IMG/VR virus record: IMGVR_UViG_3300037258_001099 | Location: 72,991-136,990 of that record | Source of the DNA: a virus | Length of the DNA stretch: 64,000 nucleotides | Direction: 5' to 3' (one strand) | Shown here: one piece after another, positions 1-64,000 of the stretch | Layout of the letters: every line of letters begins with the position of its first letter | Numbering within the stretch: the stretch's first letter is position 1 | The notes under the pieces: generated by a model | What the model saw: the letters and a program-made list of their open reading frames with translations, nothing else | What the model was told of the DNA's origin: nothing | Databases searched by the model: none | Translations under genes and position numbers: made by a program

Positions 1-87
1 CCCTCGTCTGTCCATAATATGGAGCAACTCTCCAAATCCGAGCTGCACGCCTACATGGTAACCCATAGTGTCAAAGGAAATAAATTT

Positions 88-681
88 ATGCCAAAAAGAG
101 CGCCATTCGTCGGCGATACCAAGACCTTCGCTTCCCCAACTGATAAAGAAACCACCTTTGTCATCAGGCGGCTCTCGATCCAGCAAGTCATGATCTACCG
201 CGATCGCAACTCCAAGGTCCGCTACATCACTGAGGATAACGATGACAACAACCAGAAAGTGGTCACTGAGCGCGATTACCCCGCAGGCTCGATGACCGTG
301 GATATTGCGGTGCTTGGCCTTGCCTCCTGGAACATCGCCGATCTTGCTGGCAATAACGTTCCTGTTTCTGAGGAGAACATGCTCAAGTATCTGGAGCCAG
401 AGGAGCTGGACTTTATCTCAGAGAAGGTTCTCGATGTCAATCCCATTCTCAGCAATCGGGGGAACCAGAAAAGCAAACCTGGAGAAAATGCTTCGCCCTC
501 AGATGGCAGCAGTGATGGAACAGATGACACACCGACAGTACGTCAAATACTGCCAGGAGACGGAGGTGGAGAAGGAACACTACGAGACTCACAGCTATCC
601 ACATCCGTTTCTCCTCATCTGGATGGAGGCCAGACGACAAGTCAATCCCATCACGGGAGCTATGAGTTATCCCGAACCTAA
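88..681 (+). CDS. Tail assembly chaperone (gpG-like)
   Basis: Directly upstream of the tape-measure gene; AAAGGA RBS before ATG 88; GGGGG run at 458-462 links it to an overlapping downstream frame. Confidence 0.7.
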   Translation: MPKRAPFVGDTKTFASPTDKETTFVIRRLSIQQVMIYRDRNSKVRYITEDNDDNNQKVVTERDYPAGSMTVDIAVLGLASWNIADLAGNNVPVSEENMLKYLEPEELDFISEKVLDVNPILSNRGNQKSKPGENASPSDGSSDGTDDTPTVRQILPGDGGGEGTLRDSQLSTSVSPHLDGGQTTSQSHHGSYELSRT

Positions 682-829
682 CAAAGGCTACCTGGAGCAA
701 GATGCCGAGCTGATGCTGGCCTTTGAGGTCCTGGAGGAGCTCTACGAAGAGCATGAAGCTGAGCAGGAACGCATGGAAGAGATAAAGAAGGCTAGATCAG
801 CGCATTTCGGGACCCAGCAGTCGGGATAG
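458..829 (+). CDS. Frameshift extension of tail assembly chaperone (gpT-like part of G-T fusion)
   Basis: Open frame 2 from the G5 run to TAG 829; helical acidic sequence (PNKGYLEQDAELMLAFEVLEE); usual G/GT position. Confidence 0.6.
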   Translation, partial: GGTRKANLEKMLRPQMAAVMEQMTHRQYVKYCQETEVEKEHYETHSYPHPFLLIWMEARRQVNPITGAMSYPEPNKGYLEQDAELMLAFEVLEELYEEHEAEQERMEEIKKARSAHFGTQQSG

Positions 830-837
830 GCCAACGT

Positions 838-853
838 ATTAAGGAAAAGTCGG
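838..853 (+). repeat. Dispersed motif copy ATTAAGGAAAAGTCGG
   Basis: Matches consensus TAAGGAAAAGTCGAT also found near 29739, 38618, 44487, 50296, 52091 and 60481. Confidence 0.75.
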
Positions 854-919
854 TTTCACGCACATTTTTGGAAAGGACAAGAGCAGTTCTTGTTCCCAGA
901 AGAAAAGGAACGTGAAACC

Positions 920-3900
920 GTGTCAACATTCGATTACAGCGCCTGGTTTGGATTTCGTCCCAGGATTTCATCCACAGCGGAAGGGTTTGCACGCATGCCA
1001 GACTATGATCCCTCTCAGTTTGCTCCCCGTCCTGTGTGGAACCCTGCAACAGGTAAGTGGGAAGATCCAAACAAAGCAAATCGCACAATCAACCGCAGAC
1101 CTACCATTGAGGCAGAGATTGCTGAGCGACAGCGCAGAGGATATTCTCTCTCTGATATTTCGCTTGCGCCACATGCTATCCCTCAAGGTGCCGCAGGTCC
1201 AGAGAAGTATCAGTCACCAGAGGAATGGAAGAAAGCTCAGAGCACCTTCCAGTCTGTACAAGGCGCTCTTGGAGCCTCCACTGGTAAACAAGCTGCTACA
1301 GAAGCCCTACGACGAAGTGATCTCAATAAGGCACTACGCCAGGGTCAGATAAGTACAGCAACTGCTGGCAAAGCTGCCATGATCACTGAGCGCATGAACC
1401 AAGAAGGGAAGCGTACACAGGCAGCGAACGAGGATCAGCTCAGAAATATGAGCACCCAGCCAGATGTAACGCCCTTCACCATCGTGCCACAAAAGAATCT
1501 TCCGTCACGAGCAAGCTTGCTCTCCCAGATGGAAGCTGCACAGCCCCAGGTAATAGCACTGCAACAGCAAACGCAGAAAAATGCCTCCGAGCTTATGGGC
1601 AAACAGGTAAAGATGCAGACGGTAAGTCAGTTCTTACCTGCCCTTTCACACGAGCAGCTTGGAGGGGTGCAGAGCAAGTCACAATATGTAGGGTTTCGTG
1701 GTGGTCCTGGTGGTGGCAAAAGTAAAGCGCTCATATCAGCCATCTTCAACAATCTGCTCAACCAAGGGCTCTCATCTGACGAGGCTGCTAGACTTGCCAA
1801 AAATACCATCTTTCTAAGCCAGACCAAATCAGCAGTCAGTCGCATGCGCACCAATATGGAAGGTGCAGAGCAAATGATCCCAGGCTGGGACGAGAAGGCT
1901 AGATCCGAGCAGATGATGACACTTGGCCGCTTTGCCATGAGTCTGCTTAATCGTAACCAGTCATCAGGCGGATCAATCTTACAGCAGATGGGGGCAGGTG
2001 ACTACAAGCCGCTCTACCAGGGATCTGGCGAAAACATTGAAGAGGAGATGGCAAAGCGCGAGCATGAGCAGGTTTTGAAGCGCGTGCTCACCCAACATGG
2101 TTACAATACTCGGATCAATAATGTAGGCCAGCTTGCCCAAACGATCGCCGAGATCAAAGGCACAAGCAGAGAGACTTTTGAGGCAGCCTACAAACGAGGG
2201 AAGTCTCTGCAAGACCAAAATAGTCAACGGCAAGTCATCCCCTCTGAGCAGGCGCTCTACTTGTATCAGAACGAGCTGCATAGAACGAAGCAGTATGACA
2301 TCAATGATGTGCCAGGAATGCTACTCAAAGCTTCGACGAAGAAGAATGTTCAGTTTCCGCGATTTGGCATGATTGCCAATGATGAGAGTCAGGACACGCC
2401 ACCCATTTATGGACAGCTCTTCCAGAAACTCCTTGGTCCATCTGGCCGACTCATTACGGCGGGCGACCCATCTCAGCAAGCGATCCGTCGCCCATGGGAT
2501 ATCGATCAGACCATGAAGAGTGCTGGAGCCAAAATCCATGAGCTGAGCATCAATTTTCGTACTGGCCGCCACAATGTCTCCAGTCTCAATCCACTGCTCG
2601 CAACCCAGGCCATGGCTGATCAGCCAAAGAGCCCATTCCAGGCTGCATTCAAAGAGCATGATCAACCTATCAGAACGCATGTGGAGGAAAATTTCCCTGC
2701 CATGCACCGAGCCATGTTTGGCAACTGGATGAAAGACATGGGTCTGACTCCAGCCATGATTGCCAAAAACATGCAGTCAGGGGTCCATCCATTCTCAAGT
2801 CCAGATGCTGGGAGTCTGCTTCCAGGAGATGCACCGTTCATCTTCCAAAGAGATGAGGAAGGTCGTGGTGCATTCCTCAAAGAGATGCGGTCTACGCTGA
2901 GCAAGCACATGGACGAGGCGATGCTTGATCGCTTCATGCAAGAGAACATCTCCAGCGAGCCACCTACCGCAAGCAATGTGATGTCTGCTCGTGCCTACAC
3001 GGTTGGTCAAGCTAGGTCCCATGAGTTCCCTGAAATTCATGGCGACGTAACTCCGCAAGGTCTCTGGCCTCCAGAAGGTCATATAGGCCAGATCTATACG
3101 ATGCAGTCAAGGGCTATTAATCAGCAGCATCTCTACTATTCTAAGAAGAATATGCCCAAGGGAACGCAGCATGATCTGGCTACCTCGTTCTTTGGAGGCC
3201 AAGAAGTGCCACATGGTTGGGACCAACTTATGCAGGCAGGAACAGAAAATCTGGTAGATCAGCAAGGTATGGCTGTCGCAGATTTACCAGAGGCGATGCA
3301 GTATGCCTATAACAGCCCACATGCCATGAACCTGGGGACTTCTCCAGAGCGGCCAACAGAAGACCCAGAGATGGTGAAGCAGTTTGTTGAGGAAACACTC
3401 TTTGCCAACAAGTTCTATAGTCCACCAGTTGACTCTGGATCTGGGCTGCTCCAGGGCAGCAAAGATGATCAATTTGCCGCTGACATGCGCACTTACGGTT
3501 TCAACGCCGAGATGCTCTCAGGGCAAACCAAGCGTTCTGTGATCTCACAGTCCAAGATGGAGATGGCAGCGCGTGCAGCCCAAGATATGATCATGAATGG
3601 CCCTGGTGTGGTCTCGCGGGGAGCAGCAACCTTCAACAGCGAAGGTGTCTGGCAAACCAAGCGTATGGGCAGGTCAGAGATCGAATCCGTTCCATCGCCC
3701 AAAGAGTTCATGGATCGTATCCATCAGATGGCGGGACCTATTCCAGCACGTCTCATGAAGGACGATATCGAGCGAGAAGCTTCCTCAGAGTTTCCTGAGA
3801 TCGATAATATCCAGATGAAGCCATGGGCAGGAAAGGAGCAATCTCAAGAGGCTGGTGACACGACGCAGGTCCGTCAGTGGATGGGACACGCACTTGCTAT

Positions 3901-6900
3901 TCCAGGGTTCCGCAATGTTCCAGAGATCATGGGCAGACTGAATGATCTACTCACTCATCCCAAGGTTCTCCAGTCGATCACGGGGCCACTTGGGAAGCTT
4001 GCTAAAAGTGATCCAAAGCTTGCTCAACTTCAGAAGCGGATCAATCTTGGTCGGCTCGATGGTCACGAAGCTGAGAAGATCAAGAACAGGATTGCCAGAC
4101 TTATAGGACTGGGTGCAAAAATCACACAGACTCAGCAAGTCCAGCTTTCTGCACTGCAATCGAAGATGAAGAAGGTTGGAGGAGAGCCTCTTCACCGGAT
4201 CATCTCGCGGGTAGTGACACCAACACTCACAGGTACCAACAAACCTAATCCGCTCTATCATGCAGGGTTTGCAGATCTACTTCATGGGGCCGCAGCAAAA
4301 CAGCTTCCCTGGCAGCATCTTGATCCAGACTTTGTGGGCTCGCTGGGAGGTAGGGCACGACAATTTGAAAGAGAGGGAGACACATCCAAGCGCCGTTTCT
4401 GGGGTGAGGCGGCAGGAAAATTTGAAGCATTTAGTTCCCAGGTGCATCCAGATGGATCGCCGCTCACAAAAGAGATGCTTGCCCACGCAGCTCCTCACGA
4501 GCGAGCACTTTTAGAGCGGATCTTCGAGAGCAAGCATGGTGGAGATATCCTGCCCTATAACCACCCAGATGTCGAGAGCCGCGTAAGCCAGTTTACCTAT
4601 CAGCGAGGCCTCGTCAATCGTGGCATGGTCTCTCCCGAAAACATGGCAGCAATGAAGCTTTCTCGTGCTAACTCCAGGCGTGCTCCTGGTGAGACGGAGT
4701 TTGCCAACCTCTACATGGCGTTGCAAGGTGGTCTTTCGGAAGGAAGCGGCTCTGGTATCGAAGACCCAATGAACACACTTGCACGGGGAGGAGGCAGATT
4801 TGCAAGTCTTGGCGCTGGAACGCGACTTGACTCTATGATCCAGAGACTTACGGAACTCTCTGATCCTGCTGGTCGTGTGCTCACTTCAGCCGAACGTGCG
4901 GGGTTTGCTGAGCAACTTGGGCAGGCACAGTATGTGAAGTCTGAGCTCTCCAGTCCTACCAACTGGCGTGATTGGGCGCATACCCTGCGGGCGGCAAGCC
5001 TTGCCTCAACTGGGAAAAACCTCCATGATCCAAAGCCCTTGGAGGAAGGAAAACCCAACGATCCAGTGAGAGAGCTTTTCCGCCACCGCGACCAACATGT
5101 TAAAAATGCTAGGTCTCTAGAAGGGCTGACAGGTCTCATCACTCCGCTCAAAGAGGCAACAGCACATTTACAAAAGACAGGATCACTGCGGCGGTCTCAT
5201 GTGGACGAGATCCTGAGAGCGTTTGGCTACGATCCGGCGGACAAGAATCTTACCGCGCTCCGAAAGCTAGAGGAGAAGAAAGGCTTTAGTAGCCGAGGCG
5301 GCCAAGATCCAGATCTACCAATGGCAAAATTGATCGGGCAGTTCCCAGACCAGATGAAAGATATGCGGGAGCAGCTTACCCGTGTGCCGATTATCCAGGG
5401 ATCGCAGCACTACACTTATATGGGAGGCGAGCCTGGATATGCCGATATCAAAAAAGCACAGCAGGGTATTCCCTCTGGGATCATGGGAACGCTGCATCCG
5501 CTTCCTAAAACAGATGAGACTGGGCCTGAAGAAGAATTTGGTCTCTCCAAAAATGTCCAGTTCCACATGAGTCGGGACATGTTCTCCAAATCCGATCTGG
5601 GAGTATTCAACCCAGAGAAGGCCAAGAGATTACCAGAGCATGTTGCAAATATGGATTATGCGCCACTCATGCAATTTGAAGGAATGCACCAGGGCAGCCA
5701 CGTAAGCTTTCCAGTTCACCCAGAGCAACTTGCTCTTGCGGACACCAGTGGCCTCGAACAGGAAAAGGGTATCCAGGATCTCTTCAAACGTGCTAGGTGG
5801 ACAGGTCTCAGATGGAAGGAGCAAGATCAAAATAAAAAGCAGATAGAGGTATTGCGTCGGTCAGCAGACGCTAAGCATAGAAAGGAGCATCCCCTCTTTA
5901 CGCCAAGGCAGCTTGCAAACCCTCGGGGATATGCTAGTTCCTTTGGAGTTGATCCACGGACACTCCCGCCAGCGTACAGATCACACATAGGAGGGCAAAT
6001 TAACTCTCCAAGCAAGGTCCTGGCGGCAGCGCAGGTAGCCCAGCACAGCCAGGGTCAGATGGCACGAGGGCTGGTGGGAATGCAGCAGCCAGTGCCAGAG
6101 CCCATGCCGTCTTATCGTGGATACCAGCTTGGTGGAGATTTAAACGAAGCGGCCATTGACTCGATCATTCGCAGCCAGCAGAAGAAGGAGCTAGAGGCAA
6201 ATACGGCAGAGACACCTGAGTTTGGGCCAGTTGATCCAAATTTGCAGCCGATGCTTCCTGGCTTTGGTGGAGGCGGGGGAAATCTTCCCCCAAGGCCACC
6301 ATCGGTTCCTACACCAGAACCAGAAAACGATCCCAGTAGAATGTTCTCGGCTTTGTCTTCTCCAGAATTGGAGAGGGCACAGCCTTTTCTTGCGCATCCC
6401 AGATTCAACCAGCTCTACAAAACTTTCGAGACAGGACGGCTCTTTGGAAGACAAGTAACGTGGCAAGGGCATCTTGAAGATGAGCACGCCTTTAATCTGC
6501 GTCATCCAGAGCTCCATAAGAGTGATCTTGAGCTAACGAGCGGCCTCTTGGGGAAATCAGTTCCTCCGCCTCCACCTGATGCATCTACCATGGCTCCACG
6601 GCAAAGACAAGAATCATCCGGCTTGCGCCAAAGAATGATGGTTCAACATGCATCTGGTCTGGCACAGGCAAGAGATAGGAAAAACGATCCGCTGCTCGCA
6701 ACGATTGGGCAGCATATTCCTGCCCAGGTGCCACTAGCACCAAGCCAAGGGGGAATTCCACCCCACGACATGGCTCAACTTCTTACACATCTACGCAGCG
6801 GGAAACAGTCCTCTGATATCGCCCTGGCAAAGCAATACGGCAAAGCGCCGATGCAATACCTAGGTAGTATTTCCGGTAATCAGAAACCATTACCGGAAAT

Positions 6901-9900
6901 TGCAGCAGTAGCTCCTGGCGCGAGAGGGTCCTGGGATGAAGATTCGTATGGCTTCCCAGCAGAAGCTCCTCCTGATGACCTTTCTATGGGTGACGAGGAA
7001 ATGTTTGAGTTTCACCAAGCTCTGGGTCAGATGGATGCGTTCGAGTCACCTGCAAAAAAAGCTACTCCAGCCCCTGTAAGTCCAACGCCTATTCCTGCTC
7101 CTGCCTCAGCGGGGCCAGCGTACCAACTCTCTCACTTGCCAAAGCTGATGCGATCACAAAGGCGCACCCTTATTAGAGGAGGCCAGATTCACCCCTTTGA
7201 GGAAGGAAAGCCTGGCATTGGTGTTGGAGGAACCAATCCTGAGCAACGTGATGTGTTAAATGCTCCTGATCGCCGCATGATTGTGCAAGGTGGGCCTGGC
7301 ACGGGCAAAACTGAGACCATGATCATGAAGATCGCGGACCTGATTGCTAAAGGCCATGTCGACCCAAGCCGTATCATGGCTTTCTCTGGTATGCACTCAG
7401 GTGTCTCTGAGCTCAACACCAGGATGAGCAAATTCTTGCAGCCATTACTTCCCCATGGAGAAGAGCACAAGCTTCCTGCGGCTCGTACACTGCACTCTCT
7501 AGCCCATCAGGTCCTCTTCCAAAGAGGCAAGCCAAGTCCAGCACTGGGTGGCATTGGACTTGGTTGGATTAAGGGGGTCATGGGTAACCCAAGCGAGGAA
7601 GAGCTCGCAAGGCAAACTCCAGAGACCCAGGAAAAGCTCCGCGACCAGCAACGTCAATTCTTGCACGGGGCTATTAAGCAAAACTTCCCGAAAGCCAAAT
7701 GGCTTCCAAGCACACCAGACGAGCTTGATCGTGTCATGGGGGATATCAAGAAATACAAGTCTAGTCGCACTGGAGAGGACCCACTTTACGATAAGATGAT
7801 AAAAAAAGGCCTTGGGGATATTTCTCATGGCAAAAAGTTCACCCATGCCGGAGCCCTTGCTGTCTATGAGCAATCTGTGGCGCAGACAGGCAACATTGAT
7901 TTTGAGGATCTGATCACCTACGGCAGTTCTGCTCTTGGCCGTCTCGGAAGCGAAGCTATCCCGCAAGGTGTTGAGGGAACGCAGCTCCTCGCCTATGACG
8001 AGGCGCAAGACGCCAACCGAGAGAACCTGGGATTTGTCTCCAATCTCGTGAGTGCTCTTGGACCAGAAACACATGCAGTTGTCGGTCTTGATCCACTCCA
8101 GTCGCTTTTTCAGGGAGCTGGAAGCCTGCCTGGAGAGCATATTGTGCCAGCCATTCAGCAGATGCTGGGTGGAGCAGGACACATTCAGCTTCGCGGAAAC
8201 TATCGCAGCTCCATGAAGGATGTGGCGCTCTCCAATTCGATCTTACAAATGCATGCCATGAGCGGAAAGAAAGGACTTTCCCCACTTCAGGTCCCCTATT
8301 CACAGAAGCTTGGATCAGAGCCAAGCTTCATGCTTAGAAAATCCCAGCCTGAGCTCTATAAGAAGATGTTTTCCTCTATGCTTGCCCATGCTGGTGTCTC
8401 TCCAAAAACCATGCGAGAAAATATTTTGGCTGGAGAGCATCCCTTTAAAGGAGTGGACTGGAACCAGCCAGACAAGATTCGGCCAGGGGAAATGCCTGCA
8501 CTTTTTATGATGAAGGCGCAGCGCTCACTCTTTGAGCATATTGCCCCATCAATCATTCAGGGGCTTGATCCAGCGGGCAAGATTGATCCTGAGATGGCAA
8601 AGAAAGCCTTTGGGCAGATGTATCGGCCAGGTCTGCCTGGCAAAGCCGCAAGCGATGAAGAACAGACTATATTTGCCAATAAGCTCGCATTCCGAGGACT
8701 CACCGTGGGCCAGAGTAGAGGACTCTCCTTTGAGAACCCACATATGGATGCCTCCCCCGTAGGGGAATGGCGGCGTCCTGGGGAGAAGGCTGAGGAGTCG
8801 TACTTGCACAATCTGGGAGTCATGGTTTCTCGCACAAAAGAGGGTGGACGCAGCTTTATTGGGGCGGCAAGCACCCCGTTTTCTGGCGATCAGATGAAGG
8901 ATTTTGTCCAGACACAAGGAAAGCACTACCGCGAGACCTCTCCAGAGTCACATAATCGTGGATCGGTATGGTATGGGGAACCTGGCTCTGATCCGCTATC
9001 TGTCCATCCCCGCAATGAGTTCGATACCCACGAAGGTCAACCAGTAGCACACTACTTTGGCGAGATTATGGGACTCCAGAAGAAGCAGGTAGATGACTGG
9101 AAAGCGATGAAGAATTCCCCTGCCCAAGCGGCTGTTCCAGCACAACTTGTCTCGCAAGAAGCAGTTGCCGCATCACCCCCTAGAAAGCAAGATCTTGCCA
9201 AGACAGCTCTGTCTGACCTTCAATCACGTGCGCCATCTGGCAGGAGTGCTCAAATAGAGTCGCTGCTAGCAAAGACGGTTGCATCGCCCCACGCGTCAGA
9301 TCCTAGCCAGCACGCAATGGTCGGTCAACTCCACACAGAGTTTGCCAAACTTGGTGGCTCAGCTTCCTGGTCAGATTTCATGAAAGCAAAAGCACCAGAG
9401 ATTGAGAATCTAGCAGGACCACAAAGCCCTGTGACCAAGCTTGCTCAAACAATGGCCGCATCCCCTGATAAATATGCGCCTGGATCTACGGCGATATCAG
9501 CCAAAGATGTCACCGTCAATGCTGCCGCCAATTCCAAAATCACCGTTGCAGGGGGCGCACAGGTTGATGTGATCCGAGCAAGCACGCCTCCTCTCGCCTC
9601 TATGGCAGCAGTAGGTAAAGGCGCATCGCCCGTGAGCTCCACCATTGCCAAAAATACACCAATAGAGGACTTACCTCTCTCGGGAGCAACTCCTGTCACG
9701 CGTATTAGCCGCAATCCTTTTGCAAGCACTGGAGGCATTCCGTCTACGTCAACAACGACAGTGGCTCAGGTCACAGGTGGTGCTCCTTCTGGGACAAGTG
9801 TTGGCGCAAGCACAGTAGGTGGGCCATCATCTAAAGGTGGCATTGGCTCGTTGGTTATCCACCCAGGAGCATCTGTTGGCGCTATCAACGTCTACGGAGG

Positions 9901-12900
9901 TGGACCAACTACGGGCGGAGGCGGAGATGGTGGGGACAAAGAGCCGCCAAAGACCACGCTTGCGAAGTTCTCCGACGGGCTCACGAATACTGGTCGTACC
10001 TTCGCTCGTATTGGGCAGGAGATGCAGTACTTCGGGCAGCTCTTCAATGATGTTACGCAGAAGGCACTTGAGCAAGGATCAGACTATAGACTTGCCTCTG
10101 GGACATTTAAAGCATCTGGCGCAACCGCTGACAGGGGCTTCTACGACTTTGCCAATCCTGCGAGCGGCATCTCTCAGATGCAGACGAATAGCCTGCCGAT
10201 GTTCTCCAAGACCGATATTGCACAAAATCTCCAAAATGTAGCAGGCATGGTAGGAGGCCAGCTTCCACCTTCTGGGACGTCAACGAGTATCATGCAGCTT
10301 GCAGCACTAACTGGGGCAGATCCGACACAGCTTACCTCTCAGATAGGCTACATCAGTGGCTCGATGGGACAAGGGATGACCGCTACACCTGCAATCGAAG
10401 GATACACGGGGAGCCTCTATCACGGCCAGGTAAACGCAACCAACCTTGCTCCAACGCTCCAAGCGGTCTCCTCGGCGCTTCCCAGCATGCAAGGGCTCAC
10501 ATTTGGACAAGGCAACAATCTAGGAGCCTTCTACGGCCTCATGAATGCGGCTCAAGGCGGAGGCATGACAGCGGCCAATATGCCCGATGTCTCTGACCTT
10601 ACGAATTCTCTGGCTCAAGTAGGCACTGCGCCTAATCTCAATCAGCAGGCAGCACTCAATCAGCTTTTCCCAGGACAGCTCACAGGCGGTGCCCAGCTTG
10701 CCCAGTTCCAACAGCAACAAGTGGGAATGAGTGAGCAGGCAGGAGAGCTTGGTCTTCAGCAGCAGTTCAATGTGCCAGGCCTTCAGATGCAGATTGGCAA
10801 TGCCAACGTCGCGATGCAGCAGGCTAATGTTGATCTCGGGCAGATCCAACAACAGCAAGGCTATGCCCAACTTGGCCTCTCTCAGCAAGAGCTTGGATCA
10901 AGCCAGGCGAACCTTGATTACCAGAGAGACCAGCATGACTATCAGCAAGCCAGCCTGAACTATCAGAAGCAGCAGCTTAATTATAGTGAGGCACAGCTTG
11001 GCTATTCCCAGCAGCAATTTCAATATAGCCAGGCTCAGTACAGCCAAGCGCAACTCCAGCAGCAATATGCGCAAGCGAGCTTTACCCAGCAGCAATATGT
11101 CCAGACACAGGAGTATGGCCCCATTGGTGCCGACACTGGACGGCAGAGCTACTTCGATTTCATGCGTAATCAGCAAGCGGCAGGATACAACCCGCTCTCC
11201 GCTGAAACTGGGACCCAGTTCAAGCCGTCAGCGCCTCAAGGTATCCAGAACATGCAGTTCTACGCAGGGATTGAGAACCAGCGTCAGATGAGCATCCTCT
11301 CGCGGTCACCGCTGCTCTCAGATGCTGCATTTCAGCAACAGCAAAAATACTTAAACGAGCAAGAGGCCTTCTATAAGGAGCAGCTAGACTTAACAAACGA
11401 GCAGCGTACCTTTGACGTGACCTGGGGACAGAAGATGCTCGACTCCCAGCAGAAACTCCTCGACCTACAAGGGCCACTGCTCACTACACAGAAGAAGCTC
11501 CTGGATATGCAGCAGCCAATGCTCGATACCCAAAAGAGCCTGCTGAACCAACAGCAAGGGCTTCTCAACACTGAGGGGCATCTCCTCGATCTCCAACAAG
11601 GCATTCTGGATACCCAAAAAGGCATGCTTGTCTATACCCAGGAAGCCCTTGATCAGCAGGGCAAAATCCTGGGTATCCAGCAGACCCAGGTGGGCCTTAC
11701 AGCGCAGATGAATGATTACCAAAATGCTCAGCTCAAGCTTCAACAAGCGTATCTGCCAGCCCAGCTTGGGGCTCTTCTCGCAGTCCAGACAGCCATGGAG
11801 CAGCAAATTAATGGACAAGGCCCTGTCAATGGCACAAATCCCACGCCACAGCAGATCATTAAGCAGCTCTCTCTTATCCAGAATCCAACCCAGCAACAGG
11901 ATATTATGCGCAACCTGGGACTGCCTCCCAATCAGGTAAATACCCTGCAAACTATCCTCAATGGTATGAAGAAGGCTGGCGGCTATGATGCAGCCATGAG
12001 TGGGGTTTCCCCTGCCGACAAAAGCATCCAGGCGCAGGTGAACAACCTCATCAAGTCAGGAGCCTTTGCTGGACAAACAAATCAAGCTGCACAGTCTGAC
12101 ACCTCGCTCCTGCTTGGTGGCACAGCAGCGCAGTGGACAAAGTTCACGCAGGCTTTTGATACGGCCAACAAATATGCAGAGCAAACAGCAAACGCTGCAT
12201 CCTCCATCAACGACTATATCAAGGGCTGGGGAACCTTCTTTTCTATGGCTGGTCCTGCCATTGTTGGCATCGGCATGCTGCTCCAGGGTCTTGGGCTTGG
12301 CGGACAGGCACTGAACTTCTTTACATCAGGAGGTGCCTCTGCTGCTGCTGGCGGGGCTGCAAGCTGGGTAACACAAACAGCAGCTCCAGCAGTCGCCTCG
12401 GCGGCATCAACAACGGCAAGCGCAATCTCGTTAGCCCTTACCACTGCTGCCCCTATCATCATTCCTCTGGTTATTGCTGCTGCCGGAACGGCAATTATAA
12501 CATTCGCATTAAAGTGGCTTGGGGATCAGGCATCAAATATTAATCAGCAGAACTTTAACAACCCAAAGAATGCAACCTCAAATCTTCCGTCGTGGCTTCA
12601 GTGGCTTCCTGGCAAAACAGCTTCTCCACAAGTTGTTGCTTCTGCGCAATCGAAGCAAGATGCGTACCGAGCCTCTCACGGCGGAAAAGACATGCCGATG
12701 CCTGATGAGAGTCCGCTCGCCAAGGGAACGCTTCTTGGGGATGCCTGGAGCGGTATTAAGACAGGCGTAGGCAACGCCTGGAATTGGCTGACAGGTGGAA
12801 ACAACAAAGCTGAAGCATCTCCCGCTCCAGCAAATCCCAAAGGACATGACTTTGGGGCACAACCAAATGCACCAGTGATACCCACGCCACCATCGGTATC

Positions 12901-14656
12901 ACCATGGAGTACGGCATACAAAGCTATTGTGGGGGTATTTGCGCCGCTAGGCAAAACTTTCCAGGGCTATTGGAACGCTGTAGCTAGCGGATCTGACTGG
13001 TTAAGAACATATATCAAAGGTAAAATAAGCGATTCATGGAATGCTATCGTCACTAAGTTCTCTCCTCTAGGTAAGTTTTTTAGCAATCTTTGGGTTGATG
13101 TACAAAATGTATGGAAATCAGCTCCTGGATGGCTACACGATAGATTTCAAGATGCATGGAACAGGGTAACAGGGGTATGGTCCCCTCTCGGTAAGATTTT
13201 CCAGGGCTTTTGGAAAGACGTACAGAATGTATTTGTAGGAGCACCCAAGTGGTTCCAAGGTGAATGGCAAATTGCGTGGAATAATGTAACAAATATATGG
13301 TCTCCAATCGGTAAAACATTCCAGGGATACTGGAATGATATCATGGGAGGAGTTAATTGGCTCAGAACGAATATATCTAATACATGGAATAGTATAAAGG
13401 TAGATACTGAAAATATATTTCACAATATGATAAACGGGATTATCGATCATTTAAATGATGGAATATCGGGCGTAGAGGGATTTATTAACTTTTTTGGGCA
13501 AGGACTCGATAAAATTGCTGGGGCCTTCCATGTCAGTGATCCTATCCCACAGAATAATCACCTCGGTCGCATTCCCCACTATGCTCTTGGTACCGACTCC
13601 CATCCTGGCGGCCCTATGGTTGTAGGTGAAAAAGGTCCCGAACTGCTTTTTGCTCCAAAGGGCTCTACAGTTGTTCCGGCTGATCTGACCGAAGCGCTGC
13701 TCTCAATGTTTAAAGGCAAGGTTCCAGGCTATGCTGGCGGCGTTGGTGATATCACAGCGTCTATCATCGATTGGGTAACAGGTGGCGCTAAATCGTTATT
13801 GGACAACGTTGTGAGCACTCTGCATATCACGGCTCCAAATCTCGGACCAATGAAGGACATTTCATCTGGTGTCTTCAACTCATTGGAGAAGTGGGCGCTA
13901 AGTTGGATCAGTTCGATTTTGCCATCTTTCGGTGGCAGTGGCAGCCAAGGGAGCCCAGGAACACTGACAGGTGTTCCTGGCAATGTTGCTTCATGGATAC
14001 AATCCGCTATGGCGCTCACGCACGTGCCTGCAAGCTGGCTAGCAGACCTAGAAATTATCGCTATGCACGAATCGGGCGGCAATCCGAATTCTATTAACCT
14101 TTGGGACAGCAATGCCCTAGCTGGTCATCCTTCACAAGGCCTGTTTCAGACGATACCTGGCACTTTCGCCGCCCATGCTCTTCCAGGTCACGGAAATATA
14201 TTAAACCCGATAGACAATGCTGCTTCAGCTATTGGGTACATAGAGGGTAGATATGGCGATGTGTTCCATGTGCCTGGAATAGTCTCAATGAGTCATGGTG
14301 GCCCTTATGTCGGGTATTCTGGAGGCGGCATACTCTCTGAACCTGTTGTTGGCACGGGACTGAGTACTGGGACACGATATAGCTTTGCAGAGGCTGCGCC
14401 AGAGGCAATTGTGCCACTCTCAAAGCTTTCCATTGCGCTCAAGTCTCTTCCCAAGAGCGGGAGTAGTGCCGTCTCTACCCAGCCAACAACAATATCTTCA
14501 AATTCTGGACAAAGCATTCAAATAAAGAGCCTGATTGGGACCGCAACCATTAACATAAACACCAATGGAACAAAAATTGCTGACACCGAGAAAGATGAGC
14601 TGATGAGTCAGATCATGGATCTCTTTAGTGATGCGCTCAAGCAGTTGAACACCTAA
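920..14656 (+). CDS. Giant tape-measure protein with two N-terminal UvrD/PcrA-like SF1 helicase domains and C-terminal lytic transglycosylase
   Basis: Lies between chaperone and Dit-like genes. Walker A GGPGGGKS (1700) and GGPGTGKT (7289), Walker B DESQD (2381) and DEAQD (7997), motifs III-VI present in both. Q-rich heptads, Trp-periodic repeats, GE.GPE motif and SLT motif HESGGNPNSINLWDSN...SQGLFQ (Glu at 14069). Probable GTG start at 920 after AAGGAA. Confidence 0.9.
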   Translation: MSTFDYSAWFGFRPRISSTAEGFARMPDYDPSQFAPRPVWNPATGKWEDPNKANRTINRRPTIEAEIAERQRRGYSLSDISLAPHAIPQGAAGPEKYQSPEEWKKAQSTFQSVQGALGASTGKQAATEALRRSDLNKALRQGQISTATAGKAAMITERMNQEGKRTQAANEDQLRNMSTQPDVTPFTIVPQKNLPSRASLLSQMEAAQPQVIALQQQTQKNASELMGKQVKMQTVSQFLPALSHEQLGGVQSKSQYVGFRGGPGGGKSKALISAIFNNLLNQGLSSDEAARLAKNTIFLSQTKSAVSRMRTNMEGAEQMIPGWDEKARSEQMMTLGRFAMSLLNRNQSSGGSILQQMGAGDYKPLYQGSGENIEEEMAKREHEQVLKRVLTQHGYNTRINNVGQLAQTIAEIKGTSRETFEAAYKRGKSLQDQNSQRQVIPSEQALYLYQNELHRTKQYDINDVPGMLLKASTKKNVQFPRFGMIANDESQDTPPIYGQLFQKLLGPSGRLITAGDPSQQAIRRPWDIDQTMKSAGAKIHELSINFRTGRHNVSSLNPLLATQAMADQPKSPFQAAFKEHDQPIRTHVEENFPAMHRAMFGNWMKDMGLTPAMIAKNMQSGVHPFSSPDAGSLLPGDAPFIFQRDEEGRGAFLKEMRSTLSKHMDEAMLDRFMQENISSEPPTASNVMSARAYTVGQARSHEFPEIHGDVTPQGLWPPEGHIGQIYTMQSRAINQQHLYYSKKNMPKGTQHDLATSFFGGQEVPHGWDQLMQAGTENLVDQQGMAVADLPEAMQYAYNSPHAMNLGTSPERPTEDPEMVKQFVEETLFANKFYSPPVDSGSGLLQGSKDDQFAADMRTYGFNAEMLSGQTKRSVISQSKMEMAARAAQDMIMNGPGVVSRGAATFNSEGVWQTKRMGRSEIESVPSPKEFMDRIHQMAGPIPARLMKDDIEREASSEFPEIDNIQMKPWAGKEQSQEAGDTTQVRQWMGHALAIPGFRNVPEIMGRLNDLLTHPKVLQSITGPLGKLAKSDPKLAQLQKRINLGRLDGHEAEKIKNRIARLIGLGAKITQTQQVQLSALQSKMKKVGGEPLHRIISRVVTPTLTGTNKPNPLYHAGFADLLHGAAAKQLPWQHLDPDFVGSLGGRARQFEREGDTSKRRFWGEAAGKFEAFSSQVHPDGSPLTKEMLAHAAPHERALLERIFESKHGGDILPYNHPDVESRVSQFTYQRGLVNRGMVSPENMAAMKLSRANSRRAPGETEFANLYMALQGGLSEGSGSGIEDPMNTLARGGGRFASLGAGTRLDSMIQRLTELSDPAGRVLTSAERAGFAEQLGQAQYVKSELSSPTNWRDWAHTLRAASLASTGKNLHDPKPLEEGKPNDPVRELFRHRDQHVKNARSLEGLTGLITPLKEATAHLQKTGSLRRSHVDEILRAFGYDPADKNLTALRKLEEKKGFSSRGGQDPDLPMAKLIGQFPDQMKDMREQLTRVPIIQGSQHYTYMGGEPGYADIKKAQQGIPSGIMGTLHPLPKTDETGPEEEFGLSKNVQFHMSRDMFSKSDLGVFNPEKAKRLPEHVANMDYAPLMQFEGMHQGSHVSFPVHPEQLALADTSGLEQEKGIQDLFKRARWTGLRWKEQDQNKKQIEVLRRSADAKHRKEHPLFTPRQLANPRGYASSFGVDPRTLPPAYRSHIGGQINSPSKVLAAAQVAQHSQGQMARGLVGMQQPVPEPMPSYRGYQLGGDLNEAAIDSIIRSQQKKELEANTAETPEFGPVDPNLQPMLPGFGGGGGNLPPRPPSVPTPEPENDPSRMFSALSSPELERAQPFLAHPRFNQLYKTFETGRLFGRQVTWQGHLEDEHAFNLRHPELHKSDLELTSGLLGKSVPPPPPDASTMAPRQRQESSGLRQRMMVQHASGLAQARDRKNDPLLATIGQHIPAQVPLAPSQGGIPPHDMAQLLTHLRSGKQSSDIALAKQYGKAPMQYLGSISGNQKPLPEIAAVAPGARGSWDEDSYGFPAEAPPDDLSMGDEEMFEFHQALGQMDAFESPAKKATPAPVSPTPIPAPASAGPAYQLSHLPKLMRSQRRTLIRGGQIHPFEEGKPGIGVGGTNPEQRDVLNAPDRRMIVQGGPGTGKTETMIMKIADLIAKGHVDPSRIMAFSGMHSGVSELNTRMSKFLQPLLPHGEEHKLPAARTLHSLAHQVLFQRGKPSPALGGIGLGWIKGVMGNPSEEELARQTPETQEKLRDQQRQFLHGAIKQNFPKAKWLPSTPDELDRVMGDIKKYKSSRTGEDPLYDKMIKKGLGDISHGKKFTHAGALAVYEQSVAQTGNIDFEDLITYGSSALGRLGSEAIPQGVEGTQLLAYDEAQDANRENLGFVSNLVSALGPETHAVVGLDPLQSLFQGAGSLPGEHIVPAIQQMLGGAGHIQLRGNYRSSMKDVALSNSILQMHAMSGKKGLSPLQVPYSQKLGSEPSFMLRKSQPELYKKMFSSMLAHAGVSPKTMRENILAGEHPFKGVDWNQPDKIRPGEMPALFMMKAQRSLFEHIAPSIIQGLDPAGKIDPEMAKKAFGQMYRPGLPGKAASDEEQTIFANKLAFRGLTVGQSRGLSFENPHMDASPVGEWRRPGEKAEESYLHNLGVMVSRTKEGGRSFIGAASTPFSGDQMKDFVQTQGKHYRETSPESHNRGSVWYGEPGSDPLSVHPRNEFDTHEGQPVAHYFGEIMGLQKKQVDDWKAMKNSPAQAAVPAQLVSQEAVAASPPRKQDLAKTALSDLQSRAPSGRSAQIESLLAKTVASPHASDPSQHAMVGQLHTEFAKLGGSASWSDFMKAKAPEIENLAGPQSPVTKLAQTMAASPDKYAPGSTAISAKDVTVNAAANSKITVAGGAQVDVIRASTPPLASMAAVGKGASPVSSTIAKNTPIEDLPLSGATPVTRISRNPFASTGGIPSTSTTTVAQVTGGAPSGTSVGASTVGGPSSKGGIGSLVIHPGASVGAINVYGGGPTTGGGGDGGDKEPPKTTLAKFSDGLTNTGRTFARIGQEMQYFGQLFNDVTQKALEQGSDYRLASGTFKASGATADRGFYDFANPASGISQMQTNSLPMFSKTDIAQNLQNVAGMVGGQLPPSGTSTSIMQLAALTGADPTQLTSQIGYISGSMGQGMTATPAIEGYTGSLYHGQVNATNLAPTLQAVSSALPSMQGLTFGQGNNLGAFYGLMNAAQGGGMTAANMPDVSDLTNSLAQVGTAPNLNQQAALNQLFPGQLTGGAQLAQFQQQQVGMSEQAGELGLQQQFNVPGLQMQIGNANVAMQQANVDLGQIQQQQGYAQLGLSQQELGSSQANLDYQRDQHDYQQASLNYQKQQLNYSEAQLGYSQQQFQYSQAQYSQAQLQQQYAQASFTQQQYVQTQEYGPIGADTGRQSYFDFMRNQQAAGYNPLSAETGTQFKPSAPQGIQNMQFYAGIENQRQMSILSRSPLLSDAAFQQQQKYLNEQEAFYKEQLDLTNEQRTFDVTWGQKMLDSQQKLLDLQGPLLTTQKKLLDMQQPMLDTQKSLLNQQQGLLNTEGHLLDLQQGILDTQKGMLVYTQEALDQQGKILGIQQTQVGLTAQMNDYQNAQLKLQQAYLPAQLGALLAVQTAMEQQINGQGPVNGTNPTPQQIIKQLSLIQNPTQQQDIMRNLGLPPNQVNTLQTILNGMKKAGGYDAAMSGVSPADKSIQAQVNNLIKSGAFAGQTNQAAQSDTSLLLGGTAAQWTKFTQAFDTANKYAEQTANAASSINDYIKGWGTFFSMAGPAIVGIGMLLQGLGLGGQALNFFTSGGASAAAGGAASWVTQTAAPAVASAASTTASAISLALTTAAPIIIPLVIAAAGTAIITFALKWLGDQASNINQQNFNNPKNATSNLPSWLQWLPGKTASPQVVASAQSKQDAYRASHGGKDMPMPDESPLAKGTLLGDAWSGIKTGVGNAWNWLTGGNNKAEASPAPANPKGHDFGAQPNAPVIPTPPSVSPWSTAYKAIVGVFAPLGKTFQGYWNAVASGSDWLRTYIKGKISDSWNAIVTKFSPLGKFFSNLWVDVQNVWKSAPGWLHDRFQDAWNRVTGVWSPLGKIFQGFWKDVQNVFVGAPKWFQGEWQIAWNNVTNIWSPIGKTFQGYWNDIMGGVNWLRTNISNTWNSIKVDTENIFHNMINGIIDHLNDGISGVEGFINFFGQGLDKIAGAFHVSDPIPQNNHLGRIPHYALGTDSHPGGPMVVGEKGPELLFAPKGSTVVPADLTEALLSMFKGKVPGYAGGVGDITASIIDWVTGGAKSLLDNVVSTLHITAPNLGPMKDISSGVFNSLEKWALSWISSILPSFGGSGSQGSPGTLTGVPGNVASWIQSAMALTHVPASWLADLEIIAMHESGGNPNSINLWDSNALAGHPSQGLFQTIPGTFAAHALPGHGNILNPIDNAASAIGYIEGRYGDVFHVPGIVSMSHGGPYVGYSGGGILSEPVVGTGLSTGTRYSFAEAAPEAIVPLSKLSIALKSLPKSGSSAVSTQPTTISSNSGQSIQIKSLIGTATININTNGTKIADTEKDELMSQIMDLFSDALKQLNT
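6869..6900. repeat. 12-8-12 inverted repeat ATTTCCGGTAAT-N8-ATTACCGGAAAT inside the tape-measure CDS
   Basis: Perfect 12-bp arms; near-identical site at 47845-47876 and half site at 51926-51937. Confidence 0.85.
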
Positions 14657-15180
14657 TGGGAAATGCAAGTGGCTTTGGCATTGGAACATACCAGCCTCTC
14701 TCTGGGGTAACAACAACCATCGGATCAGGCTTTCCAAATGCTCCATTTCAGCTCGTCCATCCGTATGCAGGTACCTACGGTGGCAACTATGGGTACGTGA
14801 TCGACACGACGATCAAGTCACCAAACGAGGTCCAGTGGACTCCTGCGCCAGAAATCGGCATTGATGGGATTGGCAACTCTGTCATTCGTGGATTTCCACA
14901 GATTGAGTGGGACTACCCGATTATGCGGCCAGATCATTGGTACAAGCTAAAATTTTTGAGAAATCAGTCAGCTAAAGTGCCACCTGCATATCAGTACATT
15001 GTGTTGCTCCAGTACCCCGACGTTTTTGGATCAGGGGTGCTCGCACAACAACTAGCACGATTTGAGCCCATCACCTTTTCAAGCCGAACATCTGCGATCT
15101 TCCAATCGGTCGTCTTGAAATTCACGTACGTGGGGCAAGCACAACTGCTTTCTGGAACACCTATTTCTATCATTGCATAA
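14656..15180 (+). CDS. Distal tail (Dit)-like protein
   Basis: Translationally coupled to the tape-measure gene (TAATG); size and beta-rich composition; call is positional. Confidence 0.55.
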   Translation: MGNASGFGIGTYQPLSGVTTTIGSGFPNAPFQLVHPYAGTYGGNYGYVIDTTIKSPNEVQWTPAPEIGIDGIGNSVIRGFPQIEWDYPIMRPDHWYKLKFLRNQSAKVPPAYQYIVLLQYPDVFGSGVLAQQLARFEPITFSSRTSAIFQSVVLKFTYVGQAQLLSGTPISIIA

Positions 15181-15191
15181 GGAGGCGACCT

Positions 15192-16253
15192 ATGACTTGC
15201 CAGGATGTTACAAAGGTTACAGGACAACATCTGATCTTTCTTGGGGTGGGTGCCGCGTCCTGGTCTCTTGCGCAGTTTAGCCAAGCAGGAGCCTTTGCCA
15301 AAGCGCATGGGGTAGATAGCCTTCTTCTCAAAAGCGCAGATGGAACGAACAGATGGTACGGGGGGATGGACGGGTACCGCCAAAGGAGAGATGCGATCAA
15401 AGCTCAAGGCGTTGGTGTTGTCCCCTATACCTATAGCTACGGCAACAAATTTGGGGCTATTGATGGAGAAATTGCGATCCTCAAGAGCTTTATGGCAGAG
15501 GACGGCGTGGTATGCATGGATGCTGAGGCCGAGTGGAATGGGCAAGTTGGCTGGGCTTCCCACCTGTGTTCTGCAATGACTGGCACTCCTGGCATCTTCC
15601 TAGTCTCCACATGGGCAGATCCATCGATCCAAAACTGGATGGGTGTGCTCCAAGCAATGAACCCGTGTGTGGATGCCTACATGCCACAGCAGTACAGTAA
15701 TTTCCTGGCACCACTTTGGACGCAGTTTGGAGCAACGGGAGCAGCCTGTATCCAACCAACCGTGGATCTGAGCCAGGAAGCAGGGCCTAACGATCCTGTC
15801 GCTATTGCACGGGCCGCAAGCGCACAGGGGCATACAGCACTTTCTGTCTGGCATCATGATCTGGCCGTTGCCAACCCTGCACTTCTTGATGCGATCCTGG
15901 CCGCATTCCCAAAAATAGAGGAGGACATCCCTATGGTTATTAATCTCACAACGCCCCTGGTTGGCAACTATTACGAATCTACTGGCAATGATGCTGTATG
16001 GAAGTGCAAGCAAACAGGCTTTCTGGTAGGACACGGCATCCTAGCCTTCTACCAGAAATTTGGGGGAGATGCCCTTTGTGGGCTCACCTACCTCGGGATA
16101 GCGATGAGTAATGAAATTGCAATAACAGGACATCCTGGCAGTGTGTACCAAAAATTTGAGCGAGGGATTGCGGTTTATAATCCAGACCACAGCTTCGACT
16201 TTCCCCCAGGAGCGGGTCCTGTATACATGGCCCATACTGACGCAAAGTTTTAG
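15192..16253 (+). CDS. Putative endolysin: TIM-barrel glycoside hydrolase (GH25-like) plus LGFP-like cell-wall-binding module
   Basis: LLLKSADG, YTYSYG and MDAEAEW resemble GH25 motifs; C-terminal TGFLVGHGILAFYQKFGG...LG...SNE...QKFERG module; AAGGAGG RBS. Confidence 0.65.
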   Translation: MTCQDVTKVTGQHLIFLGVGAASWSLAQFSQAGAFAKAHGVDSLLLKSADGTNRWYGGMDGYRQRRDAIKAQGVGVVPYTYSYGNKFGAIDGEIAILKSFMAEDGVVCMDAEAEWNGQVGWASHLCSAMTGTPGIFLVSTWADPSIQNWMGVLQAMNPCVDAYMPQQYSNFLAPLWTQFGATGAACIQPTVDLSQEAGPNDPVAIARAASAQGHTALSVWHHDLAVANPALLDAILAAFPKIEEDIPMVINLTTPLVGNYYESTGNDAVWKCKQTGFLVGHGILAFYQKFGGDALCGLTYLGIAMSNEIAITGHPGSVYQKFERGIAVYNPDHSFDFPPGAGPVYMAHTDAKF

Positions 16254-16263
16254 GGGGACGACT

Positions 16264-16425
16264 ATGATGCACTTCTTGCAAAATTGCATTCAGCCTAGCG
16301 CTGTACTCATGCTTTTTATATCGGTGGTCTGCCTGGTTGGATATGGGTATTCAGGATATAAAGCAAATAATGGTCTTCTCTGGCTGCTCTGGCTTTTTAT
16401 TGGTATTCTAGCCCTAGTATCCTAG
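16264..16425 (+). CDS. Small two-TM membrane protein, holin-like
   Basis: 53 aa with two hydrophobic segments, directly after the lysin; GGGGAC upstream. Confidence 0.45.
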   Translation: MMHFLQNCIQPSAVLMLFISVVCLVGYGYSGYKANNGLLWLLWLFIGILALVS

Positions 16426-16449
16426 TTCATGATTGTAGGATCGTAAAGT

Positions 16450-18573
16450 ATGGCTTCTCCCTACGCACTCACCAATTACGATCTGAGCCTGGTCAATCTT
16501 ACTGGGCAAGCTTTTCGTGTCTATGTTGCCTTCATGAATCCGGTAAGGATTACTACTTCCTGGGCTTCGCTTAACCAAGATGCGCAAGGAAATTGGCTTC
16601 CGCCTCCAAACTTCGACACTGCTGCCAACCATAAGCAGCCGTATGCGCCCACGGCGAACTTAGGGTCGAATAGAATTGGGTTTGTGGGTGAGCCACTCTA
16701 CTTTGATGGCTCGCGATCAACCCAGCGCTATGATATTCCGGTGATTACTGGAAGCTATGTCTGGACGATTACTGGCCCTGCTAGCACCACTTCTTATAAT
16801 GGCAATTCTCAGGTTGCTATCTCCTGGTCCAATCCTGGTCTCTACACGGTCTCTCTTTCGGTTAAAGACCGTGCTGGGACAGCCGTGGTGGGCACAAGAC
16901 AGGTGATGATCTATCAGGACAGGAACTCAACACTACCAGGTGTGATCAGCGTCTCAGGGCTCTCTGGAAGCCTTGCCAATGGTGGCTGGACCATGCAGCT
17001 TACCACGGTCAATTCCCAGACCACGATTCTCAGTCCCGATGTGCTTCCTTCTGGGAGTTATCTGCCAGTCGTACTGTTGTGCGAGACGAGCTATGAAGTT
17101 ACTCCTGGCAACTGGGTGAGTCGCACCATCGGGCCGCATGGGTTGTTTAATCCAGGATATCCCTATATTGACTCCAGGGTGCTCTTCGATGGCTACGTCC
17201 AAAATGGTACTATTCACCAGGATGTGGACAAAGATAGTCTTTCCTGCACCTGTGTAGGTCCACAGATGATTCTTCAGCTTGCTCAAAGCGCCCAGCTCGG
17301 CTACTATAACTGTGCGTACACAAGTGTTGTTAACAACGTACCCCTTGGATGCAAGACTTCTCCTGCTGGTCAAGGATATCAAGTGGGGTATCTCGGTTCA
17401 GCCGATGTTATTCACTCGCTTCTACAAGACCACTGCAATATCGGCACCTATCATGATATCCATATCTGGAATCCACTCATTGTGACCAATCCGTATAGTC
17501 CAAGCAAAACAAATGCCTACTACTATCAGTACTACACCACGCTCTCAGTCAATCAGGGAACGATCTGGCAGTGCATCGGGGATCTGACCGCCAATGAATG
17601 GAGCCAGTGCTACTGTGAGCGAGATGGTTCTATCCGCGTTGGCCCAATGGTGAACTACCAGGGGTATGACTTCTGGAATCAGCCAACACTTCTTGGAGGG
17701 CTTGCCGCCCCCTACTTGATTAATCTTGTCCAAGATTTGGGGTATTCCACGCCTGGGGATCTCAACACTATTGCCTCCAATATCCCAATACTACCAGCAA
17801 CACCCATGCCTATTCAATTCGTGCATCCCTGGGGGCAGCAGCAGAACCCGCCGCAGTTCTTAAAGCCTTTTGGGGAGCCCAATGCGCAAATCCAGGTAAC
17901 GCAATCAGCCCTTGTCGGGCCACCCATCCTTTGCGCCTTTAGTGATGTGCCCCTCTATGACCAATCAGGAACGCCTCCTGATACACAGGCGCTCTTTCCC
18001 TGGATCGTTGCCAATTGGCCCCAAGATCTAGTCGTCTATCCAGTCGCTTTTGACTTCCAAGAAAACTACACTACAAGAGACAGCTTGGTAAAACTCATCA
18101 CGACCACCTACGGTCAGACCACGCTCTGGAGTGCCTGGTATCCACTCTCCGCCTTTAGCCTTACTGGAGATGGCACGGTCTCTATTGTGCAAACCATTCT
18201 CCCTGCTGGAAACTGGACCGTGGACCAATCTCATCTGCTTCCCGACATCACCACCAACCAGAACAAGCTACTTGTCTGGAATTACCTCTGGGAGATGGCG
18301 AGACGTACCTACTATGACCAGAATACTAACTATACTGGTACGATCACCCTTGGGCAATTTACTGCGATCTCCCTTGGCGATATCGTGAGTGTCACACGGC
18401 AAGGCGGCACCCTTGGACCAAAATTTGCCCAGAAGCTCTTTTATGTGCAAGGCATTGACTATTCCATTGATCTTACTGCCCGTGTCTGGCAGACCAGTCT
18501 CACCGTCTCAGAAGTTACCTCAAATACCCTTGGCCCTATCCAGACGCCTCCAGTGACGATACCCAAGGCGTAG
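16450..18573 (+). CDS. Tail tip/baseplate hub protein with PKD-like domain
   Basis: PKD motif (GEPLYFDGSRS..YVWTITG..PGLYTVSLSVKD); hub-like YCERDGSIRV and C-terminal LGDIVSV..FYVQGIDYSID. Confidence 0.7.
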   Translation: MASPYALTNYDLSLVNLTGQAFRVYVAFMNPVRITTSWASLNQDAQGNWLPPPNFDTAANHKQPYAPTANLGSNRIGFVGEPLYFDGSRSTQRYDIPVITGSYVWTITGPASTTSYNGNSQVAISWSNPGLYTVSLSVKDRAGTAVVGTRQVMIYQDRNSTLPGVISVSGLSGSLANGGWTMQLTTVNSQTTILSPDVLPSGSYLPVVLLCETSYEVTPGNWVSRTIGPHGLFNPGYPYIDSRVLFDGYVQNGTIHQDVDKDSLSCTCVGPQMILQLAQSAQLGYYNCAYTSVVNNVPLGCKTSPAGQGYQVGYLGSADVIHSLLQDHCNIGTYHDIHIWNPLIVTNPYSPSKTNAYYYQYYTTLSVNQGTIWQCIGDLTANEWSQCYCERDGSIRVGPMVNYQGYDFWNQPTLLGGLAAPYLINLVQDLGYSTPGDLNTIASNIPILPATPMPIQFVHPWGQQQNPPQFLKPFGEPNAQIQVTQSALVGPPILCAFSDVPLYDQSGTPPDTQALFPWIVANWPQDLVVYPVAFDFQENYTTRDSLVKLITTTYGQTTLWSAWYPLSAFSLTGDGTVSIVQTILPAGNWTVDQSHLLPDITTNQNKLLVWNYLWEMARRTYYDQNTNYTGTITLGQFTAISLGDIVSVTRQGGTLGPKFAQKLFYVQGIDYSIDLTARVWQTSLTVSEVTSNTLGPIQTPPVTIPKA

Positions 18574-18619
18574 TCTTTGACACATAGGCTAGGATAGCTC
18601 AAAAGGAGAGAGAGAGACT

Positions 18620-18778
18620 GTGCTTGAATTGCTACGCAAAAAGCTTTTTGTACGCCCAAAATCAAAGCTGGTCTTCTTAGACGGGGCGAATCACTGGAAC
18701 CCCAATTGGAAGCCAGAGCAAGAAACACCGAGCAGGAAGCTCCACAAGATCACCCTTATTTCGGAAACAGTTGTTTAG
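18620..18778 (+). CDS. Small hypothetical protein (52 aa)
   Basis: GTG after AAGGAGAG; open to TAG 18778; below the ORF-track size cutoff. Confidence 0.3.
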   Translation: MLELLRKKLFVRPKSKLVFLDGANHWNPNWKPEQETPSRKLHKITLISETVV

Positions 18779-18796
18779 AAAATTGGAGAGAAATAA

Positions 18797-21700
18797 ATGG
18801 TCACTGAGAAAAGAACAATTCTAGACGGTATTCGCCAAAAGGTCTTTCTGGATCGCTACGCACTCAAAGATGCAGGGGGAAACCCCATCGAGGAGTATCC
18901 AGAAGAAATGTGGAGACGAGTTGCCTTCGCCATCGCATCCGTTGAGAAGACAAAGCCAGATCAAGACCTCTGGGAAAAGCGCTTCTACCATGCCATGGCT
19001 GATTTCAAATTTGTCCCTGGTGGCCGTATTCTCTCTGGTGCAGGAACTGGGTTTGATGTAACATGCTATAACTGCTATGTGATCGAAAGTCCTCATGACA
19101 GTCGTGAAGGTATTATCGATAATCTGAAGATCATGACCGAGATCATGGCACGTGGTGGTGGTGTTGGTATTAATCTCTCTACGCTGCGTCCACGCGGAAG
19201 TTATATCAAGACGGTCAATGGGACAGCATCGGGACCTTGCTCGTGGGCACAATTGTACTCGGTTGCCACAGGTGATGTGATCCAGCAAGGTGGCTGCTTT
19301 GGGCCGCATGTAGAAATTGAGACAGACCGTGGAGTGATCGCAGCAAGTGATCTTGCTGACCTGCTCGATAGTGGCGAGGATGTACAAGCACTTACCCATA
19401 AAGGATATCACCCCATTACGGCGGTTTTTCGCAATGGGAAAAAGAAACTCTTCCAGGTAAAAACCTATTCTGGCTTTGAAATTGAAGTCACAAAAGACCA
19501 TAAGATGGGCGTCCTTCGTGACGATACCATAACGACCGTTCCCCTTGAACATCTGCGCATCGGTAGCTCTATTCTTCGTTTCCGCAAAGAGTCGAGTACC
19601 TGCCACCCGACAAGCATCTCCTCTATCACGCCTATTGGCGAGCACGAGACCTTTGATTTTGAAGTTGCAGATGTGCATCTGCTTGTTGCTAACGGCCTCT
19701 ATACCTCAAACTCCAGGCGCGGCGCACTTATGCTGATGCTCAATGATAATCATCCTGATATTGAAGAGTTCATCACGGTCAAAAAGCAGAAGGGCATGAT
19801 TGAGCATGCGAACCTTTCTATCTGTGTCTCAGATTCGTTCATGAAGGCAGTTGAGCATGATGCTGACTGGAACCTCATCTGGGACGACAAAGTACAAAAG
19901 ACAGTGAAGGCTCGCTCACTCTGGGATCTCATCTGCACCTCGGCCTGGGAGTCAGCCGAACCAGGACTGGTATTTATGGAGCGGTGTAACGAGCAAAGCA
20001 ATACATGGTACTATGAAAAGATTAATTGTGTCAATCCATGTGTGGCTGGAGACACCCTTGTCTCTTGCTTCTACTCGATAGAGCCCATTCCTATCAAAGA
20101 GCTCGCAGAGAGAGGAAAAGATGTTCGGGTAGAGTGCTTTGACAAAGAGCGCGGTACGAGAGAAATACGCCTTGGGAGATCTCCACGTCTTACCCGCAAA
20201 GATGCGGAAGTCTGGAAGCTTACGCTTGATGATGGATCAGTCTTTCGAGCAACCCCTGACCATAAAATGCTGCTTGCAAACGGAGAAGAGCGCCAGCTTC
20301 AAGATCTTCAGGTAGATGATTACCTTGCTTCTTACGTTCGCAAAGAGGGAGTGTCGCCAACAACTAGGCAAGTTGCGGGCATTGTTCCTTATGGCAGAGA
20401 AGATGTCTACAACATTACTGTGGATGACTATCATACCGTTGCCTATATAACAAATGCAGAAAAGTATTCTGGCATCTTTGCCATGAATTGCGGCGAGCAG
20501 CCGTTAGGGGATTGGGGTGTATGTAATCTGGGAGCGATTAACTTAGCAGCTTTTGTAGAAGATGAGACCTTTGACTACACAGAGCTCAGATTAGTCACAA
20601 GAGAAGCAATGCGCTTCTTGGACAACGTGATTGACGCAACCACCTATTTTATTCCTGAGAACAAAGAAGCCCAGCTTGGTACCCGCCGTACGGGTCTTGG
20701 AACCATGGGTTTGGCCGACGCGCTGATTAAAATGCGTATCTCGTATGGGAGTCTAGAATCGCTCACTCTTATTGAATCTATCTATACCAACATTCGTAAC
20801 GTTGCCTATGAAACATCTGCGCACCTGGCAGGTGAAAAGGGAGCGTTTCCAAAGTATAGCTGGGGTGAGTATAAGCAAGGCTACTTTATTGAGCGGCTTC
20901 CTTCCCACATCCGAAGTGAGATCGCGGCAAACGGGATACGTAATGCAGTCCTGTTGACTCAGGCCCCTACAGGCACCACAAGTCTATTTGCGGGTGTCAG
21001 TTCTGGCATCGAACCTGTCTACGACTTTGCGATGATCCGGCGCGATCGTACAGGTGAGCATGTGATGTATCATCCACTGATGCAGAAGTGGCTTGACACC
21101 TGCTCTGAGAAAACACATGGATCACTTCCAAGCTACTTTGTCTCCTCAAAAGATCTCACCCCAGAACAACATGTGGCCGTACAAGCCAGGATACAGAAGT
21201 TTACCGACGCTTCCATTTCCAAAACTGTAAATGCTCCCAGTAATCATACTGTTGAACAAGTAAAAAAGCTTTATCAGCTTGCCTACAATGAGGGTTGTAA
21301 AGGTATTACTTACTACCGTGACGGCTCACGTGACGCGGTACTCACCCGTATTGCTGACGAGAAGATACTAGAAACGCCCCAGGTCGCGGAAATCTTTCAG
21401 AGAGATCGTCCAGAGATCGTCTATGGCTACACCAGGCAAATCCAGGCTCCTGAAGGCAAAGCTAATGTAACGATCAATAGTGATGAGGCAGGGCTTTTTG
21501 AGGTCTTCATAAATGTAGGGAAAGCAGGCTCGGATATCGCGGCACTATCGGAAGCACTAGGGCGGCTGATTTCCCTCAATCTTCAAATACCAAGCCTACT
21601 CTCCCCAGAGATGAAGACGATGGAGATCATCAAACAGTTACGTGGCATTGGTGGAAGCCGTACTGTTGGCTTTGGAACGCGCCAGGTGCGTTCCCTTCCT

Positions 21701-21907
21701 GATGCAGTAGCGCGTACCCTGGAGCTCCACAGCAGCCGTGTGAGCCAAGCAGAAAGCGCAGAGATTATCAGCGATGTTATTGCGTGCATGGGGTGCGCTG
21801 CTGAACCTATTCTCACTGGCAACCTCTGTCCTGAGTGTGGATGTGACAGCGTGGTCAGAGAAGAGGGATGCAAGAAGTGCCACATCTGTGGTTATAGTGA
21901 GTGCTAA
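18797..21907 (+). CDS. nrdJ: Class II (adenosylcobalamin-dependent) ribonucleotide reductase with two inteins
   Basis: PGGRIL, NCYV, GGGVG, RRGA, NP[intein]CGEQ, CNLG, APTGT, SSGIEP, SISKTVN, GCKGITYYRDGSR; C-terminal TSCPD-like domain and Zn ribbon. Confidence 0.95.
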   Translation: MVTEKRTILDGIRQKVFLDRYALKDAGGNPIEEYPEEMWRRVAFAIASVEKTKPDQDLWEKRFYHAMADFKFVPGGRILSGAGTGFDVTCYNCYVIESPHDSREGIIDNLKIMTEIMARGGGVGINLSTLRPRGSYIKTVNGTASGPCSWAQLYSVATGDVIQQGGCFGPHVEIETDRGVIAASDLADLLDSGEDVQALTHKGYHPITAVFRNGKKKLFQVKTYSGFEIEVTKDHKMGVLRDDTITTVPLEHLRIGSSILRFRKESSTCHPTSISSITPIGEHETFDFEVADVHLLVANGLYTSNSRRGALMLMLNDNHPDIEEFITVKKQKGMIEHANLSICVSDSFMKAVEHDADWNLIWDDKVQKTVKARSLWDLICTSAWESAEPGLVFMERCNEQSNTWYYEKINCVNPCVAGDTLVSCFYSIEPIPIKELAERGKDVRVECFDKERGTREIRLGRSPRLTRKDAEVWKLTLDDGSVFRATPDHKMLLANGEERQLQDLQVDDYLASYVRKEGVSPTTRQVAGIVPYGREDVYNITVDDYHTVAYITNAEKYSGIFAMNCGEQPLGDWGVCNLGAINLAAFVEDETFDYTELRLVTREAMRFLDNVIDATTYFIPENKEAQLGTRRTGLGTMGLADALIKMRISYGSLESLTLIESIYTNIRNVAYETSAHLAGEKGAFPKYSWGEYKQGYFIERLPSHIRSEIAANGIRNAVLLTQAPTGTTSLFAGVSSGIEPVYDFAMIRRDRTGEHVMYHPLMQKWLDTCSEKTHGSLPSYFVSSKDLTPEQHVAVQARIQKFTDASISKTVNAPSNHTVEQVKKLYQLAYNEGCKGITYYRDGSRDAVLTRIADEKILETPQVAEIFQRDRPEIVYGYTRQIQAPEGKANVTINSDEAGLFEVFINVGKAGSDIAALSEALGRLISLNLQIPSLLSPEMKTMEIIKQLRGIGGSRTVGFGTRQVRSLPDAVARTLELHSSRVSQAESAEIISDVIACMGCAAEPILTGNLCPECGCDSVVREEGCKKCHICGYSEC
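19295..19711 (+). mobile_element. Mini-intein 1 in NrdJ (139 aa, QGG|C...TSN|SRRGA)
   Basis: N-terminal Cys, block B TKDH, FDFEV block F, C-terminal Asn followed by Ser; too short for an endonuclease. Confidence 0.9.
20039..20488 (+). mobile_element. Mini-intein 2 in NrdJ (150 aa, NP|C...AMN|CGEQ)
   Basis: CVAGDT start, TPDH block B, DVYNITV block F, Asn before the catalytic Cys. Confidence 0.92.
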
Positions 21908-21908
21908 C

Positions 21909-22073
21909 ATGCCGCTAGAAGTTATCCGAGAACTCTTTGTGGTCCTTATTATGGGTGCCATCATTATCATTGCCATGCTTCTCTTTCTCGTTGTAGCGTG
22001 GAAACTCTTTGTGCTTATAAACAAGATAACCTGTGCAGCAATGGATAGGTTTCAGAAAAGGAATGTTCGATGA
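21909..22073 (+). CDS. Small membrane protein
   Basis: 54 aa with a long hydrophobic stretch; overlaps the next start (ATGA). Confidence 0.5.
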   Translation: MPLEVIRELFVVLIMGAIIIIAMLLFLVVAWKLFVLINKITCAAMDRFQKRNVR

Positions 22074-22291
22074 ACAGAGAAGAAAAAAGAAAAAAGATTA
22101 TCCATTCATTCACTTACCATAGTCCAAAAGGTGATCAGCAAGAGCGCTACCAGGCGCTACGAGAGAAGGGCCTAGAGCTTGCGCTTCTCATCTTTGACAC
22201 AACTCCAGAGTCTCTGGAGCAGGATCAAGCACAGATGCTTCTCAACCTGGCAGTAATGAGCGCCAACGCTTCTGTAGCAAGGAATGAATAG
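22070..22291 (+). CDS. Acb2/Tad1-like helical hairpin protein (putative immune-signal sponge)
   Basis: FTYHSP..Q.ERY..LRE....A..I...PES.E...A...L..AVMSANASVARNE pattern. Confidence 0.6.
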   Translation: MNREEKRKKIIHSFTYHSPKGDQQERYQALREKGLELALLIFDTTPESLEQDQAQMLLNLAVMSANASVARNE

Positions 22292-22665
22292 TGGCACCAC
22301 CAAGAAGAGCCGCTGATTCGGCAAGGTATAACGCTGTTATCGCCAGGCGCATTAAGAGCCAACGGATAGCAGTAGGTCTCACACAAGACGCGCTTGCAGA
22401 AAGGATTGATTATACGCGGGTCACGGTACATCATGTTGAGACAGGCAGACATGACGTTAGCATTTATTTGCTCTATAGACTATCCTCTGCCTTTGGCTGC
22501 TCCATCTATGATTTGCTGCCGGAGCATATTGAGGAAGAGCTGGAGAAGGAGAATGTCTACCATCTGGCAAGTATTCTCAACGTTGACGCAGACATTAATG
22601 AAGAGGATCTCTCTACTATCTTAGGGAAGATCAAAGGTCTCAAACCAAAAAGTCGAGAGGAGTGA
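22291..22665 (+). CDS. XRE/Cro-C1 family HTH regulator
   Basis: RIKSQRIAVGLTQDALAERIDYTRVTVHHVETG..VSIYLLYRLSSAFGCSIYDLL. Confidence 0.88.
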   Translation: MAPPRRAADSARYNAVIARRIKSQRIAVGLTQDALAERIDYTRVTVHHVETGRHDVSIYLLYRLSSAFGCSIYDLLPEHIEEELEKENVYHLASILNVDADINEEDLSTILGKIKGLKPKSREE

Positions 22666-22683
22666 TCTCTCGGCTTTCCTTTT

Positions 22684-23247
22684 CTATAGCTGAACGTAAC
22701 CTCGTTTCACATCATCAATGTCGGCGGGGTTCTCTTTAACATGAAGGTACCTATTAAGCGGGTCAATCCACCTGAACGCTGAGAGATTTTTTTCCTTAAT
22801 GTAGGCGCTTTCCCCTGTCTCGGGAAATCCTTGGACCTCGAATTGTAGATCCTTTTTCTCCATGCCAAGGGTGACCATTACTGATTTCATATAGCTAATC
22901 ACATGGGAGGCAGACATCCTCCCACTTTTGCCTGGGAAATGGATAGTAATATGCGTGACTTGTCCCTTCTCAGTCGATAGGTTGAGGCAGGTAAGCTCAC
23001 GTGCTTTTTGTGAGGTTGCAAAACGGATCTCAAAGGGAGAGCCTTGTTGCTCTTCGATCATATCCTCTAGATAGTAAGCCTGGAGCCTACTCTCTGACCT
23101 ATCCGGCCAAATCATATCGTTGTTTAGGCTGCCAAGAAGTGTCTCAATGCCAGGGAGTTGATACTGATCTGCAATTTTCTCGTAGATCAAGCTAAGCAGC
23201 AGGGGATATTTAAGAACGTTACTGATGGTAATCTGGGTGACGTACAT
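22684..23247 (-). CDS. Hypothetical protein
   Basis: 187-aa ORF with AAGGA RBS. Confidence 0.65.
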   Translation of the reverse strand: MYVTQITISNVLKYPLLLSLIYEKIADQYQLPGIETLLGSLNNDMIWPDRSESRLQAYYLEDMIEEQQGSPFEIRFATSQKARELTCLNLSTEKGQVTHITIHFPGKSGRMSASHVISYMKSVMVTLGMEKKDLQFEVQGFPETGESAYIKEKNLSAFRWIDPLNRYLHVKENPADIDDVKRGYVQL

Positions 23248-23273
23248 AGTTTCAATCCTTCTCTTCAGGTAAT

Positions 23274-23299
23274 AAAAAATGCCAGACTTTCATCTGGCA
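23274..23299 (-). terminator. Intrinsic terminator
   Basis: TGCCAGA-loop-TCTGGCA followed by T6 on the minus strand. Confidence 0.65.
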
Positions 23300-23457
23300 G
23301 AAGTACCCTCACGGGCTGTTTTAATCCCAACTGGGACGATAGTTCCAAGTGTTGTAGGCATGCTACAGAAAAGTTTCAATCGCTAGTGCGTTCTAGAGGA
23401 AGAATACCATGATGATCGGTACGTGTCAATGGGTTCCGATCATCATGGGACTTTTGC

Positions 23458-24471
23458 TTATCCAAAGATCTCATTAAAGAAATCATTTGCATCTTCAGAT
23501 GACTTTACTTCCTCTTCAAGATCTGTCTTTGTCGGCCAGCCATGCTTGGAATTGTTTTCCTCTCCAAGTGGCACCCATCCATGTTTTCGACTATCCTCTT
23601 TCCACTGCTCATCTGTTTGTCGTGGTCCTCGCTTACAAGAAGCGTTGCCGTATCCTATAACAGTTTCTTTAGCAGTATAGGACTCTATATCTCGAACTGG
23701 AATGCGGTAGTACTTGCTTGCAATATCGCGGTCATGATCACTTCCGCGATCACTTATATCAATAGGGGCTTCAGCTAACGCCATCTGAGTAAGCTTCTTC
23801 TCTCCAAATGTTTTCTGCGCCCATTTATAGAGATCGTCTCCATGACAACTACATCCTCGAACTATTGCAGTAAGGGCTTGAAATGCAAGTTTCCCTTCAC
23901 CTTTATAAACACCAATATACTCCTGCCATTGCTCTTGGTAGAGTTGGTCAGCAAGAGTAGATGGGACCCATCTTCGTATAGCGCTGCCATAGTGTTCTTC
24001 CCAGATATTATGGCCCTTATAAGAATAGGGATAAAAGCCCACACCAGTCCCCAGCGTTCCAGTTTTAAAACCCTGTCCTTGTGCGTCTTGCCGTTTTGTT
24101 GATCCCTTGAGCATGAGAGTGGTACAAACATACCCATCAAGAGCAGTCTTGATCCACTCTGACTCCCGATCTTTCTCAGCTTTCTCCTTATTTCGCTCCT
24201 GCTGGTACTCTTGATCCTTCTTCTCTTTCTCGGCTTTCTCTTCAGCATTCATAGCATCATAGAACGCCTTTGTAGGAAGAGGTCGATGCATGACTGTCCA
24301 GCCTACCTCGCTGTAGTAATAGCCTCCACGCTCTCTTGCTTGTGCTGACAGCTTGGCAATAATGGTAAAGGGGTAATCGTCATTGTCGGTAACTTTGACT
24401 TTCTGCACAAGTTCTTGGTCAACTGAGTCTAGACTTTCAAACCACTGGTCGTAGACTTGGTTACTATTCAT
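23458..24471 (-). CDS. Hypothetical protein
   Basis: 337-aa ORF, AGAAAGGAAAA RBS. Confidence 0.75.
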   Translation of the reverse strand: MNSNQVYDQWFESLDSVDQELVQKVKVTDNDDYPFTIIAKLSAQARERGGYYYSEVGWTVMHRPLPTKAFYDAMNAEEKAEKEKKDQEYQQERNKEKAEKDRESEWIKTALDGYVCTTLMLKGSTKRQDAQGQGFKTGTLGTGVGFYPYSYKGHNIWEEHYGSAIRRWVPSTLADQLYQEQWQEYIGVYKGEGKLAFQALTAIVRGCSCHGDDLYKWAQKTFGEKKLTQMALAEAPIDISDRGSDHDRDIASKYYRIPVRDIESYTAKETVIGYGNASCKRGPRQTDEQWKEDSRKHGWVPLGEENNSKHGWPTKTDLEEEVKSSEDANDFFNEIFG

Positions 24472-24562
24472 GGGTTTTCCTTTCTATTTAAAAGACTTCT
24501 GCCTCTAAGTATAAAGAGAAAACCCGCAGGGATTGCGGGAATTCTCATGAGTTTTTGCTAAT

Positions 24563-24760
24563 TTAGAGCTTTCCTTCATGCCTTCCGCATTTAGTCCTTA
24601 TACTTCCAGGGGGACACCAAAATGGACCGCCACATCCTGGGGCATTGCAGTATCGGGTCTCTCTCTTCTTAGTGCTATCCTTGAGTTTCCTCTCATGTTC
24701 CTGCTGTTTTGCTACTTTATCTCGTCGAAGTCTTTCTGTTTCTTGTGGGTCCTGGTACAT
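24563..24760 (-). CDS. Small Cys/His zinc-finger-like protein
   Basis: CNAPGC...C...KCGRH; GAGG RBS. Confidence 0.55.
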   Translation of the reverse strand: MYQDPQETERLRRDKVAKQQEHERKLKDSTKKRETRYCNAPGCGGPFWCPPGSIRTKCGRHEGKL

Positions 24761-24772
24761 ATATTTTCCTCT

Positions 24773-25090
24773 CTACTGCTCTAGTATAGTCCTGATAGCC
24801 TTACACTTTTCAGGACTTATCTCTCTCCAATCGATTTCTCGGAGATAGCTAACATTTTTATGATGCTCGATTGTTTCCCGTCTTTCTGAAGTGAGTGGAT
24901 AAAGCTCCGATCTACTAAAATGTCCTCCTTCTATTTTTCTCCCATCTTTTTTGTAGGTCTCTCCGTTCTCTAGGGTGATTCTCCCGCCAGGGGAGATCCT
25001 TTCGACCTTGACAATACGCCCTACTTCCCGAAATGTTATCTGCAAGTAGAGTTCATCTCCAGTCTTCACTTGGTCTTTCTCTTCTAACAA
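24773..25090 (-). CDS. Small beta-barrel hypothetical protein (paralog of 44101-44418)
   Basis: GD.L...DG....L...T.E.R..IE pattern shared with 44101-44418. Confidence 0.6.
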   Translation of the reverse strand: MLEEKDQVKTGDELYLQITFREVGRIVKVERISPGGRITLENGETYKKDGRKIEGGHFSRSELYPLTSERRETIEHHKNVSYLREIDWREISPEKCKAIRTILEQ

Positions 25091-25114
25091 AGTTTCTCCT
25101 TCCCAGCTATGCTG

Positions 25115-25654
25115 CTATTTTTTCAGGCTCTCGCAGACCCTGATCTTGCACCCTGTCTTCTCAGCAAGCGAGAGTACTGCCTCTCGTATTGGTTCCTCGT
25201 CGTCTACGAAACAAAGATACTCGATATTTAAAGCATAAATGAGTAGCTCTACTGCACCAGGCTTCCAGAGAGCTGTTTTAACAAACCTAAAAAAATCCAT
25301 GTCTTTGCAGTAGATATTTCCGTCAACAGGAAGATCATGTTTGCGTATCCACTTTCTTGTGGCATTAAGTAGATAACTAGGTCTACTGGTAAGGTAGCTG
25401 ATGCTATACCCGCTATTGCGTATAGCATAGATGCTCTCTCGTGCATTTGGAATAAGCTCGTCTTTTAGCACAAGCTCCTCTTTATAGAAGGTGTCCTTGT
25501 GATAAAAAACTTTCTTTTTAAGATCTTCCATCTCTTTCTCATCGAGATACGGCGCAGCACGATTTGTTACCATATAAGCTGTATCCTTGGCATATATCTC
25601 GCGCTTTGTGCAGTCTGCAACAACTCGGTCAATATCAATAATTGCTGTACCCAT
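25115..25654 (-). CDS. HAD-superfamily phosphatase (PNKP/5'-nucleotidase-like)
   Basis: Motif I IIDIDRVVAD, motif II LTSRP, motif III K, motif IV FVDDE. Confidence 0.78.
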   Translation of the reverse strand: MGTAIIDIDRVVADCTKREIYAKDTAYMVTNRAAPYLDEKEMEDLKKKVFYHKDTFYKEELVLKDELIPNARESIYAIRNSGYSISYLTSRPSYLLNATRKWIRKHDLPVDGNIYCKDMDFFRFVKTALWKPGAVELLIYALNIEYLCFVDDEEPIREAVLSLAEKTGCKIRVCESLKK

Positions 25655-25676
25655 CAGTCTTCTCCCTTTCCTTCTC

Positions 25677-26369
25677 CTAATTATCCAGGAATATTCCTGC
25701 TTTTGCGTCCTCCGCCGATTCGGCAAGGCGAGCTTCAATCTGGAGATTCATATCTTTTTTATCGTAGCGCTCTTGCTCAAGCTCCTTTGCTTTGCGCTGT
25801 GCCTCCTCTGCCTGATCCCTTGGGAATGGCTTGGGATGGATAAAGGAGACCTCCATGGTTGGGTTTCCCCATAGCTGCTCCTGCTGGCGGAAGTAGCAGA
25901 GGAAGTAGGCTGCATGTGGATGGTTCTTCTCAATACGCTCTCTCCAACGCTTTTGCTCTTCTTCTCTATCATGATGCTCACAAGACTGAGAAGATGGCTG
26001 GAAAGTAACAACTTTTGGCTCTGGTACTGGAGTAAGTACTCCATTTTCCCAGAAGAGCTTGCCACTTGGCATACTCCCATCATTATTACTTTCGTAAATG
26101 TGTAAATTTATCCCAACAAGGGAAAATTTGTAGGTTTTTCTATCCTGGACGTGACATGGCTCTATAAAGGCTGTAGCACATCCTGGGAGCACACGAGGAT
26201 GCCCAAGAGGAGGCGACCCCTCTTCTCCCTCAATGAAGTATCCTCCATCACGATCCTTGAGAATCTGTCGGAAGCTTTTTGCTGCAAAGTGGTCCTGTGC
26301 CCAGGAGAGATCTGAGAGGATACGATCGATAGCTTCTTTGAGTGTTGTATAAATTGGCGCTGGTTTCAT
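25677..26369 (-). CDS. Hypothetical protein
   Basis: 230-aa ORF, AGAAAGGAAA RBS. Confidence 0.65.
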   Translation of the reverse strand: MKPAPIYTTLKEAIDRILSDLSWAQDHFAAKSFRQILKDRDGGYFIEGEEGSPPLGHPRVLPGCATAFIEPCHVQDRKTYKFSLVGINLHIYESNNDGSMPSGKLFWENGVLTPVPEPKVVTFQPSSQSCEHHDREEEQKRWRERIEKNHPHAAYFLCYFRQQEQLWGNPTMEVSFIHPKPFPRDQAEEAQRKAKELEQERYDKKDMNLQIEARLAESAEDAKAGIFLDN

Positions 26370-26436
26370 ACGTTTCCTTTCTAATTGGGCTACGATTTCT
26401 CCATCATAGCCCAGACATCCGACAGCTCGCGTCGCA

Positions 26437-26661
26437 CTAAGACCGAGGCAATGCTGCCTGAATCTTTAGCCCACGAATGTAGCGCTCTCGATCTTCCAAG
26501 AGGACCCTAGCGAGGATATCTTCGTCAGGTATCTCAATAGGGTCATCCTCCAGACAGCATGCTTGCCTCTCAAGGATAGAGAGATCACGGCGGATGGCCT
26601 CATGTTTCTTTGCCGCCCATGCAGCGTCTTCAATTTCTTGTTCTGTAAATTGTTCTGTCAT
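26437..26661 (-). CDS. Hypothetical protein
   Basis: 74 aa, AAAGGGAAAA RBS. Confidence 0.6.
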   Translation of the reverse strand: MTEQFTEQEIEDAAWAAKKHEAIRRDLSILERQACCLEDDPIEIPDEDILARVLLEDRERYIRGLKIQAALPRS

Positions 26662-26675
26662 GGATTTTCCCTTTG

Positions 26676-27254
26676 CTAAACGAGGTGTAGTGGCATGCTA
26701 TCAAGACTATTTGGCTGATACTTTTTCACTAGACGCTCTGGAGCCCAAAGTATGCCAACCGATCCCCAGAATGTTGTTTTAACACCACTATGAATGCCCT
26801 TGTGATCACCAGCAAATGCAAGAATGGCATTTTTATTAATGCGATTCCATCCATGAATGTTCTCTATGTCATAGTCTTCTGGTCTTTTGTGGTTATTTGT
26901 CGTATAGACAAATCCGTATTTGTTTCCCAGATCCTCAACTGGCTGAAAATCATTATCAACTTTGATGCTCTCAATAAGTGCAAGAGCGTAAAGTCCTCCA
27001 ACTCTATTTTCTATGTCTACGGCATATCCAAGAGCTTCGGCCTCCTCCTTGGAATAGATCCAGTGTCGCCAGTAGCAGGCTGCAAGACGCAAATCGGCAG
27101 GATCTTTCCTTCTATTCATTTCCTGATACTCTTTAGGGATAGAGCGAAGGTATAAGTCTAGAGTGTCATCTGGAAGGCTTTGTAGCGCAGCTTTTCCCTT
27201 GTGGAGGTAGCGTGCGCTAAAAACAATTTCACTTGCTGGGATGTGATTGCTCAT
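26676..27254 (-). CDS. Hypothetical protein
   Basis: 192 aa, AGAAAGGAAA RBS. Confidence 0.7.
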   Translation of the reverse strand: MSNHIPASEIVFSARYLHKGKAALQSLPDDTLDLYLRSIPKEYQEMNRRKDPADLRLAACYWRHWIYSKEEAEALGYAVDIENRVGGLYALALIESIKVDNDFQPVEDLGNKYGFVYTTNNHKRPEDYDIENIHGWNRINKNAILAFAGDHKGIHSGVKTTFWGSVGILWAPERLVKKYQPNSLDSMPLHLV

Positions 27255-27329
27255 GAGTATTTCCTTTCTCTTGGGAATAAATCCCTATCTATTGGTATTT
27301 TACCAAATCGTCCGAGACAGAATCTGTCC

Positions 27330-27758
27330 CTACGAGAGCAATTCCTTTGTGTCGATCACATTAGGGAACGATTGGTGAGGATGGTCAGGGAAAACAATCC
27401 TGCCATACTCAATCTTTCGACTGTTATAAAAGTAGCGTGCCTGCCAGTAGACTCCTTCGTCGCTAAAACCAGTAGCATAGCTCCCAGGATTGATAACCCC
27501 GATAAGCTGATTGAGAACTTCATTGTCTTCAATCCAAAGCTCACCAGCAAAAATCTCTCTGTTGATATAGAGATCATCGCCTTGGGTTACGACACGAAAT
27601 CCAGCGGACTGTAGGATTCTCTTTACTCTCACAATAGGAATAAGCTTTCGATTTGATATCTCTTCCTGGTGAATTCGCTGTAGCACCGCAAGTGCTCGAT
27701 CCATCTGAGCCGCGAGAATGCAGAGCTCTGTGTACTTTGGAACAATAGTATCTGTCAT
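27330..27758 (-). CDS. Hypothetical protein
   Basis: GAGGT RBS before ATG 27758. Confidence 0.6.
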   Translation of the reverse strand: MTDTIVPKYTELCILAAQMDRALAVLQRIHQEEISNRKLIPIVRVKRILQSAGFRVVTQGDDLYINREIFAGELWIEDNEVLNQLIGVINPGSYATGFSDEGVYWQARYFYNSRKIEYGRIVFPDHPHQSFPNVIDTKELLS

Positions 27759-27760
27759 GA

Positions 27761-28249
27761 CTACCTCTTTCCTCTCTCCTGGCTGTACCAACGCTGATAC
27801 TCTCGCGCAAACTGGTCTCGCAGCTCTGGGCTGAGATCACCAAGCTCTGGGTCGTACCATGTTGGTATTTCTGCGTAGGTTTTTGCCAAGCGCTCTATGT
27901 CATAGGTCTTCTTGATAGAGAGGTGATAGGCCACATCATCCTCTGCCATCTTCCTTGCCTGATCAAGGGCAAAGACTTTTAGCTGGTCTTCCCAGCCTGC
28001 TGATGCTTGGTAGTATGCTTTTTGGTACCGAGCCACATAAACGTAATGAAACATTCGATAGTCGTTGGTAAGATCTTTGTGCGTTTCCTGCAAGCTTCTT
28101 GCGCGAGCCGATGCAAAATCGAATAGCTCCCGTTGATGAAACGTTACTCCCGATGTTTTGCTGTCGGCGTAGTCCTCACTTGCATCATCTGAGGCAAGTT
28201 GCTGAACTTCAAGTTCCGCTTCAGGGAGCGGATAAAGTGTGTTTGCCAT
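27761..28249 (-). CDS. Hypothetical protein
   Basis: AGAAAGGAAA RBS; extended -10 TGATACAAT upstream. Confidence 0.65.
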   Translation of the reverse strand: MANTLYPLPEAELEVQQLASDDASEDYADSKTSGVTFHQRELFDFASARARSLQETHKDLTNDYRMFHYVYVARYQKAYYQASAGWEDQLKVFALDQARKMAEDDVAYHLSIKKTYDIERLAKTYAEIPTWYDPELGDLSPELRDQFAREYQRWYSQERGKR

Positions 28250-28289
28250 GCTATATTTCCTTTCTGTTAATGGAATGATCCACTCATAT

Positions 28290-28450
28290 TGTATCACTAA
28301 TCGACTTTGTGACGTATCCCTGCCCGAAGGTAGAGACTCCTACGCTGTTTCCAACGTTAGACTCGTCCGGCCTAATAATTGCTTTTGCCCAAGTGTTAGG
28401 ATGTTCACGGCGGCATTTACATCTCTATCTAGTTCGCACCCACAGGCGCA
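28290..28450 (-). ncRNA. Predicted TnpB omega-RNA: scaffold ending in TCAC (28312-28309), guide starting AAAGTCGATTAGTG
   Basis: IS200/IS605-type right-end hairpin TCTCTACC-TTCG-GGCAGGGA followed by TACGTCAC just after the tnpB stop; 5' boundary approximate. Confidence 0.6.
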
Positions 28451-29533
28451 AGAGTGCCATCGCTCCGAGAGATCTTTCTTACGGATAGTTCCGCATCCTG
28501 AGCATGTCTGACTTGTGTAGGCTGGATTCACAAAGAGGACTGTCCGCCCAGCATTTGCAGCTTTGGCTTTGACCATCTCTGTAAAGCTATGCCATCCCAC
28601 ATCATTGATACTTTTGTTAAGACCTGCCTTGGTGCTTGCTCCATTAGGTAGGTACTTCCCGTTTCCATCCTGCTTTGCCTTTGGTCTCTTGCTCAGATTG
28701 GCGGGTGCCAAATCTTCAAACACGATTATCTGGTAGCGATTGACCAGCTTTCTGGACTCTTTGTGGTGAAAGTCTCGTCTCTGGTTACGCACTTTGCGAT
28801 AAGCTTTGGAAACTGTCTTGACGGCGTTCTTACGCCTGTGAGAACCGCGCCTCTTACGGGAGAGTGTCTCTTGCAGCTTCTTGAGCTTATTCTCAGATTT
28901 TCGATAATGACGCGGATTATCGATCATTTTACCATTCGAGAGAGCAGCAAAATGCGCAATACCCAAGTCTATGCCTACATCCTCATAAGCTACTAGCAAC
29001 TTCTCAGCTTCGACTTCGCAGACAAATGTCACATACCAGTGCTCACCCTCACGTTTGATCGTACATGTCTTAATCTTGCCTTCAATAGGACGATGAAACC
29101 TGATGTTGATTGAGCCAATTTTTGAGAGATTGAGCTTAGCATGCTTCTTCTCACCAACTTTGAGCTTCCATCCCTGCAATTCAGGATAAACAAAGCTATC
29201 ATAGCGGTTGTACCCCTGAAATCGAGGAAATCCTGGCTTTTCTCCACGTCTTACTCGTTTGAAGAAGCCTTGGAATGCTAAGTCAACACGCTTTATCACG
29301 TTTTGTAGTACATGGGCGCTAATATCTTTATACTCAGTCCTGATTGCTTTGATCTCTGGAAGATCGCCCTGTTGGTCATAATAGCTGATTGATTTGCGTT
29401 TATACTTCCAAGCTTCTTTTCGTTCTTGCAAAGCAGCGTTGTAGAGCTCTCTACACCGATCAAGAATCCATTGCAGCTTCTCAGCTACTTCTTTATTTGG
29501 ATAAAGGCGATATCTAAAGCTTTTCATGTTCAT
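28340..29533 (-). CDS. tnpB: TnpB RNA-guided endonuclease
   Basis: N-terminal YRLYPN..CRELYNAAL.ER; RuvC GIDLG, FEDL and DRDVNAAVNI; Zn finger TSQTCSGC..CACG. Confidence 0.95.
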   Translation of the reverse strand: MNMKSFRYRLYPNKEVAEKLQWILDRCRELYNAALQERKEAWKYKRKSISYYDQQGDLPEIKAIRTEYKDISAHVLQNVIKRVDLAFQGFFKRVRRGEKPGFPRFQGYNRYDSFVYPELQGWKLKVGEKKHAKLNLSKIGSINIRFHRPIEGKIKTCTIKREGEHWYVTFVCEVEAEKLLVAYEDVGIDLGIAHFAALSNGKMIDNPRHYRKSENKLKKLQETLSRKRRGSHRRKNAVKTVSKAYRKVRNQRRDFHHKESRKLVNRYQIIVFEDLAPANLSKRPKAKQDGNGKYLPNGASTKAGLNKSINDVGWHSFTEMVKAKAANAGRTVLFVNPAYTSQTCSGCGTIRKKDLSERWHSCACGCELDRDVNAAVNILTLGQKQLLGRTSLTLETA

Positions 29534-29696
29534 CTTTTTGCTTCTCTCCTTTCCTTTTCGCGGCATAATCTCTCAATATCCAAATAATCTCACCATTGAA
29601 TGAACGTTCATCTTCCTGTGCAAACTGTTTCGTGTCTTGCCAAACATCCACAGGGAAACGAACTTGTACTTTTTGTTCCGAATGTTTCTCTTTCAT
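29514..29696 (-). CDS. Arc-family ribbon-helix-helix DNA-binding protein
   Basis: VQVRFP.DVW......A..DERSFNGEIIWIL; probably leaderless. Confidence 0.8.
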   Translation of the reverse strand: MKEKHSEQKVQVRFPVDVWQDTKQFAQEDERSFNGEIIWILRDYAAKRKGEKQKDEHEKL

Positions 29697-29702
29697 GTAC
29701 CT

Positions 29703-29731
29703 ATTATACACCTATTTTAGATGTATGTCAA
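29703..29731 (-). promoter_or_regulatory. Consensus sigma70 promoter for arc-tnpB
   Basis: TTGACA-17-TATAAT; predicted +1 falls at about the A of ATG 29696. Confidence 0.85.
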
Positions 29732-29738
29732 TGATAAT

Positions 29739-29759
29739 TAATCGACTTTTTCTTAAATC
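29739..29759 (-). repeat. Dispersed motif copy GATTTAAGAAAAAGTCGATTA
   Basis: One mismatch to the 38618 copy over 21 bp. Confidence 0.8.
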
Positions 29760-29804
29760 TCTCGGGACTATCATGAGTTTTCTCTCCTGATTTATACTCT
29801 CTTC

Positions 29805-30863
29805 ATGACAAATTCTCAAGACCCGTTTCACCAGTATCCCGCAAAGTACCCTAAAGCCAGACGCAAAGCTGTGGAAGTTGCTGGGCATATCCACAGGTTG
29901 GTTAAGAATGGGCCGCGTACTGTTGTGGGTACGGTTGTTGACACCAGCTTCCACACGTCTGCTGGCTATGTCAGTTGCACTACGCAGCTTGGAAGCATCG
30001 TGAATGTGTTCGGCGTTCCATACGGCTCTGTGGTAAACGGTATGCGGATTTTCTGTCGTCAGATTGGAGGAGCAGCAACCAATAGATCCTATGTCTATGA
30101 TGGAGCAGCACCCAATCTCTCTGGATTGGGATACACAGGAAGTTTTGCCTATAACACTACTTTTACAGGAAGTCCCTCGGCCATTGCTCTCACCTTTGGA
30201 GGCGCTGTCCCTACCTCGGCCAGCATCATAACAGCGCAAGGTTATTTTGCTTACTGGTTTTTCTACATTCCCGCGCTTCCCACAAGTAATGCCATCCTCT
30301 GGCAATTAGTAAATGGAACGAATGTGCTTTCCTGCACGTATCTACCCAATGGTCGTCTGCAAATAAGCTCACAAGACGGACACGGCTACGCCACAACTGC
30401 CCCTGTCTCTGCCCACAATGTCCACTGGTGTATCTTGCAGCCTGGCCTCTCTGGCCTAGAGCTCCTTGTTGATATGGTGGCAGCCTATAGCGGCTTGCTC
30501 TCTTCTCCTGATATTCCAACATTTATTGGTGGCAGCTCAGGGTACCAGCTTTCCTTGCTTTCTGATCTTTTTGGAAATAGTCTTTGTCCTCTTGGCACCT
30601 GGATTAGCAAATTCTCAGTCGGCACTGCCTGGAATACTGTCTACGTGCCACAACTTCAGTCACTGGGAACAGGCCTTGGTAGTGTGCCAAGCTTAGATAG
30701 CGAGCTTCCTTGTGCCACAGCACAGCAAGACGTTTCCCTAACATACGAGCTCCTCTGTGAAGACGTGATAGGATCAAGCAACTTGGTCGATTCTGCCGGA
30801 GCTGGGGGAACAAATATCTTCATCTCGTCAGGAGGCGCAGTCCAAGCCATAGGTCCCTATTAG
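29805..30863 (+). CDS. Putative minor tail/receptor-binding protein (OB-like N-terminus, LamG-like beta sandwich)
   Basis: G/S/T-rich beta composition; co-oriented with structural and holin genes. Confidence 0.5.
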   Translation: MTNSQDPFHQYPAKYPKARRKAVEVAGHIHRLVKNGPRTVVGTVVDTSFHTSAGYVSCTTQLGSIVNVFGVPYGSVVNGMRIFCRQIGGAATNRSYVYDGAAPNLSGLGYTGSFAYNTTFTGSPSAIALTFGGAVPTSASIITAQGYFAYWFFYIPALPTSNAILWQLVNGTNVLSCTYLPNGRLQISSQDGHGYATTAPVSAHNVHWCILQPGLSGLELLVDMVAAYSGLLSSPDIPTFIGGSSGYQLSLLSDLFGNSLCPLGTWISKFSVGTAWNTVYVPQLQSLGTGLGSVPSLDSELPCATAQQDVSLTYELLCEDVIGSSNLVDSAGAGGTNIFISSGGAVQAIGPY

Positions 30864-30966
30864 AAAGTAGCCTCTCTTGCTGCTGTCCCCCTAGAATGAT
30901 CGTATCCCTCTACACGGGAGGGTAGATTTTGGGAGATTGCTACTTTACCTTTGGGAGGATTTTTCT

Positions 30967-31818
30967 ATGGCCCTTACCACCACACAAATAACCCAGATAA
31001 CAGATTCACTTGCTAAAGGCTGTGACGACTTTAATACCGCCTTTATCCTCAACACCAACACTAACACACCACTCTACTCCACCATTGTTACTGGTGTCTC
31101 AGGGACCGGAGCAAGCCAGACTTTGGGAAGAGTTTTGAACTTTTTGGAGCTCGCATCTGAAGTCAATATGCTTGGCAAGATGCAAGCAGTTGCCGCTACC
31201 GTGACTTCCTATATCGCCTCGATCAGGTCACTGGCTGGGTACTATCAAACGCTCTACCCAGTACTGGACGCGCTTGACCTCTCCATCTCTGGTGGACTCA
31301 ACGCCTTTCTCACAACAAACTCACTTCAGGTAAGTGCCCATGTAGCCACTGCTTTCAATAACTACCAGAATGTAGCAGTAGCCGCAGGCTTCCGTAGCGC
31401 AGGGAACATCCCTACAGCTATTGCTGTGCCAAACTACTTCCCATACGCAGTAGTAGACGATATGTGGGATATGACTGCATCTGGTGCTACAACTTTCTCA
31501 GCTAACTTAGTGGGCGCAAATACGTCTACAGCCGTTTCAGGAGGGGGATCAGCGCAATTATACATATACAAGGTCAATGCGGGAAATGCCGCTGGAGGAG
31601 CAACCTTTACAATTACCTATACAAATGCTCTTGGCGGATCATCCCAGGCAACGTACAGCACTGTCTCTGGTACTCCAACAGCCTCCGGCTCTCTTGCTGC
31701 TGGTTTCTCTATATCTGGAGCCATTGTTCAGGCTGTCACGGCTGTCACGGCTACTGGAATGACCTCTGGGGAGCAGTATCGCCTTGGATGTAAATTGCTT
31801 AGAAGCCCTGCGTACTAG
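30967..31818 (+). CDS. Putative virion structural protein
   Basis: A/T/G/S-rich; GGAGG RBS; TITYTN motif typical of tail proteins. Confidence 0.55.
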   Translation: MALTTTQITQITDSLAKGCDDFNTAFILNTNTNTPLYSTIVTGVSGTGASQTLGRVLNFLELASEVNMLGKMQAVAATVTSYIASIRSLAGYYQTLYPVLDALDLSISGGLNAFLTTNSLQVSAHVATAFNNYQNVAVAAGFRSAGNIPTAIAVPNYFPYAVVDDMWDMTASGATTFSANLVGANTSTAVSGGGSAQLYIYKVNAGNAAGGATFTITYTNALGGSSQATYSTVSGTPTASGSLAAGFSISGAIVQAVTAVTATGMTSGEQYRLGCKLLRSPAY

Positions 31819-31828
31819 GAGAACGCCT

Positions 31829-32239
31829 ATGAACAGCCAGGCAATCCGCTCTCTCTTTGCCGATCCGGTCACGATCGCCATTATCCTCACGCCACTTGGG
31901 TTACTTGCCTGCGATATTGCGACGGGCATTCTGCGAGCAGTGATGACCAATCAGTTCAAGGCTCGCCGCCTAGCTGACTTTCTAGGGACCAGCTTTATGA
32001 AGTATGTGGCAATGCTTGTTGGCGTCATTATTGTCTGGTTGGCAAGCGGGGACAGCGTTGCAACCTCTACAGCATCCTTGCTTGGCATGGGTATTCTCTC
32101 CCTCTCCATTGGGGCCTCGATCATTGAGAATATGCAGGCGCTTGGGCTTCCACCAACAGTTGAGCGTGATGCTGAAACGGTAGTCAAAGACCTGGAGAGT
32201 ATTGCAGATCCAGCAGCAAAGCCAGAGGTAAAGCCATGA
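31829..32239 (+). CDS. Phage holin (holin 4-1-like)
   Basis: Three TM segments; D..TG...A....F.....; SIIENM..LG. Confidence 0.75.
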   Translation: MNSQAIRSLFADPVTIAIILTPLGLLACDIATGILRAVMTNQFKARRLADFLGTSFMKYVAMLVGVIIVWLASGDSVATSTASLLGMGILSLSIGASIIENMQALGLPPTVERDAETVVKDLESIADPAAKPEVKP

Positions 32240-32463
32240 AGAATACGTGTCCTAAGTGCCTGACCGAGACAGGTGTGTCCATGGAGAGGATCACCAGAGA
32301 AAGCGAGAATGCTGAGGACATTGCTCATATCCCAGAAGGACTTGCAGCTATTACTGTCATGCAGTGCAGATCCTGCTGTTATGAGTGGCATAACGTTTCA
32401 CATAGCCATGTACTACAATCTCTTCGACTCTGGAATGCACCACTGCCAACAGGAAGGAGCTGA
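32236..32463 (+). CDS. Small zinc-ribbon protein
   Basis: CPKC...CRSC..EW; GAGGT RBS. Confidence 0.55.
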   Translation: MKNTCPKCLTETGVSMERITRESENAEDIAHIPEGLAAITVMQCRSCCYEWHNVSHSHVLQSLRLWNAPLPTGRS

Positions 32464-32465
32464 GT

Positions 32466-33092
32466 ATGACTCGCATTCAGTGCTTCTTATTAGAAAAAAC
32501 AGGGCGAGTGGAGGTAATGCTCCGGCGATATCGCTCACCGAGTACTTTTCCAGACACCTCTTGTCCAACTGGGTATGGATACCATAATGCTTCTTTCCCC
32601 ATTGGAGATGAAACAGAAGTATGCGATGAGCAAGGCTCTATCCAAAATGGCCGCATGGATATTCCTGCACATGATGACACCCGTTGGCCCACCACATGCC
32701 CCTGTGGTTACATCTTTGAGGAAGAAGATAACTGGCAGCGCACAGCTTACCCTCTCTACAGGAGAACTGATACTGGAGAAGAAATGGTCCTCAAGGATTT
32801 GCCAGTTGGCGCTATGTATTACGCAGAATGGCTAGATGATGTTTTTTGTCCTCAAAATGAGCATTGTCTTGTGGTACAAACTCCAGGTGGAGAGTGGATC
32901 ATCGATAGTCAAAGTTCTAATTGTTCTATGAAAGATGATTTTAGGCAAGAAAGGCACCATTGTTGGATACAACATGGATATCCACCTAATGTGACAGTCG
33001 ATAAGCAAGGCGTGAGTTGTTCAGCAGGAGGTGGAAGTATTGAATGCAATAATTATCACGGCTTCTTGAGGAATGGATGTTTAGTCAATTAA
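32466..33092 (+). CDS. Cys/His-rich protein with DUF6527-like C-terminus
   Basis: PGGEW.ID...CW..HG.PP.VT....SI....YHGFL.NG. Confidence 0.55.
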   Translation: MTRIQCFLLEKTGRVEVMLRRYRSPSTFPDTSCPTGYGYHNASFPIGDETEVCDEQGSIQNGRMDIPAHDDTRWPTTCPCGYIFEEEDNWQRTAYPLYRRTDTGEEMVLKDLPVGAMYYAEWLDDVFCPQNEHCLVVQTPGGEWIIDSQSSNCSMKDDFRQERHHCWIQHGYPPNVTVDKQGVSCSAGGGSIECNNYHGFLRNGCLVN

Positions 33093-33102
33093 TGGAGGAC
33101 GT

Positions 33103-33450
33103 TTGATGAAGATCCACATCGATACCGCTGATGAGAAAGAGAAAGCCCAGGCAAAGACCATTGCAACCAAGGGGAACGCCACAAAGTCCTCTGCAAAACA
33201 GAAGCCTGGTACCCCCATGAACACCAAGCCTGCACAGCAAAGCCAGCCGAGTCAGCAGCCACTTCCCAAGCAGAAAGCGAATTTGCCTAAGAGCCCTCCA
33301 AAAGAGCCCAAGGCTCCCAAGGATGTAGTGGCAGCACGCAAGGCACAGACAGATGTTCTTCAGGCTAGGCAACAGCGTGAATTGCAAGGGAAAACGGATG
33401 CCTTTAAGGAACAGGCAGGGGTAGGGTTTTGGCCGACCATGTTTCTCTAG
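33103..33450 (+). CDS. Basic low-complexity hypothetical protein
   Basis: GGAGG RBS; K/P/Q/A-rich. Confidence 0.65.
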   Translation: MMKIHIDTADEKEKAQAKTIATKGNATKSSAKQKPGTPMNTKPAQQSQPSQQPLPKQKANLPKSPPKEPKAPKDVVAARKAQTDVLQARQQRELQGKTDAFKEQAGVGFWPTMFL

Positions 33451-33462
33451 AGAAGGCTATGT

Positions 33463-33813
33463 ATGCAAGAACCAATAAAGGATCTCAGCTCTCTTATTGC
33501 TATGCTCAATATTCCCGTAAAGCAGGCCATTGATGTGAGTGAGCAAAACAGAAGATCTCTTGATGAGATGGCTCGCAAGATGATTATTCAGGAAGAAAGG
33601 CTTGTGAGAGTGGCAGATGAAAACAAGGAGTTACGGTTGGAGTTACGAGAAAGATCCAAAGAGCTAAAAGATCAAATATCTGTGCTTGAGGCCACTCTTC
33701 TAACAGATCAGAAAAAGCGAACCAATATGATTATCGGCTCGCAGGCCACAGTTCTTCTTCTTATTGTTGGAGCTTTTATCACGTACATTTTTCTTTTTCT
33801 GCCGAGGCACTAA
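33463..33813 (+). CDS. Coiled-coil protein with C-terminal TM helix
   Basis: Heptad-rich core plus hydrophobic C-terminus. Confidence 0.7.
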   Translation: MQEPIKDLSSLIAMLNIPVKQAIDVSEQNRRSLDEMARKMIIQEERLVRVADENKELRLELRERSKELKDQISVLEATLLTDQKKRTNMIIGSQATVLLLIVGAFITYIFLFLPRH

Positions 33814-33822
33814 GGAGTTATC

Positions 33823-34611
33823 ATGCTCAAACCACTCCTCTCTCGTTCTGGCATCGCGTATATGAGTGTATTTGTGGTCATAGCATGCCTTATCATTTTT
33901 TCCAATATCCTTACGCAGATCACCTTTGCCCAGGAAATAACAACGCGCAGTCTTGCTTCAACAATGTCGCTTCAAGAACTACGCACCCAGTCACTCTTTC
34001 GCAACGGACTGCTTGCAATTGTGCCTGCACCCCACCGAAATCAGCTCAATTCGCTTAAAGTAGATCCCATTGCCTCACTCAAAAGCAACCTTACCGCTAT
34101 CGAGGCAACCAACAAGATACTCATCAGCCCTGCGACTCTAAGTTCTACCGCAAAACAAATGAGAGCCCTTCAGCCTGACTTTATTCTCATGGATAAGGCT
34201 GGTCGTACTATCCTGGTTGATGTTGCAAGTAAAAACGCGAAGGATGCAGGTCAGCAGATTGCCATTCTCTTTATTCACGAGCAGAAGTATCTGCAAGGAA
34301 CCTACGCTGCCTACCAGGATCTCACGCGGACAGCAGATGATCAGATCAACTCTATCATGCAACTTGAGCGCATTATCCTGGCGCTTTCTCTCATCACACT
34401 CGCGGCAGAGGCACGATTTGTAGCCTGGCCGCTGATCCGAGATCACTATACACTCATCAGTGAGATTGATAATCTACGAACACTACAAGAACAGAGGAGA
34501 GAAGACCATGCCGAAGAAGACCATTCAGATACCAGTACAGATACCGGAACAGGAAACACCGCCGCAACAGGAGAAACAACTCTCGCCAACGGAGAAAAGG
34601 CGGATCATTGA
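33823..34611 (+). CDS. Two-TM protein with NarX/PilJ-like extracellular helical sensor region
   Basis: TM1, P-box-like MSLQELRTQSL, EQKYL....Y..L, TM2 ending FVAWPL; no signalling domain. Confidence 0.5.
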   Translation: MLKPLLSRSGIAYMSVFVVIACLIIFSNILTQITFAQEITTRSLASTMSLQELRTQSLFRNGLLAIVPAPHRNQLNSLKVDPIASLKSNLTAIEATNKILISPATLSSTAKQMRALQPDFILMDKAGRTILVDVASKNAKDAGQQIAILFIHEQKYLQGTYAAYQDLTRTADDQINSIMQLERIILALSLITLAAEARFVAWPLIRDHYTLISEIDNLRTLQEQRREDHAEEDHSDTSTDTGTGNTAATGETTLANGEKADH

Positions 34612-34909
34612 ACAGAGCCCAGCCGTCCACCAGGCGACTCTGGCGCTCATCCGTGGCCGCACCTTTGCAACGACACGCTTCCCGCACTACGGAGGCTTTC
34701 TCTGCAAGCTCAGGCTCGCCTATCAGGATGATAATAGGTCAGACTTTCTCTATTATCTAAGGGAGTATCTTAAAGAAGGAAATAGATATGTGTCGCAGAT
34801 CCCCGACGCACAAAAGGCAGAGAAAATCCTTGCGGATATCTCTGCCTTGGTTACTACCTACGGAACAAGAGCGGTGGCGAGCTGCGTGCTAGCTCGACTG
34901 CTTGGCTAA
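34508..34909 (+). CDS. Hypothetical protein
   Basis: GAGGAG RBS; overlaps the upstream gene. Confidence 0.55.
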   Translation: MPKKTIQIPVQIPEQETPPQQEKQLSPTEKRRIIEQSPAVHQATLALIRGRTFATTRFPHYGGFLCKLRLAYQDDNRSDFLYYLREYLKEGNRYVSQIPDAQKAEKILADISALVTTYGTRAVASCVLARLLG

Positions 34910-35145
34910 TCTCTAGGGAAGAAGAAGTCGTGAGATCTGAGCTCACGGATAATAATCTCACGCTTTTCATCGAATGTGAGCGCATCAGGGCCTAAGTCCT
35001 CACGAGTGCAAAGCCAGGCGTCAATTTCCATAGCAAGCTCGAAAATGAGTTGCCTTCCTGCGGAATCGATAAAGTCTTCGGCGTGATAGGCAACCTTCTC
35101 CTCACAAAGAGCTCTTGCTGCCTTCTTTCTTTCCTCATCATTCAT
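34906..35145 (-). CDS. Hypothetical protein
   Basis: Coupled to the upstream ORF. Confidence 0.6.
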   Translation of the reverse strand: MNDEERKKAARALCEEKVAYHAEDFIDSAGRQLIFELAMEIDAWLCTREDLGPDALTFDEKREIIIRELRSHDFFFPRD

Positions 35146-35464
35146 CAGTTTTCTCCCTGGTTAAAAGCTTGGCAATAATATCATCAATAGTCACTTCGCG
35201 CAGAACGTCATCTGCCCACCAATAGTAGTACCTATCTGTCTTGTACTTCTTACATGCATAGGCAAGGTCTAGGTAGGCTCTGTCTCCAGGCAAGAATATA
35301 TCAGTCCCACATTCGCGAATGCCCCAACCAAATTCCTGTGGGGCGTCAAGGTCCATCATTACACGGGCATCGTGTACTTTCAAGTCGTCTTTAAAAGCTT
35401 CCGGCCAGCCAAGTTCTTCCGCTTTAGCACAGATGGCTGCATATCCTTCTATATTATGTGGCAT
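35138..35464 (-). CDS. Hypothetical protein
   Basis: AGAAAGGA RBS. Confidence 0.65.
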   Translation of the reverse strand: MPHNIEGYAAICAKAEELGWPEAFKDDLKVHDARVMMDLDAPQEFGWGIRECGTDIFLPGDRAYLDLAYACKKYKTDRYYYWWADDVLREVTIDDIIAKLLTREKTDE

Positions 35465-35488
35465 GGCTCTATCCTTTCTTCTTGTCGT

Positions 35489-35719
35489 CTAACATGCGTT
35501 CTTAATTCGTGCCCACAGATGAGTGAGCATTGCCCTTGCGCCATTGAGATGGATCATTTCATCAGTAATACGCTTCCTATCTCGTGTCTGCTGGAAGCCC
35601 TCTCCTTTAATAGATTTCCCTTCCTCTGCATACTTTCTCAAATTTTCGTCGCATAACTCCATCTCTTGCTCAATGAATGCGACGATATCTTCTCTTGTTT
35701 CTAGTTCTTCCCTGGTCAT
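35489..35719 (-). CDS. Hypothetical protein
   Basis: AAAGGGAAA RBS. Confidence 0.55.
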   Translation of the reverse strand: MTREELETREDIVAFIEQEMELCDENLRKYAEEGKSIKGEGFQQTRDRKRITDEMIHLNGARAMLTHLWARIKNAC

Positions 35720-35720
35720 T

Positions 35721-36068
35721 TTAGATTTCCCTTTCCCAAAGACTCCCAAGCGTTGCCTCAAATGGCTCATCTGCTGGAATGTTCTCCTGAATATACCGGA
35801 TGATCCTCTGCCATTCACGGGTGAGGATGCCCCATTGAGTATTTGTACGAATCGCGTCCTGGATAGCAAACCCACAGAATGTTTCATTATTTACGTAGTC
35901 CTCCCAAACTTTACAGGATGTCTCACTACGTACTACTTCATAGAGTTGCCCAAGGAGATCCTTCACGGGATCTAACATATCGAGCTCATCAACATTGATG
36001 CGATGAGCCCAACCTAGATCATGCCGGTTGAGGATGGTGATTCCCTCGGCGATATCTCTTTCAAACAT
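35721..36068 (-). CDS. Hypothetical protein
   Basis: AAGGAG RBS. Confidence 0.6.
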   Translation of the reverse strand: MFERDIAEGITILNRHDLGWAHRINVDELDMLDPVKDLLGQLYEVVRSETSCKVWEDYVNNETFCGFAIQDAIRTNTQWGILTREWQRIIRYIQENIPADEPFEATLGSLWEREI

Positions 36069-36075
36069 GTGATTC

Positions 36076-36639
36076 TTACTCCTTATGGTTAAATGGCATA
36101 AAAAATGCTACAATTTTCCACTCATCACTCATCTGCTTACGGAAGGACACACGAACTGGCTGGATTTGCAGAGGATCTCCTGGCTTGTAGAGCATTTCCC
36201 AGCGAAAGTGGTAGTCAAGGTCAATTTCCATTGGAGCAAGGATGTCAGTAAGTCTTTTGTTGATCCAGACAGTAACTACCTTGTTATTGGGAGTCTCAGG
36301 TGTTCTATTCGTGAACTTGCGTACAAGAAAACCATCGAATGGTTGATAGAAGTAGTCTTTGGGGTAGACTATATGAGTATCAATAAACTCTGACGACCAT
36401 CCTTCCCATAGCCGAGATGGGTTGTGGATATGTTCCTCAAGGAAATCCGATTCATCTCTAGCCTTTATGTATGCCTTTCCGTGGACTCCAGGATCGCAAG
36501 CAGCTAAATCTTTGTGTCGCTCTACCTGAAACATCGCGCTACTCTCTCCAATAAGAAGATGCTCTTCTGTTGCATAGACCATAAGTTGTCTATCTTTGAG
36601 ATACGATGCAAGCTTCTTGATGTTAAATGGGGTCTTCAT
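36076..36639 (-). CDS. Hypothetical protein, tandem paralog A
   Basis: Shares ATEE....GE, RKFT, W.NK, PME.DL, EMLY and PVR.SFR with 36664-37227. Confidence 0.75.
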   Translation of the reverse strand: MKTPFNIKKLASYLKDRQLMVYATEEHLLIGESSAMFQVERHKDLAACDPGVHGKAYIKARDESDFLEEHIHNPSRLWEGWSSEFIDTHIVYPKDYFYQPFDGFLVRKFTNRTPETPNNKVVTVWINKRLTDILAPMEIDLDYHFRWEMLYKPGDPLQIQPVRVSFRKQMSDEWKIVAFFMPFNHKE

Positions 36640-36663
36640 ACGATGTCCGCCTTTTATCATTAC

Positions 36664-37227
36664 TTACTTCTCCTCCATGTTCTTGAAAGGAGAAAGAAGC
36701 GCAATAGGCTGCCAATCATCTTTGGCATTCATTCTAAATGAGATGCGAACAGGAACTGCCCAGTCTGGATTAGAGGGATGGTAGAGCATCTCAAACTGAA
36801 ACGCTTCCGCAAGATCCCACTCCATAGGACCAAAAATGTCTGTTGCCACCTTGTTGAGCCAAACGGTATTCTCGCCATCGGTGAACTTGCGAAGCAGGAT
36901 TCGCTCTTCTACTTGGTAGAGGTGATTAGTTGGGCAAACAATATAGGCATCGGTCATAGCTATATGCTTGTCCCATTCCTTCCTCACCCTGTCGAAAGCG
37001 TACTCTTCAAGCTCTCCCTTTTGACCTTTGTATTCCTGATGAAGTTTTGCTGGAAGGTATGGACCAAGTTCTTTGTGATACTGCTTAGTAAAGATCTGCG
37101 GTACACGAAAGAGTGAGCCCTCTTCTCCAAAGAAGACATACTCCTCTGTCGCATGGACACGATACTCTTTCCCATTTAAGTACGAGACAAGCTTTGGCGC
37201 TTTGAATGGCCGCAGTATGTGATACAT
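36664..37227 (-). CDS. Hypothetical protein, tandem paralog B
   Basis: Same shared motifs as paralog A; AGAAAGGG RBS. Confidence 0.75.
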   Translation of the reverse strand: MYHILRPFKAPKLVSYLNGKEYRVHATEEYVFFGEEGSLFRVPQIFTKQYHKELGPYLPAKLHQEYKGQKGELEEYAFDRVRKEWDKHIAMTDAYIVCPTNHLYQVEERILLRKFTDGENTVWLNKVATDIFGPMEWDLAEAFQFEMLYHPSNPDWAVPVRISFRMNAKDDWQPIALLSPFKNMEEK

Positions 37228-37278
37228 AGTATTTTCCCTTTCTAATAGAAAGAAGAGGGCAGAGAGCCCTCCTCATAA

Positions 37279-37530
37279 TCATTTGGCTACTAGCCCCAGT
37301 CTTATCTGGACAATAGCATCAACTTCTTTCGACAGGAAAACATATCCACTACCAGCTAGCGCAGCTCCATCCTGGATAGTCTGGAGATAGAGTTCTCCAT
37401 CACGGTAAGATGTCATCTCTATCTGTGTCCTCTGATCTATCCTCACGCTATACGTTGCCGCAATTTCATTGTCAGTCTTTACGGAAACATCTGTTCCCAT
37501 AATTGACTGGATCGCTTCCTCTGTGGTCAT
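37279..37530 (-). CDS. Hypothetical protein
   Basis: AGGAGG RBS. Confidence 0.6.
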   Translation of the reverse strand: MTTEEAIQSIMGTDVSVKTDNEIAATYSVRIDQRTQIEMTSYRDGELYLQTIQDGAALAGSGYVFLSKEVDAIVQIRLGLVAK

Positions 37531-37538
37531 ACTTCCTC

Positions 37539-37829
37539 CTAAATGGCAACAGGTGTCGCTACGATCAAATCTACACGCACTTGATCTTCTTGCTCCCACC
37601 GCTCAACCGGATAATGGGAGATGTCGTCGTTCTCGAATACGTAGCTGTACCAGCCAGGCTCGATCTCTTCCCTTTCGCAGTCCCCATATTTATTTTTTAG
37701 GAATTCGTTGATCTCCTCTATTTTGTGGAATATATGGGTACTATAGTCCATGTGGTTAAAGGGCTCTTCTGAGCCGATGTCCCTTTGAGATTTAGCGATA
37801 CTTACCTCAAAGTATGTTCTGCTCTCCAT
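37539..37829 (-). CDS. Hypothetical protein
   Basis: AAGGAG RBS, operon context. Confidence 0.6.
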   Translation of the reverse strand: MESRTYFEVSIAKSQRDIGSEEPFNHMDYSTHIFHKIEEINEFLKNKYGDCEREEIEPGWYSYVFENDDISHYPVERWEQEDQVRVDLIVATPVAI

Positions 37830-37830
37830 G

Positions 37831-38190
37831 CTATGCTACTCCTTCAAAAACAATAGAACCGTCTTCAAGAAGCTTTTCAACTTCATCGTAAATCTGGTAG
37901 TCTGGAAACCAATAGACTCTTCCAATAGTTTCTGCTTCTCCGTGATCGTCATACGTTGCCTCATCTGAGAGGACAGGGCAGTAATCACTAATAAGCGCGG
38001 CAATCTCTTCTGGATGAATCAAATCCCAGCCATTGGCAAGCTGAAATTCAATCACGTCACAGAACTTATGAAAGATCCCTATATCCTCTCTGCGCTGAAT
38101 CTCTTCAACTTCTTCTCTTCCCTCGGGTAAGAGCTCTATCCTAAGATTGCCGCTGGGGAGTTTCTTGAACTCGACGAGTCTTTCTGTCAT
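37831..38190 (-). CDS. Hypothetical protein
   Basis: Acidic 119-aa ORF with RBS. Confidence 0.65.
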   Translation of the reverse strand: MTERLVEFKKLPSGNLRIELLPEGREEVEEIQRREDIGIFHKFCDVIEFQLANGWDLIHPEEIAALISDYCPVLSDEATYDDHGEAETIGRVYWFPDYQIYDEVEKLLEDGSIVFEGVA

Positions 38191-38306
38191 GGACTTGTCC
38201 TTCCTGCTATACTAGAGACCTGTGAGAGAGTGCCAGCTATTTGTTCCTTCACTAACTGAGAATAGTTTTAGCTGTACTGCATATCGCTCTCTCACAAGGC
38301 CTTCTC

Positions 38307-38513
38307 CTAACCTCTAAGTGCCTCATTAAATTTTTCGAAGTCCGCAATCTCCTCTTTAAGCGCCTTAATGTGATTTACAGCAGATTGGTGCCTCCTTTTT
38401 GCTTCTACCACCCATGGTGCGCTATCTGTCAGCTCTTCCAGCTCTGCATAGACACCTGAAAGTGCAAGCAAAGTATCCTCTAGGTGAAGCTCTGCCTTGG
38501 CAAACTCTTTCAT
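38307..38513 (-). CDS. Hypothetical helical protein
   Basis: AAGGAG RBS; first gene after an extended -10 promoter. Confidence 0.6.
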   Translation of the reverse strand: MKEFAKAELHLEDTLLALSGVYAELEELTDSAPWVVEAKRRHQSAVNHIKALKEEIADFEKFNEALRG

Positions 38514-38534
38514 AAAAATCTCCTTCTTTGTTGT

Positions 38535-38565
38535 AATAACAATCTAACTTAGCATTATTATACCA
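38535..38565 (-). promoter_or_regulatory. Extended -10 promoter (TGGTATAAT) with conserved leader TAAGTTAGATTGTTATT
   Basis: Leader also found at 50186-50203 and 63933-63955. Confidence 0.65.
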
Positions 38566-38617
38566 CTAAACGCGGGAGGATGTGTCTCTCTCCTCCTCTT
38601 CTACCATCCTGGTCAAA

Positions 38618-38638
38618 TAATCGACTTTTCCTTAAATC
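38618..38638 (-). repeat. Dispersed motif copy GATTTAAGGAAAAGTCGATTA
   Basis: Full match to consensus. Confidence 0.85.
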
Positions 38639-38708
38639 GCTGGGGAATAGACGGCCCTCTTGGGAAATAATTGATTCTTTGTTGGTGGATTAATAATCTC
38701 TCTTTGGA

Positions 38709-38737
38709 TTGACATGCATGTTAAAATACGGTATACT
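38709..38737 (+). promoter_or_regulatory. Sigma70 promoter
   Basis: TTGACA-17-TATACT. Confidence 0.8.
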
Positions 38738-38759
38738 ATAGACAAGAAAGGGAAGAAGT

Positions 38760-38918
38760 ATGAATAAGAAAAATGTTACCTATCGGCTTGATGAAGACGA
38801 CAAGAAGCTCATTGTTTCACTTGCTAAACACTTTGGCATCAGTGAAACAGATGTTGTGAGAATGCTCGTCAGGAAGTCTGCAAGGGAAGAAGGAGTTAAG
38901 GCCAGCAACACTGAGTAA
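38760..38918 (+). CDS. CopG-like ribbon-helix-helix protein (52 aa, not in ORF track)
   Basis: MNKKNVTYRLDEDDKKLIVSLAKHFGISETDVVRMLVRKSA; AGAAAGGG RBS. Confidence 0.8.
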   Translation: MNKKNVTYRLDEDDKKLIVSLAKHFGISETDVVRMLVRKSAREEGVKASNTE

Positions 38919-38933
38919 GAGGAATTTGTATGA

Positions 38934-39112
38934 GCTCTTCTGTGACGAAGCATGCAACTAAACCACAGAAGAGCGAACCCTCGTAGAGCGAACTACTGCA
39001 AAGTCTAGATAAATCATATCTCATGGCTTTGCAGTTAGCAATATGTCAAGCCATTAGGAATCCTAGTGGTTTGATAGCAACTTCAGTTGTCCGGCAAAAT
39101 CGGACAACTGAA
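38934..39112 (+). ncRNA. Candidate structured RNA/leader with four consecutive stem-loops
   Basis: Stems 38934-38974, about 38995-39034, 39046-39074 (with G-U pairs) and 39082-39112. Confidence 0.45.
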
Positions 39113-39128
39113 AAGGAAGGAAAGCAGC

Positions 39129-39983
39129 ATGACTAAAGATAGTCAGATCGTTCACTTTGAAGACAACAGCGATATCCGCCGCACATGGCATAGCAACGAA
39201 TGGTACTACAGCATCGTAGATATTGTCTCAGTACTTGCCGACAACAAACGACCACGTAAATACTGGAGCGACCTTAAAGTAAAACTTACCGAAGAGGGGT
39301 ACTTTGAAACGTCCGAAAAAATCGGACAGTTGAAAATGAAAGCACCAGACGGCAAGATGCGAGAAACAGATGTCGTAGACCGAAAGACAGTTCTTAGAAT
39401 TATCCAGTCTATCCCAAGTCCAAAGGCTGAACCTTTCAAGCTTTGGCTTGCTCAACTTGGAGAAGAACGGCTTGAAGAAATAGAAAATCCAGAGCTTGGA
39501 ATGAAACGATCACGTGATCGCGCAAAAGCAAGCTGGAAATCGCAAGGCCATGATGAGTCATGGATTAAGTCAAGAACGGATGGCATAGATGTACGAAATC
39601 GGCTTACTGATGGCTGGGATGCCCGTGGAGCAGAAGATGGTCTTCAGTTTGCCATTTTAACAAATACTATTCATGAGAAAGAATTCGATCTTTCGACCCA
39701 GGGACATAAAAAGTACAAGAATCTTCCTGCCAATGTAAGCCTTCGAGACAATATGACTCCTATGGAACTTGCGCTAACTACCCTGAGTGAGACAGCGGCT
39801 CTTCAAATGCACGAAGATAGGGATAGCCAGGGATTTGATGAGCTCAAGAGAGATGCTACTGATGCTGGTCAAGCCGGAAGAAAGGCTCGACTAGCCTTTG
39901 AGGAGGCAATGGGATCACCAATTGTTAGTTCAGAAAAGTACCCAAACCAAGGTGGTCAGCAAAAGAAGAAAGGAAGGGGATAA
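39129..39983 (+). CDS. BRO-N domain antirepressor-like protein
   Basis: IRRTW...WYYSIVDIV..L; YW.DLK; QLKMKAPDGKMRETDV; IIQSIPSPKAEPFKLWLA; LRDNMT..EL. Confidence 0.88.
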   Translation: MTKDSQIVHFEDNSDIRRTWHSNEWYYSIVDIVSVLADNKRPRKYWSDLKVKLTEEGYFETSEKIGQLKMKAPDGKMRETDVVDRKTVLRIIQSIPSPKAEPFKLWLAQLGEERLEEIENPELGMKRSRDRAKASWKSQGHDESWIKSRTDGIDVRNRLTDGWDARGAEDGLQFAILTNTIHEKEFDLSTQGHKKYKNLPANVSLRDNMTPMELALTTLSETAALQMHEDRDSQGFDELKRDATDAGQAGRKARLAFEEAMGSPIVSSEKYPNQGGQQKKKGRG

Positions 39984-40242
39984 ATTTGAAGATGCCATAG
40001 CCATAACCACTTGTGAAGTTAGCGGCCAAGATCCTTCTCAACATTGGCTTACCCGTGCTGGTAAGCCAATAATTAGTAGTAAAGGACATGTTCAATAGTT
40101 AAAATATTACTGCATGAAACGTTATACTTGTTATCATAGAGCAAGCAAAAGTAGTTAGTAAAAAGAGTGGGCAATCCATATCAGATCATGTTAACCTCCA
40201 AGTTAACATGATATCCACGGGGACAAAGAAAGGAAACACACG

Positions 40243-40827
40243 ATGGCAGCAAATTTTCAAGAGAATGACCCACATGGCCTTCCAATGTCTGAGAGAGACT
40301 ACGAGCGGCTTGTAGACGCAGAGGATATCCCGCACTATGAATTAATAGACGGTGTTGTCTACGATATGACAGGATCAAGCGAAGAGCATGGTCACATAAC
40401 AAATACCATCTCGACACTTATTAGCTCTCACATTGGACGGAGAGGATCTTGTCGAGTCTATCAGGACCAATACGTTAAGGTTCCTGGCAGACCATCTTCT
40501 GTTCCAGATGTAGTTGTCACTTGCAATAGCGATGATTGGAATAAAGAGAAAAAGCTGAAACCGTTCAAGATTCAGTATCCCCGCATCATTGTCGAAGTGC
40601 TTTCTCCCAGTACAAAAAACTTTGACCGCACAGAGAAGTTTGAGCGGTACAGATGCTGCCCTTCTCTTGAGGTTTACATCCTCGTAAGTCAGGATGAGAC
40701 AATTATAGACGTGTACCGAAAGATAAATGGGTGGAAGAAGGAACGATTTATTGAGGGCCAGATAATCACGCTAGACCAAATTGGGATGGATCTCTCCGTT
40801 GACGAGAGCTATGAGGGAGTTTTCTAG
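40243..40827 (+). CDS. Uma2 (DUF820) family PD-(D/E)xK endonuclease-like protein
   Basis: YELIDG...M.G.S..H; PDVVV; P.IIVEVLSPST...DR.EK...Y; Y.LVSQ. Confidence 0.9.
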   Translation: MAANFQENDPHGLPMSERDYERLVDAEDIPHYELIDGVVYDMTGSSEEHGHITNTISTLISSHIGRRGSCRVYQDQYVKVPGRPSSVPDVVVTCNSDDWNKEKKLKPFKIQYPRIIVEVLSPSTKNFDRTEKFERYRCCPSLEVYILVSQDETIIDVYRKINGWKKERFIEGQIITLDQIGMDLSVDESYEGVF

Positions 40828-40842
40828 TATCTCAAGGATCTA

Positions 40843-40880
40843 AGATACCTCCCAGCCATAAGAAGTTGGGAGGTATTCTT
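40843..40880. terminator. Hairpin terminator between convergent units
   Basis: ATACCTCCCAGC...GTTGGGAGGTAT. Confidence 0.55.
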
Positions 40881-41173
40881 ATCGCTACAGGTTCATTTTA
40901 TGCATCTCCATAAGCTTCTGATGGCCCGCCGCGTCTTGGCGGTACGGTGTCTCCCACCCGCATTCTTGACATTTATAAGTGTTTCGTGGCAATGCACTTA
41001 ATACAAGAACAATAAACAAGACAACAACTACTAGACCTATGATAGCCATATCGTTCCTCTGTTGTACAAGATACGTTAAAGTATGTTACTTTAACAATAT
41101 GCTGAACGGGCAGAAGAATTACTAGTAACAGAACAAAGAAAATGGCCCATGAGACAAACCCATGGGCCATAGC

Positions 41174-41560
41174 TTACTCTGAATCAAAATCTCCTAGCTG
41201 ATCATCTCTCCACCCTTCTTCCTCCAGAAGACTGGCTATCTCCGATTTCTCTACTGGTGTCTCCTCTGTTGGACTATCCATTTCAGCCCACGGTGGAAGC
41301 GGAGTCTCTACCCAAAGCTCGTCATCGTGCTTGTTTTTTCCTGACGGTGTGCTCTTTGGAAGAGATCCACGCAGCTTAATGAAAAATTTGTACGGGATGT
41401 GCATTTTCAGCTCCCGTATCTCTGCCAACCTCTTCTTTGCCTCTACCTTTGGGAGACCGCAGGACTCATATTGGTAGCTCTGTGGAACCCCAAGAGATGG
41501 TACAGGGCTCCTGTAAAAGTGAATATCATAGAGCATTGGAACCCTATCCACATTGTCCAT
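41174..41560 (-). CDS. Hypothetical protein
   Basis: 128 aa with RBS. Confidence 0.55.
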   Translation of the reverse strand: MDNVDRVPMLYDIHFYRSPVPSLGVPQSYQYESCGLPKVEAKKRLAEIRELKMHIPYKFFIKLRGSLPKSTPSGKNKHDDELWVETPLPPWAEMDSPTEETPVEKSEIASLLEEEGWRDDQLGDFDSE

Positions 41561-41619
41561 GTCATCGCGTGCCGCCTTTCTTTCTTTTGTCTATTTATAC
41601 GATCAAGATGGGGAGGAAG

Positions 41620-41841
41620 TTATTCATCTACGCATGCTTGTTCGACTGCATCCCAGTCCACATAATCTAGGCTCGATTTTTCTTGATCAAGGCTCGCGTA
41701 GAGCCCTGGAGGAGCATTGCCTTCACGCACAAATGCTTCAATAGTATCTGCATCCTCTCCAAGTGCCTCTGTGTAGCAGTACTCATCATTGATGAGCCAG
41801 GCGATAACCTCTTGTGTCTCCCAATTTTCTTCGTTTTCCAT
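41620..41841 (-). CDS. Hypothetical acidic protein
   Basis: NWET..V..WL.NDE motif; AGAAAGGGG RBS. Confidence 0.6.
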   Translation of the reverse strand: MENEENWETQEVIAWLINDEYCYTEALGEDADTIEAFVREGNAPPGLYASLDQEKSSLDYVDWDAVEQACVDE

Positions 41842-42018
41842 CTTAGCTTTCCCCTTTCTTTTCTTCCTGAGCAACCGCCTTGACTCCTTCACACTGTGAC
41901 GGAACCCTGCACTCGCAAAGGTATCTGCTTCCACCACCAACATAGCGAGCGGTTGGGCATTTTCTGTAGTGCTCATTGAAAAGGGGGTACTCTTTATACT
42001 CCTGGCTTTTTTTTCTTG

Positions 42019-42393
42019 TCACTGTTCACTCCTTACAAATGCTTCAAGTCTTCTGCGGAAAGACTCGCAGTACTCTGTGGTCCTTTTGCGGTACTCCAGG
42101 TTAAGCTGATTAAACTTTCCTCTGTTCTGAGGGGTATGTGTGGTAATATCGTGGTACTCTGCAACATTCATCTGGTAGCGCTCAGCAACGATCCGGAGGT
42201 AGTCGTCGTCTTGAAGGTAATAGTGATATCTCGGATCAGCGGCCTTGAGGTATACTTTGCATTCAAAAACGAGCTCTCCACGTCTCAAATGAACAGTGAT
42301 TGGCACTGGCTCACTAATATGTCCTCTCCGTTCTGGGTGGTGTTGATAGCTATCAACACCAATCCCAGCAGCCTTTAGCTGTTCAATATCCAT
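42019..42393 (-). CDS. Hypothetical protein
   Basis: GGAGG RBS, coupled to the upstream gene. Confidence 0.65.
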   Translation of the reverse strand: MDIEQLKAAGIGVDSYQHHPERRGHISEPVPITVHLRRGELVFECKVYLKAADPRYHYYLQDDDYLRIVAERYQMNVAEYHDITTHTPQNRGKFNQLNLEYRKRTTEYCESFRRRLEAFVRSEQ

Positions 42394-42807
42394 CTAGTCT
42401 GCCTCCAGGAACCGATCATAGTCCTTGCCAAGGAATGCTCGTATGTTACGAGAGATCTCCATCTCATCTTTGTACTGCCGCTCTCTCTTACGGCTATCTG
42501 AGTCATAATCAGATTCTCTACACCACTCCTCGAAGCTTATATCCTCATCAATAACGTTTCTAATATGCGTGGAAAGGATCTCGTCTGCGGTTGGGTCCTC
42601 TGCCACCTTACTTCCCACGTACCAGTAGAGGGCAAGATCACGTCCCTGGAAGTGATATGTGGCAGTCCAGCCAACAGCATCAGCGGAAACAAGCTCGCTT
42701 ACCGGAGCAGTAAAAGATTCAAGTTCTACGCTAAAGTTAAGCTCTCGCATGAGCTCCAGTGTTGTAGGATTTGAGGGATAGAGCCCTCCCTCTTGATAGT
42801 TTGCCAT
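42394..42807 (-). CDS. Hypothetical protein
   Basis: FEEWC....YDSDSRK motif common in phage small proteins; AGAAAGGAAAA RBS. Confidence 0.7.
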   Translation of the reverse strand: MANYQEGGLYPSNPTTLELMRELNFSVELESFTAPVSELVSADAVGWTATYHFQGRDLALYWYVGSKVAEDPTADEILSTHIRNVIDEDISFEEWCRESDYDSDSRKRERQYKDEMEISRNIRAFLGKDYDRFLEAD

Positions 42808-42824
42808 AGTGTATTTTCCTTTCT

Positions 42825-43547
42825 TTATACTAGAGGATGACTTGAACGCTCCCACCAGTCAGGTTTCACCATAGTTGGGGAATGCACAATCATCTCAAGG
42901 TTGGGGCGGTACTCTGGATAGATCTTACGAATGGCACGAACAGCTTCGTGATTTTCAGGCACAGCTACGCTCCGCTTAGATTCAATAAACTGTATCCACT
43001 GATCTTCAACATCAGTGTAATAGCGCTCTCTGAACCGAAAATTCCAGATGATTGTATCCCCTTCTATGCTCGGTCCCCAAAGGACTTTTTGCTCCTTGCG
43101 CTGCTCACTTGATAGAGACTTGTTAACTGCTATATTGTTGAGGCGGTAGTAAGGAATAGGCCAGATGAGCATATCATTCTTCTCCTCTGGATCATGATAG
43201 CAAGACATTAGGTGTCTGTAACGCTCATGTTCCCAGGAATCGAAGCGGCTGCTCTTCATCGAAACAGGAATGTAGATTGAGGAAAAGTCGAGATAGCCTC
43301 TTTCGTCTCGGAGATCGTCAATGACACGATACTCACCATCTCTCTCAGGGTCAGCAATTACCCCGTCTGGGCCGCTACGAGGAGTATCTCCGCGTGAAGT
43401 AAAGACACTCTGGATAAAGTACGAAGGATACCCTGGAGCATCACCGTGGCATCCACTCCCTAGATTATCAGAGAGATGATGTCCTGGACGTAGACGATAG
43501 AGTGGAAGCTTCCTCAGCTCCTCAAGGTTGATGGTTGAATAATCCAT
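42825..43547 (-). CDS. Hypothetical protein
   Basis: 240 aa, AGAAAGGAAAA RBS. Confidence 0.7.
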   Translation of the reverse strand: MDYSTINLEELRKLPLYRLRPGHHLSDNLGSGCHGDAPGYPSYFIQSVFTSRGDTPRSGPDGVIADPERDGEYRVIDDLRDERGYLDFSSIYIPVSMKSSRFDSWEHERYRHLMSCYHDPEEKNDMLIWPIPYYRLNNIAVNKSLSSEQRKEQKVLWGPSIEGDTIIWNFRFRERYYTDVEDQWIQFIESKRSVAVPENHEAVRAIRKIYPEYRPNLEMIVHSPTMVKPDWWERSSHPLV

Positions 43548-43568
43548 GGATGTGTTTTCCTTTCTATA

Positions 43569-44087
43569 CTACTTTAGCTTGTTGGTTAACTGTTCCCAGT
43601 CAACTGACTCAATAACGATAGCAAAGTACTTCTTTACTAGAAGAGAGAGCGGAGAAGTGGCATGAGACCTTGCATCTGCCGACTCTACCCAGGTAATGAT
43701 GCTATCCCTCACCCAGATCTTGAGAGCTTCATCCTCGCGCTGTTCTCGGCCAGCAATAATGTTCTGCCAGAGTCCAACCTCCAGATAGGCAATGGTAGCC
43801 TCGTCGAGATTGGAGAGCTCTTTATAGAGTATCTTGCCTTCAAGTGCGAGCATCACAAGCGGCCACTCCACAAACTGTATAGCAAGAGTGAGAAGATCCT
43901 GCATCAGCAACTCACGGAAATGGTCCTTATAGATGATGCTGAAGAAGCCCTTGAGCTTGAGGGTGAGCCACTCTTGCACCCCTTGCTTTACAAAAACCTC
44001 TTGGAGATTGTTGTCCGTGATATGGGTGTATGCCGCCCATGTGGCGTAGTTGCTCCACCCGTTATATTCGGGAAACTCGATGTCCAT
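43569..44087 (-). CDS. Hypothetical protein (YNGWSNYATW motif, internal duplication ending V.W)
   Basis: Conserved-looking phage motif; GAAAGGAAAA RBS. Confidence 0.7.
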   Translation of the reverse strand: MDIEFPEYNGWSNYATWAAYTHITDNNLQEVFVKQGVQEWLTLKLKGFFSIIYKDHFRELLMQDLLTLAIQFVEWPLVMLALEGKILYKELSNLDEATIAYLEVGLWQNIIAGREQREDEALKIWVRDSIITWVESADARSHATSPLSLLVKKYFAIVIESVDWEQLTNKLK

Positions 44088-44100
44088 GTGTTTTCCTTTC

Positions 44101-44418
44101 CTAGTCCTCGTAGACAATTGCTTCAATGCGTTTAAGCTTCTCATAGCTAAGCCCATCAAGACCTCCAGAGCTCAGAGATTCTCGTATGCTCTCTGCTTCT
44201 ACTTCCTTCCTTGTCTCTTCTGTAATCTCTGTAAGCGAGTAGTTGCCTTCAGCGTAATGAGTCTTGTTCTTTGGGCTGCCATCTAAATGAAAGATGGTTC
44301 CTCCTGCTGTGATATAGAACTTATCTACCGTTGTTGCTTCTACAATGTGATGAGGACTGCCTTCATAGCAAAGAACAAGCTTGTCTCCTTCATGGACAAC
44401 TGTTTCTGGTTTAAGCAT
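44101..44418 (-). CDS. Small beta-barrel hypothetical protein (paralog of 24773-25090)
   Basis: Shared pattern; AGAAAGGAAAA RBS. Confidence 0.65.
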   Translation of the reverse strand: MLKPETVVHEGDKLVLCYEGSPHHIVEATTVDKFYITAGGTIFHLDGSPKNKTHYAEGNYSLTEITEETRKEVEAESIRESLSSGGLDGLSYEKLKRIEAIVYED

Positions 44419-44437
44419 GTACTGTTTTCCTTTCTCC

Positions 44438-44475
44438 AATAAAAACGAGGGAGGAATCCCTTCGACTCCTCCCTC
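44438..44475 (-). terminator. Intrinsic terminator
   Basis: GAGGGAGGA..TCCTCCCTC stem then GTTTTTATT on the minus strand. Confidence 0.6.
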
Positions 44476-44486
44476 TCCTGCATCGC

Positions 44487-44502
44487 AATCGACTTTTCCT
44501 TA
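44487..44502 (-). repeat. Dispersed motif copy TAAGGAAAAGTCGATT (TAA is the stop of the 44500-44727 ORF)
   Basis: Exact core match. Confidence 0.8.
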
Positions 44503-44727
44503 CAATGTTTGTGTTTGGCTAATCTCTGGGGACATTATAACGCCTTCTTCCGCCCAATCAAGACCCTGATAGTACTCAGTGCGCAGATCGTTTGATCGCT
44601 GCTCCACTTGCTCCTCGGGAACATCACGGATATTGCCGACAATCTGGTAGGGACAGCCCTCCTGGTAGATAGCACAGGCCATCGTGTAGTACCCCCAGCC
44701 TTGTGGAATGATGACAACTCTTCTCAT
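44500..44727 (-). CDS. Hypothetical protein
   Basis: 75 aa, GAAGGGG RBS. Confidence 0.55.
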   Translation of the reverse strand: MRRVVIIPQGWGYYTMACAIYQEGCPYQIVGNIRDVPEEQVEQRSNDLRTEYYQGLDWAEEGVIMSPEISQTQTL

Positions 44728-44819
44728 CGCACACCCCTTCTCTCCTCTGAATTAAAGAGGACCACTCCAGTTACATAGAACATTGTAAACAAACAACGTT
44801 AGTGGAATGGTCCTTCTTT

Positions 44820-44849
44820 ATTATATCATCATTGATGCTATAAGGTCAA
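44820..44849 (-). promoter_or_regulatory. Sigma70 promoter
   Basis: TTGACC-18-TATAAT with TG extension; leader contains ATTCCACTA. Confidence 0.6.
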
Positions 44850-45553
44850 TCCGGCTCCCAGAAGGAGACATATTTGATGCCTGCGGGAGTCAGGTATTTG
44901 CATTTTGCAGAACTAGGCTCGACTACTCTGGCTCGGTAGTAGAGCGTTTGCCTGGACTCTTTGTCTAGACAGCTAAAGACTATGCGGTCCTGGAGCCGAA
45001 GTGTGAGTAGTCCTTCTTTATCCTGGCAAAGGATGCCCATACCAATGGCCTCAGCGATCCCTGTCCAGCCATACTTGAAATTGATAGCCTCGGATAACCT
45101 GGCTGCAATCTTTCGGCTCGGATCAGCAGGACTATAACCGTAGACAGTTTTGAGTTGTGCAGCATTGGAGACTCCACGCTCTAGCAGATAGAGCCGTGCC
45201 TGATCAGCGTGCCTTGTGTGCCAGAAAAGGGCACCATGCCACCAGGAGGTCATCTGGGTAAGTATTTGCTGCTGCAAGAGTGAGGCCTCTGTTATGAGGC
45301 GTTTTCCTGGGGCAATCGGCTCTCTTGGACGATAATCACTTGCGATATCTGCCGCCTCCCTATCATCTACCTGCTCAAAGTCAGCAATAAGATCTGTTAC
45401 TGTTCCCTTCCACCCACACTTGCACTGTGCAACACTACCACAGACACGAAACTGTCCTGTTCCGCAAAAGAGGCAGGTATAATAGAGCGTCTCTCCCGCC
45501 TCTATAGCTGGCTTTCTACAGAGGCGAGAAAGATACTGCTCTATGCTCAACAT
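44846..45553 (-). CDS. DnaG-like primase fragment (Zn-binding + N-terminal core, no TOPRIM)
   Basis: CLFC..F.V....CKCG.KG...DL; ARLYL.ERG, YGYSP, DRIVF, Y.AR, KYL, then stop. Confidence 0.7.
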   Translation of the reverse strand: MLSIEQYLSRLCRKPAIEAGETLYYTCLFCGTGQFRVCGSVAQCKCGWKGTVTDLIADFEQVDDREAADIASDYRPREPIAPGKRLITEASLLQQQILTQMTSWWHGALFWHTRHADQARLYLLERGVSNAAQLKTVYGYSPADPSRKIAARLSEAINFKYGWTGIAEAIGMGILCQDKEGLLTLRLQDRIVFSCLDKESRQTLYYRARVVEPSSAKCKYLTPAGIKYVSFWEPD

Positions 45554-45960
45554 GGGATCAGTTCTGCCACTGGCTCCGAATAAACATGGAGCCCCAAGAA
45601 CTTATTTCCGTAGTCGCGCACTCGCTCAATCTGGTGTTCATCGTCATCGACCAAGAGAAAGATAACGTCCCTGCCTGCAAGCGCACAGTGGCGTCGTTCT
45701 ATGTCTGCTAGGTCCACCTGACGAGTATCCAGGTAGGTGAGGAGCGCACTATAACGCTCCTCAATCTCCTGTGGCGTTTTCGGCTCGTTTGGGAGCGCAT
45801 GCCCACCTCTGCCTGGCTGTCCACGCCTGGTTTCTCGCTTGGGTGTAATTTTGAGCAACCTTGCCTCTTCACGGCAAGAGTAGCAGTGGAGAGAAAATTT
45901 CTCTCTCGCTTTTTTATGCTGTTTCACTATGGTGTACCTTTTTTTTAACTCTATGTTCAC
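45547..45960 (-). CDS. Hypothetical protein
   Basis: 137 aa, overlaps the primase start. Confidence 0.55.
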   Translation of the reverse strand: MNIELKKRYTIVKQHKKAREKFSLHCYSCREEARLLKITPKRETRRGQPGRGGHALPNEPKTPQEIEERYSALLTYLDTRQVDLADIERRHCALAGRDVIFLLVDDDEHQIERVRDYGNKFLGLHVYSEPVAELIPC

Positions 45961-46297
45961 TATCCAATTGAAAGCTCCTCTTCTTCCAAAAAAAACAGTG
46001 GTTCTGTTTTACTAACTCATCTTGTACAACCTCCAAAAAAGTTATTTTGCCTATTTTATCTTATCTACAAAATTTTTGTCAAAGATGGGAGAAAAATCCT
46101 ATTCTCTCTATCTTGTGTATCCCATCTAGCTTCATAGATGATATAGTACTATACTCACGTCTTTTTGGCATCTTGCGCTAGACGCTATAACCTATTGCTC
46201 CTATATTCGGTATAATGTTTTGGGCGGCTTGCCAGATGCCACTTCTGGCTCGCATTATCCGCGTAGCTATGGTGTACCGCACCAGCATTCACTCCTC

Positions 46298-47455
46298 TTA
46301 GTGGGATGCTGGTGTTTGCAAAAAGCAAGTTGGCCCTTTTCCAGGGAGAGCGCCGACCTGCGAAATGATTTGCGGAATGTGATTATATTTCTCCGAGGTG
46401 AGATACACCAATTTTCCTGATGTTTTGTAGGGAAATCCATCTGGACCTATCTCATCAGAGAGCCTGGCTATGCGACCAGTAGCCTGGTGGTGCCCAATCG
46501 TGTACTTGCCAGCCATCCAGGAGTCCTTGGCGATGATCGCCCCCATAAGCCATGGTAAATCCACTCCTGTTACAAGCACACCGACATTGCAGAGAACCTT
46601 CACATCCTTTCCGTGGAGCGCCTCATAGATGCTTGCTCGGCGATCAGAGACAGTTTTACCAATCACCACAGCGCTTGCGATACCTTCCCCGCGAAAATGA
46701 TTACGGAAGCGGTAGGCATCACGAATGTTGTTAGCAAAAAGCACCGTTCGCTCTTCTTCCAAGTGCTTGCTCCATGCCCACACTGCTTGCTCCATACGGT
46801 TTGCTGGCGTTGTCTGGACACGATAGGTCGCGTAAGGTAGGACATGACCCTCTTCTACCAATGTGTCTCTGCCGATTGAGTAGAAGAGACCGTCAGGGTA
46901 TCTCGTGAGGAGCGATGTCTCATCAGATCTCCAGGGAGTAGCAGTAACCCCAAGTCGCAGCGCATAGGGAGCCTCTAGATCTGCCAGTATCTCCTCCAAA
47001 GTTCCCTGGACACGCAGATGACACTCGTCGATCCATAGAAAGTTGAACTTGCGGAAACGCTGCGCTCGGAAGAGCTTCCTACGGGTAATAGGGTTCGCTA
47101 GAGTGTCGATGGTTGCCACCACAATGGGGTGGTTGTACTCCCTATTCTCGGCCTGAACTAGCCCAACTTCGTGCTGTGGGAAGAAGCGACAGGCTTCTCT
47201 CGCATTCTTAACGGCAAGATCAATCGTTGGCACTAAAAAAAGACCCGTAGTACTCGGGTCTCTTCTGCAAAGCTCATCATATACATTAAGGGCGACATGC
47301 GTTTTGCCAGCTCCGCAGCTCATTTCTACGACACCTTTCTCACGGTTGCCGTAGAAGTAAGATGAGAGAACTGTATCTACACAGTCCTGCTGGTAGGGAC
47401 GCAGGTGGAACGGCTCACATGCCGATGTGAGCCCTGGGAGCGCTGATTGAAACAT
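46298..47455 (-). CDS. SF2 DEAD/DEAH-box helicase (ResIII-like)
   Basis: LRPYQ, CGAGKT, DECH, TATP, NVGVLVTGVD.P, QATGR.AR. Confidence 0.9.
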   Translation of the reverse strand: MFQSALPGLTSACEPFHLRPYQQDCVDTVLSSYFYGNREKGVVEMSCGAGKTHVALNVYDELCRRDPSTTGLFLVPTIDLAVKNAREACRFFPQHEVGLVQAENREYNHPIVVATIDTLANPITRRKLFRAQRFRKFNFLWIDECHLRVQGTLEEILADLEAPYALRLGVTATPWRSDETSLLTRYPDGLFYSIGRDTLVEEGHVLPYATYRVQTTPANRMEQAVWAWSKHLEEERTVLFANNIRDAYRFRNHFRGEGIASAVVIGKTVSDRRASIYEALHGKDVKVLCNVGVLVTGVDLPWLMGAIIAKDSWMAGKYTIGHHQATGRIARLSDEIGPDGFPYKTSGKLVYLTSEKYNHIPQIISQVGALPGKGPTCFLQTPASH

Positions 47456-47514
47456 GCTGCACCTCTACCACTTCATGGTTAAGACAAAGCACAGGAACAG
47501 CGGCCAGGAGTTCT

Positions 47515-47826
47515 TTATGCAGCTTCATAGCTTCTCTCCTCCTCTCGAATCAGATGAGGAAGCGCGTACTTAATACTGAAGAAGAGAATATCTGCTGCGG
47601 TAACACTATCCCTGATTGTGAAGGGATTCATGGGTGTGTAGATGTATCTGCCTAGTCTGCCAATAAAGGACTCCAGGTGGATAGGGACCTCTGGATTCCA
47701 TTCAACAAAGAGGATCTGTACAATATCGGCGATGGGAAGTTTTGTTCCCGAGTGGATGATCTTGTCAATCCTTTGCTCAAACTCTTCCTGGAGATCACGC
47801 GGAAACTCATCAGTGTAGTGGCGCAT
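47515..47826 (-). CDS. Hypothetical protein
   Basis: GAAAGGGAAAA RBS. Confidence 0.6.
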   Translation of the reverse strand: MRHYTDEFPRDLQEEFEQRIDKIIHSGTKLPIADIVQILFVEWNPEVPIHLESFIGRLGRYIYTPMNPFTIRDSVTAADILFFSIKYALPHLIREEERSYEAA

Positions 47827-47840
47827 GGTTTTCCCTTTCC

Positions 47841-47880
47841 GACAATTTCCGGTAATCATTTCTCGTTACCGGAAATTGTC
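47841..47880. repeat. Inverted repeat GACAATTTCCGGTAA-N10-TTACCGGAAATTGTC, second copy of the 6869 site
   Basis: 15-bp perfect arms; 28/32 identical to 6869-6900 in opposite orientation. Confidence 0.85.
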
Positions 47881-47887
47881 TTCTGTT

Positions 47888-49129
47888 CTAGGCGGATTTC
47901 TTCGAGGTGACTAGGAGAGCCACCCGATCCTTGTGGTTAGCCTTCACATCTTCTGGAAATTTCTCAACTGCTTCCTTGTTTGCGAGAGCCGCAGTTTTGA
48001 GCTTGCCAAAGTAGCCATTGAGGATGGCGCTCTGCTTGGCATGCCCGAAGATGTCGAGGGGATGCTCAATAGCATGTTTGCCATCTGCAAATTTAGCACC
48101 AATGGCCTGCAATTCTTTGTACTCAGTGTCAAAGATCTTGGCCGTCTCGGTGAAGAATCTGGCAAGAGATAGATCATCAAGGGCTCGTGCAACCGCAGGT
48201 GCGGTCAACTCGTCTAAGGCTTTTCCAAGGGTTCGGTCCTGGAAGGCCTTGAGACGTTCCGTGGTAAATTCCTTGGTGTGGCCTATGAAGGCCTCTTTCA
48301 TCGAAGCTGTGGCTGGATAGAGCGCCAGCTTCATGGCAGCTTTACGATACTCAATAGATTTGAGATCGCCTTCAGGTGATACTTCGATCCCAGCAGACTT
48401 GAAGAAAGCATCTCTCTCCTGCTGAGTCGCGTACTTCTCGAAGAGGCTGAGGGCTGCCTTGTCTTCTTCAATGGTGAGCTTTGCTGGAGCTTGTCCCTGA
48501 TTTGCTGTCTTTGGCTGCTGAGCAGCATTGCCATTATTTTGGCCCTCCTGATTAGAGGACTCGGCATCCTTGCTTGTCTGATCTTCAATATCCACACGCC
48601 CATCTCCGTAGAGAGAATTGGCAAACTGATTGCCGTAAACGCGCAGACATCGTTTCAGTCCGTCCGTTGCTGCACCTTTGCCAGCTTGCTCGTGGCTCTC
48701 CATAATGGTTCTGCGAGCATTGTCAATTTCCCAGTCCTCAACTGGCTTTTCTCGATCTTTGGGTTTCCAGTTTCTTCTGCGAGTATCGATAAGATCCTGC
48801 ACTGAGACAGAAGCCGCTGGTTGATATCCGGGCTCAATGGTAGGGCCAATACATCCTCGTACCGTGAGCTCCACCATTGCTGTGTACATAATCCCAATGA
48901 CCTCTCCTGATCTTGGATCTATGACGGAGCTTGGCTCACAAGAAAGCGTTCGATGATTCCAGTTTCCTTTACCGAAAATGCGATCTGCCTGATCAATTGC
49001 GGTATGTCCCTGGATATAGCTAAGCTTCTTTTTGTTTGCCCCTTCTCTCTCGCTTATAAGTCTGGGATCAAGCTTCGCATCAAGGGCAACTTCCTGTTCA
49101 TCGGTAAAAACTTGGTGATGTTTGTGCAT
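47888..49129 (-). CDS. Rad52/Sak-family single-strand annealing protein with C-terminal extension
   Basis: IS.R.G....LSYI.G...I..A..IFG..NW; A.K.A.TDGLKR.LR.YG..F.NSLY. Confidence 0.9.
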   Translation of the reverse strand: MHKHHQVFTDEQEVALDAKLDPRLISEREGANKKKLSYIQGHTAIDQADRIFGKGNWNHRTLSCEPSSVIDPRSGEVIGIMYTAMVELTVRGCIGPTIEPGYQPAASVSVQDLIDTRRRNWKPKDREKPVEDWEIDNARRTIMESHEQAGKGAATDGLKRCLRVYGNQFANSLYGDGRVDIEDQTSKDAESSNQEGQNNGNAAQQPKTANQGQAPAKLTIEEDKAALSLFEKYATQQERDAFFKSAGIEVSPEGDLKSIEYRKAAMKLALYPATASMKEAFIGHTKEFTTERLKAFQDRTLGKALDELTAPAVARALDDLSLARFFTETAKIFDTEYKELQAIGAKFADGKHAIEHPLDIFGHAKQSAILNGYFGKLKTAALANKEAVEKFPEDVKANHKDRVALLVTSKKSA

Positions 49130-49188
49130 AGTTTCTCCTTTGTGTGGCGAACAAAATGGGGCAGCACACTCGTACTACCCCGAAACTA

Positions 49189-49704
49189 CTAATAGTTAGC
49201 ACTGTCCACACTACTATCATCTGATAACAAATGCTTCCATGATCTGTTTAGCTTTATGTCGGAAATGGATCTACCAGAAACAGAGAATTGTTTTGCAATG
49301 GATAGTCCACTAACTCCACCTGCCAGCAATTTCTTTATTTCTCTGACCTTATCGTCTGTCAGCTTGGCGTGAGGATGGCGCTCTCCAATAGCAAACCTTT
49401 TCCTATTAACAGAGTCCCTAGTGTTGTCCTTTCCTGTTCCTAACTCAAGATGATTGGGGTTTACATATGGTGGATTATCGCATTTGTGCCGGATAACTAA
49501 CCCTTCTGGAATAGGCCCCTTATGTAGTTCATATGAAACTCTGTGGGCCAATGCCATTGTAGGGGCTCCTCTTGCGTCATCACATCCAAATGTTCCGTAG
49601 TTCCATGCATTGCGATAGGCAGTCCACTCCCAGCACTCATCCTCTTCCCTCCTGTCAACCTTCATCCAAAAACGCTCTTCCATAGTTAAGACGCTTTTAA
49701 ACAT
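49189..49704 (-). CDS. HNH homing endonuclease with C-terminal HTH
   Basis: CWEW; AHRVSYELHKG.IP; RHKCDNP..VNP.HL..GT..DN. Confidence 0.9.
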   Translation of the reverse strand: MFKSVLTMEERFWMKVDRREEDECWEWTAYRNAWNYGTFGCDDARGAPTMALAHRVSYELHKGPIPEGLVIRHKCDNPPYVNPNHLELGTGKDNTRDSVNRKRFAIGERHPHAKLTDDKVREIKKLLAGGVSGLSIAKQFSVSGRSISDIKLNRSWKHLLSDDSSVDSANY

Positions 49705-49764
49705 ACTAACCTCCTTGCAATAGATGCAAAACGAGACATGCATTAATTATCCAGTTTTTTGTGC

Positions 49765-50154
49765 TCAAAAGGGGTGGTCCTCTAGCTCCCCGAGATCCTC
49801 TATACTGCTATCAGTATTGTTGCTGGACTGACTTCTTGGAGTGAGGAACTCCAAGTCACTTGCTACGATCTCAACGGAGGTTCGATCGATCCCATTCTTG
49901 TCCTGATACTTACGAATATCTAGGCGGCCCTCAATGTAAACTTTGTTGCCTTTCTTGAGGTACGAACTACACGTCTCGGCTAGCTTTTGCCACGCGACTA
50001 CTCGGAACCATGTTGTGTTATCTTGTGCCTCTCCATCCTTACTCTTGCGCCTGTCATTAACTGCTACGCTAAACTTGGCAACCGCTGTACCGCTTGGAGT
50101 ATAGTTAAACTCCACATCTGATCCTAAGTTTCCAATGATTATCACTTTGTTCAC
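49765..50154 (-). CDS. ssb: Single-stranded DNA-binding protein
   Basis: NKVIIIGNLG.D.E; T.WF.VVAW..LAE; KG..VYIEGRL; acidic tail ending DHPF. Confidence 0.95.
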   Translation of the reverse strand: MNKVIIIGNLGSDVEFNYTPSGTAVAKFSVAVNDRRKSKDGEAQDNTTWFRVVAWQKLAETCSSYLKKGNKVYIEGRLDIRKYQDKNGIDRTSVEIVASDLEFLTPRSQSSNNTDSSIEDLGELEDHPF

Positions 50155-50185
50155 TTGGTCTGGTCCTTTCTGCTAAACAAATCAT

Positions 50186-50222
50186 TAGTGGAATAACAAT
50201 CTATCTTGAGATTATTATATCA
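50186..50222 (-). promoter_or_regulatory. Extended -10 promoter (TGATATAAT) with conserved leader TAGATTGTTATTCCACTA
   Basis: Repeated leader directly upstream of ssb. Confidence 0.65.
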
Positions 50223-50295
50223 CTTATCAAGAGGTCAAAACAACCTCGTCCTTTGGCTTGTGGGGCTGTTTTCTTGACACAAAATGGGGATGGGG

Positions 50296-50310
50296 ATCGA
50301 CTTTTCCTTA
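50296..50310 (-). repeat. Dispersed motif copy TAAGGAAAAGTCGAT
   Basis: Exact core match. Confidence 0.8.
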
Positions 50311-50352
50311 CTGTCTTGTGGATGCGATCCCCTTGGAAAGATATATCCTACG

Positions 50353-51213
50353 TTACAATGCTTCTTCTATCCAGGCTCCAAGTTCTTGTTCTGAGAGTAG
50401 TGATGATTCTCCTTCGATTTTGAACTTGTAGGTGACATGCCCTCTTTTGATGGCGGTGATATGTTCCTCGGAGAGAAGAACAGATCCTCCTTTAAAGGAG
50501 AGCTGACAGATAGATGGGTCATAGGAATCGACTGGGATTATTATAAGGGGCTTGTCTGTTCTCTTGCCACTTGCGGCAGCCATTCTGCGGACTTCCTCTG
50601 TTGGCAGATCAAGGATTGTCTCAGCACCTTTCCTGATCTCCTCTCCACACATCTTATCTACTGTCTGCTTCACTTCAGCTTTCTTATCCTGGGGAAGATC
50701 TCGAAAAGATTTACTTCCTGCGGCCCGTGCTTGCTCTTCCTGGATCTTTTTCTTCTGGCTCTCAACATCGCCTACCATATCCTTAATAGCATCGATCTGA
50801 CCGCGACTTGCACCTTGAATACGCTCTTTGGCAATTCCCTGGTTGCGAACCTTGACCCAGATCATGTAGCTCGACTTTGACTGATTAATGAGCTCGCGTG
50901 AGACGCCTCGATGAAATTCTAGGTAGTCCTCCATCGAGGTCTCATTAGAAGGAAGAAAAATGCCCCGAGCATTTCCTGAGAAAATGAGGAAACCGATTTC
51001 CAAGCGTGAGATCTCGATGTGACTGGCGAGGGCCTTGATGCGCCCTGAATAAATCCAGAGGTAACGCTCTTCGTCTGTCTCACCTTCTGCCCCTTTAAAG
51101 TCATCAGGGTAACTTTGCTTGGCATTACTGGGATCAACAAGTTTGCTCGCAAGCTCTCCGAACTCTGAGACGATTTCTGCATCGGAAAAAGGAACGAGTG
51201 ATTGATTTGGCAT
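50353..51213 (-). CDS. Hypothetical protein
   Basis: 286 aa, AGAAAGGGG RBS. Confidence 0.7.
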   Translation of the reverse strand: MPNQSLVPFSDAEIVSEFGELASKLVDPSNAKQSYPDDFKGAEGETDEERYLWIYSGRIKALASHIEISRLEIGFLIFSGNARGIFLPSNETSMEDYLEFHRGVSRELINQSKSSYMIWVKVRNQGIAKERIQGASRGQIDAIKDMVGDVESQKKKIQEEQARAAGSKSFRDLPQDKKAEVKQTVDKMCGEEIRKGAETILDLPTEEVRRMAAASGKRTDKPLIIIPVDSYDPSICQLSFKGGSVLLSEEHITAIKRGHVTYKFKIEGESSLLSEQELGAWIEEAL

Positions 51214-51226
51214 ACACTTCCCCTTT

Positions 51227-51844
51227 CTAAGATAAAGCGATTCCTGGATCTTGGATCGCAAACACGCTACAAGGGGAGGAATTGCTTTCTGGAGCTCTCT
51301 TTTTCAAAGAAATAACCTGATAATTGGTCGTTGCGGTGATAACTTGTGGCTTTTGTGGCGGAAACGCGGAAAGAAAAGCACGCAGCGACCAGCCTTGAGA
51401 AATCACATATAAGAGGGTAAAGAACCAGGGGTTGCACATCGTGTCTATATAGGTCTTTACCTTCACCCGACTCATCTGTTCCCAGCAGCCAGGTTCTGCA
51501 ACACAGAGCCACTCAGGGAGATCTCGGTTTTTTCGCTTGGCACAATCACCGCATATTTTGAAGACATCATACTCAATCTTTTGCGCATGTTTTCCGTACA
51601 ACTTTACCTTTTCGTCGTAGACTGGATATAAATAGAGGCATTGCTCTTCGTGATTGGGTCCAATCCCAATACAACAGAGATCACATGTAAACCAGGGGAT
51701 AAGCAGCTTGCTGGCGTTGGTTTCTACTCCAGCAGCCGTATCCATTTTCTTCTGCGCTCGCCAATCTCCTACCCGCATAACGGTAAACTCACGCGGACTT
51801 TCGTAGGAAATGACACCAAAACGAAGAAAAAAAGAAACAGACAT
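51227..51844 (-). CDS. Cys-rich hypothetical protein
   Basis: CDLC and CGDC pairs; GAGGAGG RBS. Confidence 0.6.
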   Translation of the reverse strand: MSVSFFLRFGVISYESPREFTVMRVGDWRAQKKMDTAAGVETNASKLLIPWFTCDLCCIGIGPNHEEQCLYLYPVYDEKVKLYGKHAQKIEYDVFKICGDCAKRKNRDLPEWLCVAEPGCWEQMSRVKVKTYIDTMCNPWFFTLLYVISQGWSLRAFLSAFPPQKPQVITATTNYQVISLKKRAPESNSSPCSVFAIQDPGIALS

Positions 51845-52090
51845 AGGGAAATTCCTCCTCTAACTAAAAAAGATCATATCCTTTCTCTCTTCATTATAGC
51901 CAAGCACACAGCCAGAAAACGCTAAATTTCCGGTAATTCTTTGGAAGGACCACTATATCCATATTTTTCTATTCAATGACAAACAAAAGAGACCCCGCTC
52001 TTTTTGTCTCTTGTTTATAACCTGCTTAGAAAGGAAAACGAAAGCATCAGGCAGAGCAGCAGTCTCTAGACCTTATCATAACACAAAGGG

Positions 52091-52107
52091 ATTAAGGAAA
52101 AGTCGAT
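52091..52107 (+). repeat. Dispersed motif copy ATTAAGGAAAAGTCGAT
   Basis: Exact core match about 30 bp upstream of a -35 box. Confidence 0.8.
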
Positions 52108-52136
52108 GAAAGCCCAGGTATGTGCCTATAAGGGTA

Positions 52137-52165
52137 TTGACAGGAGTATATGATTTTGGTATACT
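52137..52165 (+). promoter_or_regulatory. Sigma70 promoter
   Basis: TTGACA-17-TATACT. Confidence 0.8.
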
Positions 52166-52207
52166 TAGGCCATAAGTACATACTTTAGTTACGAAAGGAA
52201 AACAACT

Positions 52208-52675
52208 ATGACACTTACAGCAGAGAAAGCAGTAAAGCACATTATTAAGATGGAACAAGGCGTTCTCTACATGAAGCTCAGGGAGAGCTTCAACACAACA
52301 ACGATGCAGATAGACTGCACGCTTGCGCAAATATCAAGAGAAGGCGTCCGTATTATCATAGCCAAGAGTAAAGACCTCTCCGATGTTACTTTCACAACAG
52401 AAGAGATGGGTCTCTTGGAAGAGGGCAGGCTTATCGTCGAGCGCTTCTGGGAAAGCGATCCTCTAGCGAAACGACATGTCTTATTAGAATGCGGACACAC
52501 TGAAGATTGGGATGAGTGGAACGAGCGCATTAAGTCGTATTCTAGCACTCCTGAATACTATATGTACACGCAGCCGCAAGAAGGAACATTCTATTGCTGG
52601 GAATGTGAGAGAGATATGAGAGCGCATCGCTTCAACGAAAAGGACTTTGCAGAGGAGGTATCCACTCATGAGTAG
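52208..52675 (+). CDS. Hypothetical protein with Zn-binding motif
   Basis: LECGH...CWEC; GAAAGGAAAA RBS. Confidence 0.65.
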   Translation: MTLTAEKAVKHIIKMEQGVLYMKLRESFNTTTMQIDCTLAQISREGVRIIIAKSKDLSDVTFTTEEMGLLEEGRLIVERFWESDPLAKRHVLLECGHTEDWDEWNERIKSYSSTPEYYMYTQPQEGTFYCWECERDMRAHRFNEKDFAEEVSTHE

Positions 52676-52865
52676 GCATGGATTAAATAGGCAAGCTGAC
52701 ATTAGCAATGAAGTCCAGGGCAGAGCATACAAAATCCCTAAGTCAGACTGGCAAGAGATGTACTTTGATCTCTATCGCCAAACGCACGGCGAGGACCGCA
52801 CTGACCAGGATGTAATGCAGGATGCAGAAAAGCGGAGAGGGATCTTGAAGAGAGCGAGAGGGTAG
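52668..52865 (+). CDS. Hypothetical protein
   Basis: GAGGAGG RBS. Confidence 0.6.
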   Translation: MSRHGLNRQADISNEVQGRAYKIPKSDWQEMYFDLYRQTHGEDRTDQDVMQDAEKRRGILKRARG

Positions 52866-52973
52866 AGAGAGTCCACTTAATATCGATATATTGGGAAGGA
52901 GCAACATCCTTCCCTTATTTTTGCGCTATGCTATACTACCTGAAAACAATTTTCTTTAACGAAAGGATGATCG

Positions 52974-53273
52974 ATGACGACCTACGAACAGCCAACGCTT
53001 AGTAACTTCCGCGCCGAGAAGGGGTTTTATACAACCCGTGAGCTCGCAGAGATTTATCACGTGACTCCACAAACTATTACGGGATGGATTAGGAGAGGAT
53101 GGCTCAAAGGGGAAATGCGCGAGCCTGTATCGAAAAATGCAAAGTCAATGAGAGGACGCTGGCGTATCTTCCCACAACAAATAGAGGACATTGAGTCTCA
53201 TAAAGAGGAGCTAATCGAAGCTTCGAGGAAGTATTGGGTAAGATTACTTGTGTCTATTAGGAAGGGAAAATAG
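52974..53273 (+). CDS. MerR/excisionase-like HTH DNA-binding protein
   Basis: YTTRELAEIYHVTPQTITGWIRRGWL......WRI. Confidence 0.8.
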   Translation: MTTYEQPTLSNFRAEKGFYTTRELAEIYHVTPQTITGWIRRGWLKGEMREPVSKNAKSMRGRWRIFPQQIEDIESHKEELIEASRKYWVRLLVSIRKGK

Positions 53274-53276
53274 AGG

Positions 53277-54320
53277 ATGGAACCACAACCACAGCGTCAA
53301 ATGGATTTTGAGAAAGTCTCGATTGAATATCTCTACAATTACATGCGAAGTCGTATTTACTACCCAGACTACCAGCGGGGTTCTGTTTGGGAGCTGTCCA
53401 AGCGCCAGCGTCTTATTCAGACCATCCTCTCTGGTAGATCCATCGGAACGCTCACCGCTTTTAAAAGAATGAATGAGGATGGTTCAACATCCTACGGTCT
53501 CATTGATGGACGCCAGCGCTCCGAGACAATCTTCTTTTATCTCGATGGCGCGTTCTCAACGGCAACCCAGGCATCATTTAAAAAGATGGAGCCACGAGCT
53601 CAAGTTATCCAGCCAGGAAGAAACTATGGCGAGCTTAGCCCCTATGCCAGGAGCATCCTAAATGGATATGACATCATTATCTACTCTGCCCCAACCGAAG
53701 AAGACAGAGAGGGACAAGGGCAGTCCTACCGCGACTTAAATAGCCACAAGCGCATGACTCATGCCCAGATACTCAAGTCCTATCCATCCAAGATGAATAC
53801 TGCTGCAACTGCGCTCTCTGAGCATCCATTCTGGGTTGAGCTCTATAAAGGACCGAAGAAAGGCGATGAGCGCTTTCGAGGAGCACTTCATACCCTTGTC
53901 ATGCAGATAGCAGGGGACTGTATCCCTCAGTCTGATGTCGTTTTGCGGGAATACTCAAGCGGACTCAAAGACAATTTTGTGACTGATGCACTGGTGGAGA
54001 CATGTAATGTCAACCTGAGCATTGCATCCCACCTCTTTTCAAAGGTGAAGATTGGCAATCCTTATGAGGCCATCCCAATCTACCAGGCCGTGCTCTTTTT
54101 GCTCCGAGATAACTATAATCTCGATCATGTAGAAAAGGGGTGCCTCACACCATGGTACGAAGAGCTCCAATCGGAATCCTTTAAGGCAAGGTATATCGGA
54201 GGACGGTCAGTCTTCTATAAGCTAGCGCAGCTTGAAGAGCAACGCTACTTCTGGGAGCACAAGGGCCAGCTTGATAAGGTAAAGAATAGTATACGAAAAG
54301 CGCAGAGAGTGACAACATGA
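53277..54320 (+). CDS. DUF262 (ParB/Srx-fold, GmrS-like) protein
   Basis: PDYQRGSVW...Q.LI.TIL.G; LIDGRQR.ETI; Y..LN. Confidence 0.85.
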   Translation: MEPQPQRQMDFEKVSIEYLYNYMRSRIYYPDYQRGSVWELSKRQRLIQTILSGRSIGTLTAFKRMNEDGSTSYGLIDGRQRSETIFFYLDGAFSTATQASFKKMEPRAQVIQPGRNYGELSPYARSILNGYDIIIYSAPTEEDREGQGQSYRDLNSHKRMTHAQILKSYPSKMNTAATALSEHPFWVELYKGPKKGDERFRGALHTLVMQIAGDCIPQSDVVLREYSSGLKDNFVTDALVETCNVNLSIASHLFSKVKIGNPYEAIPIYQAVLFLLRDNYNLDHVEKGCLTPWYEELQSESFKARYIGGRSVFYKLAQLEEQRYFWEHKGQLDKVKNSIRKAQRVTT

Positions 54321-54637
54321 CAGAGACAACCCTTACCAATAATGATGGAAAAACCACTATCCGCACTGGCACGAGCGGTTTCACTGTAACAGCCCAGCGA
54401 GATGGTGTAAATCTCTCAGTCCTTATGGAGTTCGATCAGGCAACGCTAGAGGAAGGGGTTGCCATGGTCGCAACTGTGCTCACCCAGCTAGAAGAGATGT
54501 ACGGAGAAGCATATGTTGCGGCGATCTGCGGACACTATGCTGAGGATACTGGGAAAAAGTTCTTTACGGAAGGTGATCACAAAGTAGGCATTATCCGAGG
54601 TGGAAATCGCGGGAAGCCACCGAGGAAGAAAAGATGA
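54317..54637 (+). CDS. Hypothetical protein
   Basis: ATGA-coupled to the DUF262 gene. Confidence 0.65.
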   Translation: MTETTLTNNDGKTTIRTGTSGFTVTAQRDGVNLSVLMEFDQATLEEGVAMVATVLTQLEEMYGEAYVAAICGHYAEDTGKKFFTEGDHKVGIIRGGNRGKPPRKKR

Positions 54638-54640
54638 CAC

Positions 54641-54673
54641 AGAGCACTCTCTTTGATAGGAGAGTGCTTTTTA
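54641..54673. terminator. Intrinsic terminator
   Basis: AGCACTCTC-loop-GAGAGTGCT followed by a T run. Confidence 0.7.
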
Positions 54674-54855
54674 TACTGGAAGCAAACCGTGCAATAGAAA
54701 CCATCCAATAACTATTGCAAGCACTACGAGGAAAACGATAACGCAGCCAGTTTGAAAAACGTTCTTCATATTACTAGTATAGTTGTGAACGAAAGAGAGT
54801 AATTCAGCGGTAAATGGATAAGCAGGTTGAAAAGGCCTGCTTTTTCTTTGGAATG

Positions 54856-54998
54856 GAGTGTGCCAAAAAGGAATGGATAATGGCACAGCTCGTCTTCAGA
54901 AAATTTTTCTTTACTTGAGCTCTTGACAAAGTGGCAAAAAGGTGGCATAATCAAAGTGTCAAAACTTTTCCTCTGTTAATGGGAAAGTGGCACAAAGG
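54856..54998. promoter_or_regulatory. Putative res site and promoter of the resolvase
   Basis: Repeated GTG(G/C/T)CA(A/C)AA half-sites; TTGACA(54923)-17-CATAAT. Confidence 0.5.
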
Positions 54999-55009
54999 AA
55001 GGGAAAGCT

Positions 55010-55573
55010 ATGAAAATTGGATACGCTCGTGTTTCAACAACTGAACAGCGAGAAGAATTGCAAGTTGATGCCTTAAAAAAGGCTGGCTGCGAGAAAATCT
55101 TTATCGACAAAAGCACTGGGGCAAAATTTGATCGCAAAGGGCTCACTGAGGCACGGACTTTTGTTCGCAAGGGCGATTCTTTTGTGGTATGGAAGCTTGA
55201 TCGCCTTGGGCGATCGCTCAAAGATCTCATTGAGACTGTGAATACTCTCAATGATCAAGGAGTCGAGTTTATCAGCCTCACAGAAAACATCGACACTACT
55301 ACATCGGGTGGAAAGCTTGTCTTTCACCTTATGGCTGCTCTTGCTGAATTTGAGAGAAATATTATTCGTGAGCGTACCAGAGCAGGGCTAGAAGCAGCCC
55401 GTTCCCGTGGTCGAAACGGGGGCAGGCCAAAAAAACTAAAAACAGACAAGAAGATCTCTCTTGTTCGTAGTCTCTATGCTGACAAAAGTCACTCGATTGA
55501 TGAAATTTGCTCAACGCTTGGAATTTCTCGCAGAACACTCTATCGATATGTCAAAGAAGGAGAGGAAAAATAA
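55010..55573 (+). CDS. Small serine recombinase (resolvase/invertase, Tn3 TnpR/Pin family)
   Basis: KIGYARVST, VVWKLDRLGRS, AEFER.II.ERT..GL.AAR.RGR.GGRP, C-terminal HTH. Confidence 0.95.
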   Translation: MKIGYARVSTTEQREELQVDALKKAGCEKIFIDKSTGAKFDRKGLTEARTFVRKGDSFVVWKLDRLGRSLKDLIETVNTLNDQGVEFISLTENIDTTTSGGKLVFHLMAALAEFERNIIRERTRAGLEAARSRGRNGGRPKKLKTDKKISLVRSLYADKSHSIDEICSTLGISRRTLYRYVKEGEEK

Positions 55574-55575
55574 CC

Positions 55576-55974
55576 ATGTCAAAGGAAAGAAAAAGAGATC
55601 CCGTGAATAGAATATTGCGCAGCCAGGTTCTCACAAGAGATATGCACTCTTGTCAAAAATGCGGAAAGTATGAGGAATTAGAGCTCCACCATATCATTCC
55701 TTGTGCCGATAATGGTCCAACCAATCTTGACAATTTGATAACACTTTGCAAATACTGCCATGACGAGTGGGAGCACATTGTCTACATAAGATCTACATCG
55801 GTTCCGTTCGAGAAATGGCTGAAAATTCCCCCAGCTATTGTCTTGATCAGTGCTTTTACCGCAGAAAAAAAATCTGGAATAACTCGGCAACTGCCCTTGA
55901 TGCAAGAAATTATATTCTTCAAGGACAACGACTTGCTAAAGAGATTCTGCAAATTGAGCGCAAGAACTGCTTAG
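55576..55974 (+). CDS. HNH endonuclease
   Basis: RD...CQKCG....LELHHIIP.......NL.NL.TLC..CH. Confidence 0.85.
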   Translation: MSKERKRDPVNRILRSQVLTRDMHSCQKCGKYEELELHHIIPCADNGPTNLDNLITLCKYCHDEWEHIVYIRSTSVPFEKWLKIPPAIVLISAFTAEKKSGITRQLPLMQEIIFFKDNDLLKRFCKLSARTA

Positions 55975-56032
55975 AACTTGGATTATCCAGAGAAGAACTT
56001 ATTCAGCGCGAGGAAGAGGAAGAAAGTGCATA

Positions 56033-56236
56033 ATGGAAGCTAAAGCAAAGACAAGAAAGCTTCTTCCACCAAAGAACCTGCGTCAGGTGAAGCAGCGAAC
56101 CTGCGTTTTTTTTTGCAGATACGGTTCTTATGATGGAAATGGATCGCTTGACTGTGCTCGGCCAGGTGTCCCATCATTTGATGTTGGCGATGGGAAATAC
56201 CGGACAGCAACCTGTGATAGATACGCAGAAGGATAA
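56033..56236 (+). CDS. Small Cys-rich protein
   Basis: C..FC.Y...C...CD. Confidence 0.55.
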   Translation: MEAKAKTRKLLPPKNLRQVKQRTCVFFCRYGSYDGNGSLDCARPGVPSFDVGDGKYRTATCDRYAEG

Positions 56237-56251
56237 GAAAGGAAACGAATA

Positions 56252-56650
56252 ATGGCAGGATTTGTTTGGAAGTACAGAAAAGAGTATGTTGATGATCTCA
56301 CATGGAAGATCTCCATATCCACCACGAGACAGCGTTATGGTGGAGTTGTGAGTTACCCCTGGTGGGATGAGGATGTGTCAGCATACTATGTGAGCGGCCC
56401 ACGCGCAAACGAGCCCCTACAGGCCTATCGTGAGCGAGTAGCTATCTCTCTTGAAAAGGTCTTGTTGGTAGGTGAGGTGAGAGAAGGCGAGCTCATAGCG
56501 ATCTTTAAAGACAAGACGCTATGCAAGTATGCTCTCATTACAAAGAATGAGATCGTTGCTCTTGACCCAGACTTTGAGCCCGTCGTAGGCGAGTATGTTG
56601 CGCAAGGGCTCTCTGTGGATTGGTTGCTGTCTCAGGAAAATGCAGGATAG
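56252..56650 (+). CDS. Hypothetical protein
   Basis: AGAAAGGAAA RBS. Confidence 0.65.
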   Translation: MAGFVWKYRKEYVDDLTWKISISTTRQRYGGVVSYPWWDEDVSAYYVSGPRANEPLQAYRERVAISLEKVLLVGEVREGELIAIFKDKTLCKYALITKNEIVALDPDFEPVVGEYVAQGLSVDWLLSQENAG

Positions 56651-56663
56651 AAAGGAAAACACT

Positions 56664-56801
56664 ATGAACCTACCGATTGCCGATTTAGGTATAACCCTTC
56701 TTGTCATGCAAATTATTCTCTCATCTATTGGGATATTATTCATATTGCTGATGACATACCTTTTTGGAAAACGATGCCATAGAGTCGTTTTTCTCAGATA
56801 A
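56664..56801 (+). CDS. Small membrane protein
   Basis: One TM segment; AGAAAGGAAAA RBS. Confidence 0.5.
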   Translation: MNLPIADLGITLLVMQIILSSIGILFILLMTYLFGKRCHRVVFLR

Positions 56802-56829
56802 TTTTTCGTTTTTCTAGCTTGCTTTCCTC

Positions 56830-56883
56830 TTGACTTGTGACCAAAAATGGTCTATAATCAGATTGGTAAGACCAAAAATGGTC
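56830..56883 (+). promoter_or_regulatory. Promoter with two palindromic operators GACCA-AAAA-TGGTC
   Basis: TTGACT-17-TATAAT; identical 14-mers at 56839-56852 and 56870-56883. Confidence 0.8.
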
Positions 56884-56910
56884 ACATATCAAAGAAAACA
56901 GGAGAAAATG

Positions 56911-57369
56911 ATGACAGATCAGCAAAAACAATGGCTCTTTAGCTACTACGATCTAGGCAATATCAACAATGCTCTGGGCAGAGAGGCAAGCCGCATGGAA
57001 GACCCAGCACTCGCGCATCTCGTCAGCCACAAACGGCAGATCAATGAACTCGTTGAGAAAATTACTGCCATCATGGTAGCAGCCGAGCGGGATTACGGTG
57101 AAAGTAGTGATGTGAATGACGGCGTAATCAGTGAGCAAATTTTAGTCACGCTTATCCCCAAAGACATCAATGAGCGATGGGAAGAACCCTACACGATCAT
57201 TCCCGTGGGGACAAAATGGGCTGTGGTATTCAAAGAAACCGTAGAGCGACCAGTGAGTGAAAAGCTCTACACACAACGCACACATGCCTATCGTGCATGC
57301 CGACGTCTCAATGCAGCATACTGGGAAAATGAAGCCAAAGCGCTGGCAACTGAAAGAAGAAAAGAGTGA
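56911..57369 (+). CDS. Hypothetical protein
   Basis: AGGAG RBS downstream of the promoter. Confidence 0.65.
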   Translation: MTDQQKQWLFSYYDLGNINNALGREASRMEDPALAHLVSHKRQINELVEKITAIMVAAERDYGESSDVNDGVISEQILVTLIPKDINERWEEPYTIIPVGTKWAVVFKETVERPVSEKLYTQRTHAYRACRRLNAAYWENEAKALATERRKE

Positions 57370-57465
57370 GAATTTCTCACATAACTTTTCCTTGTGGGGT
57401 GACACCCAGGAAAAACAGCATCAGACACCCATGGGGCAAAAATGATGAGAAGGAAGAGGATAGTC

Positions 57466-57813
57466 ATGCCAAGTGAACCAATATTCGATACCATGAGCCC
57501 AATACAGATGGACAACAAGACTGGCCGCATCGCCATGATGATTGGTGTCTGGCATGATGAGAGCGATCCGCTTCCCCATCTCGGGAAAAGTCGGACTGAG
57601 GCAGAAGAGATTGCCAAAGCCGAAATGTGGAAACACGTGTTTCCGAAATTTAGGGGAGGCTATATGGTTGTCTGGTCAGGACTCTCTGAATCACAGAGGC
57701 TTATCATTGCCATCTGCGAGCCCAACAAGGGGAAGGGTCCAGTGCCGCAGGAGACGATTGATTGGTGTGAGGAGAATAGTATCCTGGGAAGTAATATCCC
57801 AGAGCTTGGGTAG
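57466..57813 (+). CDS. Hypothetical protein
   Basis: GAGGA RBS. Confidence 0.6.
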   Translation: MPSEPIFDTMSPIQMDNKTGRIAMMIGVWHDESDPLPHLGKSRTEAEEIAKAEMWKHVFPKFRGGYMVVWSGLSESQRLIIAICEPNKGKGPVPQETIDWCEENSILGSNIPELG

Positions 57814-57823
57814 GAAGTGCTTT

Positions 57824-58099
57824 GTGGATAAGAGAATACAAGAAGCGATCAGAGGTGAGGAGAAGAAGCTTGTTATTCGTAGCGGCAGCAATATGCCTCA
57901 CGTTCTTCTCCCTGTGGATTTTACCATCACTGATCCTATGCTCGGTGAGATAATGCAAACGCTCACATTCCTCTATAAGGATCAGCAATGGCACCGCGTT
58001 ATCGCAAGGAATCTTGGTCCAGATGAATGTGTCCTAACGTATGTTAGAGCAACAGTTACCGAGTGCATGATGATTGATAAACATCTAGGGAGGTCCTAA
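57824..58099 (+). CDS. Hypothetical protein
   Basis: Probable GTG start after AGGAA. Confidence 0.5.
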   Translation: MDKRIQEAIRGEEKKLVIRSGSNMPHVLLPVDFTITDPMLGEIMQTLTFLYKDQQWHRVIARNLGPDECVLTYVRATVTECMMIDKHLGRS

Positions 58100-58105
58100 T
58101 GGACA

Positions 58106-58143
58106 CAAAAAAGGGGATAGCCAACACAGCTATCCCCTTTTTG
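58106..58143. terminator. Bidirectional intrinsic terminator
   Basis: CAAAAAAGGGGATAGC-loop-GCTATCCCCTTTTTG between convergent operons. Confidence 0.85.
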
Positions 58144-58299
58144 CACTTTACTAAAACTCAGGATCATCTAGGTGCCTGCCATCCCAGTAGTCTGGTTCCT
58201 TCCCTGAAGAAGTGCTCCCAAGAGCCGCCAGGATACCAATAACAAGACCCAATACAAAGAAGGCAATGATCCCAGCAATAGCCCAATCTCCTGCGTCCA

Positions 58300-58716
58300 T
58301 CATTTTCCCCACACTTTCTGTAAGAAGTACTCAGACCAATCCTCAAACGCTGGAGCATCAACACCATGCTTCTCGAAGACTTTCTTAATCGTCTGGAAGG
58401 TGATATCGTTGCCAGCTACCTTGACTTCTTTCACCGCCTGCCCCATGCGGTCCCGCTCATCAAAGTAGTCCTGGTGGAAGATGGCAGCAGGGCCAATGTT
58501 CGCATGCATAATGATAGCATTTCTCACGTCACCTCCAGCCTCCATAATTTCCTCAAAGCAGACCTGGCAGACGACATTAATTTCCCACTCGCTATCCTCG
58601 AAGATGGGGAATACTTTGCCAGTCTCGTTGCCGTCATCGACCACTTCGCCGTAGTCTGCATGCTCCTCGCAGAGGCAGTACCCCTGGCTACTGGTGTAGC
58701 CTATGATGCTATACAT
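58300..58716 (-). CDS. Hypothetical protein with Zn-binding motif
   Basis: C..H...CQVC; GGAGGAG RBS. Confidence 0.6.
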   Translation of the reverse strand: MYSIIGYTSSQGYCLCEEHADYGEVVDDGNETGKVFPIFEDSEWEINVVCQVCFEEIMEAGGDVRNAIIMHANIGPAAIFHQDYFDERDRMGQAVKEVKVAGNDITFQTIKKVFEKHGVDAPAFEDWSEYFLQKVWGK

Positions 58717-59086
58717 TGGGCTCCTCCAGCTTCCTATGGCGAGCAAGAAGCGCTCGACACTTTTCCGCTTCTCCTGACGAATGCCTAATCCAAGTCTCCG
58801 CTGCCTCCTCACCAATGAAGACAAAGACCTTTTCAATAGGAGTGAGCTCGGCCTGTTCCTGCGTAATCTCGATGAGATCCTTCCATGAGTCATGAGCCGC
58901 TCCCCAGCCGTATTGCACCTTGGCGTAGCCCATCAGCTCACAATAGTGCCGTTCACTATTGTGCCCATTCCAGTCTGCTGGATCATCTCCTGGCTCAATG
59001 ATCTTCCCAACATAGACCTCATGCGACCAAGGCTGATGCGCCGATGGCATTCTGCTCTTACTCACAACCAATGTTCCTGTCTTCAT
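58709..59086 (-). CDS. Hypothetical protein
   Basis: Operon context. Confidence 0.6.
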   Translation of the reverse strand: MKTGTLVVSKSRMPSAHQPWSHEVYVGKIIEPGDDPADWNGHNSERHYCELMGYAKVQYGWGAAHDSWKDLIEITQEQAELTPIEKVFVFIGEEAAETWIRHSSGEAEKCRALLARHRKLEEPNV

Positions 59087-59089
59087 TAC

Positions 59090-59380
59090 CTAGACCCCTA
59101 TCTCTATGCCGTATGGCGGATACAGCTCATTTTTACATTGACTACAAAAGATTCCCTCCAAGGGGATACTCTCTCCAGCAAATTGCTCAAACTGAACCGT
59201 GCCTTCATGAATAATCTCGTAGGAGCAACCATCCTTGTCAATGAACGAAGTGTCCTCTCCACTCTCTACTCGCTCCAGTGCCTCCGCGTCTCTATGGAAG
59301 AGGACTTCAAGCGCGTGGTCTCGGCAGTAGTAGTGTGTTTTGGTCGTGAAGGTTTGGCAGTAAGCATAAATGTCACTCAT
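59090..59380 (-). CDS. Hypothetical protein with Zn-binding motif
   Basis: C..H...CSQC. Confidence 0.6.
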   Translation of the reverse strand: MSDIYAYCQTFTTKTHYYCRDHALEVLFHRDAEALERVESGEDTSFIDKDGCSYEIIHEGTVQFEQFAGESIPLEGIFCSQCKNELYPPYGIEIGV

Positions 59381-59383
59381 CTT

Positions 59384-59737
59384 CTACCCCTCTTTCTGGT
59401 CTTGCACACAATGGTCAAAGTGATAAATGTATGCTCTTGCTGAGCCATAGTATATGTGGCAGGTATCACAGCTCCAGTAGGTCGGCTGAAGGCCATGTGA
59501 ACCAGGCCAATTTGGTGATTGGTTCCTTCTCTGCCAGTTCACGGCATCGCGCACGTCTTGTTCATTCTCATCAGGGTTAACTAGAAACCAATCAATAAGA
59601 CCGTTATACTCCTCAACCTGCTTCTTTGTATGTGTAAGGACTTTAACAGAATTGTGTTCCTTGTCATAAGCATCCATCTCTACCTGCAACGCAACGAACC
59701 TATCTCGTTTTGCTTTCTGCTCGTCACTTAGATTCAT
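59384..59737 (-). CDS. Hypothetical protein with C2H2-like finger
   Basis: CDTC........Y..H...C. Confidence 0.55.
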   Translation of the reverse strand: MNLSDEQKAKRDRFVALQVEMDAYDKEHNSVKVLTHTKKQVEEYNGLIDWFLVNPDENEQDVRDAVNWQRRNQSPNWPGSHGLQPTYWSCDTCHIYYGSARAYIYHFDHCVQDQKEG

Positions 59738-59739
59738 TT

Positions 59740-59943
59740 CTACCCTGCTTTCTGCTGCTCTCGAATAACAATCCCTAAATCTGCCATGTGGACCTGGACC
59801 CAGCGCAGGTGCTTTATCTTGCACTGCACCCGCCACGTCGAGATTTGCTCTGATCCAAGTCGGTCCAGAAACTGTACCTGCTCAATACGAGGTCCGATCA
59901 TCAGCCTGGGACTACGTGGAGCCTCAACAATAAGTACTGTCAT
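59740..59943 (-). CDS. Hypothetical protein
   Basis: AGAAAGGAAAA RBS. Confidence 0.55.
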   Translation of the reverse strand: MTVLIVEAPRSPRLMIGPRIEQVQFLDRLGSEQISTWRVQCKIKHLRWVQVHMADLGIVIREQQKAG

Positions 59944-59972
59944 GTGCTGTTTTTCCTTTCTTTCTCTAGCAA

Positions 59973-60257
59973 TTAGCTCTTTGCTTGTCGTGCCTCTTCA
60001 ATCAACTGGCTTATCGGTGCGTCCAGGAGAGCCTCTACAAACCTTACGGACACATCCCGATCATTAACGAGATCGCCATTTCCGTCGATTTTATCTGCCA
60101 AGCAACGAGATGAGTCATCTCTAGCCACGGGGGATGCATTCCATTCATGCTTCCACTCATCCTCTGCCTCCCATGCTGCTCCGCCTAATGTGAGGAGCCT
60201 ATTGCTCTCCTCATCGTGAAAAGTAATGCGGATGCAATATACTTGTTGTTCTGTCAT
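59973..60257 (-). CDS. Hypothetical protein
   Basis: AAAGGGAAA RBS. Confidence 0.6.
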   Translation of the reverse strand: MTEQQVYCIRITFHDEESNRLLTLGGAAWEAEDEWKHEWNASPVARDDSSRCLADKIDGNGDLVNDRDVSVRFVEALLDAPISQLIEEARQAKS

Positions 60258-60272
60258 GATTCATTTCCCTTT

Positions 60273-60479
60273 TTACCCCAGGAGTCTGAGGAATATGATA
60301 ATTCTTTCTGCTACGCTTAGGATGTCGTCTTCAGGATGCTGTTCTGAGAGAGCTGCAAGGGCTTGTCTGATCTTGTGCTCTTGCTTATACGTGATCTCTG
60401 AGAGCTCTTTTATTTGCGCACTCGCTACCATTGAACGATACCGTGCAACATCCTTCTGATTTGACGAAATCTCGCTCAT
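60273..60479 (-). CDS. Hypothetical protein
   Basis: RBS supplied by the dispersed motif. Confidence 0.6.
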   Translation of the reverse strand: MSEISSNQKDVARYRSMVASAQIKELSEITYKQEHKIRQALAALSEQHPEDDILSVAERIIIFLRLLG

Positions 60480-60480
60480 G

Positions 60481-60497
60481 ATCGACTTTTCCTTAAT
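60481..60497 (-). repeat. Dispersed motif copy ATTAAGGAAAAGTCGAT overlapping an RBS
   Basis: Exact core match immediately before ATG 60479. Confidence 0.8.
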
Positions 60498-60506
60498 CCT
60501 TTCCGG

Positions 60507-60710
60507 CTACGATACTTTACGATCAATTGATGGAATCTCTTCGATGGGAACTTCCCTCATTGCTGCATCAAGGTCTGTCTCATAGAACCTGTAGGTGCTC
60601 CCAACCTTATGGGTCACCACACCTCCAGCTTTCATGAGACGGTACAGAGTGGATCTGCTCACGCGCAGATAGGAACAGGCCTCGTCCATTGTGTAGATCA
60701 TTACTTCCAT
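60507..60710 (-). CDS. Excisionase-like HTH_17 DNA-binding protein
   Basis: YTMDEACSYLRVSRSTLYRLMKAG....KVG..YRF...DLD. Confidence 0.88.
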   Translation of the reverse strand: MEVMIYTMDEACSYLRVSRSTLYRLMKAGGVVTHKVGSTYRFYETDLDAAMREVPIEEIPSIDRKVS

Positions 60711-60912
60711 GGCGTTTTCCTTTCTAGCGAATCTGACTTTGCAGAATAATCTTTTGGTTTTCGATGCAGTTCTCAAGTGTTCCGAGCTCTCTTACAAGCT
60801 CGTATTGCCGCTGCCGCTCTGCTGATATAAGCGTGACAATGGCTGCGGCCAGAGCAATAGCATTGCTCGTGGTTTTGATGATGGTGATTGCGAGAAGCAT
60901 AGGGGCTCCTTT

Positions 60913-61218
60913 CTATCGGTATCTGCTATACCGCTCTGGGTGCAACCTTCTGTCCCAACAATTCGTACAGAAGAAATCAGCTATTCCGTGACCAACTCCA
61001 CCAATCCTTCCGCAGCTAGTGCAGTCCCTACTCAAATTCCATACATTTGTGATAGCTGTGCCACACGACTTGCAGATGACGATAAGTGCGCCTGCTACTG
61101 GCAATATTCTTATGCAGTCTTGGCAGTGCTCAAGTGCGCATACAAAACAACTGTGGAGATGGGGAGCTGGATTTTTGCAACCCCCGCAATGGCCTCCGGT
61201 TGACGGTGTGTAGTTCAT
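60913..61218 (-). CDS. Multi-zinc-finger small protein
   Basis: Six CxxC pairs; AGAAAGGAAA RBS. Confidence 0.65.
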   Translation of the reverse strand: MNYTPSTGGHCGGCKNPAPHLHSCFVCALEHCQDCIRILPVAGALIVICKSCGTAITNVWNLSRDCTSCGRIGGVGHGIADFFCTNCWDRRLHPERYSRYR

Positions 61219-61230
61219 GGCGTTTCCTTT

Positions 61231-61797
61231 CTAGGGCTGGCAGCCCTTTAATAAATTTTCGATATGTTCACGGCGTTGACCTAATCGGCCTAGCCAGGAG
61301 AAGAATTCTTGTTCGGACATGTCCCACTTAGCGTAGTTGCATTGTTTACAGCAAGGTCTTATGTTTTGCATTGTGTACCCTAAACTGCAATTTGTTCTGT
61401 CTACGCCCATATATGTGTAACTTCCATTACATCGCTGATTCCTATGTATTTGATATGGCGGAATTCCGCAATAATAGCAGTTTTTCTTGGTGATAGAGCG
61501 AAACTCGTCCTTAGTTAATTCAAACTGAAGATCCCTATCACGCGCTGCTCTTGTGTATATGGAGTATAGGCTATTGAAAGAAGCAACTCCTTCATCTAAG
61601 GTGTGTATTTCTCTTTTTAGGCATCCACAACTTTTAGTAGTTCCCTGCGATAAATTAACTTGCGATACGATTGTTTCGTTTCCGCAGTCGCATTTGCAGT
61701 TCCACAAAACAATATGCCTGTCCTTGCTATTAGCTCTTTTTCCTGCGTACGATATTGCAACTAGTCTCCCAAATCTTTGACCTGACATATCTTTCAA
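61231..61797 (-). CDS. HNH-type (His-Me finger) endonuclease with N-terminal CxCDCG/SCGC module, paralog A
   Basis: GQRFGRL.....W.C.CDCG..SCGC; CYYCG..GVDR....GY...N..PCC..CN.AK. Confidence 0.8.
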   Translation of the reverse strand: MKDMSGQRFGRLVAISYAGKRANSKDRHIVLWNCKCDCGNETIVSQVNLSQGTTKSCGCLKREIHTLDEGVASFNSLYSIYTRAARDRDLQFELTKDEFRSITKKNCYYCGIPPYQIHRNQRCNGSYTYMGVDRTNCSLGYTMQNIRPCCKQCNYAKWDMSEQEFFSWLGRLGQRREHIENLLKGCQP

Positions 61798-62378
61798 TTT
61801 ATTTCCTCTTTTCTTTTGCTACTTTGATAGTCTATCGTTCGGATAATCCATGCAAAGAACTCCTGTTCTGTGTATCCAGCCTTAGCTCTATTACATTTCC
61901 AGCAACAAGTTCTTATGTTACCAGCGATATACCCAAAATCGCGGTTAATCCTTTCTATGCCTGTATATACATAGCTTCCTTTGGCTTTTCCACTTTTTGA
62001 AAAACTTTGCGATGGAGGATTTCCGCAGTAATAACAAGCTTGTTGGGTAATTTCTAGAAAATCACCTTTTTCTATTTCAAAGATTATCTCAGCGTCTAAC
62101 GATCTTTTCTTGTACTTTTGATATAAGGTGTTAAACGCTGAAACTCCATAAGGTTTTCCATTTAACTTTCCTCTTTCTGTTGACAATTCTTTCTGCAAGC
62201 ATCCGCAACTCTGTGTAGTGCCGGAGACTAAATGAACAGCATAGACTGTTTTTATGCTTCCGCAGTCGCATTTGCATTCCCATGATCGATAGCCTTTTCC
62301 ATTTTTTTTCCCTTTGTCGGAAGTAACGACTAATCTTCCATATCGCATTCCCACACGGTCAATAAAATCTTTCCTCAC
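61794..62378 (-). CDS. HNH-type endonuclease, paralog B
   Basis: Same architecture; GIER instead of G.DR. Confidence 0.8.
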   Translation of the reverse strand: MRKDFIDRVGMRYGRLVVTSDKGKKNGKGYRSWECKCDCGSIKTVYAVHLVSGTTQSCGCLQKELSTERGKLNGKPYGVSAFNTLYQKYKKRSLDAEIIFEIEKGDFLEITQQACYYCGNPPSQSFSKSGKAKGSYVYTGIERINRDFGYIAGNIRTCCWKCNRAKAGYTEQEFFAWIIRTIDYQSSKRKEEIN

Positions 62379-62392
62379 TTGCTTTCCCTTTT

Positions 62393-63802
62393 CTATATTT
62401 GAGTTCCTCCAGATCGAAGAACATCTTCAATATGCTTAACATTAGCAATGTAGGAAGATGGTGAATTTCCATCTCCACTTGGCGCGAATGTTGGTATTAT
62501 TGTGTCAGGTATCGTTTTACCTGCCGTAATGTAGTACTGGCTATTTGCAAGAAGATCATAGAGTTTTTCAAACCCCATCTCCCAGCTATCCATCTGCGCA
62601 TATCCATCTGCGCATCTTGCGCTAGCAATACAGCGCAGGTTCCCAGGCGATAGCGATTTAGTAGATTCGCCCTTTGTGCCAAATGTGCTCTCATTTCCAA
62701 AAGTGGCTACTACATATGCAGGATCTATGTGATATTTCACACCTAGATTCACAATCATCTGACCTTGACCTGACACTGGTGAGTGATAGTTTGCAAGCAA
62801 TGCATTGATTTGATCTGCTGAGACGGTTGGATTTTGCAGTACTTCATACTGTGAAGGGGCAATAGAAAAAATCTTTCCGATTCCCCATGACAAGAATCTT
62901 TGCTTAGAGATAGTCTGGTAATTTGTGCTCCAGCTATCTATGAGCGCAACGGTATCTGCGCTACCCTTGGCAACGTCTACAAAATGGCCTCCAGGCCACG
63001 CTGCTCCTGGCAGAATATCGACAATCACTGGAGTGCCACTGTTGGCTACCTGGATCGCCTGATCAAGGCTACTTACTGGTGTTGCAACAAAGCCAAAGTG
63101 TGCAGCCGTATTAGGTATTCCGCTCATTCTTACCAACCCCTGGCTCGGGGTTATAGCGCCGAGAGCAATCTCCTCATCCAGAATAGTGCTTATATGCCAG
63201 TTAGCTCCAAAACTGTCTAGGATGGCCGTGAGGGCCGCAGCAGAACAGGCCGATGGAGAATATGCATTGTACTGGTCAGGGCTGTCATACTGGCTCTGGT
63301 CGAGCTGTGGAATACGTGTGAGCCGACTACTATAGCTGGCCGGAGCAGGAGGCGGAGGTGCAACGATATTGGTAATTGTTTGTGCGATTTTTGGCGCTAC
63401 TGGAACAACCACAAAAGATGAGGCAAAGGCCAGAATAGCAATCACCACCAGGGCAATCCGAAACTCTTTTGGGAGCTTGCTGATTATGGAAACAGTTGTT
63501 CCCGTAATATCAGGCCTGTGCGTTACTTCTTCTGGCTCGTAGACAGCCATAGCACGAGATGAAGGAGTCTCAGCAGCTCTGCGGGACTCTGAGTACCTGG
63601 GGATCTGCACAAGCTGTGCCTCTATGAGCAACTCTTGCTGTCTGGCAAGCCTCTCCTGCTTATACTGATAATCTGCCAGCAACTCCTCAGCTTCAACAAG
63701 CTGAACTTCCCCTGTCTCGTCATAAGCAGGGGTATAAAGCAACCCTGTGCCAAGGTCACGGTACAGGGCATATTCTGGATGCTTTACAAATTCCAGCGGC
63801 AC
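62393..63802 (-). CDS. Membrane-anchored bifunctional cell-wall hydrolase (C39-like peptidase + lysozyme-fold glucosaminidase)
   Basis: TM helix; Q..SACSAAA (Cys), GHF (His), IDS (Asp); Y.IDP......ES.FG and F/YAP..DGN....Y. Confidence 0.72.
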   Translation of the reverse strand: MPLEFVKHPEYALYRDLGTGLLYTPAYDETGEVQLVEAEELLADYQYKQERLARQQELLIEAQLVQIPRYSESRRAAETPSSRAMAVYEPEEVTHRPDITGTTVSIISKLPKEFRIALVVIAILAFASSFVVVPVAPKIAQTITNIVAPPPPAPASYSSRLTRIPQLDQSQYDSPDQYNAYSPSACSAAALTAILDSFGANWHISTILDEEIALGAITPSQGLVRMSGIPNTAAHFGFVATPVSSLDQAIQVANSGTPVIVDILPGAAWPGGHFVDVAKGSADTVALIDSWSTNYQTISKQRFLSWGIGKIFSIAPSQYEVLQNPTVSADQINALLANYHSPVSGQGQMIVNLGVKYHIDPAYVVATFGNESTFGTKGESTKSLSPGNLRCIASARCADGYAQMDSWEMGFEKLYDLLANSQYYITAGKTIPDTIIPTFAPSGDGNSPSSYIANVKHIEDVLRSGGTQI

Positions 63803-63805
63803 GGG

Positions 63806-63907
63806 CTACCTCCGAGGTTTGTGTCGGTTATGTTCCATGTCTTTGGTGACCCAGGAAAAGAATGGGAAGGCCAAGACAAGCAAGATGATGACGACTCCTA
63901 CGAGCAT
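63806..63907 (-). CDS. Small membrane peptide
   Basis: 33 aa, hydrophobic N-terminus, AAAGGAG RBS. Confidence 0.45.
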   Translation of the reverse strand: MLVGVVIILLVLAFPFFSWVTKDMEHNRHKPRR

Positions 63908-63932
63908 GAATGGCTCCTTTCGATAGCATCAA

Positions 63933-63955
63933 TAGTGGAATAACAATCTAACTTA
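63933..63955 (-). repeat. Conserved leader TAAGTTAGATTGTTATTCCACTA
   Basis: Shared with 38535 and 50186. Confidence 0.7.
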
Positions 63956-64000
63956 ACATCACTAATAATACATCGTGGAGCATGGAGGTGTCAATGAGTG

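What the first reader, a model, noticed from the sequence alone, without database searches (positions are those of the whole stretch)
920..14656. Tape-measure protein fused to two SF1 (UvrD/PcrA-like) helicase motors: candidate self-powered DNA-ejection machine
Seen: one uninterrupted ~4,580-codon ORF in the canonical tape-measure slot (after the G/GT chaperone, coupled to Dit). Its last ~1,560 aa are ordinary tape measure plus SLT. Its first ~3,000 aa hold two full SF1 motif sets. Copy 1 (~1640-3140): LSHEQ, GGPGGGKS, DESQD, GDPSQ, LSINFRT, TVGQAR, YTMQSRA. Copy 2 (~7230-8850): NPEQ, GGPGTGKT, DEAQD, LDPLQS, LRGNYRS, TVGQSRGL, VMVSRT. Established: tape-measure proteins are ejected into the envelope and can form the DNA conduit, with the C-terminus at the tail tip and the N-terminus near the head. 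Some phages finish DNA entry with enzymes (T7 by transcription, N4 by injected vRNAP). Inference: the helicases enter just ahead of the genome and could pull it in using host ATP, unwind its ends, or strip host defence proteins. I know of no described TMP with tandem UvrD domains.
Basis: partly seen in the sequence, partly recalled or inferred. Interest (0 to 1): 0.95.

Follow-up and report, generated by a model that had tools for sequence, protein, structure and literature searches.

The report
Tape measure protein carrying two helicases
An uncultured soil phage, like about a dozen distant relatives known only from metagenomes, builds two DNA-unwinding motors into the protein that measures its tail and leaves the tail just ahead of the DNA, so the motors may act on the genome as it enters the cell.

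Summary
Window 890..14656 (+) is one open frame of 4,588 codons; the start supported by a homologue is the ATG at 995, giving 4,553 aa. Two UvrD/PcrA-type SF1 helicase modules (aa 242-789 and 2092-2696) pass Pfam's cut-off. The second folds with high confidence as a whole UvrD/PcrA/Rep helicase. The last ~1,560 aa are a normal tape measure with a hydrophobic segment, Trp repeats, an SLT lysozyme and a conserved C-terminal end.

It is not a misassembly. The same collinear layout occurs in 12 of 12 full-length family members (3,891-6,121 aa, hel2 identity down to 27%). All come from metagenome assemblies, and no free-standing close relative of the helicase was found. ATPase motifs are kept in nearly all copies.

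The function is inferred, not shown. The closest published case is Thermus phage P23-45 gp96, a 5,002-aa tape measure with an N-terminal virion RNA polymerase; it has no sequence similarity to this protein. I found no paper describing a helicase-tape measure fusion. The neighbours' names (G/GT chaperone, Dit) could not be verified. The scan has not seen this family on other DNA. Verdict: a new variant of a known kind, interest 0.72.

The parts
1..829 (+). Upstream chaperone-like ORF (starts 92 nt before the window; frame 1 ends at 681) with an overlapping second frame (305-829). The geometry is G/GT-like, but the shift would be +1 or -2.
   Evidence: frame 1 becomes low-complexity after ~nt 470 while frame 2 becomes protein-like. 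Possible slip sites are CGGGGGA and CAGAAAAG at ~460-472. No Pfam or PHROG hit. The function is inferred from position only.
838..865 (+). 28-nt motif upstream of the giant gene. Four other copies lie in the same phage genome, all upstream of minus-strand genes at 27.9-31.2 kb.
   Evidence: 5 copies with at most 6 mismatches (3, 4, 6 and 6 mismatches to this copy). A likely phage-specific promoter or regulatory site; not tested.
890..14656 (+). Giant gene: 4,588 codons from TTG 890. The start supported by the homologue and the database call is ATG 995 (4,553 aa).
1124..1609 (+). Conserved N-terminal region (aa ~79-240) of unknown function.
   Evidence: phmmer of this segment finds it in 5 of 11 full-length relatives (P0003, P0006, P0007, P0008, P0011). 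No Pfam hit.
1613..3256 (+). Helicase module 1 (aa 242-789), UvrD-like SF1.
   Evidence: PF00580 E 6.2e-15. Related to module 2 (family HMM cross-hit E 1e-51; P0001 hel1 against P0003 hel2 at 22.6% over 576 aa, E 6.5e-12). Motif counts.
4457..5749 (+). Conserved middle domain (aa ~1190-1620), fold unassigned.
   Evidence: AF2 of aa 1100-1660 gave mean pLDDT 67.5 and pTM 0.67, with a folded core at ~aa 1190-1620. Foldseek PDB best E 0.28. VIA wide best Z 5.6.
5837..7159 (+). Pro/Ala-rich low-complexity linker 1 (aa 1650-2090).
   Evidence: Composition P13 A10 L9. Variable in length among relatives.
7163..8977 (+). Helicase module 2 (aa 2092-2696), with a complete UvrD/PcrA/Rep-like fold.
   Evidence: PF00580 E 5.3e-23. 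PcrA 2pjr E 1.7e-6 by sequence. AF2 pLDDT 89.9, pTM 0.86. Foldseek top hit 4c2t UvrD E 1.9e-20, TM 0.56, followed by PcrA, Rep, AdnB, AddA and RecB.
8990..9949 (+). Ala/Ser/Gly-rich linker 2 (aa 2701-3020).
   Evidence: Composition A14 S12 G11.
9950..13969 (+). Tape measure core (aa 3021-4360). It holds a Gln-rich helical region (aa 3270-3640, Q 25%), a hydrophobic segment (aa 3842-3878, nt 12413-12523) and four W...PLGK.F repeats (aa 4006-4144).
   Evidence: PHROG tape-measure families. tblastn matched 1,315 phage records, mostly annotated as tape measure, but covering only aa ~3950-4550. Composition, hydropathy and repeats.
14048..14260 (+). SLT lytic transglycosylase domain (aa ~4387-4457).
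   Evidence: PF01464 E 2e-7. Most relatives have an M23 peptidase here instead (Pfam on P0004; source names for P0005 and P0006; HQGVDF consensus in A5).
14390..14653 (+). Conserved C-terminal end module (aa 4501-4588).
   Evidence: Found in 11 of 11 full-length relatives and in P0005.
14656..15180 (+). 174-aa ORF whose ATG overlaps the giant gene's TAA (TAATG).
   Evidence: No PHROG, Pfam or PDB match.
15192..18573 (+). Two further presumed tail-tip genes (353 aa and 707 aa).
   Evidence: No PHROG hit. The 707-aa protein has a weak PKD_4 match, E 1.5e-4, below the cut-off. Role inferred from position.

Best explanation
This is one real gene for a tape measure protein whose N-terminal two thirds carry two paralogous UvrD/PcrA/Rep-type SF1 helicase modules. 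Long flexible linkers and an unknown conserved domain separate the modules.

Proposed mechanism, inferred by analogy with P23-45 gp96:
1. The whole chain is loaded in the tail in an extended, metastable form.
2. The C-terminal part leaves first. It digests peptidoglycan with its SLT domain and inserts its hydrophobic segment to form the entry channel.
3. The N-terminal helicases leave last, directly ahead of the DNA.
4. They refold in the cytoplasm while still tethered to the channel.
5. They load on the leading end of the genome and use host ATP to translocate along it. This reels in and/or unwinds the incoming DNA.

Shown: the gene, the domains, the fold, motif conservation, family-wide conservation of the fusion, and tape measure identity. 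Inferred: virion incorporation of the N-terminal part, ejection, refolding, ATPase/helicase activity, and the role in DNA entry.
For: - The gene is intact and re-assembled identically.
- Two PF00580 modules score above the cut-off.
- Module 2 models as a full UvrD-like helicase: pLDDT 89.9, Foldseek E 1.9e-20.
- Catalytic motifs are kept across a family that has diverged to 27% identity in hel2. In hel2, Walker A GK[TS], DExQD, the motif IV Arg and the motif VI Ser-Arg are each present in 14 of 14. In hel1, Walker A, motif III D..Q, the motif IV Arg and the motif VI [ST]R are each present in 12 of 12, and Walker B DE in 10 of 12.
- The fusion is obligatory in the family. All 12 of 12 full-length members have hel1 and hel2 (P0009 and P0012 were not in the hel1 training set). 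All 11 of 11 relatives have the tape measure core and the C-end.
- Of 1.84 billion representative proteins, the 14 hits at E <= 1e-30 are giants or fragments. Scores then fall to 5.7e-24 (a 529-aa fragment) and 6e-12 (ordinary helicases), so no free-standing close version was seen.
- The C-terminal part is a bona fide tape measure sitting among the tail genes.
- The topology fits. From established knowledge (recalled), the tape measure N-terminus lies next to the DNA end.
- A published precedent exists for an active enzyme delivered as the N-terminal part of a tape measure: P23-45 gp96 (PMC10770324; abstract and sections 6 and 13 read).
Against: - There are no virion, expression or activity data of any kind.
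- A folded SF1 helicase cannot fit in a tail tube lumen (general knowledge). The model therefore needs storage unfolded and refolding after ejection. That is only hypothesised even for P23-45.
- SF1A helicases track single-stranded DNA, so reeling in a duplex needs unwinding or a loading site.
- Motif V is far from the canonical form, and no UvrD_C Pfam match was found.
- The neighbouring chaperone and Dit are unverified.
- Sheath absence, and hence siphovirus morphology, is only suggested: 0 sheath hits among the 30 neighbour proteins scanned with PHROGs.
- The same evidence fits an anti-defence role equally well.
Confidence: 0.45

Rival explanations
1. Delivery is the same, but the job is counter-defence rather than transport. 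The tethered helicases would occupy or remodel the leading DNA end to keep host end-dependent nucleases (RecBCD/AddAB type) or restriction complexes off it, or would strip bound host proteins. This would resemble virion-carried anti-restriction proteins such as P1 DarB and other polyvalent proteins.
For: Helicase-containing giant proteins delivered with DNA are an established theme (PMC5512222, passages read). The fold also resembles the motor subunits of end-processing machines: AdnB, AddA and RecB at E 1e-13 to 1e-14. Two motors per chain recall the two-motor end-binding complexes. No nuclease domain is present, so the protein could bind ends without degrading them.
Against: No methylase, SNF2 helicase, zincin or other hallmark polyvalent-protein domain is found. 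In the main text of PMC5512222, UvrD-like helicases appear only in a few actinomycete plasmid giants, and 'tape measure' occurs 0 times. Strict conservation of the ATPase motifs in both modules argues for sustained motor activity rather than simple capping.
Confidence: 0.25
2. The N-terminal ~3,000 aa are cut off before or during tail assembly and work inside the infected cell (recombination, replication restart, concatemer processing). Only the C-terminal ~1,560 aa would be in the virion, giving a tail of about 235 nm.
For: Long low-complexity linkers flank module 2 and could hold cleavage sites. From recalled knowledge, some tape measures are processed (lambda gpH, T5 pb2). These are the only UvrD-type helicases in the genome. 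P0005 (2,248 aa) begins just before hel2, so shorter forms may exist.
Against: A late-expressed enzyme made at tape measure stoichiometry and fused in 12 of 12 deep-branching members is hard to explain without co-delivery. No conserved cleavage motif was identified, though I did not search for one systematically. In P23-45 the enzyme part is in virions (PMC10770324, section 6 and the Fig. 1e legend).
Confidence: 0.12
3. The helicase-like modules are exapted as mere length or packing material for a very long tail and no longer hydrolyse ATP.
For: In P23-45 the whole 5,002-aa protein is said to define the very long tail (PMC10770324 abstract). Motif V is degenerate here.
Against: Walker A, DExQD, the motif IV Arg and the motif VI Arg finger are kept in 14 of 14 hel2 copies and in 10-12 of 12 hel1 copies, despite hel2 identity as low as 27%. 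A spacer would not be expected to keep these.
Confidence: 0.06
4. It is an assembly or sequencing artefact that joins separate helicase and tape measure genes.
For: The only evidence is a single metagenome at ~10x depth.
Against: Eleven independent full-length relatives from other assemblies (JGI, Logan, ENA) share the same collinear layout. A second assembler gave an identical contig.
Confidence: 0.02

Closest known systems
Thermus phage P23-45 gp96 (and P74-26, G20c, TSP4 homologues): tape measure protein with an N-terminal virion RNA polymerase (Chaban et al. 2024, PMC10770324)
   Same: Both are giant tape measures (5,002 aa against 4,553-4,588 aa). In both, an N-terminal nucleic-acid enzyme is followed by membrane and cell-wall-hydrolase parts. 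The P23-45 enzyme is proposed to stay with the tape-measure pore and act on DNA as it enters. The gene order is also similar: a ~350-aa tail protein, a small chaperone-like gene, then the giant gene.
   Different: There is no detectable sequence similarity (blastp E <= 1 gave none; phmmer against the family gave none). No structural-gene similarity was found apart from a weak terminase hit. The enzyme here is two SF1 helicases, not a two-barrel RNA polymerase. The hydrolase here is SLT (M23 in relatives), against a metallopeptidase in gp96. Nothing here has been tested experimentally.
UvrD / PcrA / Rep SF1A helicases
   Same: The Pfam N-terminal domain matches. Motifs Q, I, Ia, II, III, IV and VI are present. 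The whole-chain fold matches.
   Different: - There is no UvrD_C Pfam match.
- Motif V is non-canonical.
- Only ~147-166 residues separate motif IV from the motif V-like site, against roughly 270 in E. coli UvrD (recalled). The 2B domain is therefore probably much reduced.
- The 1B region is enlarged.
- The helicase is embedded twice in a structural protein.
Polyvalent proteins of phages and conjugative elements, including P1 DarB (Iyer et al. 2017, PMC5512222)
   Same: Both are giant multi-domain proteins thought to enter the cell with the DNA. Both combine helicases with peptidoglycan hydrolases.
   Different: The DarB methylase-SF2 helicase pair and the other hallmark domains are absent. 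The scaffold here is a tape measure, which is not mentioned in the main text of that paper. I could not see its supplements.
Tape measure proteins with embedded cell-wall hydrolase domains (mycobacteriophage TM4, T5 pb2; recalled, no paper read here)
   Same: The C-terminal third carries an SLT or M23 domain, a hydrophobic segment and a conserved C-end, like the many tape measures of Gram-positive-infecting phages matched.
   Different: Those carry small envelope-acting domains. None is known to carry cytoplasmic nucleic-acid motors.
Two-motor DNA-end machines AdnAB / AddAB / RecBCD
   Same: Both have two UvrD-like motor modules acting together. The fold matches AdnB, AddA and RecB.
   Different: No RecB-type nuclease domain was detected. 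The two motors lie in one chain, ~1,300 residues apart. The closest structural matches are UvrD/PcrA/Rep, not these.
Enzyme-driven genome internalisation (T7 RNA polymerase, N4 virion RNA polymerase; recalled)
   Same: The concept is the same: a nucleic-acid motor completes DNA entry.
   Different: Those motors are polymerases, and they are not fused to a tape measure.

Membership tests
UvrD/PcrA/Rep-like SF1A helicase | Match to the UvrD-helicase N-terminal domain (PF00580) above the curated cut-off | tested here: met
   Module 1: 56 bits. Module 2: 82.5 bits. Cut-off 23. Also found by the genome-wide family search.
UvrD/PcrA/Rep-like SF1A helicase | Motifs Q, I (Walker A), II (DExQD), III, IV (Arg) and VI (Arg finger) present | tested here: met
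   In the window protein both modules have all of them. Across the family, each is present in 14 of 14 hel2 copies except the motif III Asp (13 of 14). In hel1 each is present in 12 of 12 except Walker B DE (10 of 12).
UvrD/PcrA/Rep-like SF1A helicase | Canonical motif V and a UvrD_C (PF13361) match | tested here: not met
   No UvrD_C hit at E <= 0.1 to 1. The motif V position reads TVGQARSHEF and TVGQSRGLSF; only the basic residue is kept. The canonical form is recalled.
UvrD/PcrA/Rep-like SF1A helicase | Two RecA-like domains in the overall UvrD fold | tested here: met
   For module 2 only: AF2 pLDDT 89.9; Foldseek 4c2t E 1.9e-20, TM 0.56, with alignment over most of both chains.
UvrD/PcrA/Rep-like SF1A helicase | Full-size 2B domain | tested here: inconclusive
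   The spacing from motif IV to the motif V-like site is 147 aa (hel1) and 166 aa (hel2). This is about 100 aa shorter than in UvrD (recalled). Model coordinates could not be inspected.
UvrD/PcrA/Rep-like SF1A helicase | DNA-dependent ATPase and 3'-5' unwinding | not testable with these tools
   Needs purified protein.
Tail tape measure protein | Homology to known tape measure families | tested here: met
   phrog_167 E 7.7e-72, phrog_4070 4.7e-34, phrog_1535 3.8e-18, phrog_58 5.1e-12. tblastn matched 1,315 phage records, and most of the listed rows that carry an annotation call it a tape measure. The matches cover only the last ~950 aa.
Tail tape measure protein | Position between the tail chaperone and the tail-tip genes | tested here: inconclusive
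   The gene lies downstream of the terminase, portal and major head genes and of a 'minor tail' phrog_290 gene. It follows an overlapping-frame ORF pair and precedes three unassigned ORFs. The immediate neighbours have no family match.
Tail tape measure protein | Hydrophobic/membrane segment, helical Gln-rich rod and a cell-wall hydrolase | tested here: met
   Hydrophobic stretch aa 3842-3878 (KD 2.48), Gln 25% over aa 3270-3640, four W...PLGK.F repeats, SLT.
Tail tape measure protein | Present in the tail, with length proportional to tail length | not testable with these tools
   No isolate is available. The prediction is ~685 nm if the whole chain is the ruler and ~235 nm if only the last ~1,560 aa are, at 0.15 nm per residue (rule recalled).
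Polyvalent proteins (Iyer et al. 2017) | Hallmark modules such as the DarB-type methylase-SF2 helicase pair, zincin peptidases, ArdC-N or LPD domains | tested here: not met
   Pfam finds only UvrD-helicase/AAA twice plus SLT in the window protein, and UvrD plus M23 or SLT_3 in P0003 and P0004. The LPD families may not all be in Pfam.
P23-45 gp96-type tape measure with fused virion RNA polymerase | Sequence homology to gp96 | tested here: not met
   blastp at E <= 1 and phmmer at E <= 0.01 gave no hit.
AdnAB/AddAB/RecBCD helicase-nucleases | RecB-family nuclease domain joined to the motor | tested here: not met
   No nuclease family was found in Pfam scans of the whole protein or of eight segments.

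The most novel reading that the evidence does not exclude
A third kind of enzyme-driven genome entry. The tape measure forms the membrane channel. Its tethered pair of 2B-reduced, constitutively active SF1 motors sits at the cytoplasmic exit. The motors reel the 137-kb genome into the cell on host ATP, and both must refold from an extended state stored in a ~0.7-micrometre tail.
Probability: 0.25. Interest if true: 0.9.

Novelty: new variant of a known kind. Interest (0 to 1): 0.72.

Why it matters
How long-tailed phages finish moving their DNA into the cell is still open for most of them. One published case shows that a tape measure can carry an active polymerase. This family would be a second, independent case, with a different enzyme class. 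That would suggest the tape measure is a general delivery vehicle for cytoplasmic nucleic-acid enzymes.

The modules are compact and well modelled, with intact motifs, so their ATPase, polarity and unwinding can be tested with recombinant protein without culturing the phage. If whole-chain length sets tail length, these phages should have tails of roughly 0.58-0.92 micrometres (3,891-6,121 aa). That would also raise the question of how globular enzymes are stored unfolded in a tail tube and refold after ejection.

Tried and rejected
Searches for close relatives:
- Cultured phages: megablast of window 1-14700 against 50,697 phage records gave no match.
- tblastn of hel2 gave 1 record, an ordinary helicase of Bacillus phage S4-1 at 24% identity.
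- Pattern scans of IMG/VR with hel2, P0003, P0006 and the most conserved tape measure stretch found no relative.
- A genome-contig scan (one genome per prokaryote species) gave 39 pattern matches, none confirmed. So I found no prophage copy and no host.
- The metagenome-contig scan with alignment A4 used generic Walker A-type patterns. It returned 14 loci at 22-46% identity. Their longest open frame is 1,432 codons, so none is a family giant. This was a dead end.

Genomic context of the relatives:
- I could not check synteny in relatives, or whether P0005 (2,248 aa, starting 88 aa before hel2) is a split or truncated form.

Rest of the protein:
- The ESM Atlas on aa 791-2090 gave no usable hit.
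- The AF2 model of aa 1100-1660 had no PDB match (Foldseek best E 0.28; VIA wide best Z 5.6 over ~55 residues). The absence of a match does not show a new fold.
- hel1 against PDB sequences gave no hit at E <= 1.
- The 174-aa downstream ORF against PDB sequences gave none.
- The long insert between hel2 and the tape measure in P0013, and the shorter one in P0009, are Pro/Gln/Ser- and Ala/Pro/Gly-rich low complexity, not extra domains by composition.

Other checks:
- BFVD viral fold search: the 50 listed hits are free-standing UvrD-like helicases or pieces of long viral proteins, none named tape measure. Two split entries of long 'uncultured Caudovirales phage' proteins (A0A6J5QNL6, A0A6J5NDH2) were not followed up.
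- Expression: no RNA holder was listed.
- I considered internal translation starting at the tape measure boundary. I saw no Met between ~aa 2990 and the conserved GRTFARIGQEM, but did not test this further.
- I did not search systematically for repeated cleavage motifs.

Papers:
- PMC5512222: passages only (5 places).
- PMC7824862: passages only (2 places).
- PMC10770324: outline, abstract and sections 6 and 13.
- Supplements are closed. The supplementary architecture lists of PMC5512222 and Supplementary Data 4 of PMC10770324 might hold related fusions that I could not see.
- The statement that no helicase-tape measure fusion is in print rests on the searches.


Full report
**What is there.** The window is the last 64 kb of a 136,990-bp viral contig, 91% complete by CheckV. 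Window 890..14656 on the + strand is open for 4,588 codons from a TTG. The public gene call (P0002) starts at Met36 (ATG, nt 995; 4,553 aa). The N-terminus of the closest homologue aligns there.

Pfam finds the UvrD-helicase domain twice: aa ~254-529 (E 6.2e-15) and aa 2116-2407 (E 5.3e-23). It also finds an SLT domain at aa ~4387-4457. PHROG tape measure families cover aa ~3645-4566. These are the only two UvrD-type matches in the phage genome.

The C-terminal third looks like an ordinary tape measure:
- a Gln-rich (25%) stretch at aa 3270-3640;
- one strongly hydrophobic segment at aa 3842-3878;
- four W...PLGK.F repeats;
- SLT and a conserved end module.

tblastn of the last 1,568 aa matches 1,315 phage records, and most of the annotated rows listed are tape measures of phages of Gram-positive bacteria. 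The matches cover only about aa 3950-4550, at 23-31% identity in the rows listed.

**Not an artefact.** A word-index search restricted to giant proteins found two relatives. P0003 is 4,332 aa, and its source names it 'SLT domain-containing protein/superfamily I DNA/RNA helicase'. P0004 is 4,525 aa and has an M23 peptidase in place of SLT.

An exhaustive HMMER search of 1.84 billion representative proteins with helicase module 2 gave 14 hits at E <= 1e-30. Ten are 3,891-6,121 aa, with the match at residues ~1,950-3,300. Four are shorter pieces (2,248, 2,506, 908 and 719 aa). Scores then fall to 5.7e-24 (a 529-aa piece) and to 6e-12 for ordinary UvrD/PcrA-like proteins.

I mapped segments of the window protein on these relatives. 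The order is the same throughout: N-terminal region, helicase 1, middle region, helicase 2, linker, tape measure core, hydrolase, C-end. The tape measure core and C-end are in 11 of 11 full-length relatives. Family HMMs detect both helicase modules in 12 of 12 full-length members. This includes P0009 and P0012, which were not used to build the helicase 1 model; the others match partly by construction.

All members come from JGI, Logan or ENA metagenome assemblies, and none comes from NCBI or UniRef. The one sequencing run holding this DNA is a soil metagenome, probably the source. Its independent Logan assembly covers window 1-16500 in one contig with no differences.

**The helicases.** The two modules are paralogues. 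P0001 helicase 1 aligns to P0003 helicase 2 at 22.6% over 576 aa (E 6.5e-12). The helicase 2 HMM hits helicase 1 at E 1e-51. Each module is closer to its positional counterpart in other members, so the duplication predates the family.

Motif conservation:

| Motif | Helicase 2 (n = 14) | Helicase 1 (n = 12) |
|---|---|---|
| Q motif | 14 | 12 |
| Walker A GK[TS] | 14 | 12 |
| Walker B / DExQD | 14 (DExQD) | 10 (DE; P0013 has EE, P0014 has GE) |
| Motif III Asp | 13 | 12 |
| Motif III Gln | 14 | 12 |
| Motif IV Arg | 14 | 12 |
| Motif VI [ST]-Arg | 14 | 12 |
| Basic residue at motif V-like site | 14 (13 Arg, 1 Lys) | 10 |

Motif V itself is far from the canonical form (recalled). No UvrD_C Pfam match appears.

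AlphaFold2 on aa 2091-2700 with a 30-row alignment gave mean pLDDT 89.9 and pTM 0.86. Foldseek against the PDB ranks D. radiodurans UvrD first (E 1.9e-20, TM 0.56). PcrA, Rep, E. coli UvrD and M. tuberculosis UvrD1 follow, then AdnB, AddA and RecB at ~1e-13 to 1e-14.

The spacing from motif IV to the motif V-like site is 147 and 166 residues. That is about 100 fewer than I recall for UvrD, so the 2B domain is probably much reduced. I could not inspect coordinates, so this stays inconclusive.

**The rest of the chain.** Helicase 2 is flanked by low-complexity linkers: aa 1650-2090 is Pro/Ala-rich and aa 2701-3020 is Ala/Ser/Gly-rich. Length differences among relatives lie largely in such linkers. 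A conserved middle region (aa ~1190-1620) models as a mostly helical domain plus a small barrel (mean pLDDT 67.5). It has no convincing structural match. The N-terminal 240 aa and aa 791-2090 gave no Pfam hit, and aa 791-2090 gave no Atlas hit.

**Genomic setting.** The phage has a large terminase, a portal and a major head protein upstream. A 356-aa 'minor tail' (phrog_290) gene follows. Next comes a 257-aa ORF whose second half looks non-coding, while an overlapping frame (305-829) looks coding. That geometry fits a chaperone with a programmed shift, but the shift would be +1 or -2 (possible sites CGGGGGA and CAGAAAAG). Nothing matches a known chaperone family.

The 174-aa ORF after the giant gene starts in the stop codon (TAATG). 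It is too divergent to name. No sheath protein was recognised among the 30 neighbour proteins scanned with PHROGs. That fits a non-contractile tail but does not prove one.

**How it most likely works.** Established knowledge (recalled) holds that the tape measure fills the tail tube with its C-terminus at the tip and its N-terminus next to the DNA end. It is expelled at infection and helps form the channel.

The only published case of a nucleic-acid enzyme built into a tape measure is P23-45 gp96. It is 5,002 aa, its N-terminal ~1,100 residues are an active virion RNA polymerase, and the protein is present in virions. The authors propose that the polymerase stays with the tape-measure pore and transcribes DNA as it enters. 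They note that packaging details are unknown (PMC10770324; abstract and sections 6 and 13). gp96 has no sequence similarity to this protein. The two phages share no structural genes beyond a weak terminase hit. This is therefore an independent invention of the same principle.

By analogy, I propose that the helicases are stored extended in the tail and leave last. They would refold in the cytoplasm still tethered to the channel and load on the leading DNA end. Strict retention of the ATPase motifs in both modules across deep divergence argues that ATP-driven movement on DNA is the selected function.

Whether that movement serves transport, end unwinding or counter-defence cannot be told from sequence. 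My estimates:
- about 0.7 that the helicase part is delivered with the tail;
- 0.45 for a role on the entering DNA as motor or unwinder;
- 0.25 for counter-defence;
- 0.12 for removal by processing before assembly;
- 0.06 for an inactive spacer;
- 0.02 for an artefact.

**Comparison and novelty.** The protein works like P23-45 gp96 in architecture but is not a member of that family. It is a divergent member of the UvrD/PcrA/Rep helicase group. It is a genuine tape measure.

It lacks the hallmark modules of DarB-type polyvalent proteins. The main text of the polyvalent-protein survey never mentions tape measures. It reports UvrD-like helicases only in a few actinomycete plasmid giants.

Five literature searches turned up no description of a helicase-tape measure fusion. 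The BFVD fold search listed only free-standing viral helicases or pieces of long proteins not named tape measure. The scan's own index holds this family only from this same genome.

I rate it a new variant of a known kind. It is a well-supported, conserved and so far undescribed class of tape measure cargo. Its mechanism is plausible, but no experiment supports it yet.

Noticed in passing
window 838-865 (+); genome copies at G000:C1 27935-27962, 28514-28541, 29415-29442, 31183-31210 (all -): A 28-nt motif (core TTAAGGAAAAGTCGG...) lies 25 nt upstream of the TTG at 890 and 130 nt upstream of the ATG at 995. Four more copies (3-6 mismatches) lie upstream of minus-strand genes 42-45 kb away. This may be a phage-specific promoter or regulatory site shared by the giant gene and a cassette array.
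   Followed up: partly
window 1-829 (+): The chaperone-like ORF pair upstream of the tape measure would need a +1 or -2 shift rather than the usual -1. Candidate slip sites are CGGGGGA and CAGAAAAG near nt 460-472.
   Followed up: partly
window 18797-21907 (+): A ribonucleotide reductase large subunit gene (phrog_84, E 5e-149) follows directly after only three presumed tail-tip genes. The tail-tip module is unusually small, or parts of it lie elsewhere.
   Followed up: no
genome G000:C1 64178-64813 and 65867-66901 (upstream of the window; L004 10178-10813 and 11867-12901): A thymidylate kinase gene and an HNH/endonuclease VII-like gene sit inside the structural gene block, between the head and tail genes.
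   Followed up: no
genome G000:C1 39890-41215 (L005 5890-7215): A 441-aa transposase-like protein (phrog_506, E 8e-40) lies just upstream of the packaging genes.
   Followed up: no
relatives P0004-P0015 (C-terminal ~250 aa): Most family members carry an M23 peptidase where the window protein and P0003 carry SLT. The cell-wall hydrolase has been swapped within an otherwise collinear protein.
   Followed up: partly
BFVD entries A0A6J5QNL6_3 and A0A6J5NDH2_1: Pieces of long 'uncultured Caudovirales phage' proteins named DNA 3'-5' helicase match the helicase 2 model weakly. They could be other giant helicase-bearing phage proteins.
   Followed up: no
window 16450-18573 (+): The 707-aa presumed tail-tip protein has a weak PKD-domain match (E 1.5e-4, below the cut-off). 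It may be a receptor-binding or adhesion protein.
   Followed up: no

Follow-up and report, generated by a model that had tools for sequence, protein, structure and literature searches.

A TnpB cassette inside one copy of a phage's promoter-like motif, and the probable origin of its guide matches

Does a TnpB whose predicted guide matches a motif repeated across a phage genome regulate that genome, or does the match follow from where its gene lies? The question is raised by a locus in the 64,000-nt stretch of DNA analysed here (the window, positions 72,991-136,990 of the 136,990-bp IMG/VR record IMGVR_UViG_3300037258_001099, CheckV completeness 91%). The record is that of a very novel soil phage, the host of which is probably a member of the Ktedonobacteria (Chloroflexota), and no PHROG family was found for any of the nine neighbouring proteins tested. 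The cassette is read from the minus strand in the order own promoter, arc, tnpB and right end (RE), the latter encoding the omegaRNA scaffold (Table 1). An original prediction made from the letters of this stretch saw in it either a homing element or a nuclease-competent TnpB doubling as an RNA-guided regulator of phage operons. We consider it probable that the cassette is a non-autonomous Arc-type IS200/IS605 derivative inside one motif copy, and that the matches of its guide to the other copies are an automatic by-product of this position.

Table 1. Features of the cassette and copies of the motif (window coordinates)
Feature	Position	Strand	Remarks
tnpB	28340..29533	-	397 aa from MNMKSF; in-frame ATG upstream at 29566 gives 408 aa
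RE and 3' omegaRNA scaffold	28309..28390	-	three helices; overlaps tnpB stop codon 28340-28342
RE end, ...GCGTAGGAG-(hairpin)-ATACGTCAC	within 28309..28390	-	
Guide template, 20 nt immediately 3' of RE, AAAGTCGATTAGTGATACAA	28289..28308	-	boundary from RE-terminus homology in relatives
arc-like ribbon-helix-helix gene	29514..29696	-	60 aa; ATG at 29696; end overlaps tnpB start
Sigma-70-type promoter of the cassette, TTGACA-17-TATAAT	29703..29731	-	12/12 consensus matches
Tandem 11-nt repeat, AATAGGT(G/A)(T/C)AT x2	29695..29716	-	overlaps -10 box and arc start codon
Left near-copy of guide target	29734..29749	-	ends 2 nt before -35 box
Complete motif copy, GAGAGATT-TAAGAAAAAGTCGAT	29741..29762	-	only one of 17 copies to read TAAGAA
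Motif copy, 11-nt seed match	38620..38634	-	
Motif copy, 10-nt seed match	44488..44502	-	
Motif copy, 9-nt seed match	50296..50310	-	
Motif copy, 9-nt seed match	52093..52107	+	
Motif copy, 9-nt seed match	60481..60495	-	
GTCGGT-class motif copy, 7-nt seed match	840..854	+	37 nt upstream of 4588-aa ORF

TnpB, its right end and the Arc gene

The TnpB protein carries three Pfam domains, all above cut-offs (HTH_OrfB_IS605, PF12323, 1.1e-10; OrfB_IS605, PF01385, 2.7e-24; Cas12f1-like TNB, PF07282, 7.5e-23), and aligns with ISDra2 TnpB (8bf8_A, E 5.3e-49) with GIDLG, FEDL, DRD and CSGC...CACGC conserved. Counted along this alignment, an aspartate stands at ISDra2 position 191, and the RuvC D/E/D residues, which we take to be the counterparts of D191/E278/D361 of ISDra2 TnpB, are intact as originally claimed; so is the CxxC...CxxC zinc finger. 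Three such domains, the triad and the zinc finger are likewise described for ISDra2-type IS200/IS605 TnpBs (Karvelis 2021, PMC8612924; PMC10097598), and the cassette resembles these elements also in that the omegaRNA scaffold overlaps the 3' end of the gene, the RE ends in ..TCAC and the guide is taken from the flank. The same phage contains a second, unrelated TnpB-like gene, next to which no significant Rfam family was detected.

On the minus strand the RE reads ...GGGATACGTCAC and then AAAGTCGATTAGTGATACAAT, its terminus ...CGTCAC lies at window 28309, and the guide template begins directly after it with AAAGTCGATTAGTGATAC, so that both the boundary and the guide start are where the original prediction had placed them. 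The RE terminus of relatives agrees: a pattern search located the RE at 92 of the 135 loci that have a complete ORF, giving 65 distinct RE-flank junctions (3 of them at odd distances and probably false) that end in (A/T)CGT(T)CAC, after which the flanks diverge. Thirteen Ktedonobacter copies, to which the window aligns base for base, break at the same point. A longer RE running through AAAGTCGATTA, with the guide starting from GTGATAC, is ruled out by the divergence of the relatives' flanks right after ..CAC.

The 3' scaffold of the omegaRNA was examined in an alignment of 41 sequences (A1), which comprises 39 of the 43 listed references, the window and the relative L061, near-identical rows and three loci with doubtful RE calls (L025, L026 and L058) having been dropped. 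Its 17 pairs are paired in 88.4% of cells, compared with 33.5-50.2% when the partners are slid, a comparison that leans in favour of the helices as all three were read by us from the same alignment. Changes on both sides are seen in 15 of the 17 pairs, and the observed score was reached by none of 500 shuffles. RNAalifold on the raw MAFFT alignment recovered the terminal hairpin only, the last 170 nt, folded as a single sequence, did no better than shuffles (z -0.46), and no significant Rfam family was identified at the RE. A scaffold conserved with relatives and ending at a fixed terminus before the flanks diverge is as expected of an IS200/IS605-family TnpB. With its RuvC triad and zinc finger intact and covariation in the 3' part of its omegaRNA, TnpB looks functional, and the full-length gene with its intact active site looks maintained.

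The arc product matches Pfam PF03869 (23.2 bits, cut-off 20.4). Homologous Arc ORFs occupy the same position at seven relative loci that represent five distinct places (L058, L060, L063-065, L068 and L089, of which L063-065 is one place assembled three times), and the geometry of promoter and arc is the same in bacterial relatives. An Arc/RHH gene within the element beside tnpB, together with a strong intergenic promoter, is what Moon, Zedaveinyte, Wiegand and Sternberg describe for Arc-containing IS605 elements (10.64898/2026.09.24.754181), a pairing first noted in PMC10690162. According to their description many of these elements carry arc and tnpA divergent from tnpB, whereas here arc is co-directional, overlaps the start of tnpB and has no tnpA for company, and unlike the published elements the cassette lies in a phage. 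Its operator, too, is proposed from the tandem 11-nt repeat, a candidate for Arc binding. As the Arc of IS605 elements is reported to bind and repress the promoter of its element (bioRxiv 10.64898/2026.09.24.754181), the regulator of the cassette promoter is likely to be Arc and not TnpB. The guide match at 29739-29749 does end 7 nt before the promoter (29731..29703, minus strand), as had been pointed out, but the suggestion that TnpB regulates its own promoter gives way to the repression of such promoters already reported for Arc.

The promoter-like motif, the guide and the TAM

The motif is intergenic and about 20 nt long (AAnGnATTAAGGAAAAGTCGRY), with 21 matches genome-wide at up to three mismatches to its 15-mer; of the 21, 16 lie in ORF-free DNA, and a crude ORF map places 13 no more than 150 nt upstream of the start of an ORF in the same orientation. 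In the window, TAAGRAAAAGTCGAT has 8 matches at up to two mismatches against 0.29 expected, and the 11-mer AAAGTCGATTA, exact at 28298-28308, 29739-29749 and 38618-38628, has 6 at up to one mismatch against 1.07 expected; in neither case did any of 100 shuffles reach the observed number. The exact 16-mer has in IMG/VR viral contigs only nine single-copy matches, which is the chance level. Three Ktedonobacteria genomes (11.0, 6.2 and 5.8 Mb) contain 6, 3 and 5 matches to the motif, below the reversed-pattern control; the motif appears phage-specific and looks like a phage promoter element. Sigma-70 region 2 (PF04542) was not found in the phage, and neither was a T7-like RNA polymerase (PF00940), for which the control searches matched nowhere either.

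Elsewhere in the 137-kb phage the first 9-11 nt of the guide are found at 11 further sites, every one of them a motif copy. Within the window the longest contiguous matches, of 11 nt, are those at 29749 and 38628; the one at 44496 covers 10 nt, and three (50304, 52099 on the plus strand, and 60489) cover 9 nt each. GTCGG-class copies have only 7 nt in common with the guide. The sequence statements of the original prediction, including these matches, all hold, its position 52091 being the start of the flanking motif and the 9-mer itself occupying 52099-52107. The regulatory meaning read into the seed matches is not supported, since all of them lie inside copies of one motif and follow from the position of the cassette: the guide is whatever DNA adjoins the RE, and the cassette is inside one copy. 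We propose that the motif heads many genes of the phage and that the omegaRNA guide would be templated by the DNA after the RE, here the 3' half of the motif, which would give it 9-11 nt in common with the other copies.

A TAM of the form TAAG(G/A)A, suggested by the letters that precede the matches, finds no support in the relatives, beside whose left ends TTGAN stands in 31 of 33 distinct contexts. Among 34 left-end contexts collected by pattern, 16 read TTGAG, 12 TTGAA (one Ktedonobacter element at 12 sites) and one TTAAG; the five unclassed ones are, by eye, two TTGAG, one TTGAC, one ATGAC and one false match inside tnpA. Arc-type relatives have TTGAT (L063, L058) or TTGAC (L068). Immediately 5' of the sequence matched by the guide, the cassette has AAGAA and the remaining copies have AAGGA in place of the family TTGAN, and TAAGGA belongs to the motif itself and is no separate flanking signal. 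From these comparisons we infer TTGAN as the TAM of the window TnpB as well, a TAM unrelated to TAAGRA, with the cassette merely inserted in one motif copy.

The residues that would read the TAM leave some room for a different specificity. The contacts reported for ISDra2 TnpB are Y52, S56, K76, F77, Q80, T123 and N124 (PMC10097598); their equivalents, which fall in a gapped region of the alignment, are Y, Q, A, H, Q, Q and G in the window and Y, Q, A, H, Q, A and G in the TTGAA-type relatives L005/L006, the window TnpB having 5-6 of the 7 in common with a 63%-identical relative of this type. According to the same source the T123/N124 loop reads TAM positions -4 and -5, T123A abolishes cleavage and N124A strongly reduces it (PMC10097598). 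The equivalent loop is ELQG in the window, unlike that of all compared relatives (D(G/H/A/V)(A/S)G or GIAG), and the TAM of the window TnpB may therefore be relaxed or changed.

Cleavage by TnpB is reported to require both a TAM and a target match (PMC8612924), and for Sulfolobus TnpB on weak TAMs a full 15-nt match is described as necessary (PMC11043419). As the other motif copies present AAGGA instead of TTGAN and match 9-11 of at least 15-16 guide positions, they are most likely neither bound nor cut. This bears directly on the idea that TnpB is a binder or repressor of the TldR kind, yet nuclease-competent, acting through a 9-11-nt seed at its own promoter and at the motif copies. TldRs, as described by Wiegand et al. 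(PMC10705468), are likewise derived from TnpB, lack a transposase and are sometimes phage-borne, and their guides, of 9-11 nt with a seed of about 6 nt, pair with promoter DNA; moreover, the left near-target abuts the -35 box, and the motif copies are placed where a bound protein could block transcription. TldRs are however defined, in that description, by the loss of the RuvC active site, the C-terminal ZnF/RuvC being lost as well, and their binding requires a cognate TAM at the target (PMC10705468), whereas the window TnpB keeps the triad and an intact nuclease, and the copies offer no family TAM. Given further that the matches are automatic from the insertion site, that the GTCGG-class copies pair over so short a stretch and that promoter control is already covered by Arc, we regard regulation by TnpB as very improbable.

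Insertion site, missing left end and the case for homing

In the relatives of the cassette, elements of the ISDra2 type, a Y1 tnpA is accompanied by a left-end hairpin and a TAM of the form TTGAN, and bacterial Arc-type relatives have a GC-rich hairpin of about 100 nt at the left-end position. The cassette departs from this type. No left-end hairpin was found, TAAGAA being only 18 nt from the -35 box and 29712-29800 being devoid of a local inverted repeat, and no similarity to the relatives' left ends was detected at its left side. The absence of tnpA from the window, noted originally, extends to the whole 136,990-bp record, in which no Y1 tnpA (PF01797) was found by a search that was positive in 6 of 14 control genomes. 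Since it has no left-end hairpin and the record no tnpA, the cassette cannot move by itself; we propose that its left end and transposase were either lost or absent on arrival. The TTGAC of the -35 box was considered as a TAM and rejected as the simple reading, because Arc-type relatives have a homologous -35 in the interior of the element; it is conceivable, though, that sequence between a TAM TTGAC and the -35 was deleted.

These losses, and the one A-C mismatch in the terminal RE hairpin, are what would be expected of an inert relic, a decaying IS fragment brought in by illegitimate recombination or by shuffling of cassettes between motif copies and without present activity, and the second TnpB-like gene suggests repeated invasion of the phage by such elements. 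A full-length frame of 397 aa with all catalytic and zinc ligands, a promoter of perfect consensus, an intact arc and three kept 3' helices nevertheless speak against decay, and we hold this reading to be improbable.

The direct repeat that brackets the cassette, exact over 11 nt (right copy 28298-28308, within the guide template), is real and non-canonical, as originally observed, and is no product of IS605 transposition. It extends imperfectly to 16 nt (right copy 28293-28308) with 14 of 16 positions identical, the left near-copy being identical to guide nt 1-11 and mismatched at guide positions 12 and 14. Collapsing the repeat does rebuild a complete motif, which would precede the ATG at 28252 by 47 nt, a typical motif-to-gene distance. 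The 14/16 match is no proof of a 16-nt duplication, as other motif copies reach 12-13 of 16; all 11 nt are carried by 3 of the 10 other GTCGAT-class copies, and the flanking repeat may simply be two motif copies.

Several observations count against the by-product reading that we prefer. Footprints of 22 nt at the 17 motif copies, a count from which one intragenic copy (genome position 13304) was removed, together amount to 0.27% of the genome and to 2.6% of its ORF-free DNA, and because placement in so rare a motif by chance is improbable, targeting of the site or selection for it is likely. With AAGAA as the flank, a textbook TnpA insertion fails at the right junction too. The bracketing repeat is no habit of the family: of 91 relatives, 90 have no upstream guide match longer than 6 nt, and the remaining one has a match of 12 nt. 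The cassette's copy alone among the 17 reads TAAGAA, so that its TAM positions -3 to -1 carry the G-A-A of TTGAA, the -4/-5 reader loop is unusual, and the gene looks maintained, while the TAM assigned to the window TnpB comes by way of its relatives.

Much of this would fit RNA-guided homing, in which TnpB-omegaRNA would cut ...TAAGAA-AAAGTCGATTAGTGATAC... in cassette-free co-infecting relatives and repair would copy the cassette in. The carrier's right copy would be protected by replacement of the TAM with the RE and its left copy by the mismatches at 12 and 14. Homing would require a relaxed TAM, NNGAA, and GAA precedes the target only at the cassette's copy; the unusual loop, the intact nuclease and omegaRNA, the motif restored by collapse of the repeat and the non-random placement in a conserved control site all agree with it. 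A review moreover cites a plasmid population in which the spread of IS605 depended on TnpB and not on TnpA (PMC13565253). The arrangement recalls the free-standing homing endonucleases of phages described there (T4 Seg/Mob; PMC13565253), in which a nuclease gene lies between conserved genes beside its presumed target and the carrier's own site is protected by a sequence difference; unlike in Seg/Mob, target recognition would here be RNA-based.

Against homing, AAGAA deviates from the family TAM at both T positions, to which the effects of T123A and N124A in ISDra2 (PMC10097598) give weight, and the equivalences with ISDra2 on which a relaxed TAM would depend sit in the gapped part of the alignment. 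L061, at 74% identity the closest relative fetched, has no comparable flanking repeat. Neither a cassette-free allele nor a related phage was found: with both flanking proteins as queries no related locus appeared in IMG/VR viral contigs, the predicted empty-site 22-mer had 0 matches there, the canonical TAM with 16 nt of guide had 0 matches, the motif led to no such allele in IMG/VR, and an 8-kb megablast against GenBank phages returned nothing. When viral contigs were scanned by alignment for the TnpB clade of 70-76% identity, no match exceeded 62%. A single DNA sequencing run, maybe of the source sample, yielded one contig, which agrees with the stretch throughout and shows neither a joint nor a variant, a result that bears on neither expression nor rare alleles. 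Among the contigs that carry the closest TnpBs (P0002-P0017) are two of 123 kb and 60.5 kb.

Homing is thus a tentative alternative, less likely than the by-product reading. In its fullest form, which we hold equally tentatively, a TnpB devoid of transposase and left end would be an RNA-guided, free-standing homing nuclease of the phage, specific for one motif promoter site and using an NNGAA TAM; the carrier would keep a copy of the target, functional but disarmed by mismatches, as the promoter before the cassette, and weak binding to this near-target could add feedback on TnpB's own expression. Under the by-product reading as well, TnpB-omegaRNA, if active at all, would act only on the intact version of its own locus, in retention or homing.

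Implications

If the ordinary reading of a by-product holds, a guide can come to match many regulatory sites without any regulatory meaning, because the guide of a TnpB is whatever adjoins the RE, and this calls for caution in scans that seek RNA-guided regulators. The pairing of Arc with IS605 elements and the repression by Arc are already published (10.64898/2026.09.24.754181). Beyond these, the present case provides a clean instance of an immobilised Arc-TnpB element, here carried by a very novel soil phage, as well as a motif that appears phage-specific and promoter-like and a concrete candidate for RNA-guided homing between phages.

The cassette and its right end

The virus record comprises 136,990 bp (47% GC, CheckV completeness 91%), of which the window forms the last 64 kb, and the cassette retains promoter, arc, tnpB and right end (RE). 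Aligned to the solved ISDra2 TnpB (E 5e-49), the protein keeps the RuvC Asp/Glu/Asp residues and both CxxC pairs. The window had been described as lacking tnpA, and this absence extends to the whole record, in which no Y1 transposase is encoded. A tandem repeat overlapping the promoter is a plausible candidate for the Arc operator; inverted repeats are found at the same place in two relatives (loci L068 and L089).

Features of the cassette, the motif copies and other genes of the phage (window coordinates unless prefixed)
Feature	Position	Strand	Remarks
tnpB, 397 aa	28340-29533	minus	all three Pfam domains of IS605 OrfB proteins
Arc-like gene, 60 aa	29514-29696	minus	3' end overlaps tnpB start
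Promoter TTGACA-17-TATAAT	29731-29703	minus	perfect consensus match
Tandem 11-nt repeat AATAGGT(G/A)(T/C)AT x2	29695-29716	minus	overlaps -10 box and arc start codon
Motif copies in the window	840, 29741, 38620, 44488, 50296, 52093, 60481		
Second TnpB-like gene, 441 aa	G000:C1:39890-41215 (locus L156:391-1716)	plus	TNB 1.7e-19, OrfB_IS605 9.5e-8
4588-aa ORF	890-14656	plus	UvrD helicase domain PF00580 1.8e-38; motif copy at its head
Ribonucleotide reductase large subunit	18797-21907		

Ktedonobacter sp. SOSP1-85 contains an element with a TnpB 63% identical to that of the window; its copies, 13 or more, are identical through ...GGTACGTTCAC and unrelated beyond. The RE terminus was located in 92 of 135 genome and metagenome loci with a complete ORF, and the 65 distinct junctions, three of them doubtful, read (A/T)CGT(T)CAC, after which the DNA is unrelated. 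The RE of the window, ...GCGTAGGAG-hairpin-ATACGTCAC, matches these termini column for column in the alignment. Its last ~80 nt contain three helices in which 88% of cells are paired compared to 34-50% with slid partners, a comparison that leans in favour of the helices, as these were read from the same alignment on which they were tested; compensatory changes were detected in 15 of 17 pairs, and the score was reached by none of 500 shuffles. As the RE aligns to the termini of the relatives and the helices covary, the guide template begins at 28308 with AAAGTCGATTAGTGATAC, in agreement with the original prediction.

The phage motif and the TAM

The claimed over-representation of the guide seed in the window holds: the 11-mer AAAGTCGATTA (up to one mismatch) has six matches versus 1.07 expected and the 15-mer TAAGRAAAAGTCGAT (up to two mismatches) eight versus 0.29, counts that none of 100 shuffles reached in either case. 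In the whole phage, at least nine contiguous guide nucleotides recur at 11 sites besides the template, all of them inside copies of one motif with the consensus AAnGnATTAAGGAAAAGTCG(A/G)(T/C). Seventeen copies differ from its 13-nt core at no more than one position and fall into two classes, GTCGAT (GTCGA, n=11) and GTCGG(T/C), which carries an extension (GTCGG, n=6). Allowing two to three mismatches, 21 hits were obtained in the genome; 16 fall in ORF-free DNA, and 13 precede, by no more than 150 nt, the start of an ORF in the same orientation (crude ORF map). Most of the 17 copies are 10-150 nt upstream of such ORFs. The motif is rare in Ktedonobacteria genomes and is not a host element: three of these genomes (5.8-11 Mb) have 3-6 hits each, below the reversed-pattern control. 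Given its position upstream of ORFs and its phage specificity, the motif resembles a promoter or operator specific to the phage; as to its reader, the phage yielded no sigma-70 region 2 and no T7-like RNA polymerase, for which the profile gave no signal in controls either.

The shared TAAGRA before these matches had been compared to a transposon-adjacent motif (TAM). TAAGGA is the middle part of the phage motif, and the comparative evidence speaks against it as a TAM and for TTGAN. Relatives with a left end carry a GC-rich hairpin with the core GGGCCGCCGCA, preceded by TTGAG, TTGAA, TTGAT or TTGAC, and TTGAN adjoins the left end in 31 of 33 true contexts (ATGAC and TTAAG occur once each). ISDra2 TnpB is described as reading TTGAT via Y52, S56, K76, F77, Q80, T123 and N124 (PMC10097598); the equivalents are Y,Q,A,H,Q,Q,G in the window protein and Y,Q,A,H,Q,A,G in a TTGAA-type Ktedonobacter protein. 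The motif copies show AAGGA at the TAM position; of the four bases that TTGAN specifies, three do not match. Cleavage is reported to require both TAM and matching target (PMC8612924), a Sulfolobus TnpB a full 15-nt match on weak TAMs (PMC11043419), and TldR binding is described as TAM-dependent too (PMC10705468). In light of the TAM conflict and these requirements, binding at the 9-11-nt matches behind AAGGA is unlikely, and cutting there less likely still. That TnpB serves as an RNA-guided regulator of several phage operons, as had been suggested, we find very unlikely: the TAM speaks against it, as do the intact nuclease and the fact that Arc is present.

The TAM-left-end junction of some relatives resembles the phage motif (in locus L034, GATTGAGGAAAAGGCC... 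compared to GATTAAGGAAAAGTCG..., 13 of 15 positions), a similarity that may be accidental in a linker rich in purines or may be a reason for the motif to attract this element family.

The insertion site

The chance of a random insertion within the motif footprint is 0.27%, or 2.6% within ORF-free DNA. The right junction is a canonical RE terminus, but AAGAA, not TTGAN, precedes the matching sequence. On the left, the junction does not correspond to a left end: between motif and -35 box there are only 18 nt and no hairpin, and the DNA upstream of the cassette has no similarity to the left ends of relatives. The bracketing repeat noted before is real (11 identical nt, 14/16) and atypical, as in 90 of 91 relatives no upstream match to the own guide exceeds 6 nt; in one it reaches 12 nt. 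This one, L057 from a Meiothermus cerbereus MAG, has an exact copy of its guide start 1217 nt upstream of tnpB. Yet a target duplication is not the only way to account for the repeat. AAAGTCGATTA is also present in three of the other 10 GTCGAT-class copies, and others reach 12-13/16; a pair of adjacent motif copies of which the RE truncates the downstream one would have the same appearance.

TAAGAA occurs in the cassette-adjacent copy only (1 of 17) and supplies G-A-A at -3 to -1 of the TAM, the same bases that TTGAA has there. TAM positions -4 and -5 are, according to the ISDra2 description, read by T123/N124 (PMC10097598), and the equivalent loop, assigned in a gapped part of the ISDra2 alignment, is ELQG in the window versus D(G/H/A/V)(A/S)G or GIAG in all compared relatives. 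Together, the unique TAAGAA and the divergent loop appear to leave room for a relaxed NNGAA TAM, with which the collapsed site would be cleavable and the other motif copies would not. When the repeat is collapsed, a complete motif also comes to lie 47 nt upstream of the ATG at 28252, an arrangement usual in this phage. RNA-guided homing at the cassette locus is compatible with these features and testable, a possibility to which we assign a rather low probability; against it, no cassette-free allele or related phage was found in IMG/VR, and no such allele in the single sequencing run containing window DNA.

Relatives and the nature of the cassette

The phage stands very far apart from those described, and none of nine proteins tested on both sides of the cassette (window 23458-34611) belongs to a PHROG family. 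TnpB genes as such are common in phages: matches (E <=1e-30) occur in 186 GenBank phage records, the nearest 44-48% identical. The second TnpB-like gene of this phage, 33 kb before the window start, is unrelated to the window TnpB (only 27% identical); it is followed by ~650 nt without convincing ORFs, and no Rfam hit was obtained next to it.

The nearest TnpBs are 69-76% identical to that of the window. The closest relative compared, L061 (a metagenome contig of 2249 nt, TnpB 74% identical), is also without the GC-rich left end and is similar in layout. Its promoter reads TTGACA-17-GATATAAT, and where arc would be expected there is an ORF of 57 aa that has no Pfam hit; the flanks, phage-like in appearance, have nothing in common with the phage of the window. 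An Arc-like ORF lies directly upstream of tnpB in seven relative loci, representing five distinct places. All have a strong promoter of the sigma-70 type, and the clearest of them (L058, L063, L068, L089) show, further upstream, a left-end hairpin ~100 nt long. The Arc-IS605 pairing, first noted in PMC10690162, is already published, and Arc proteins of this family are described as binding and repressing the transposon promoter (bioRxiv 10.64898/2026.09.24.754181).

As promoter, arc, tnpB and RE are kept but the left end is not, the cassette appears to be an Arc-type IS605 derivative that was immobilised or never canonically inserted. That it is an inert relic is improbable, less likely than homing, as ORFs, promoter and RNA helices are intact. 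We propose that the derivative has probably become fixed inside a single one of the copies of a phage promoter motif, and that the guide matches at the other copies would be a by-product of its place in that copy.
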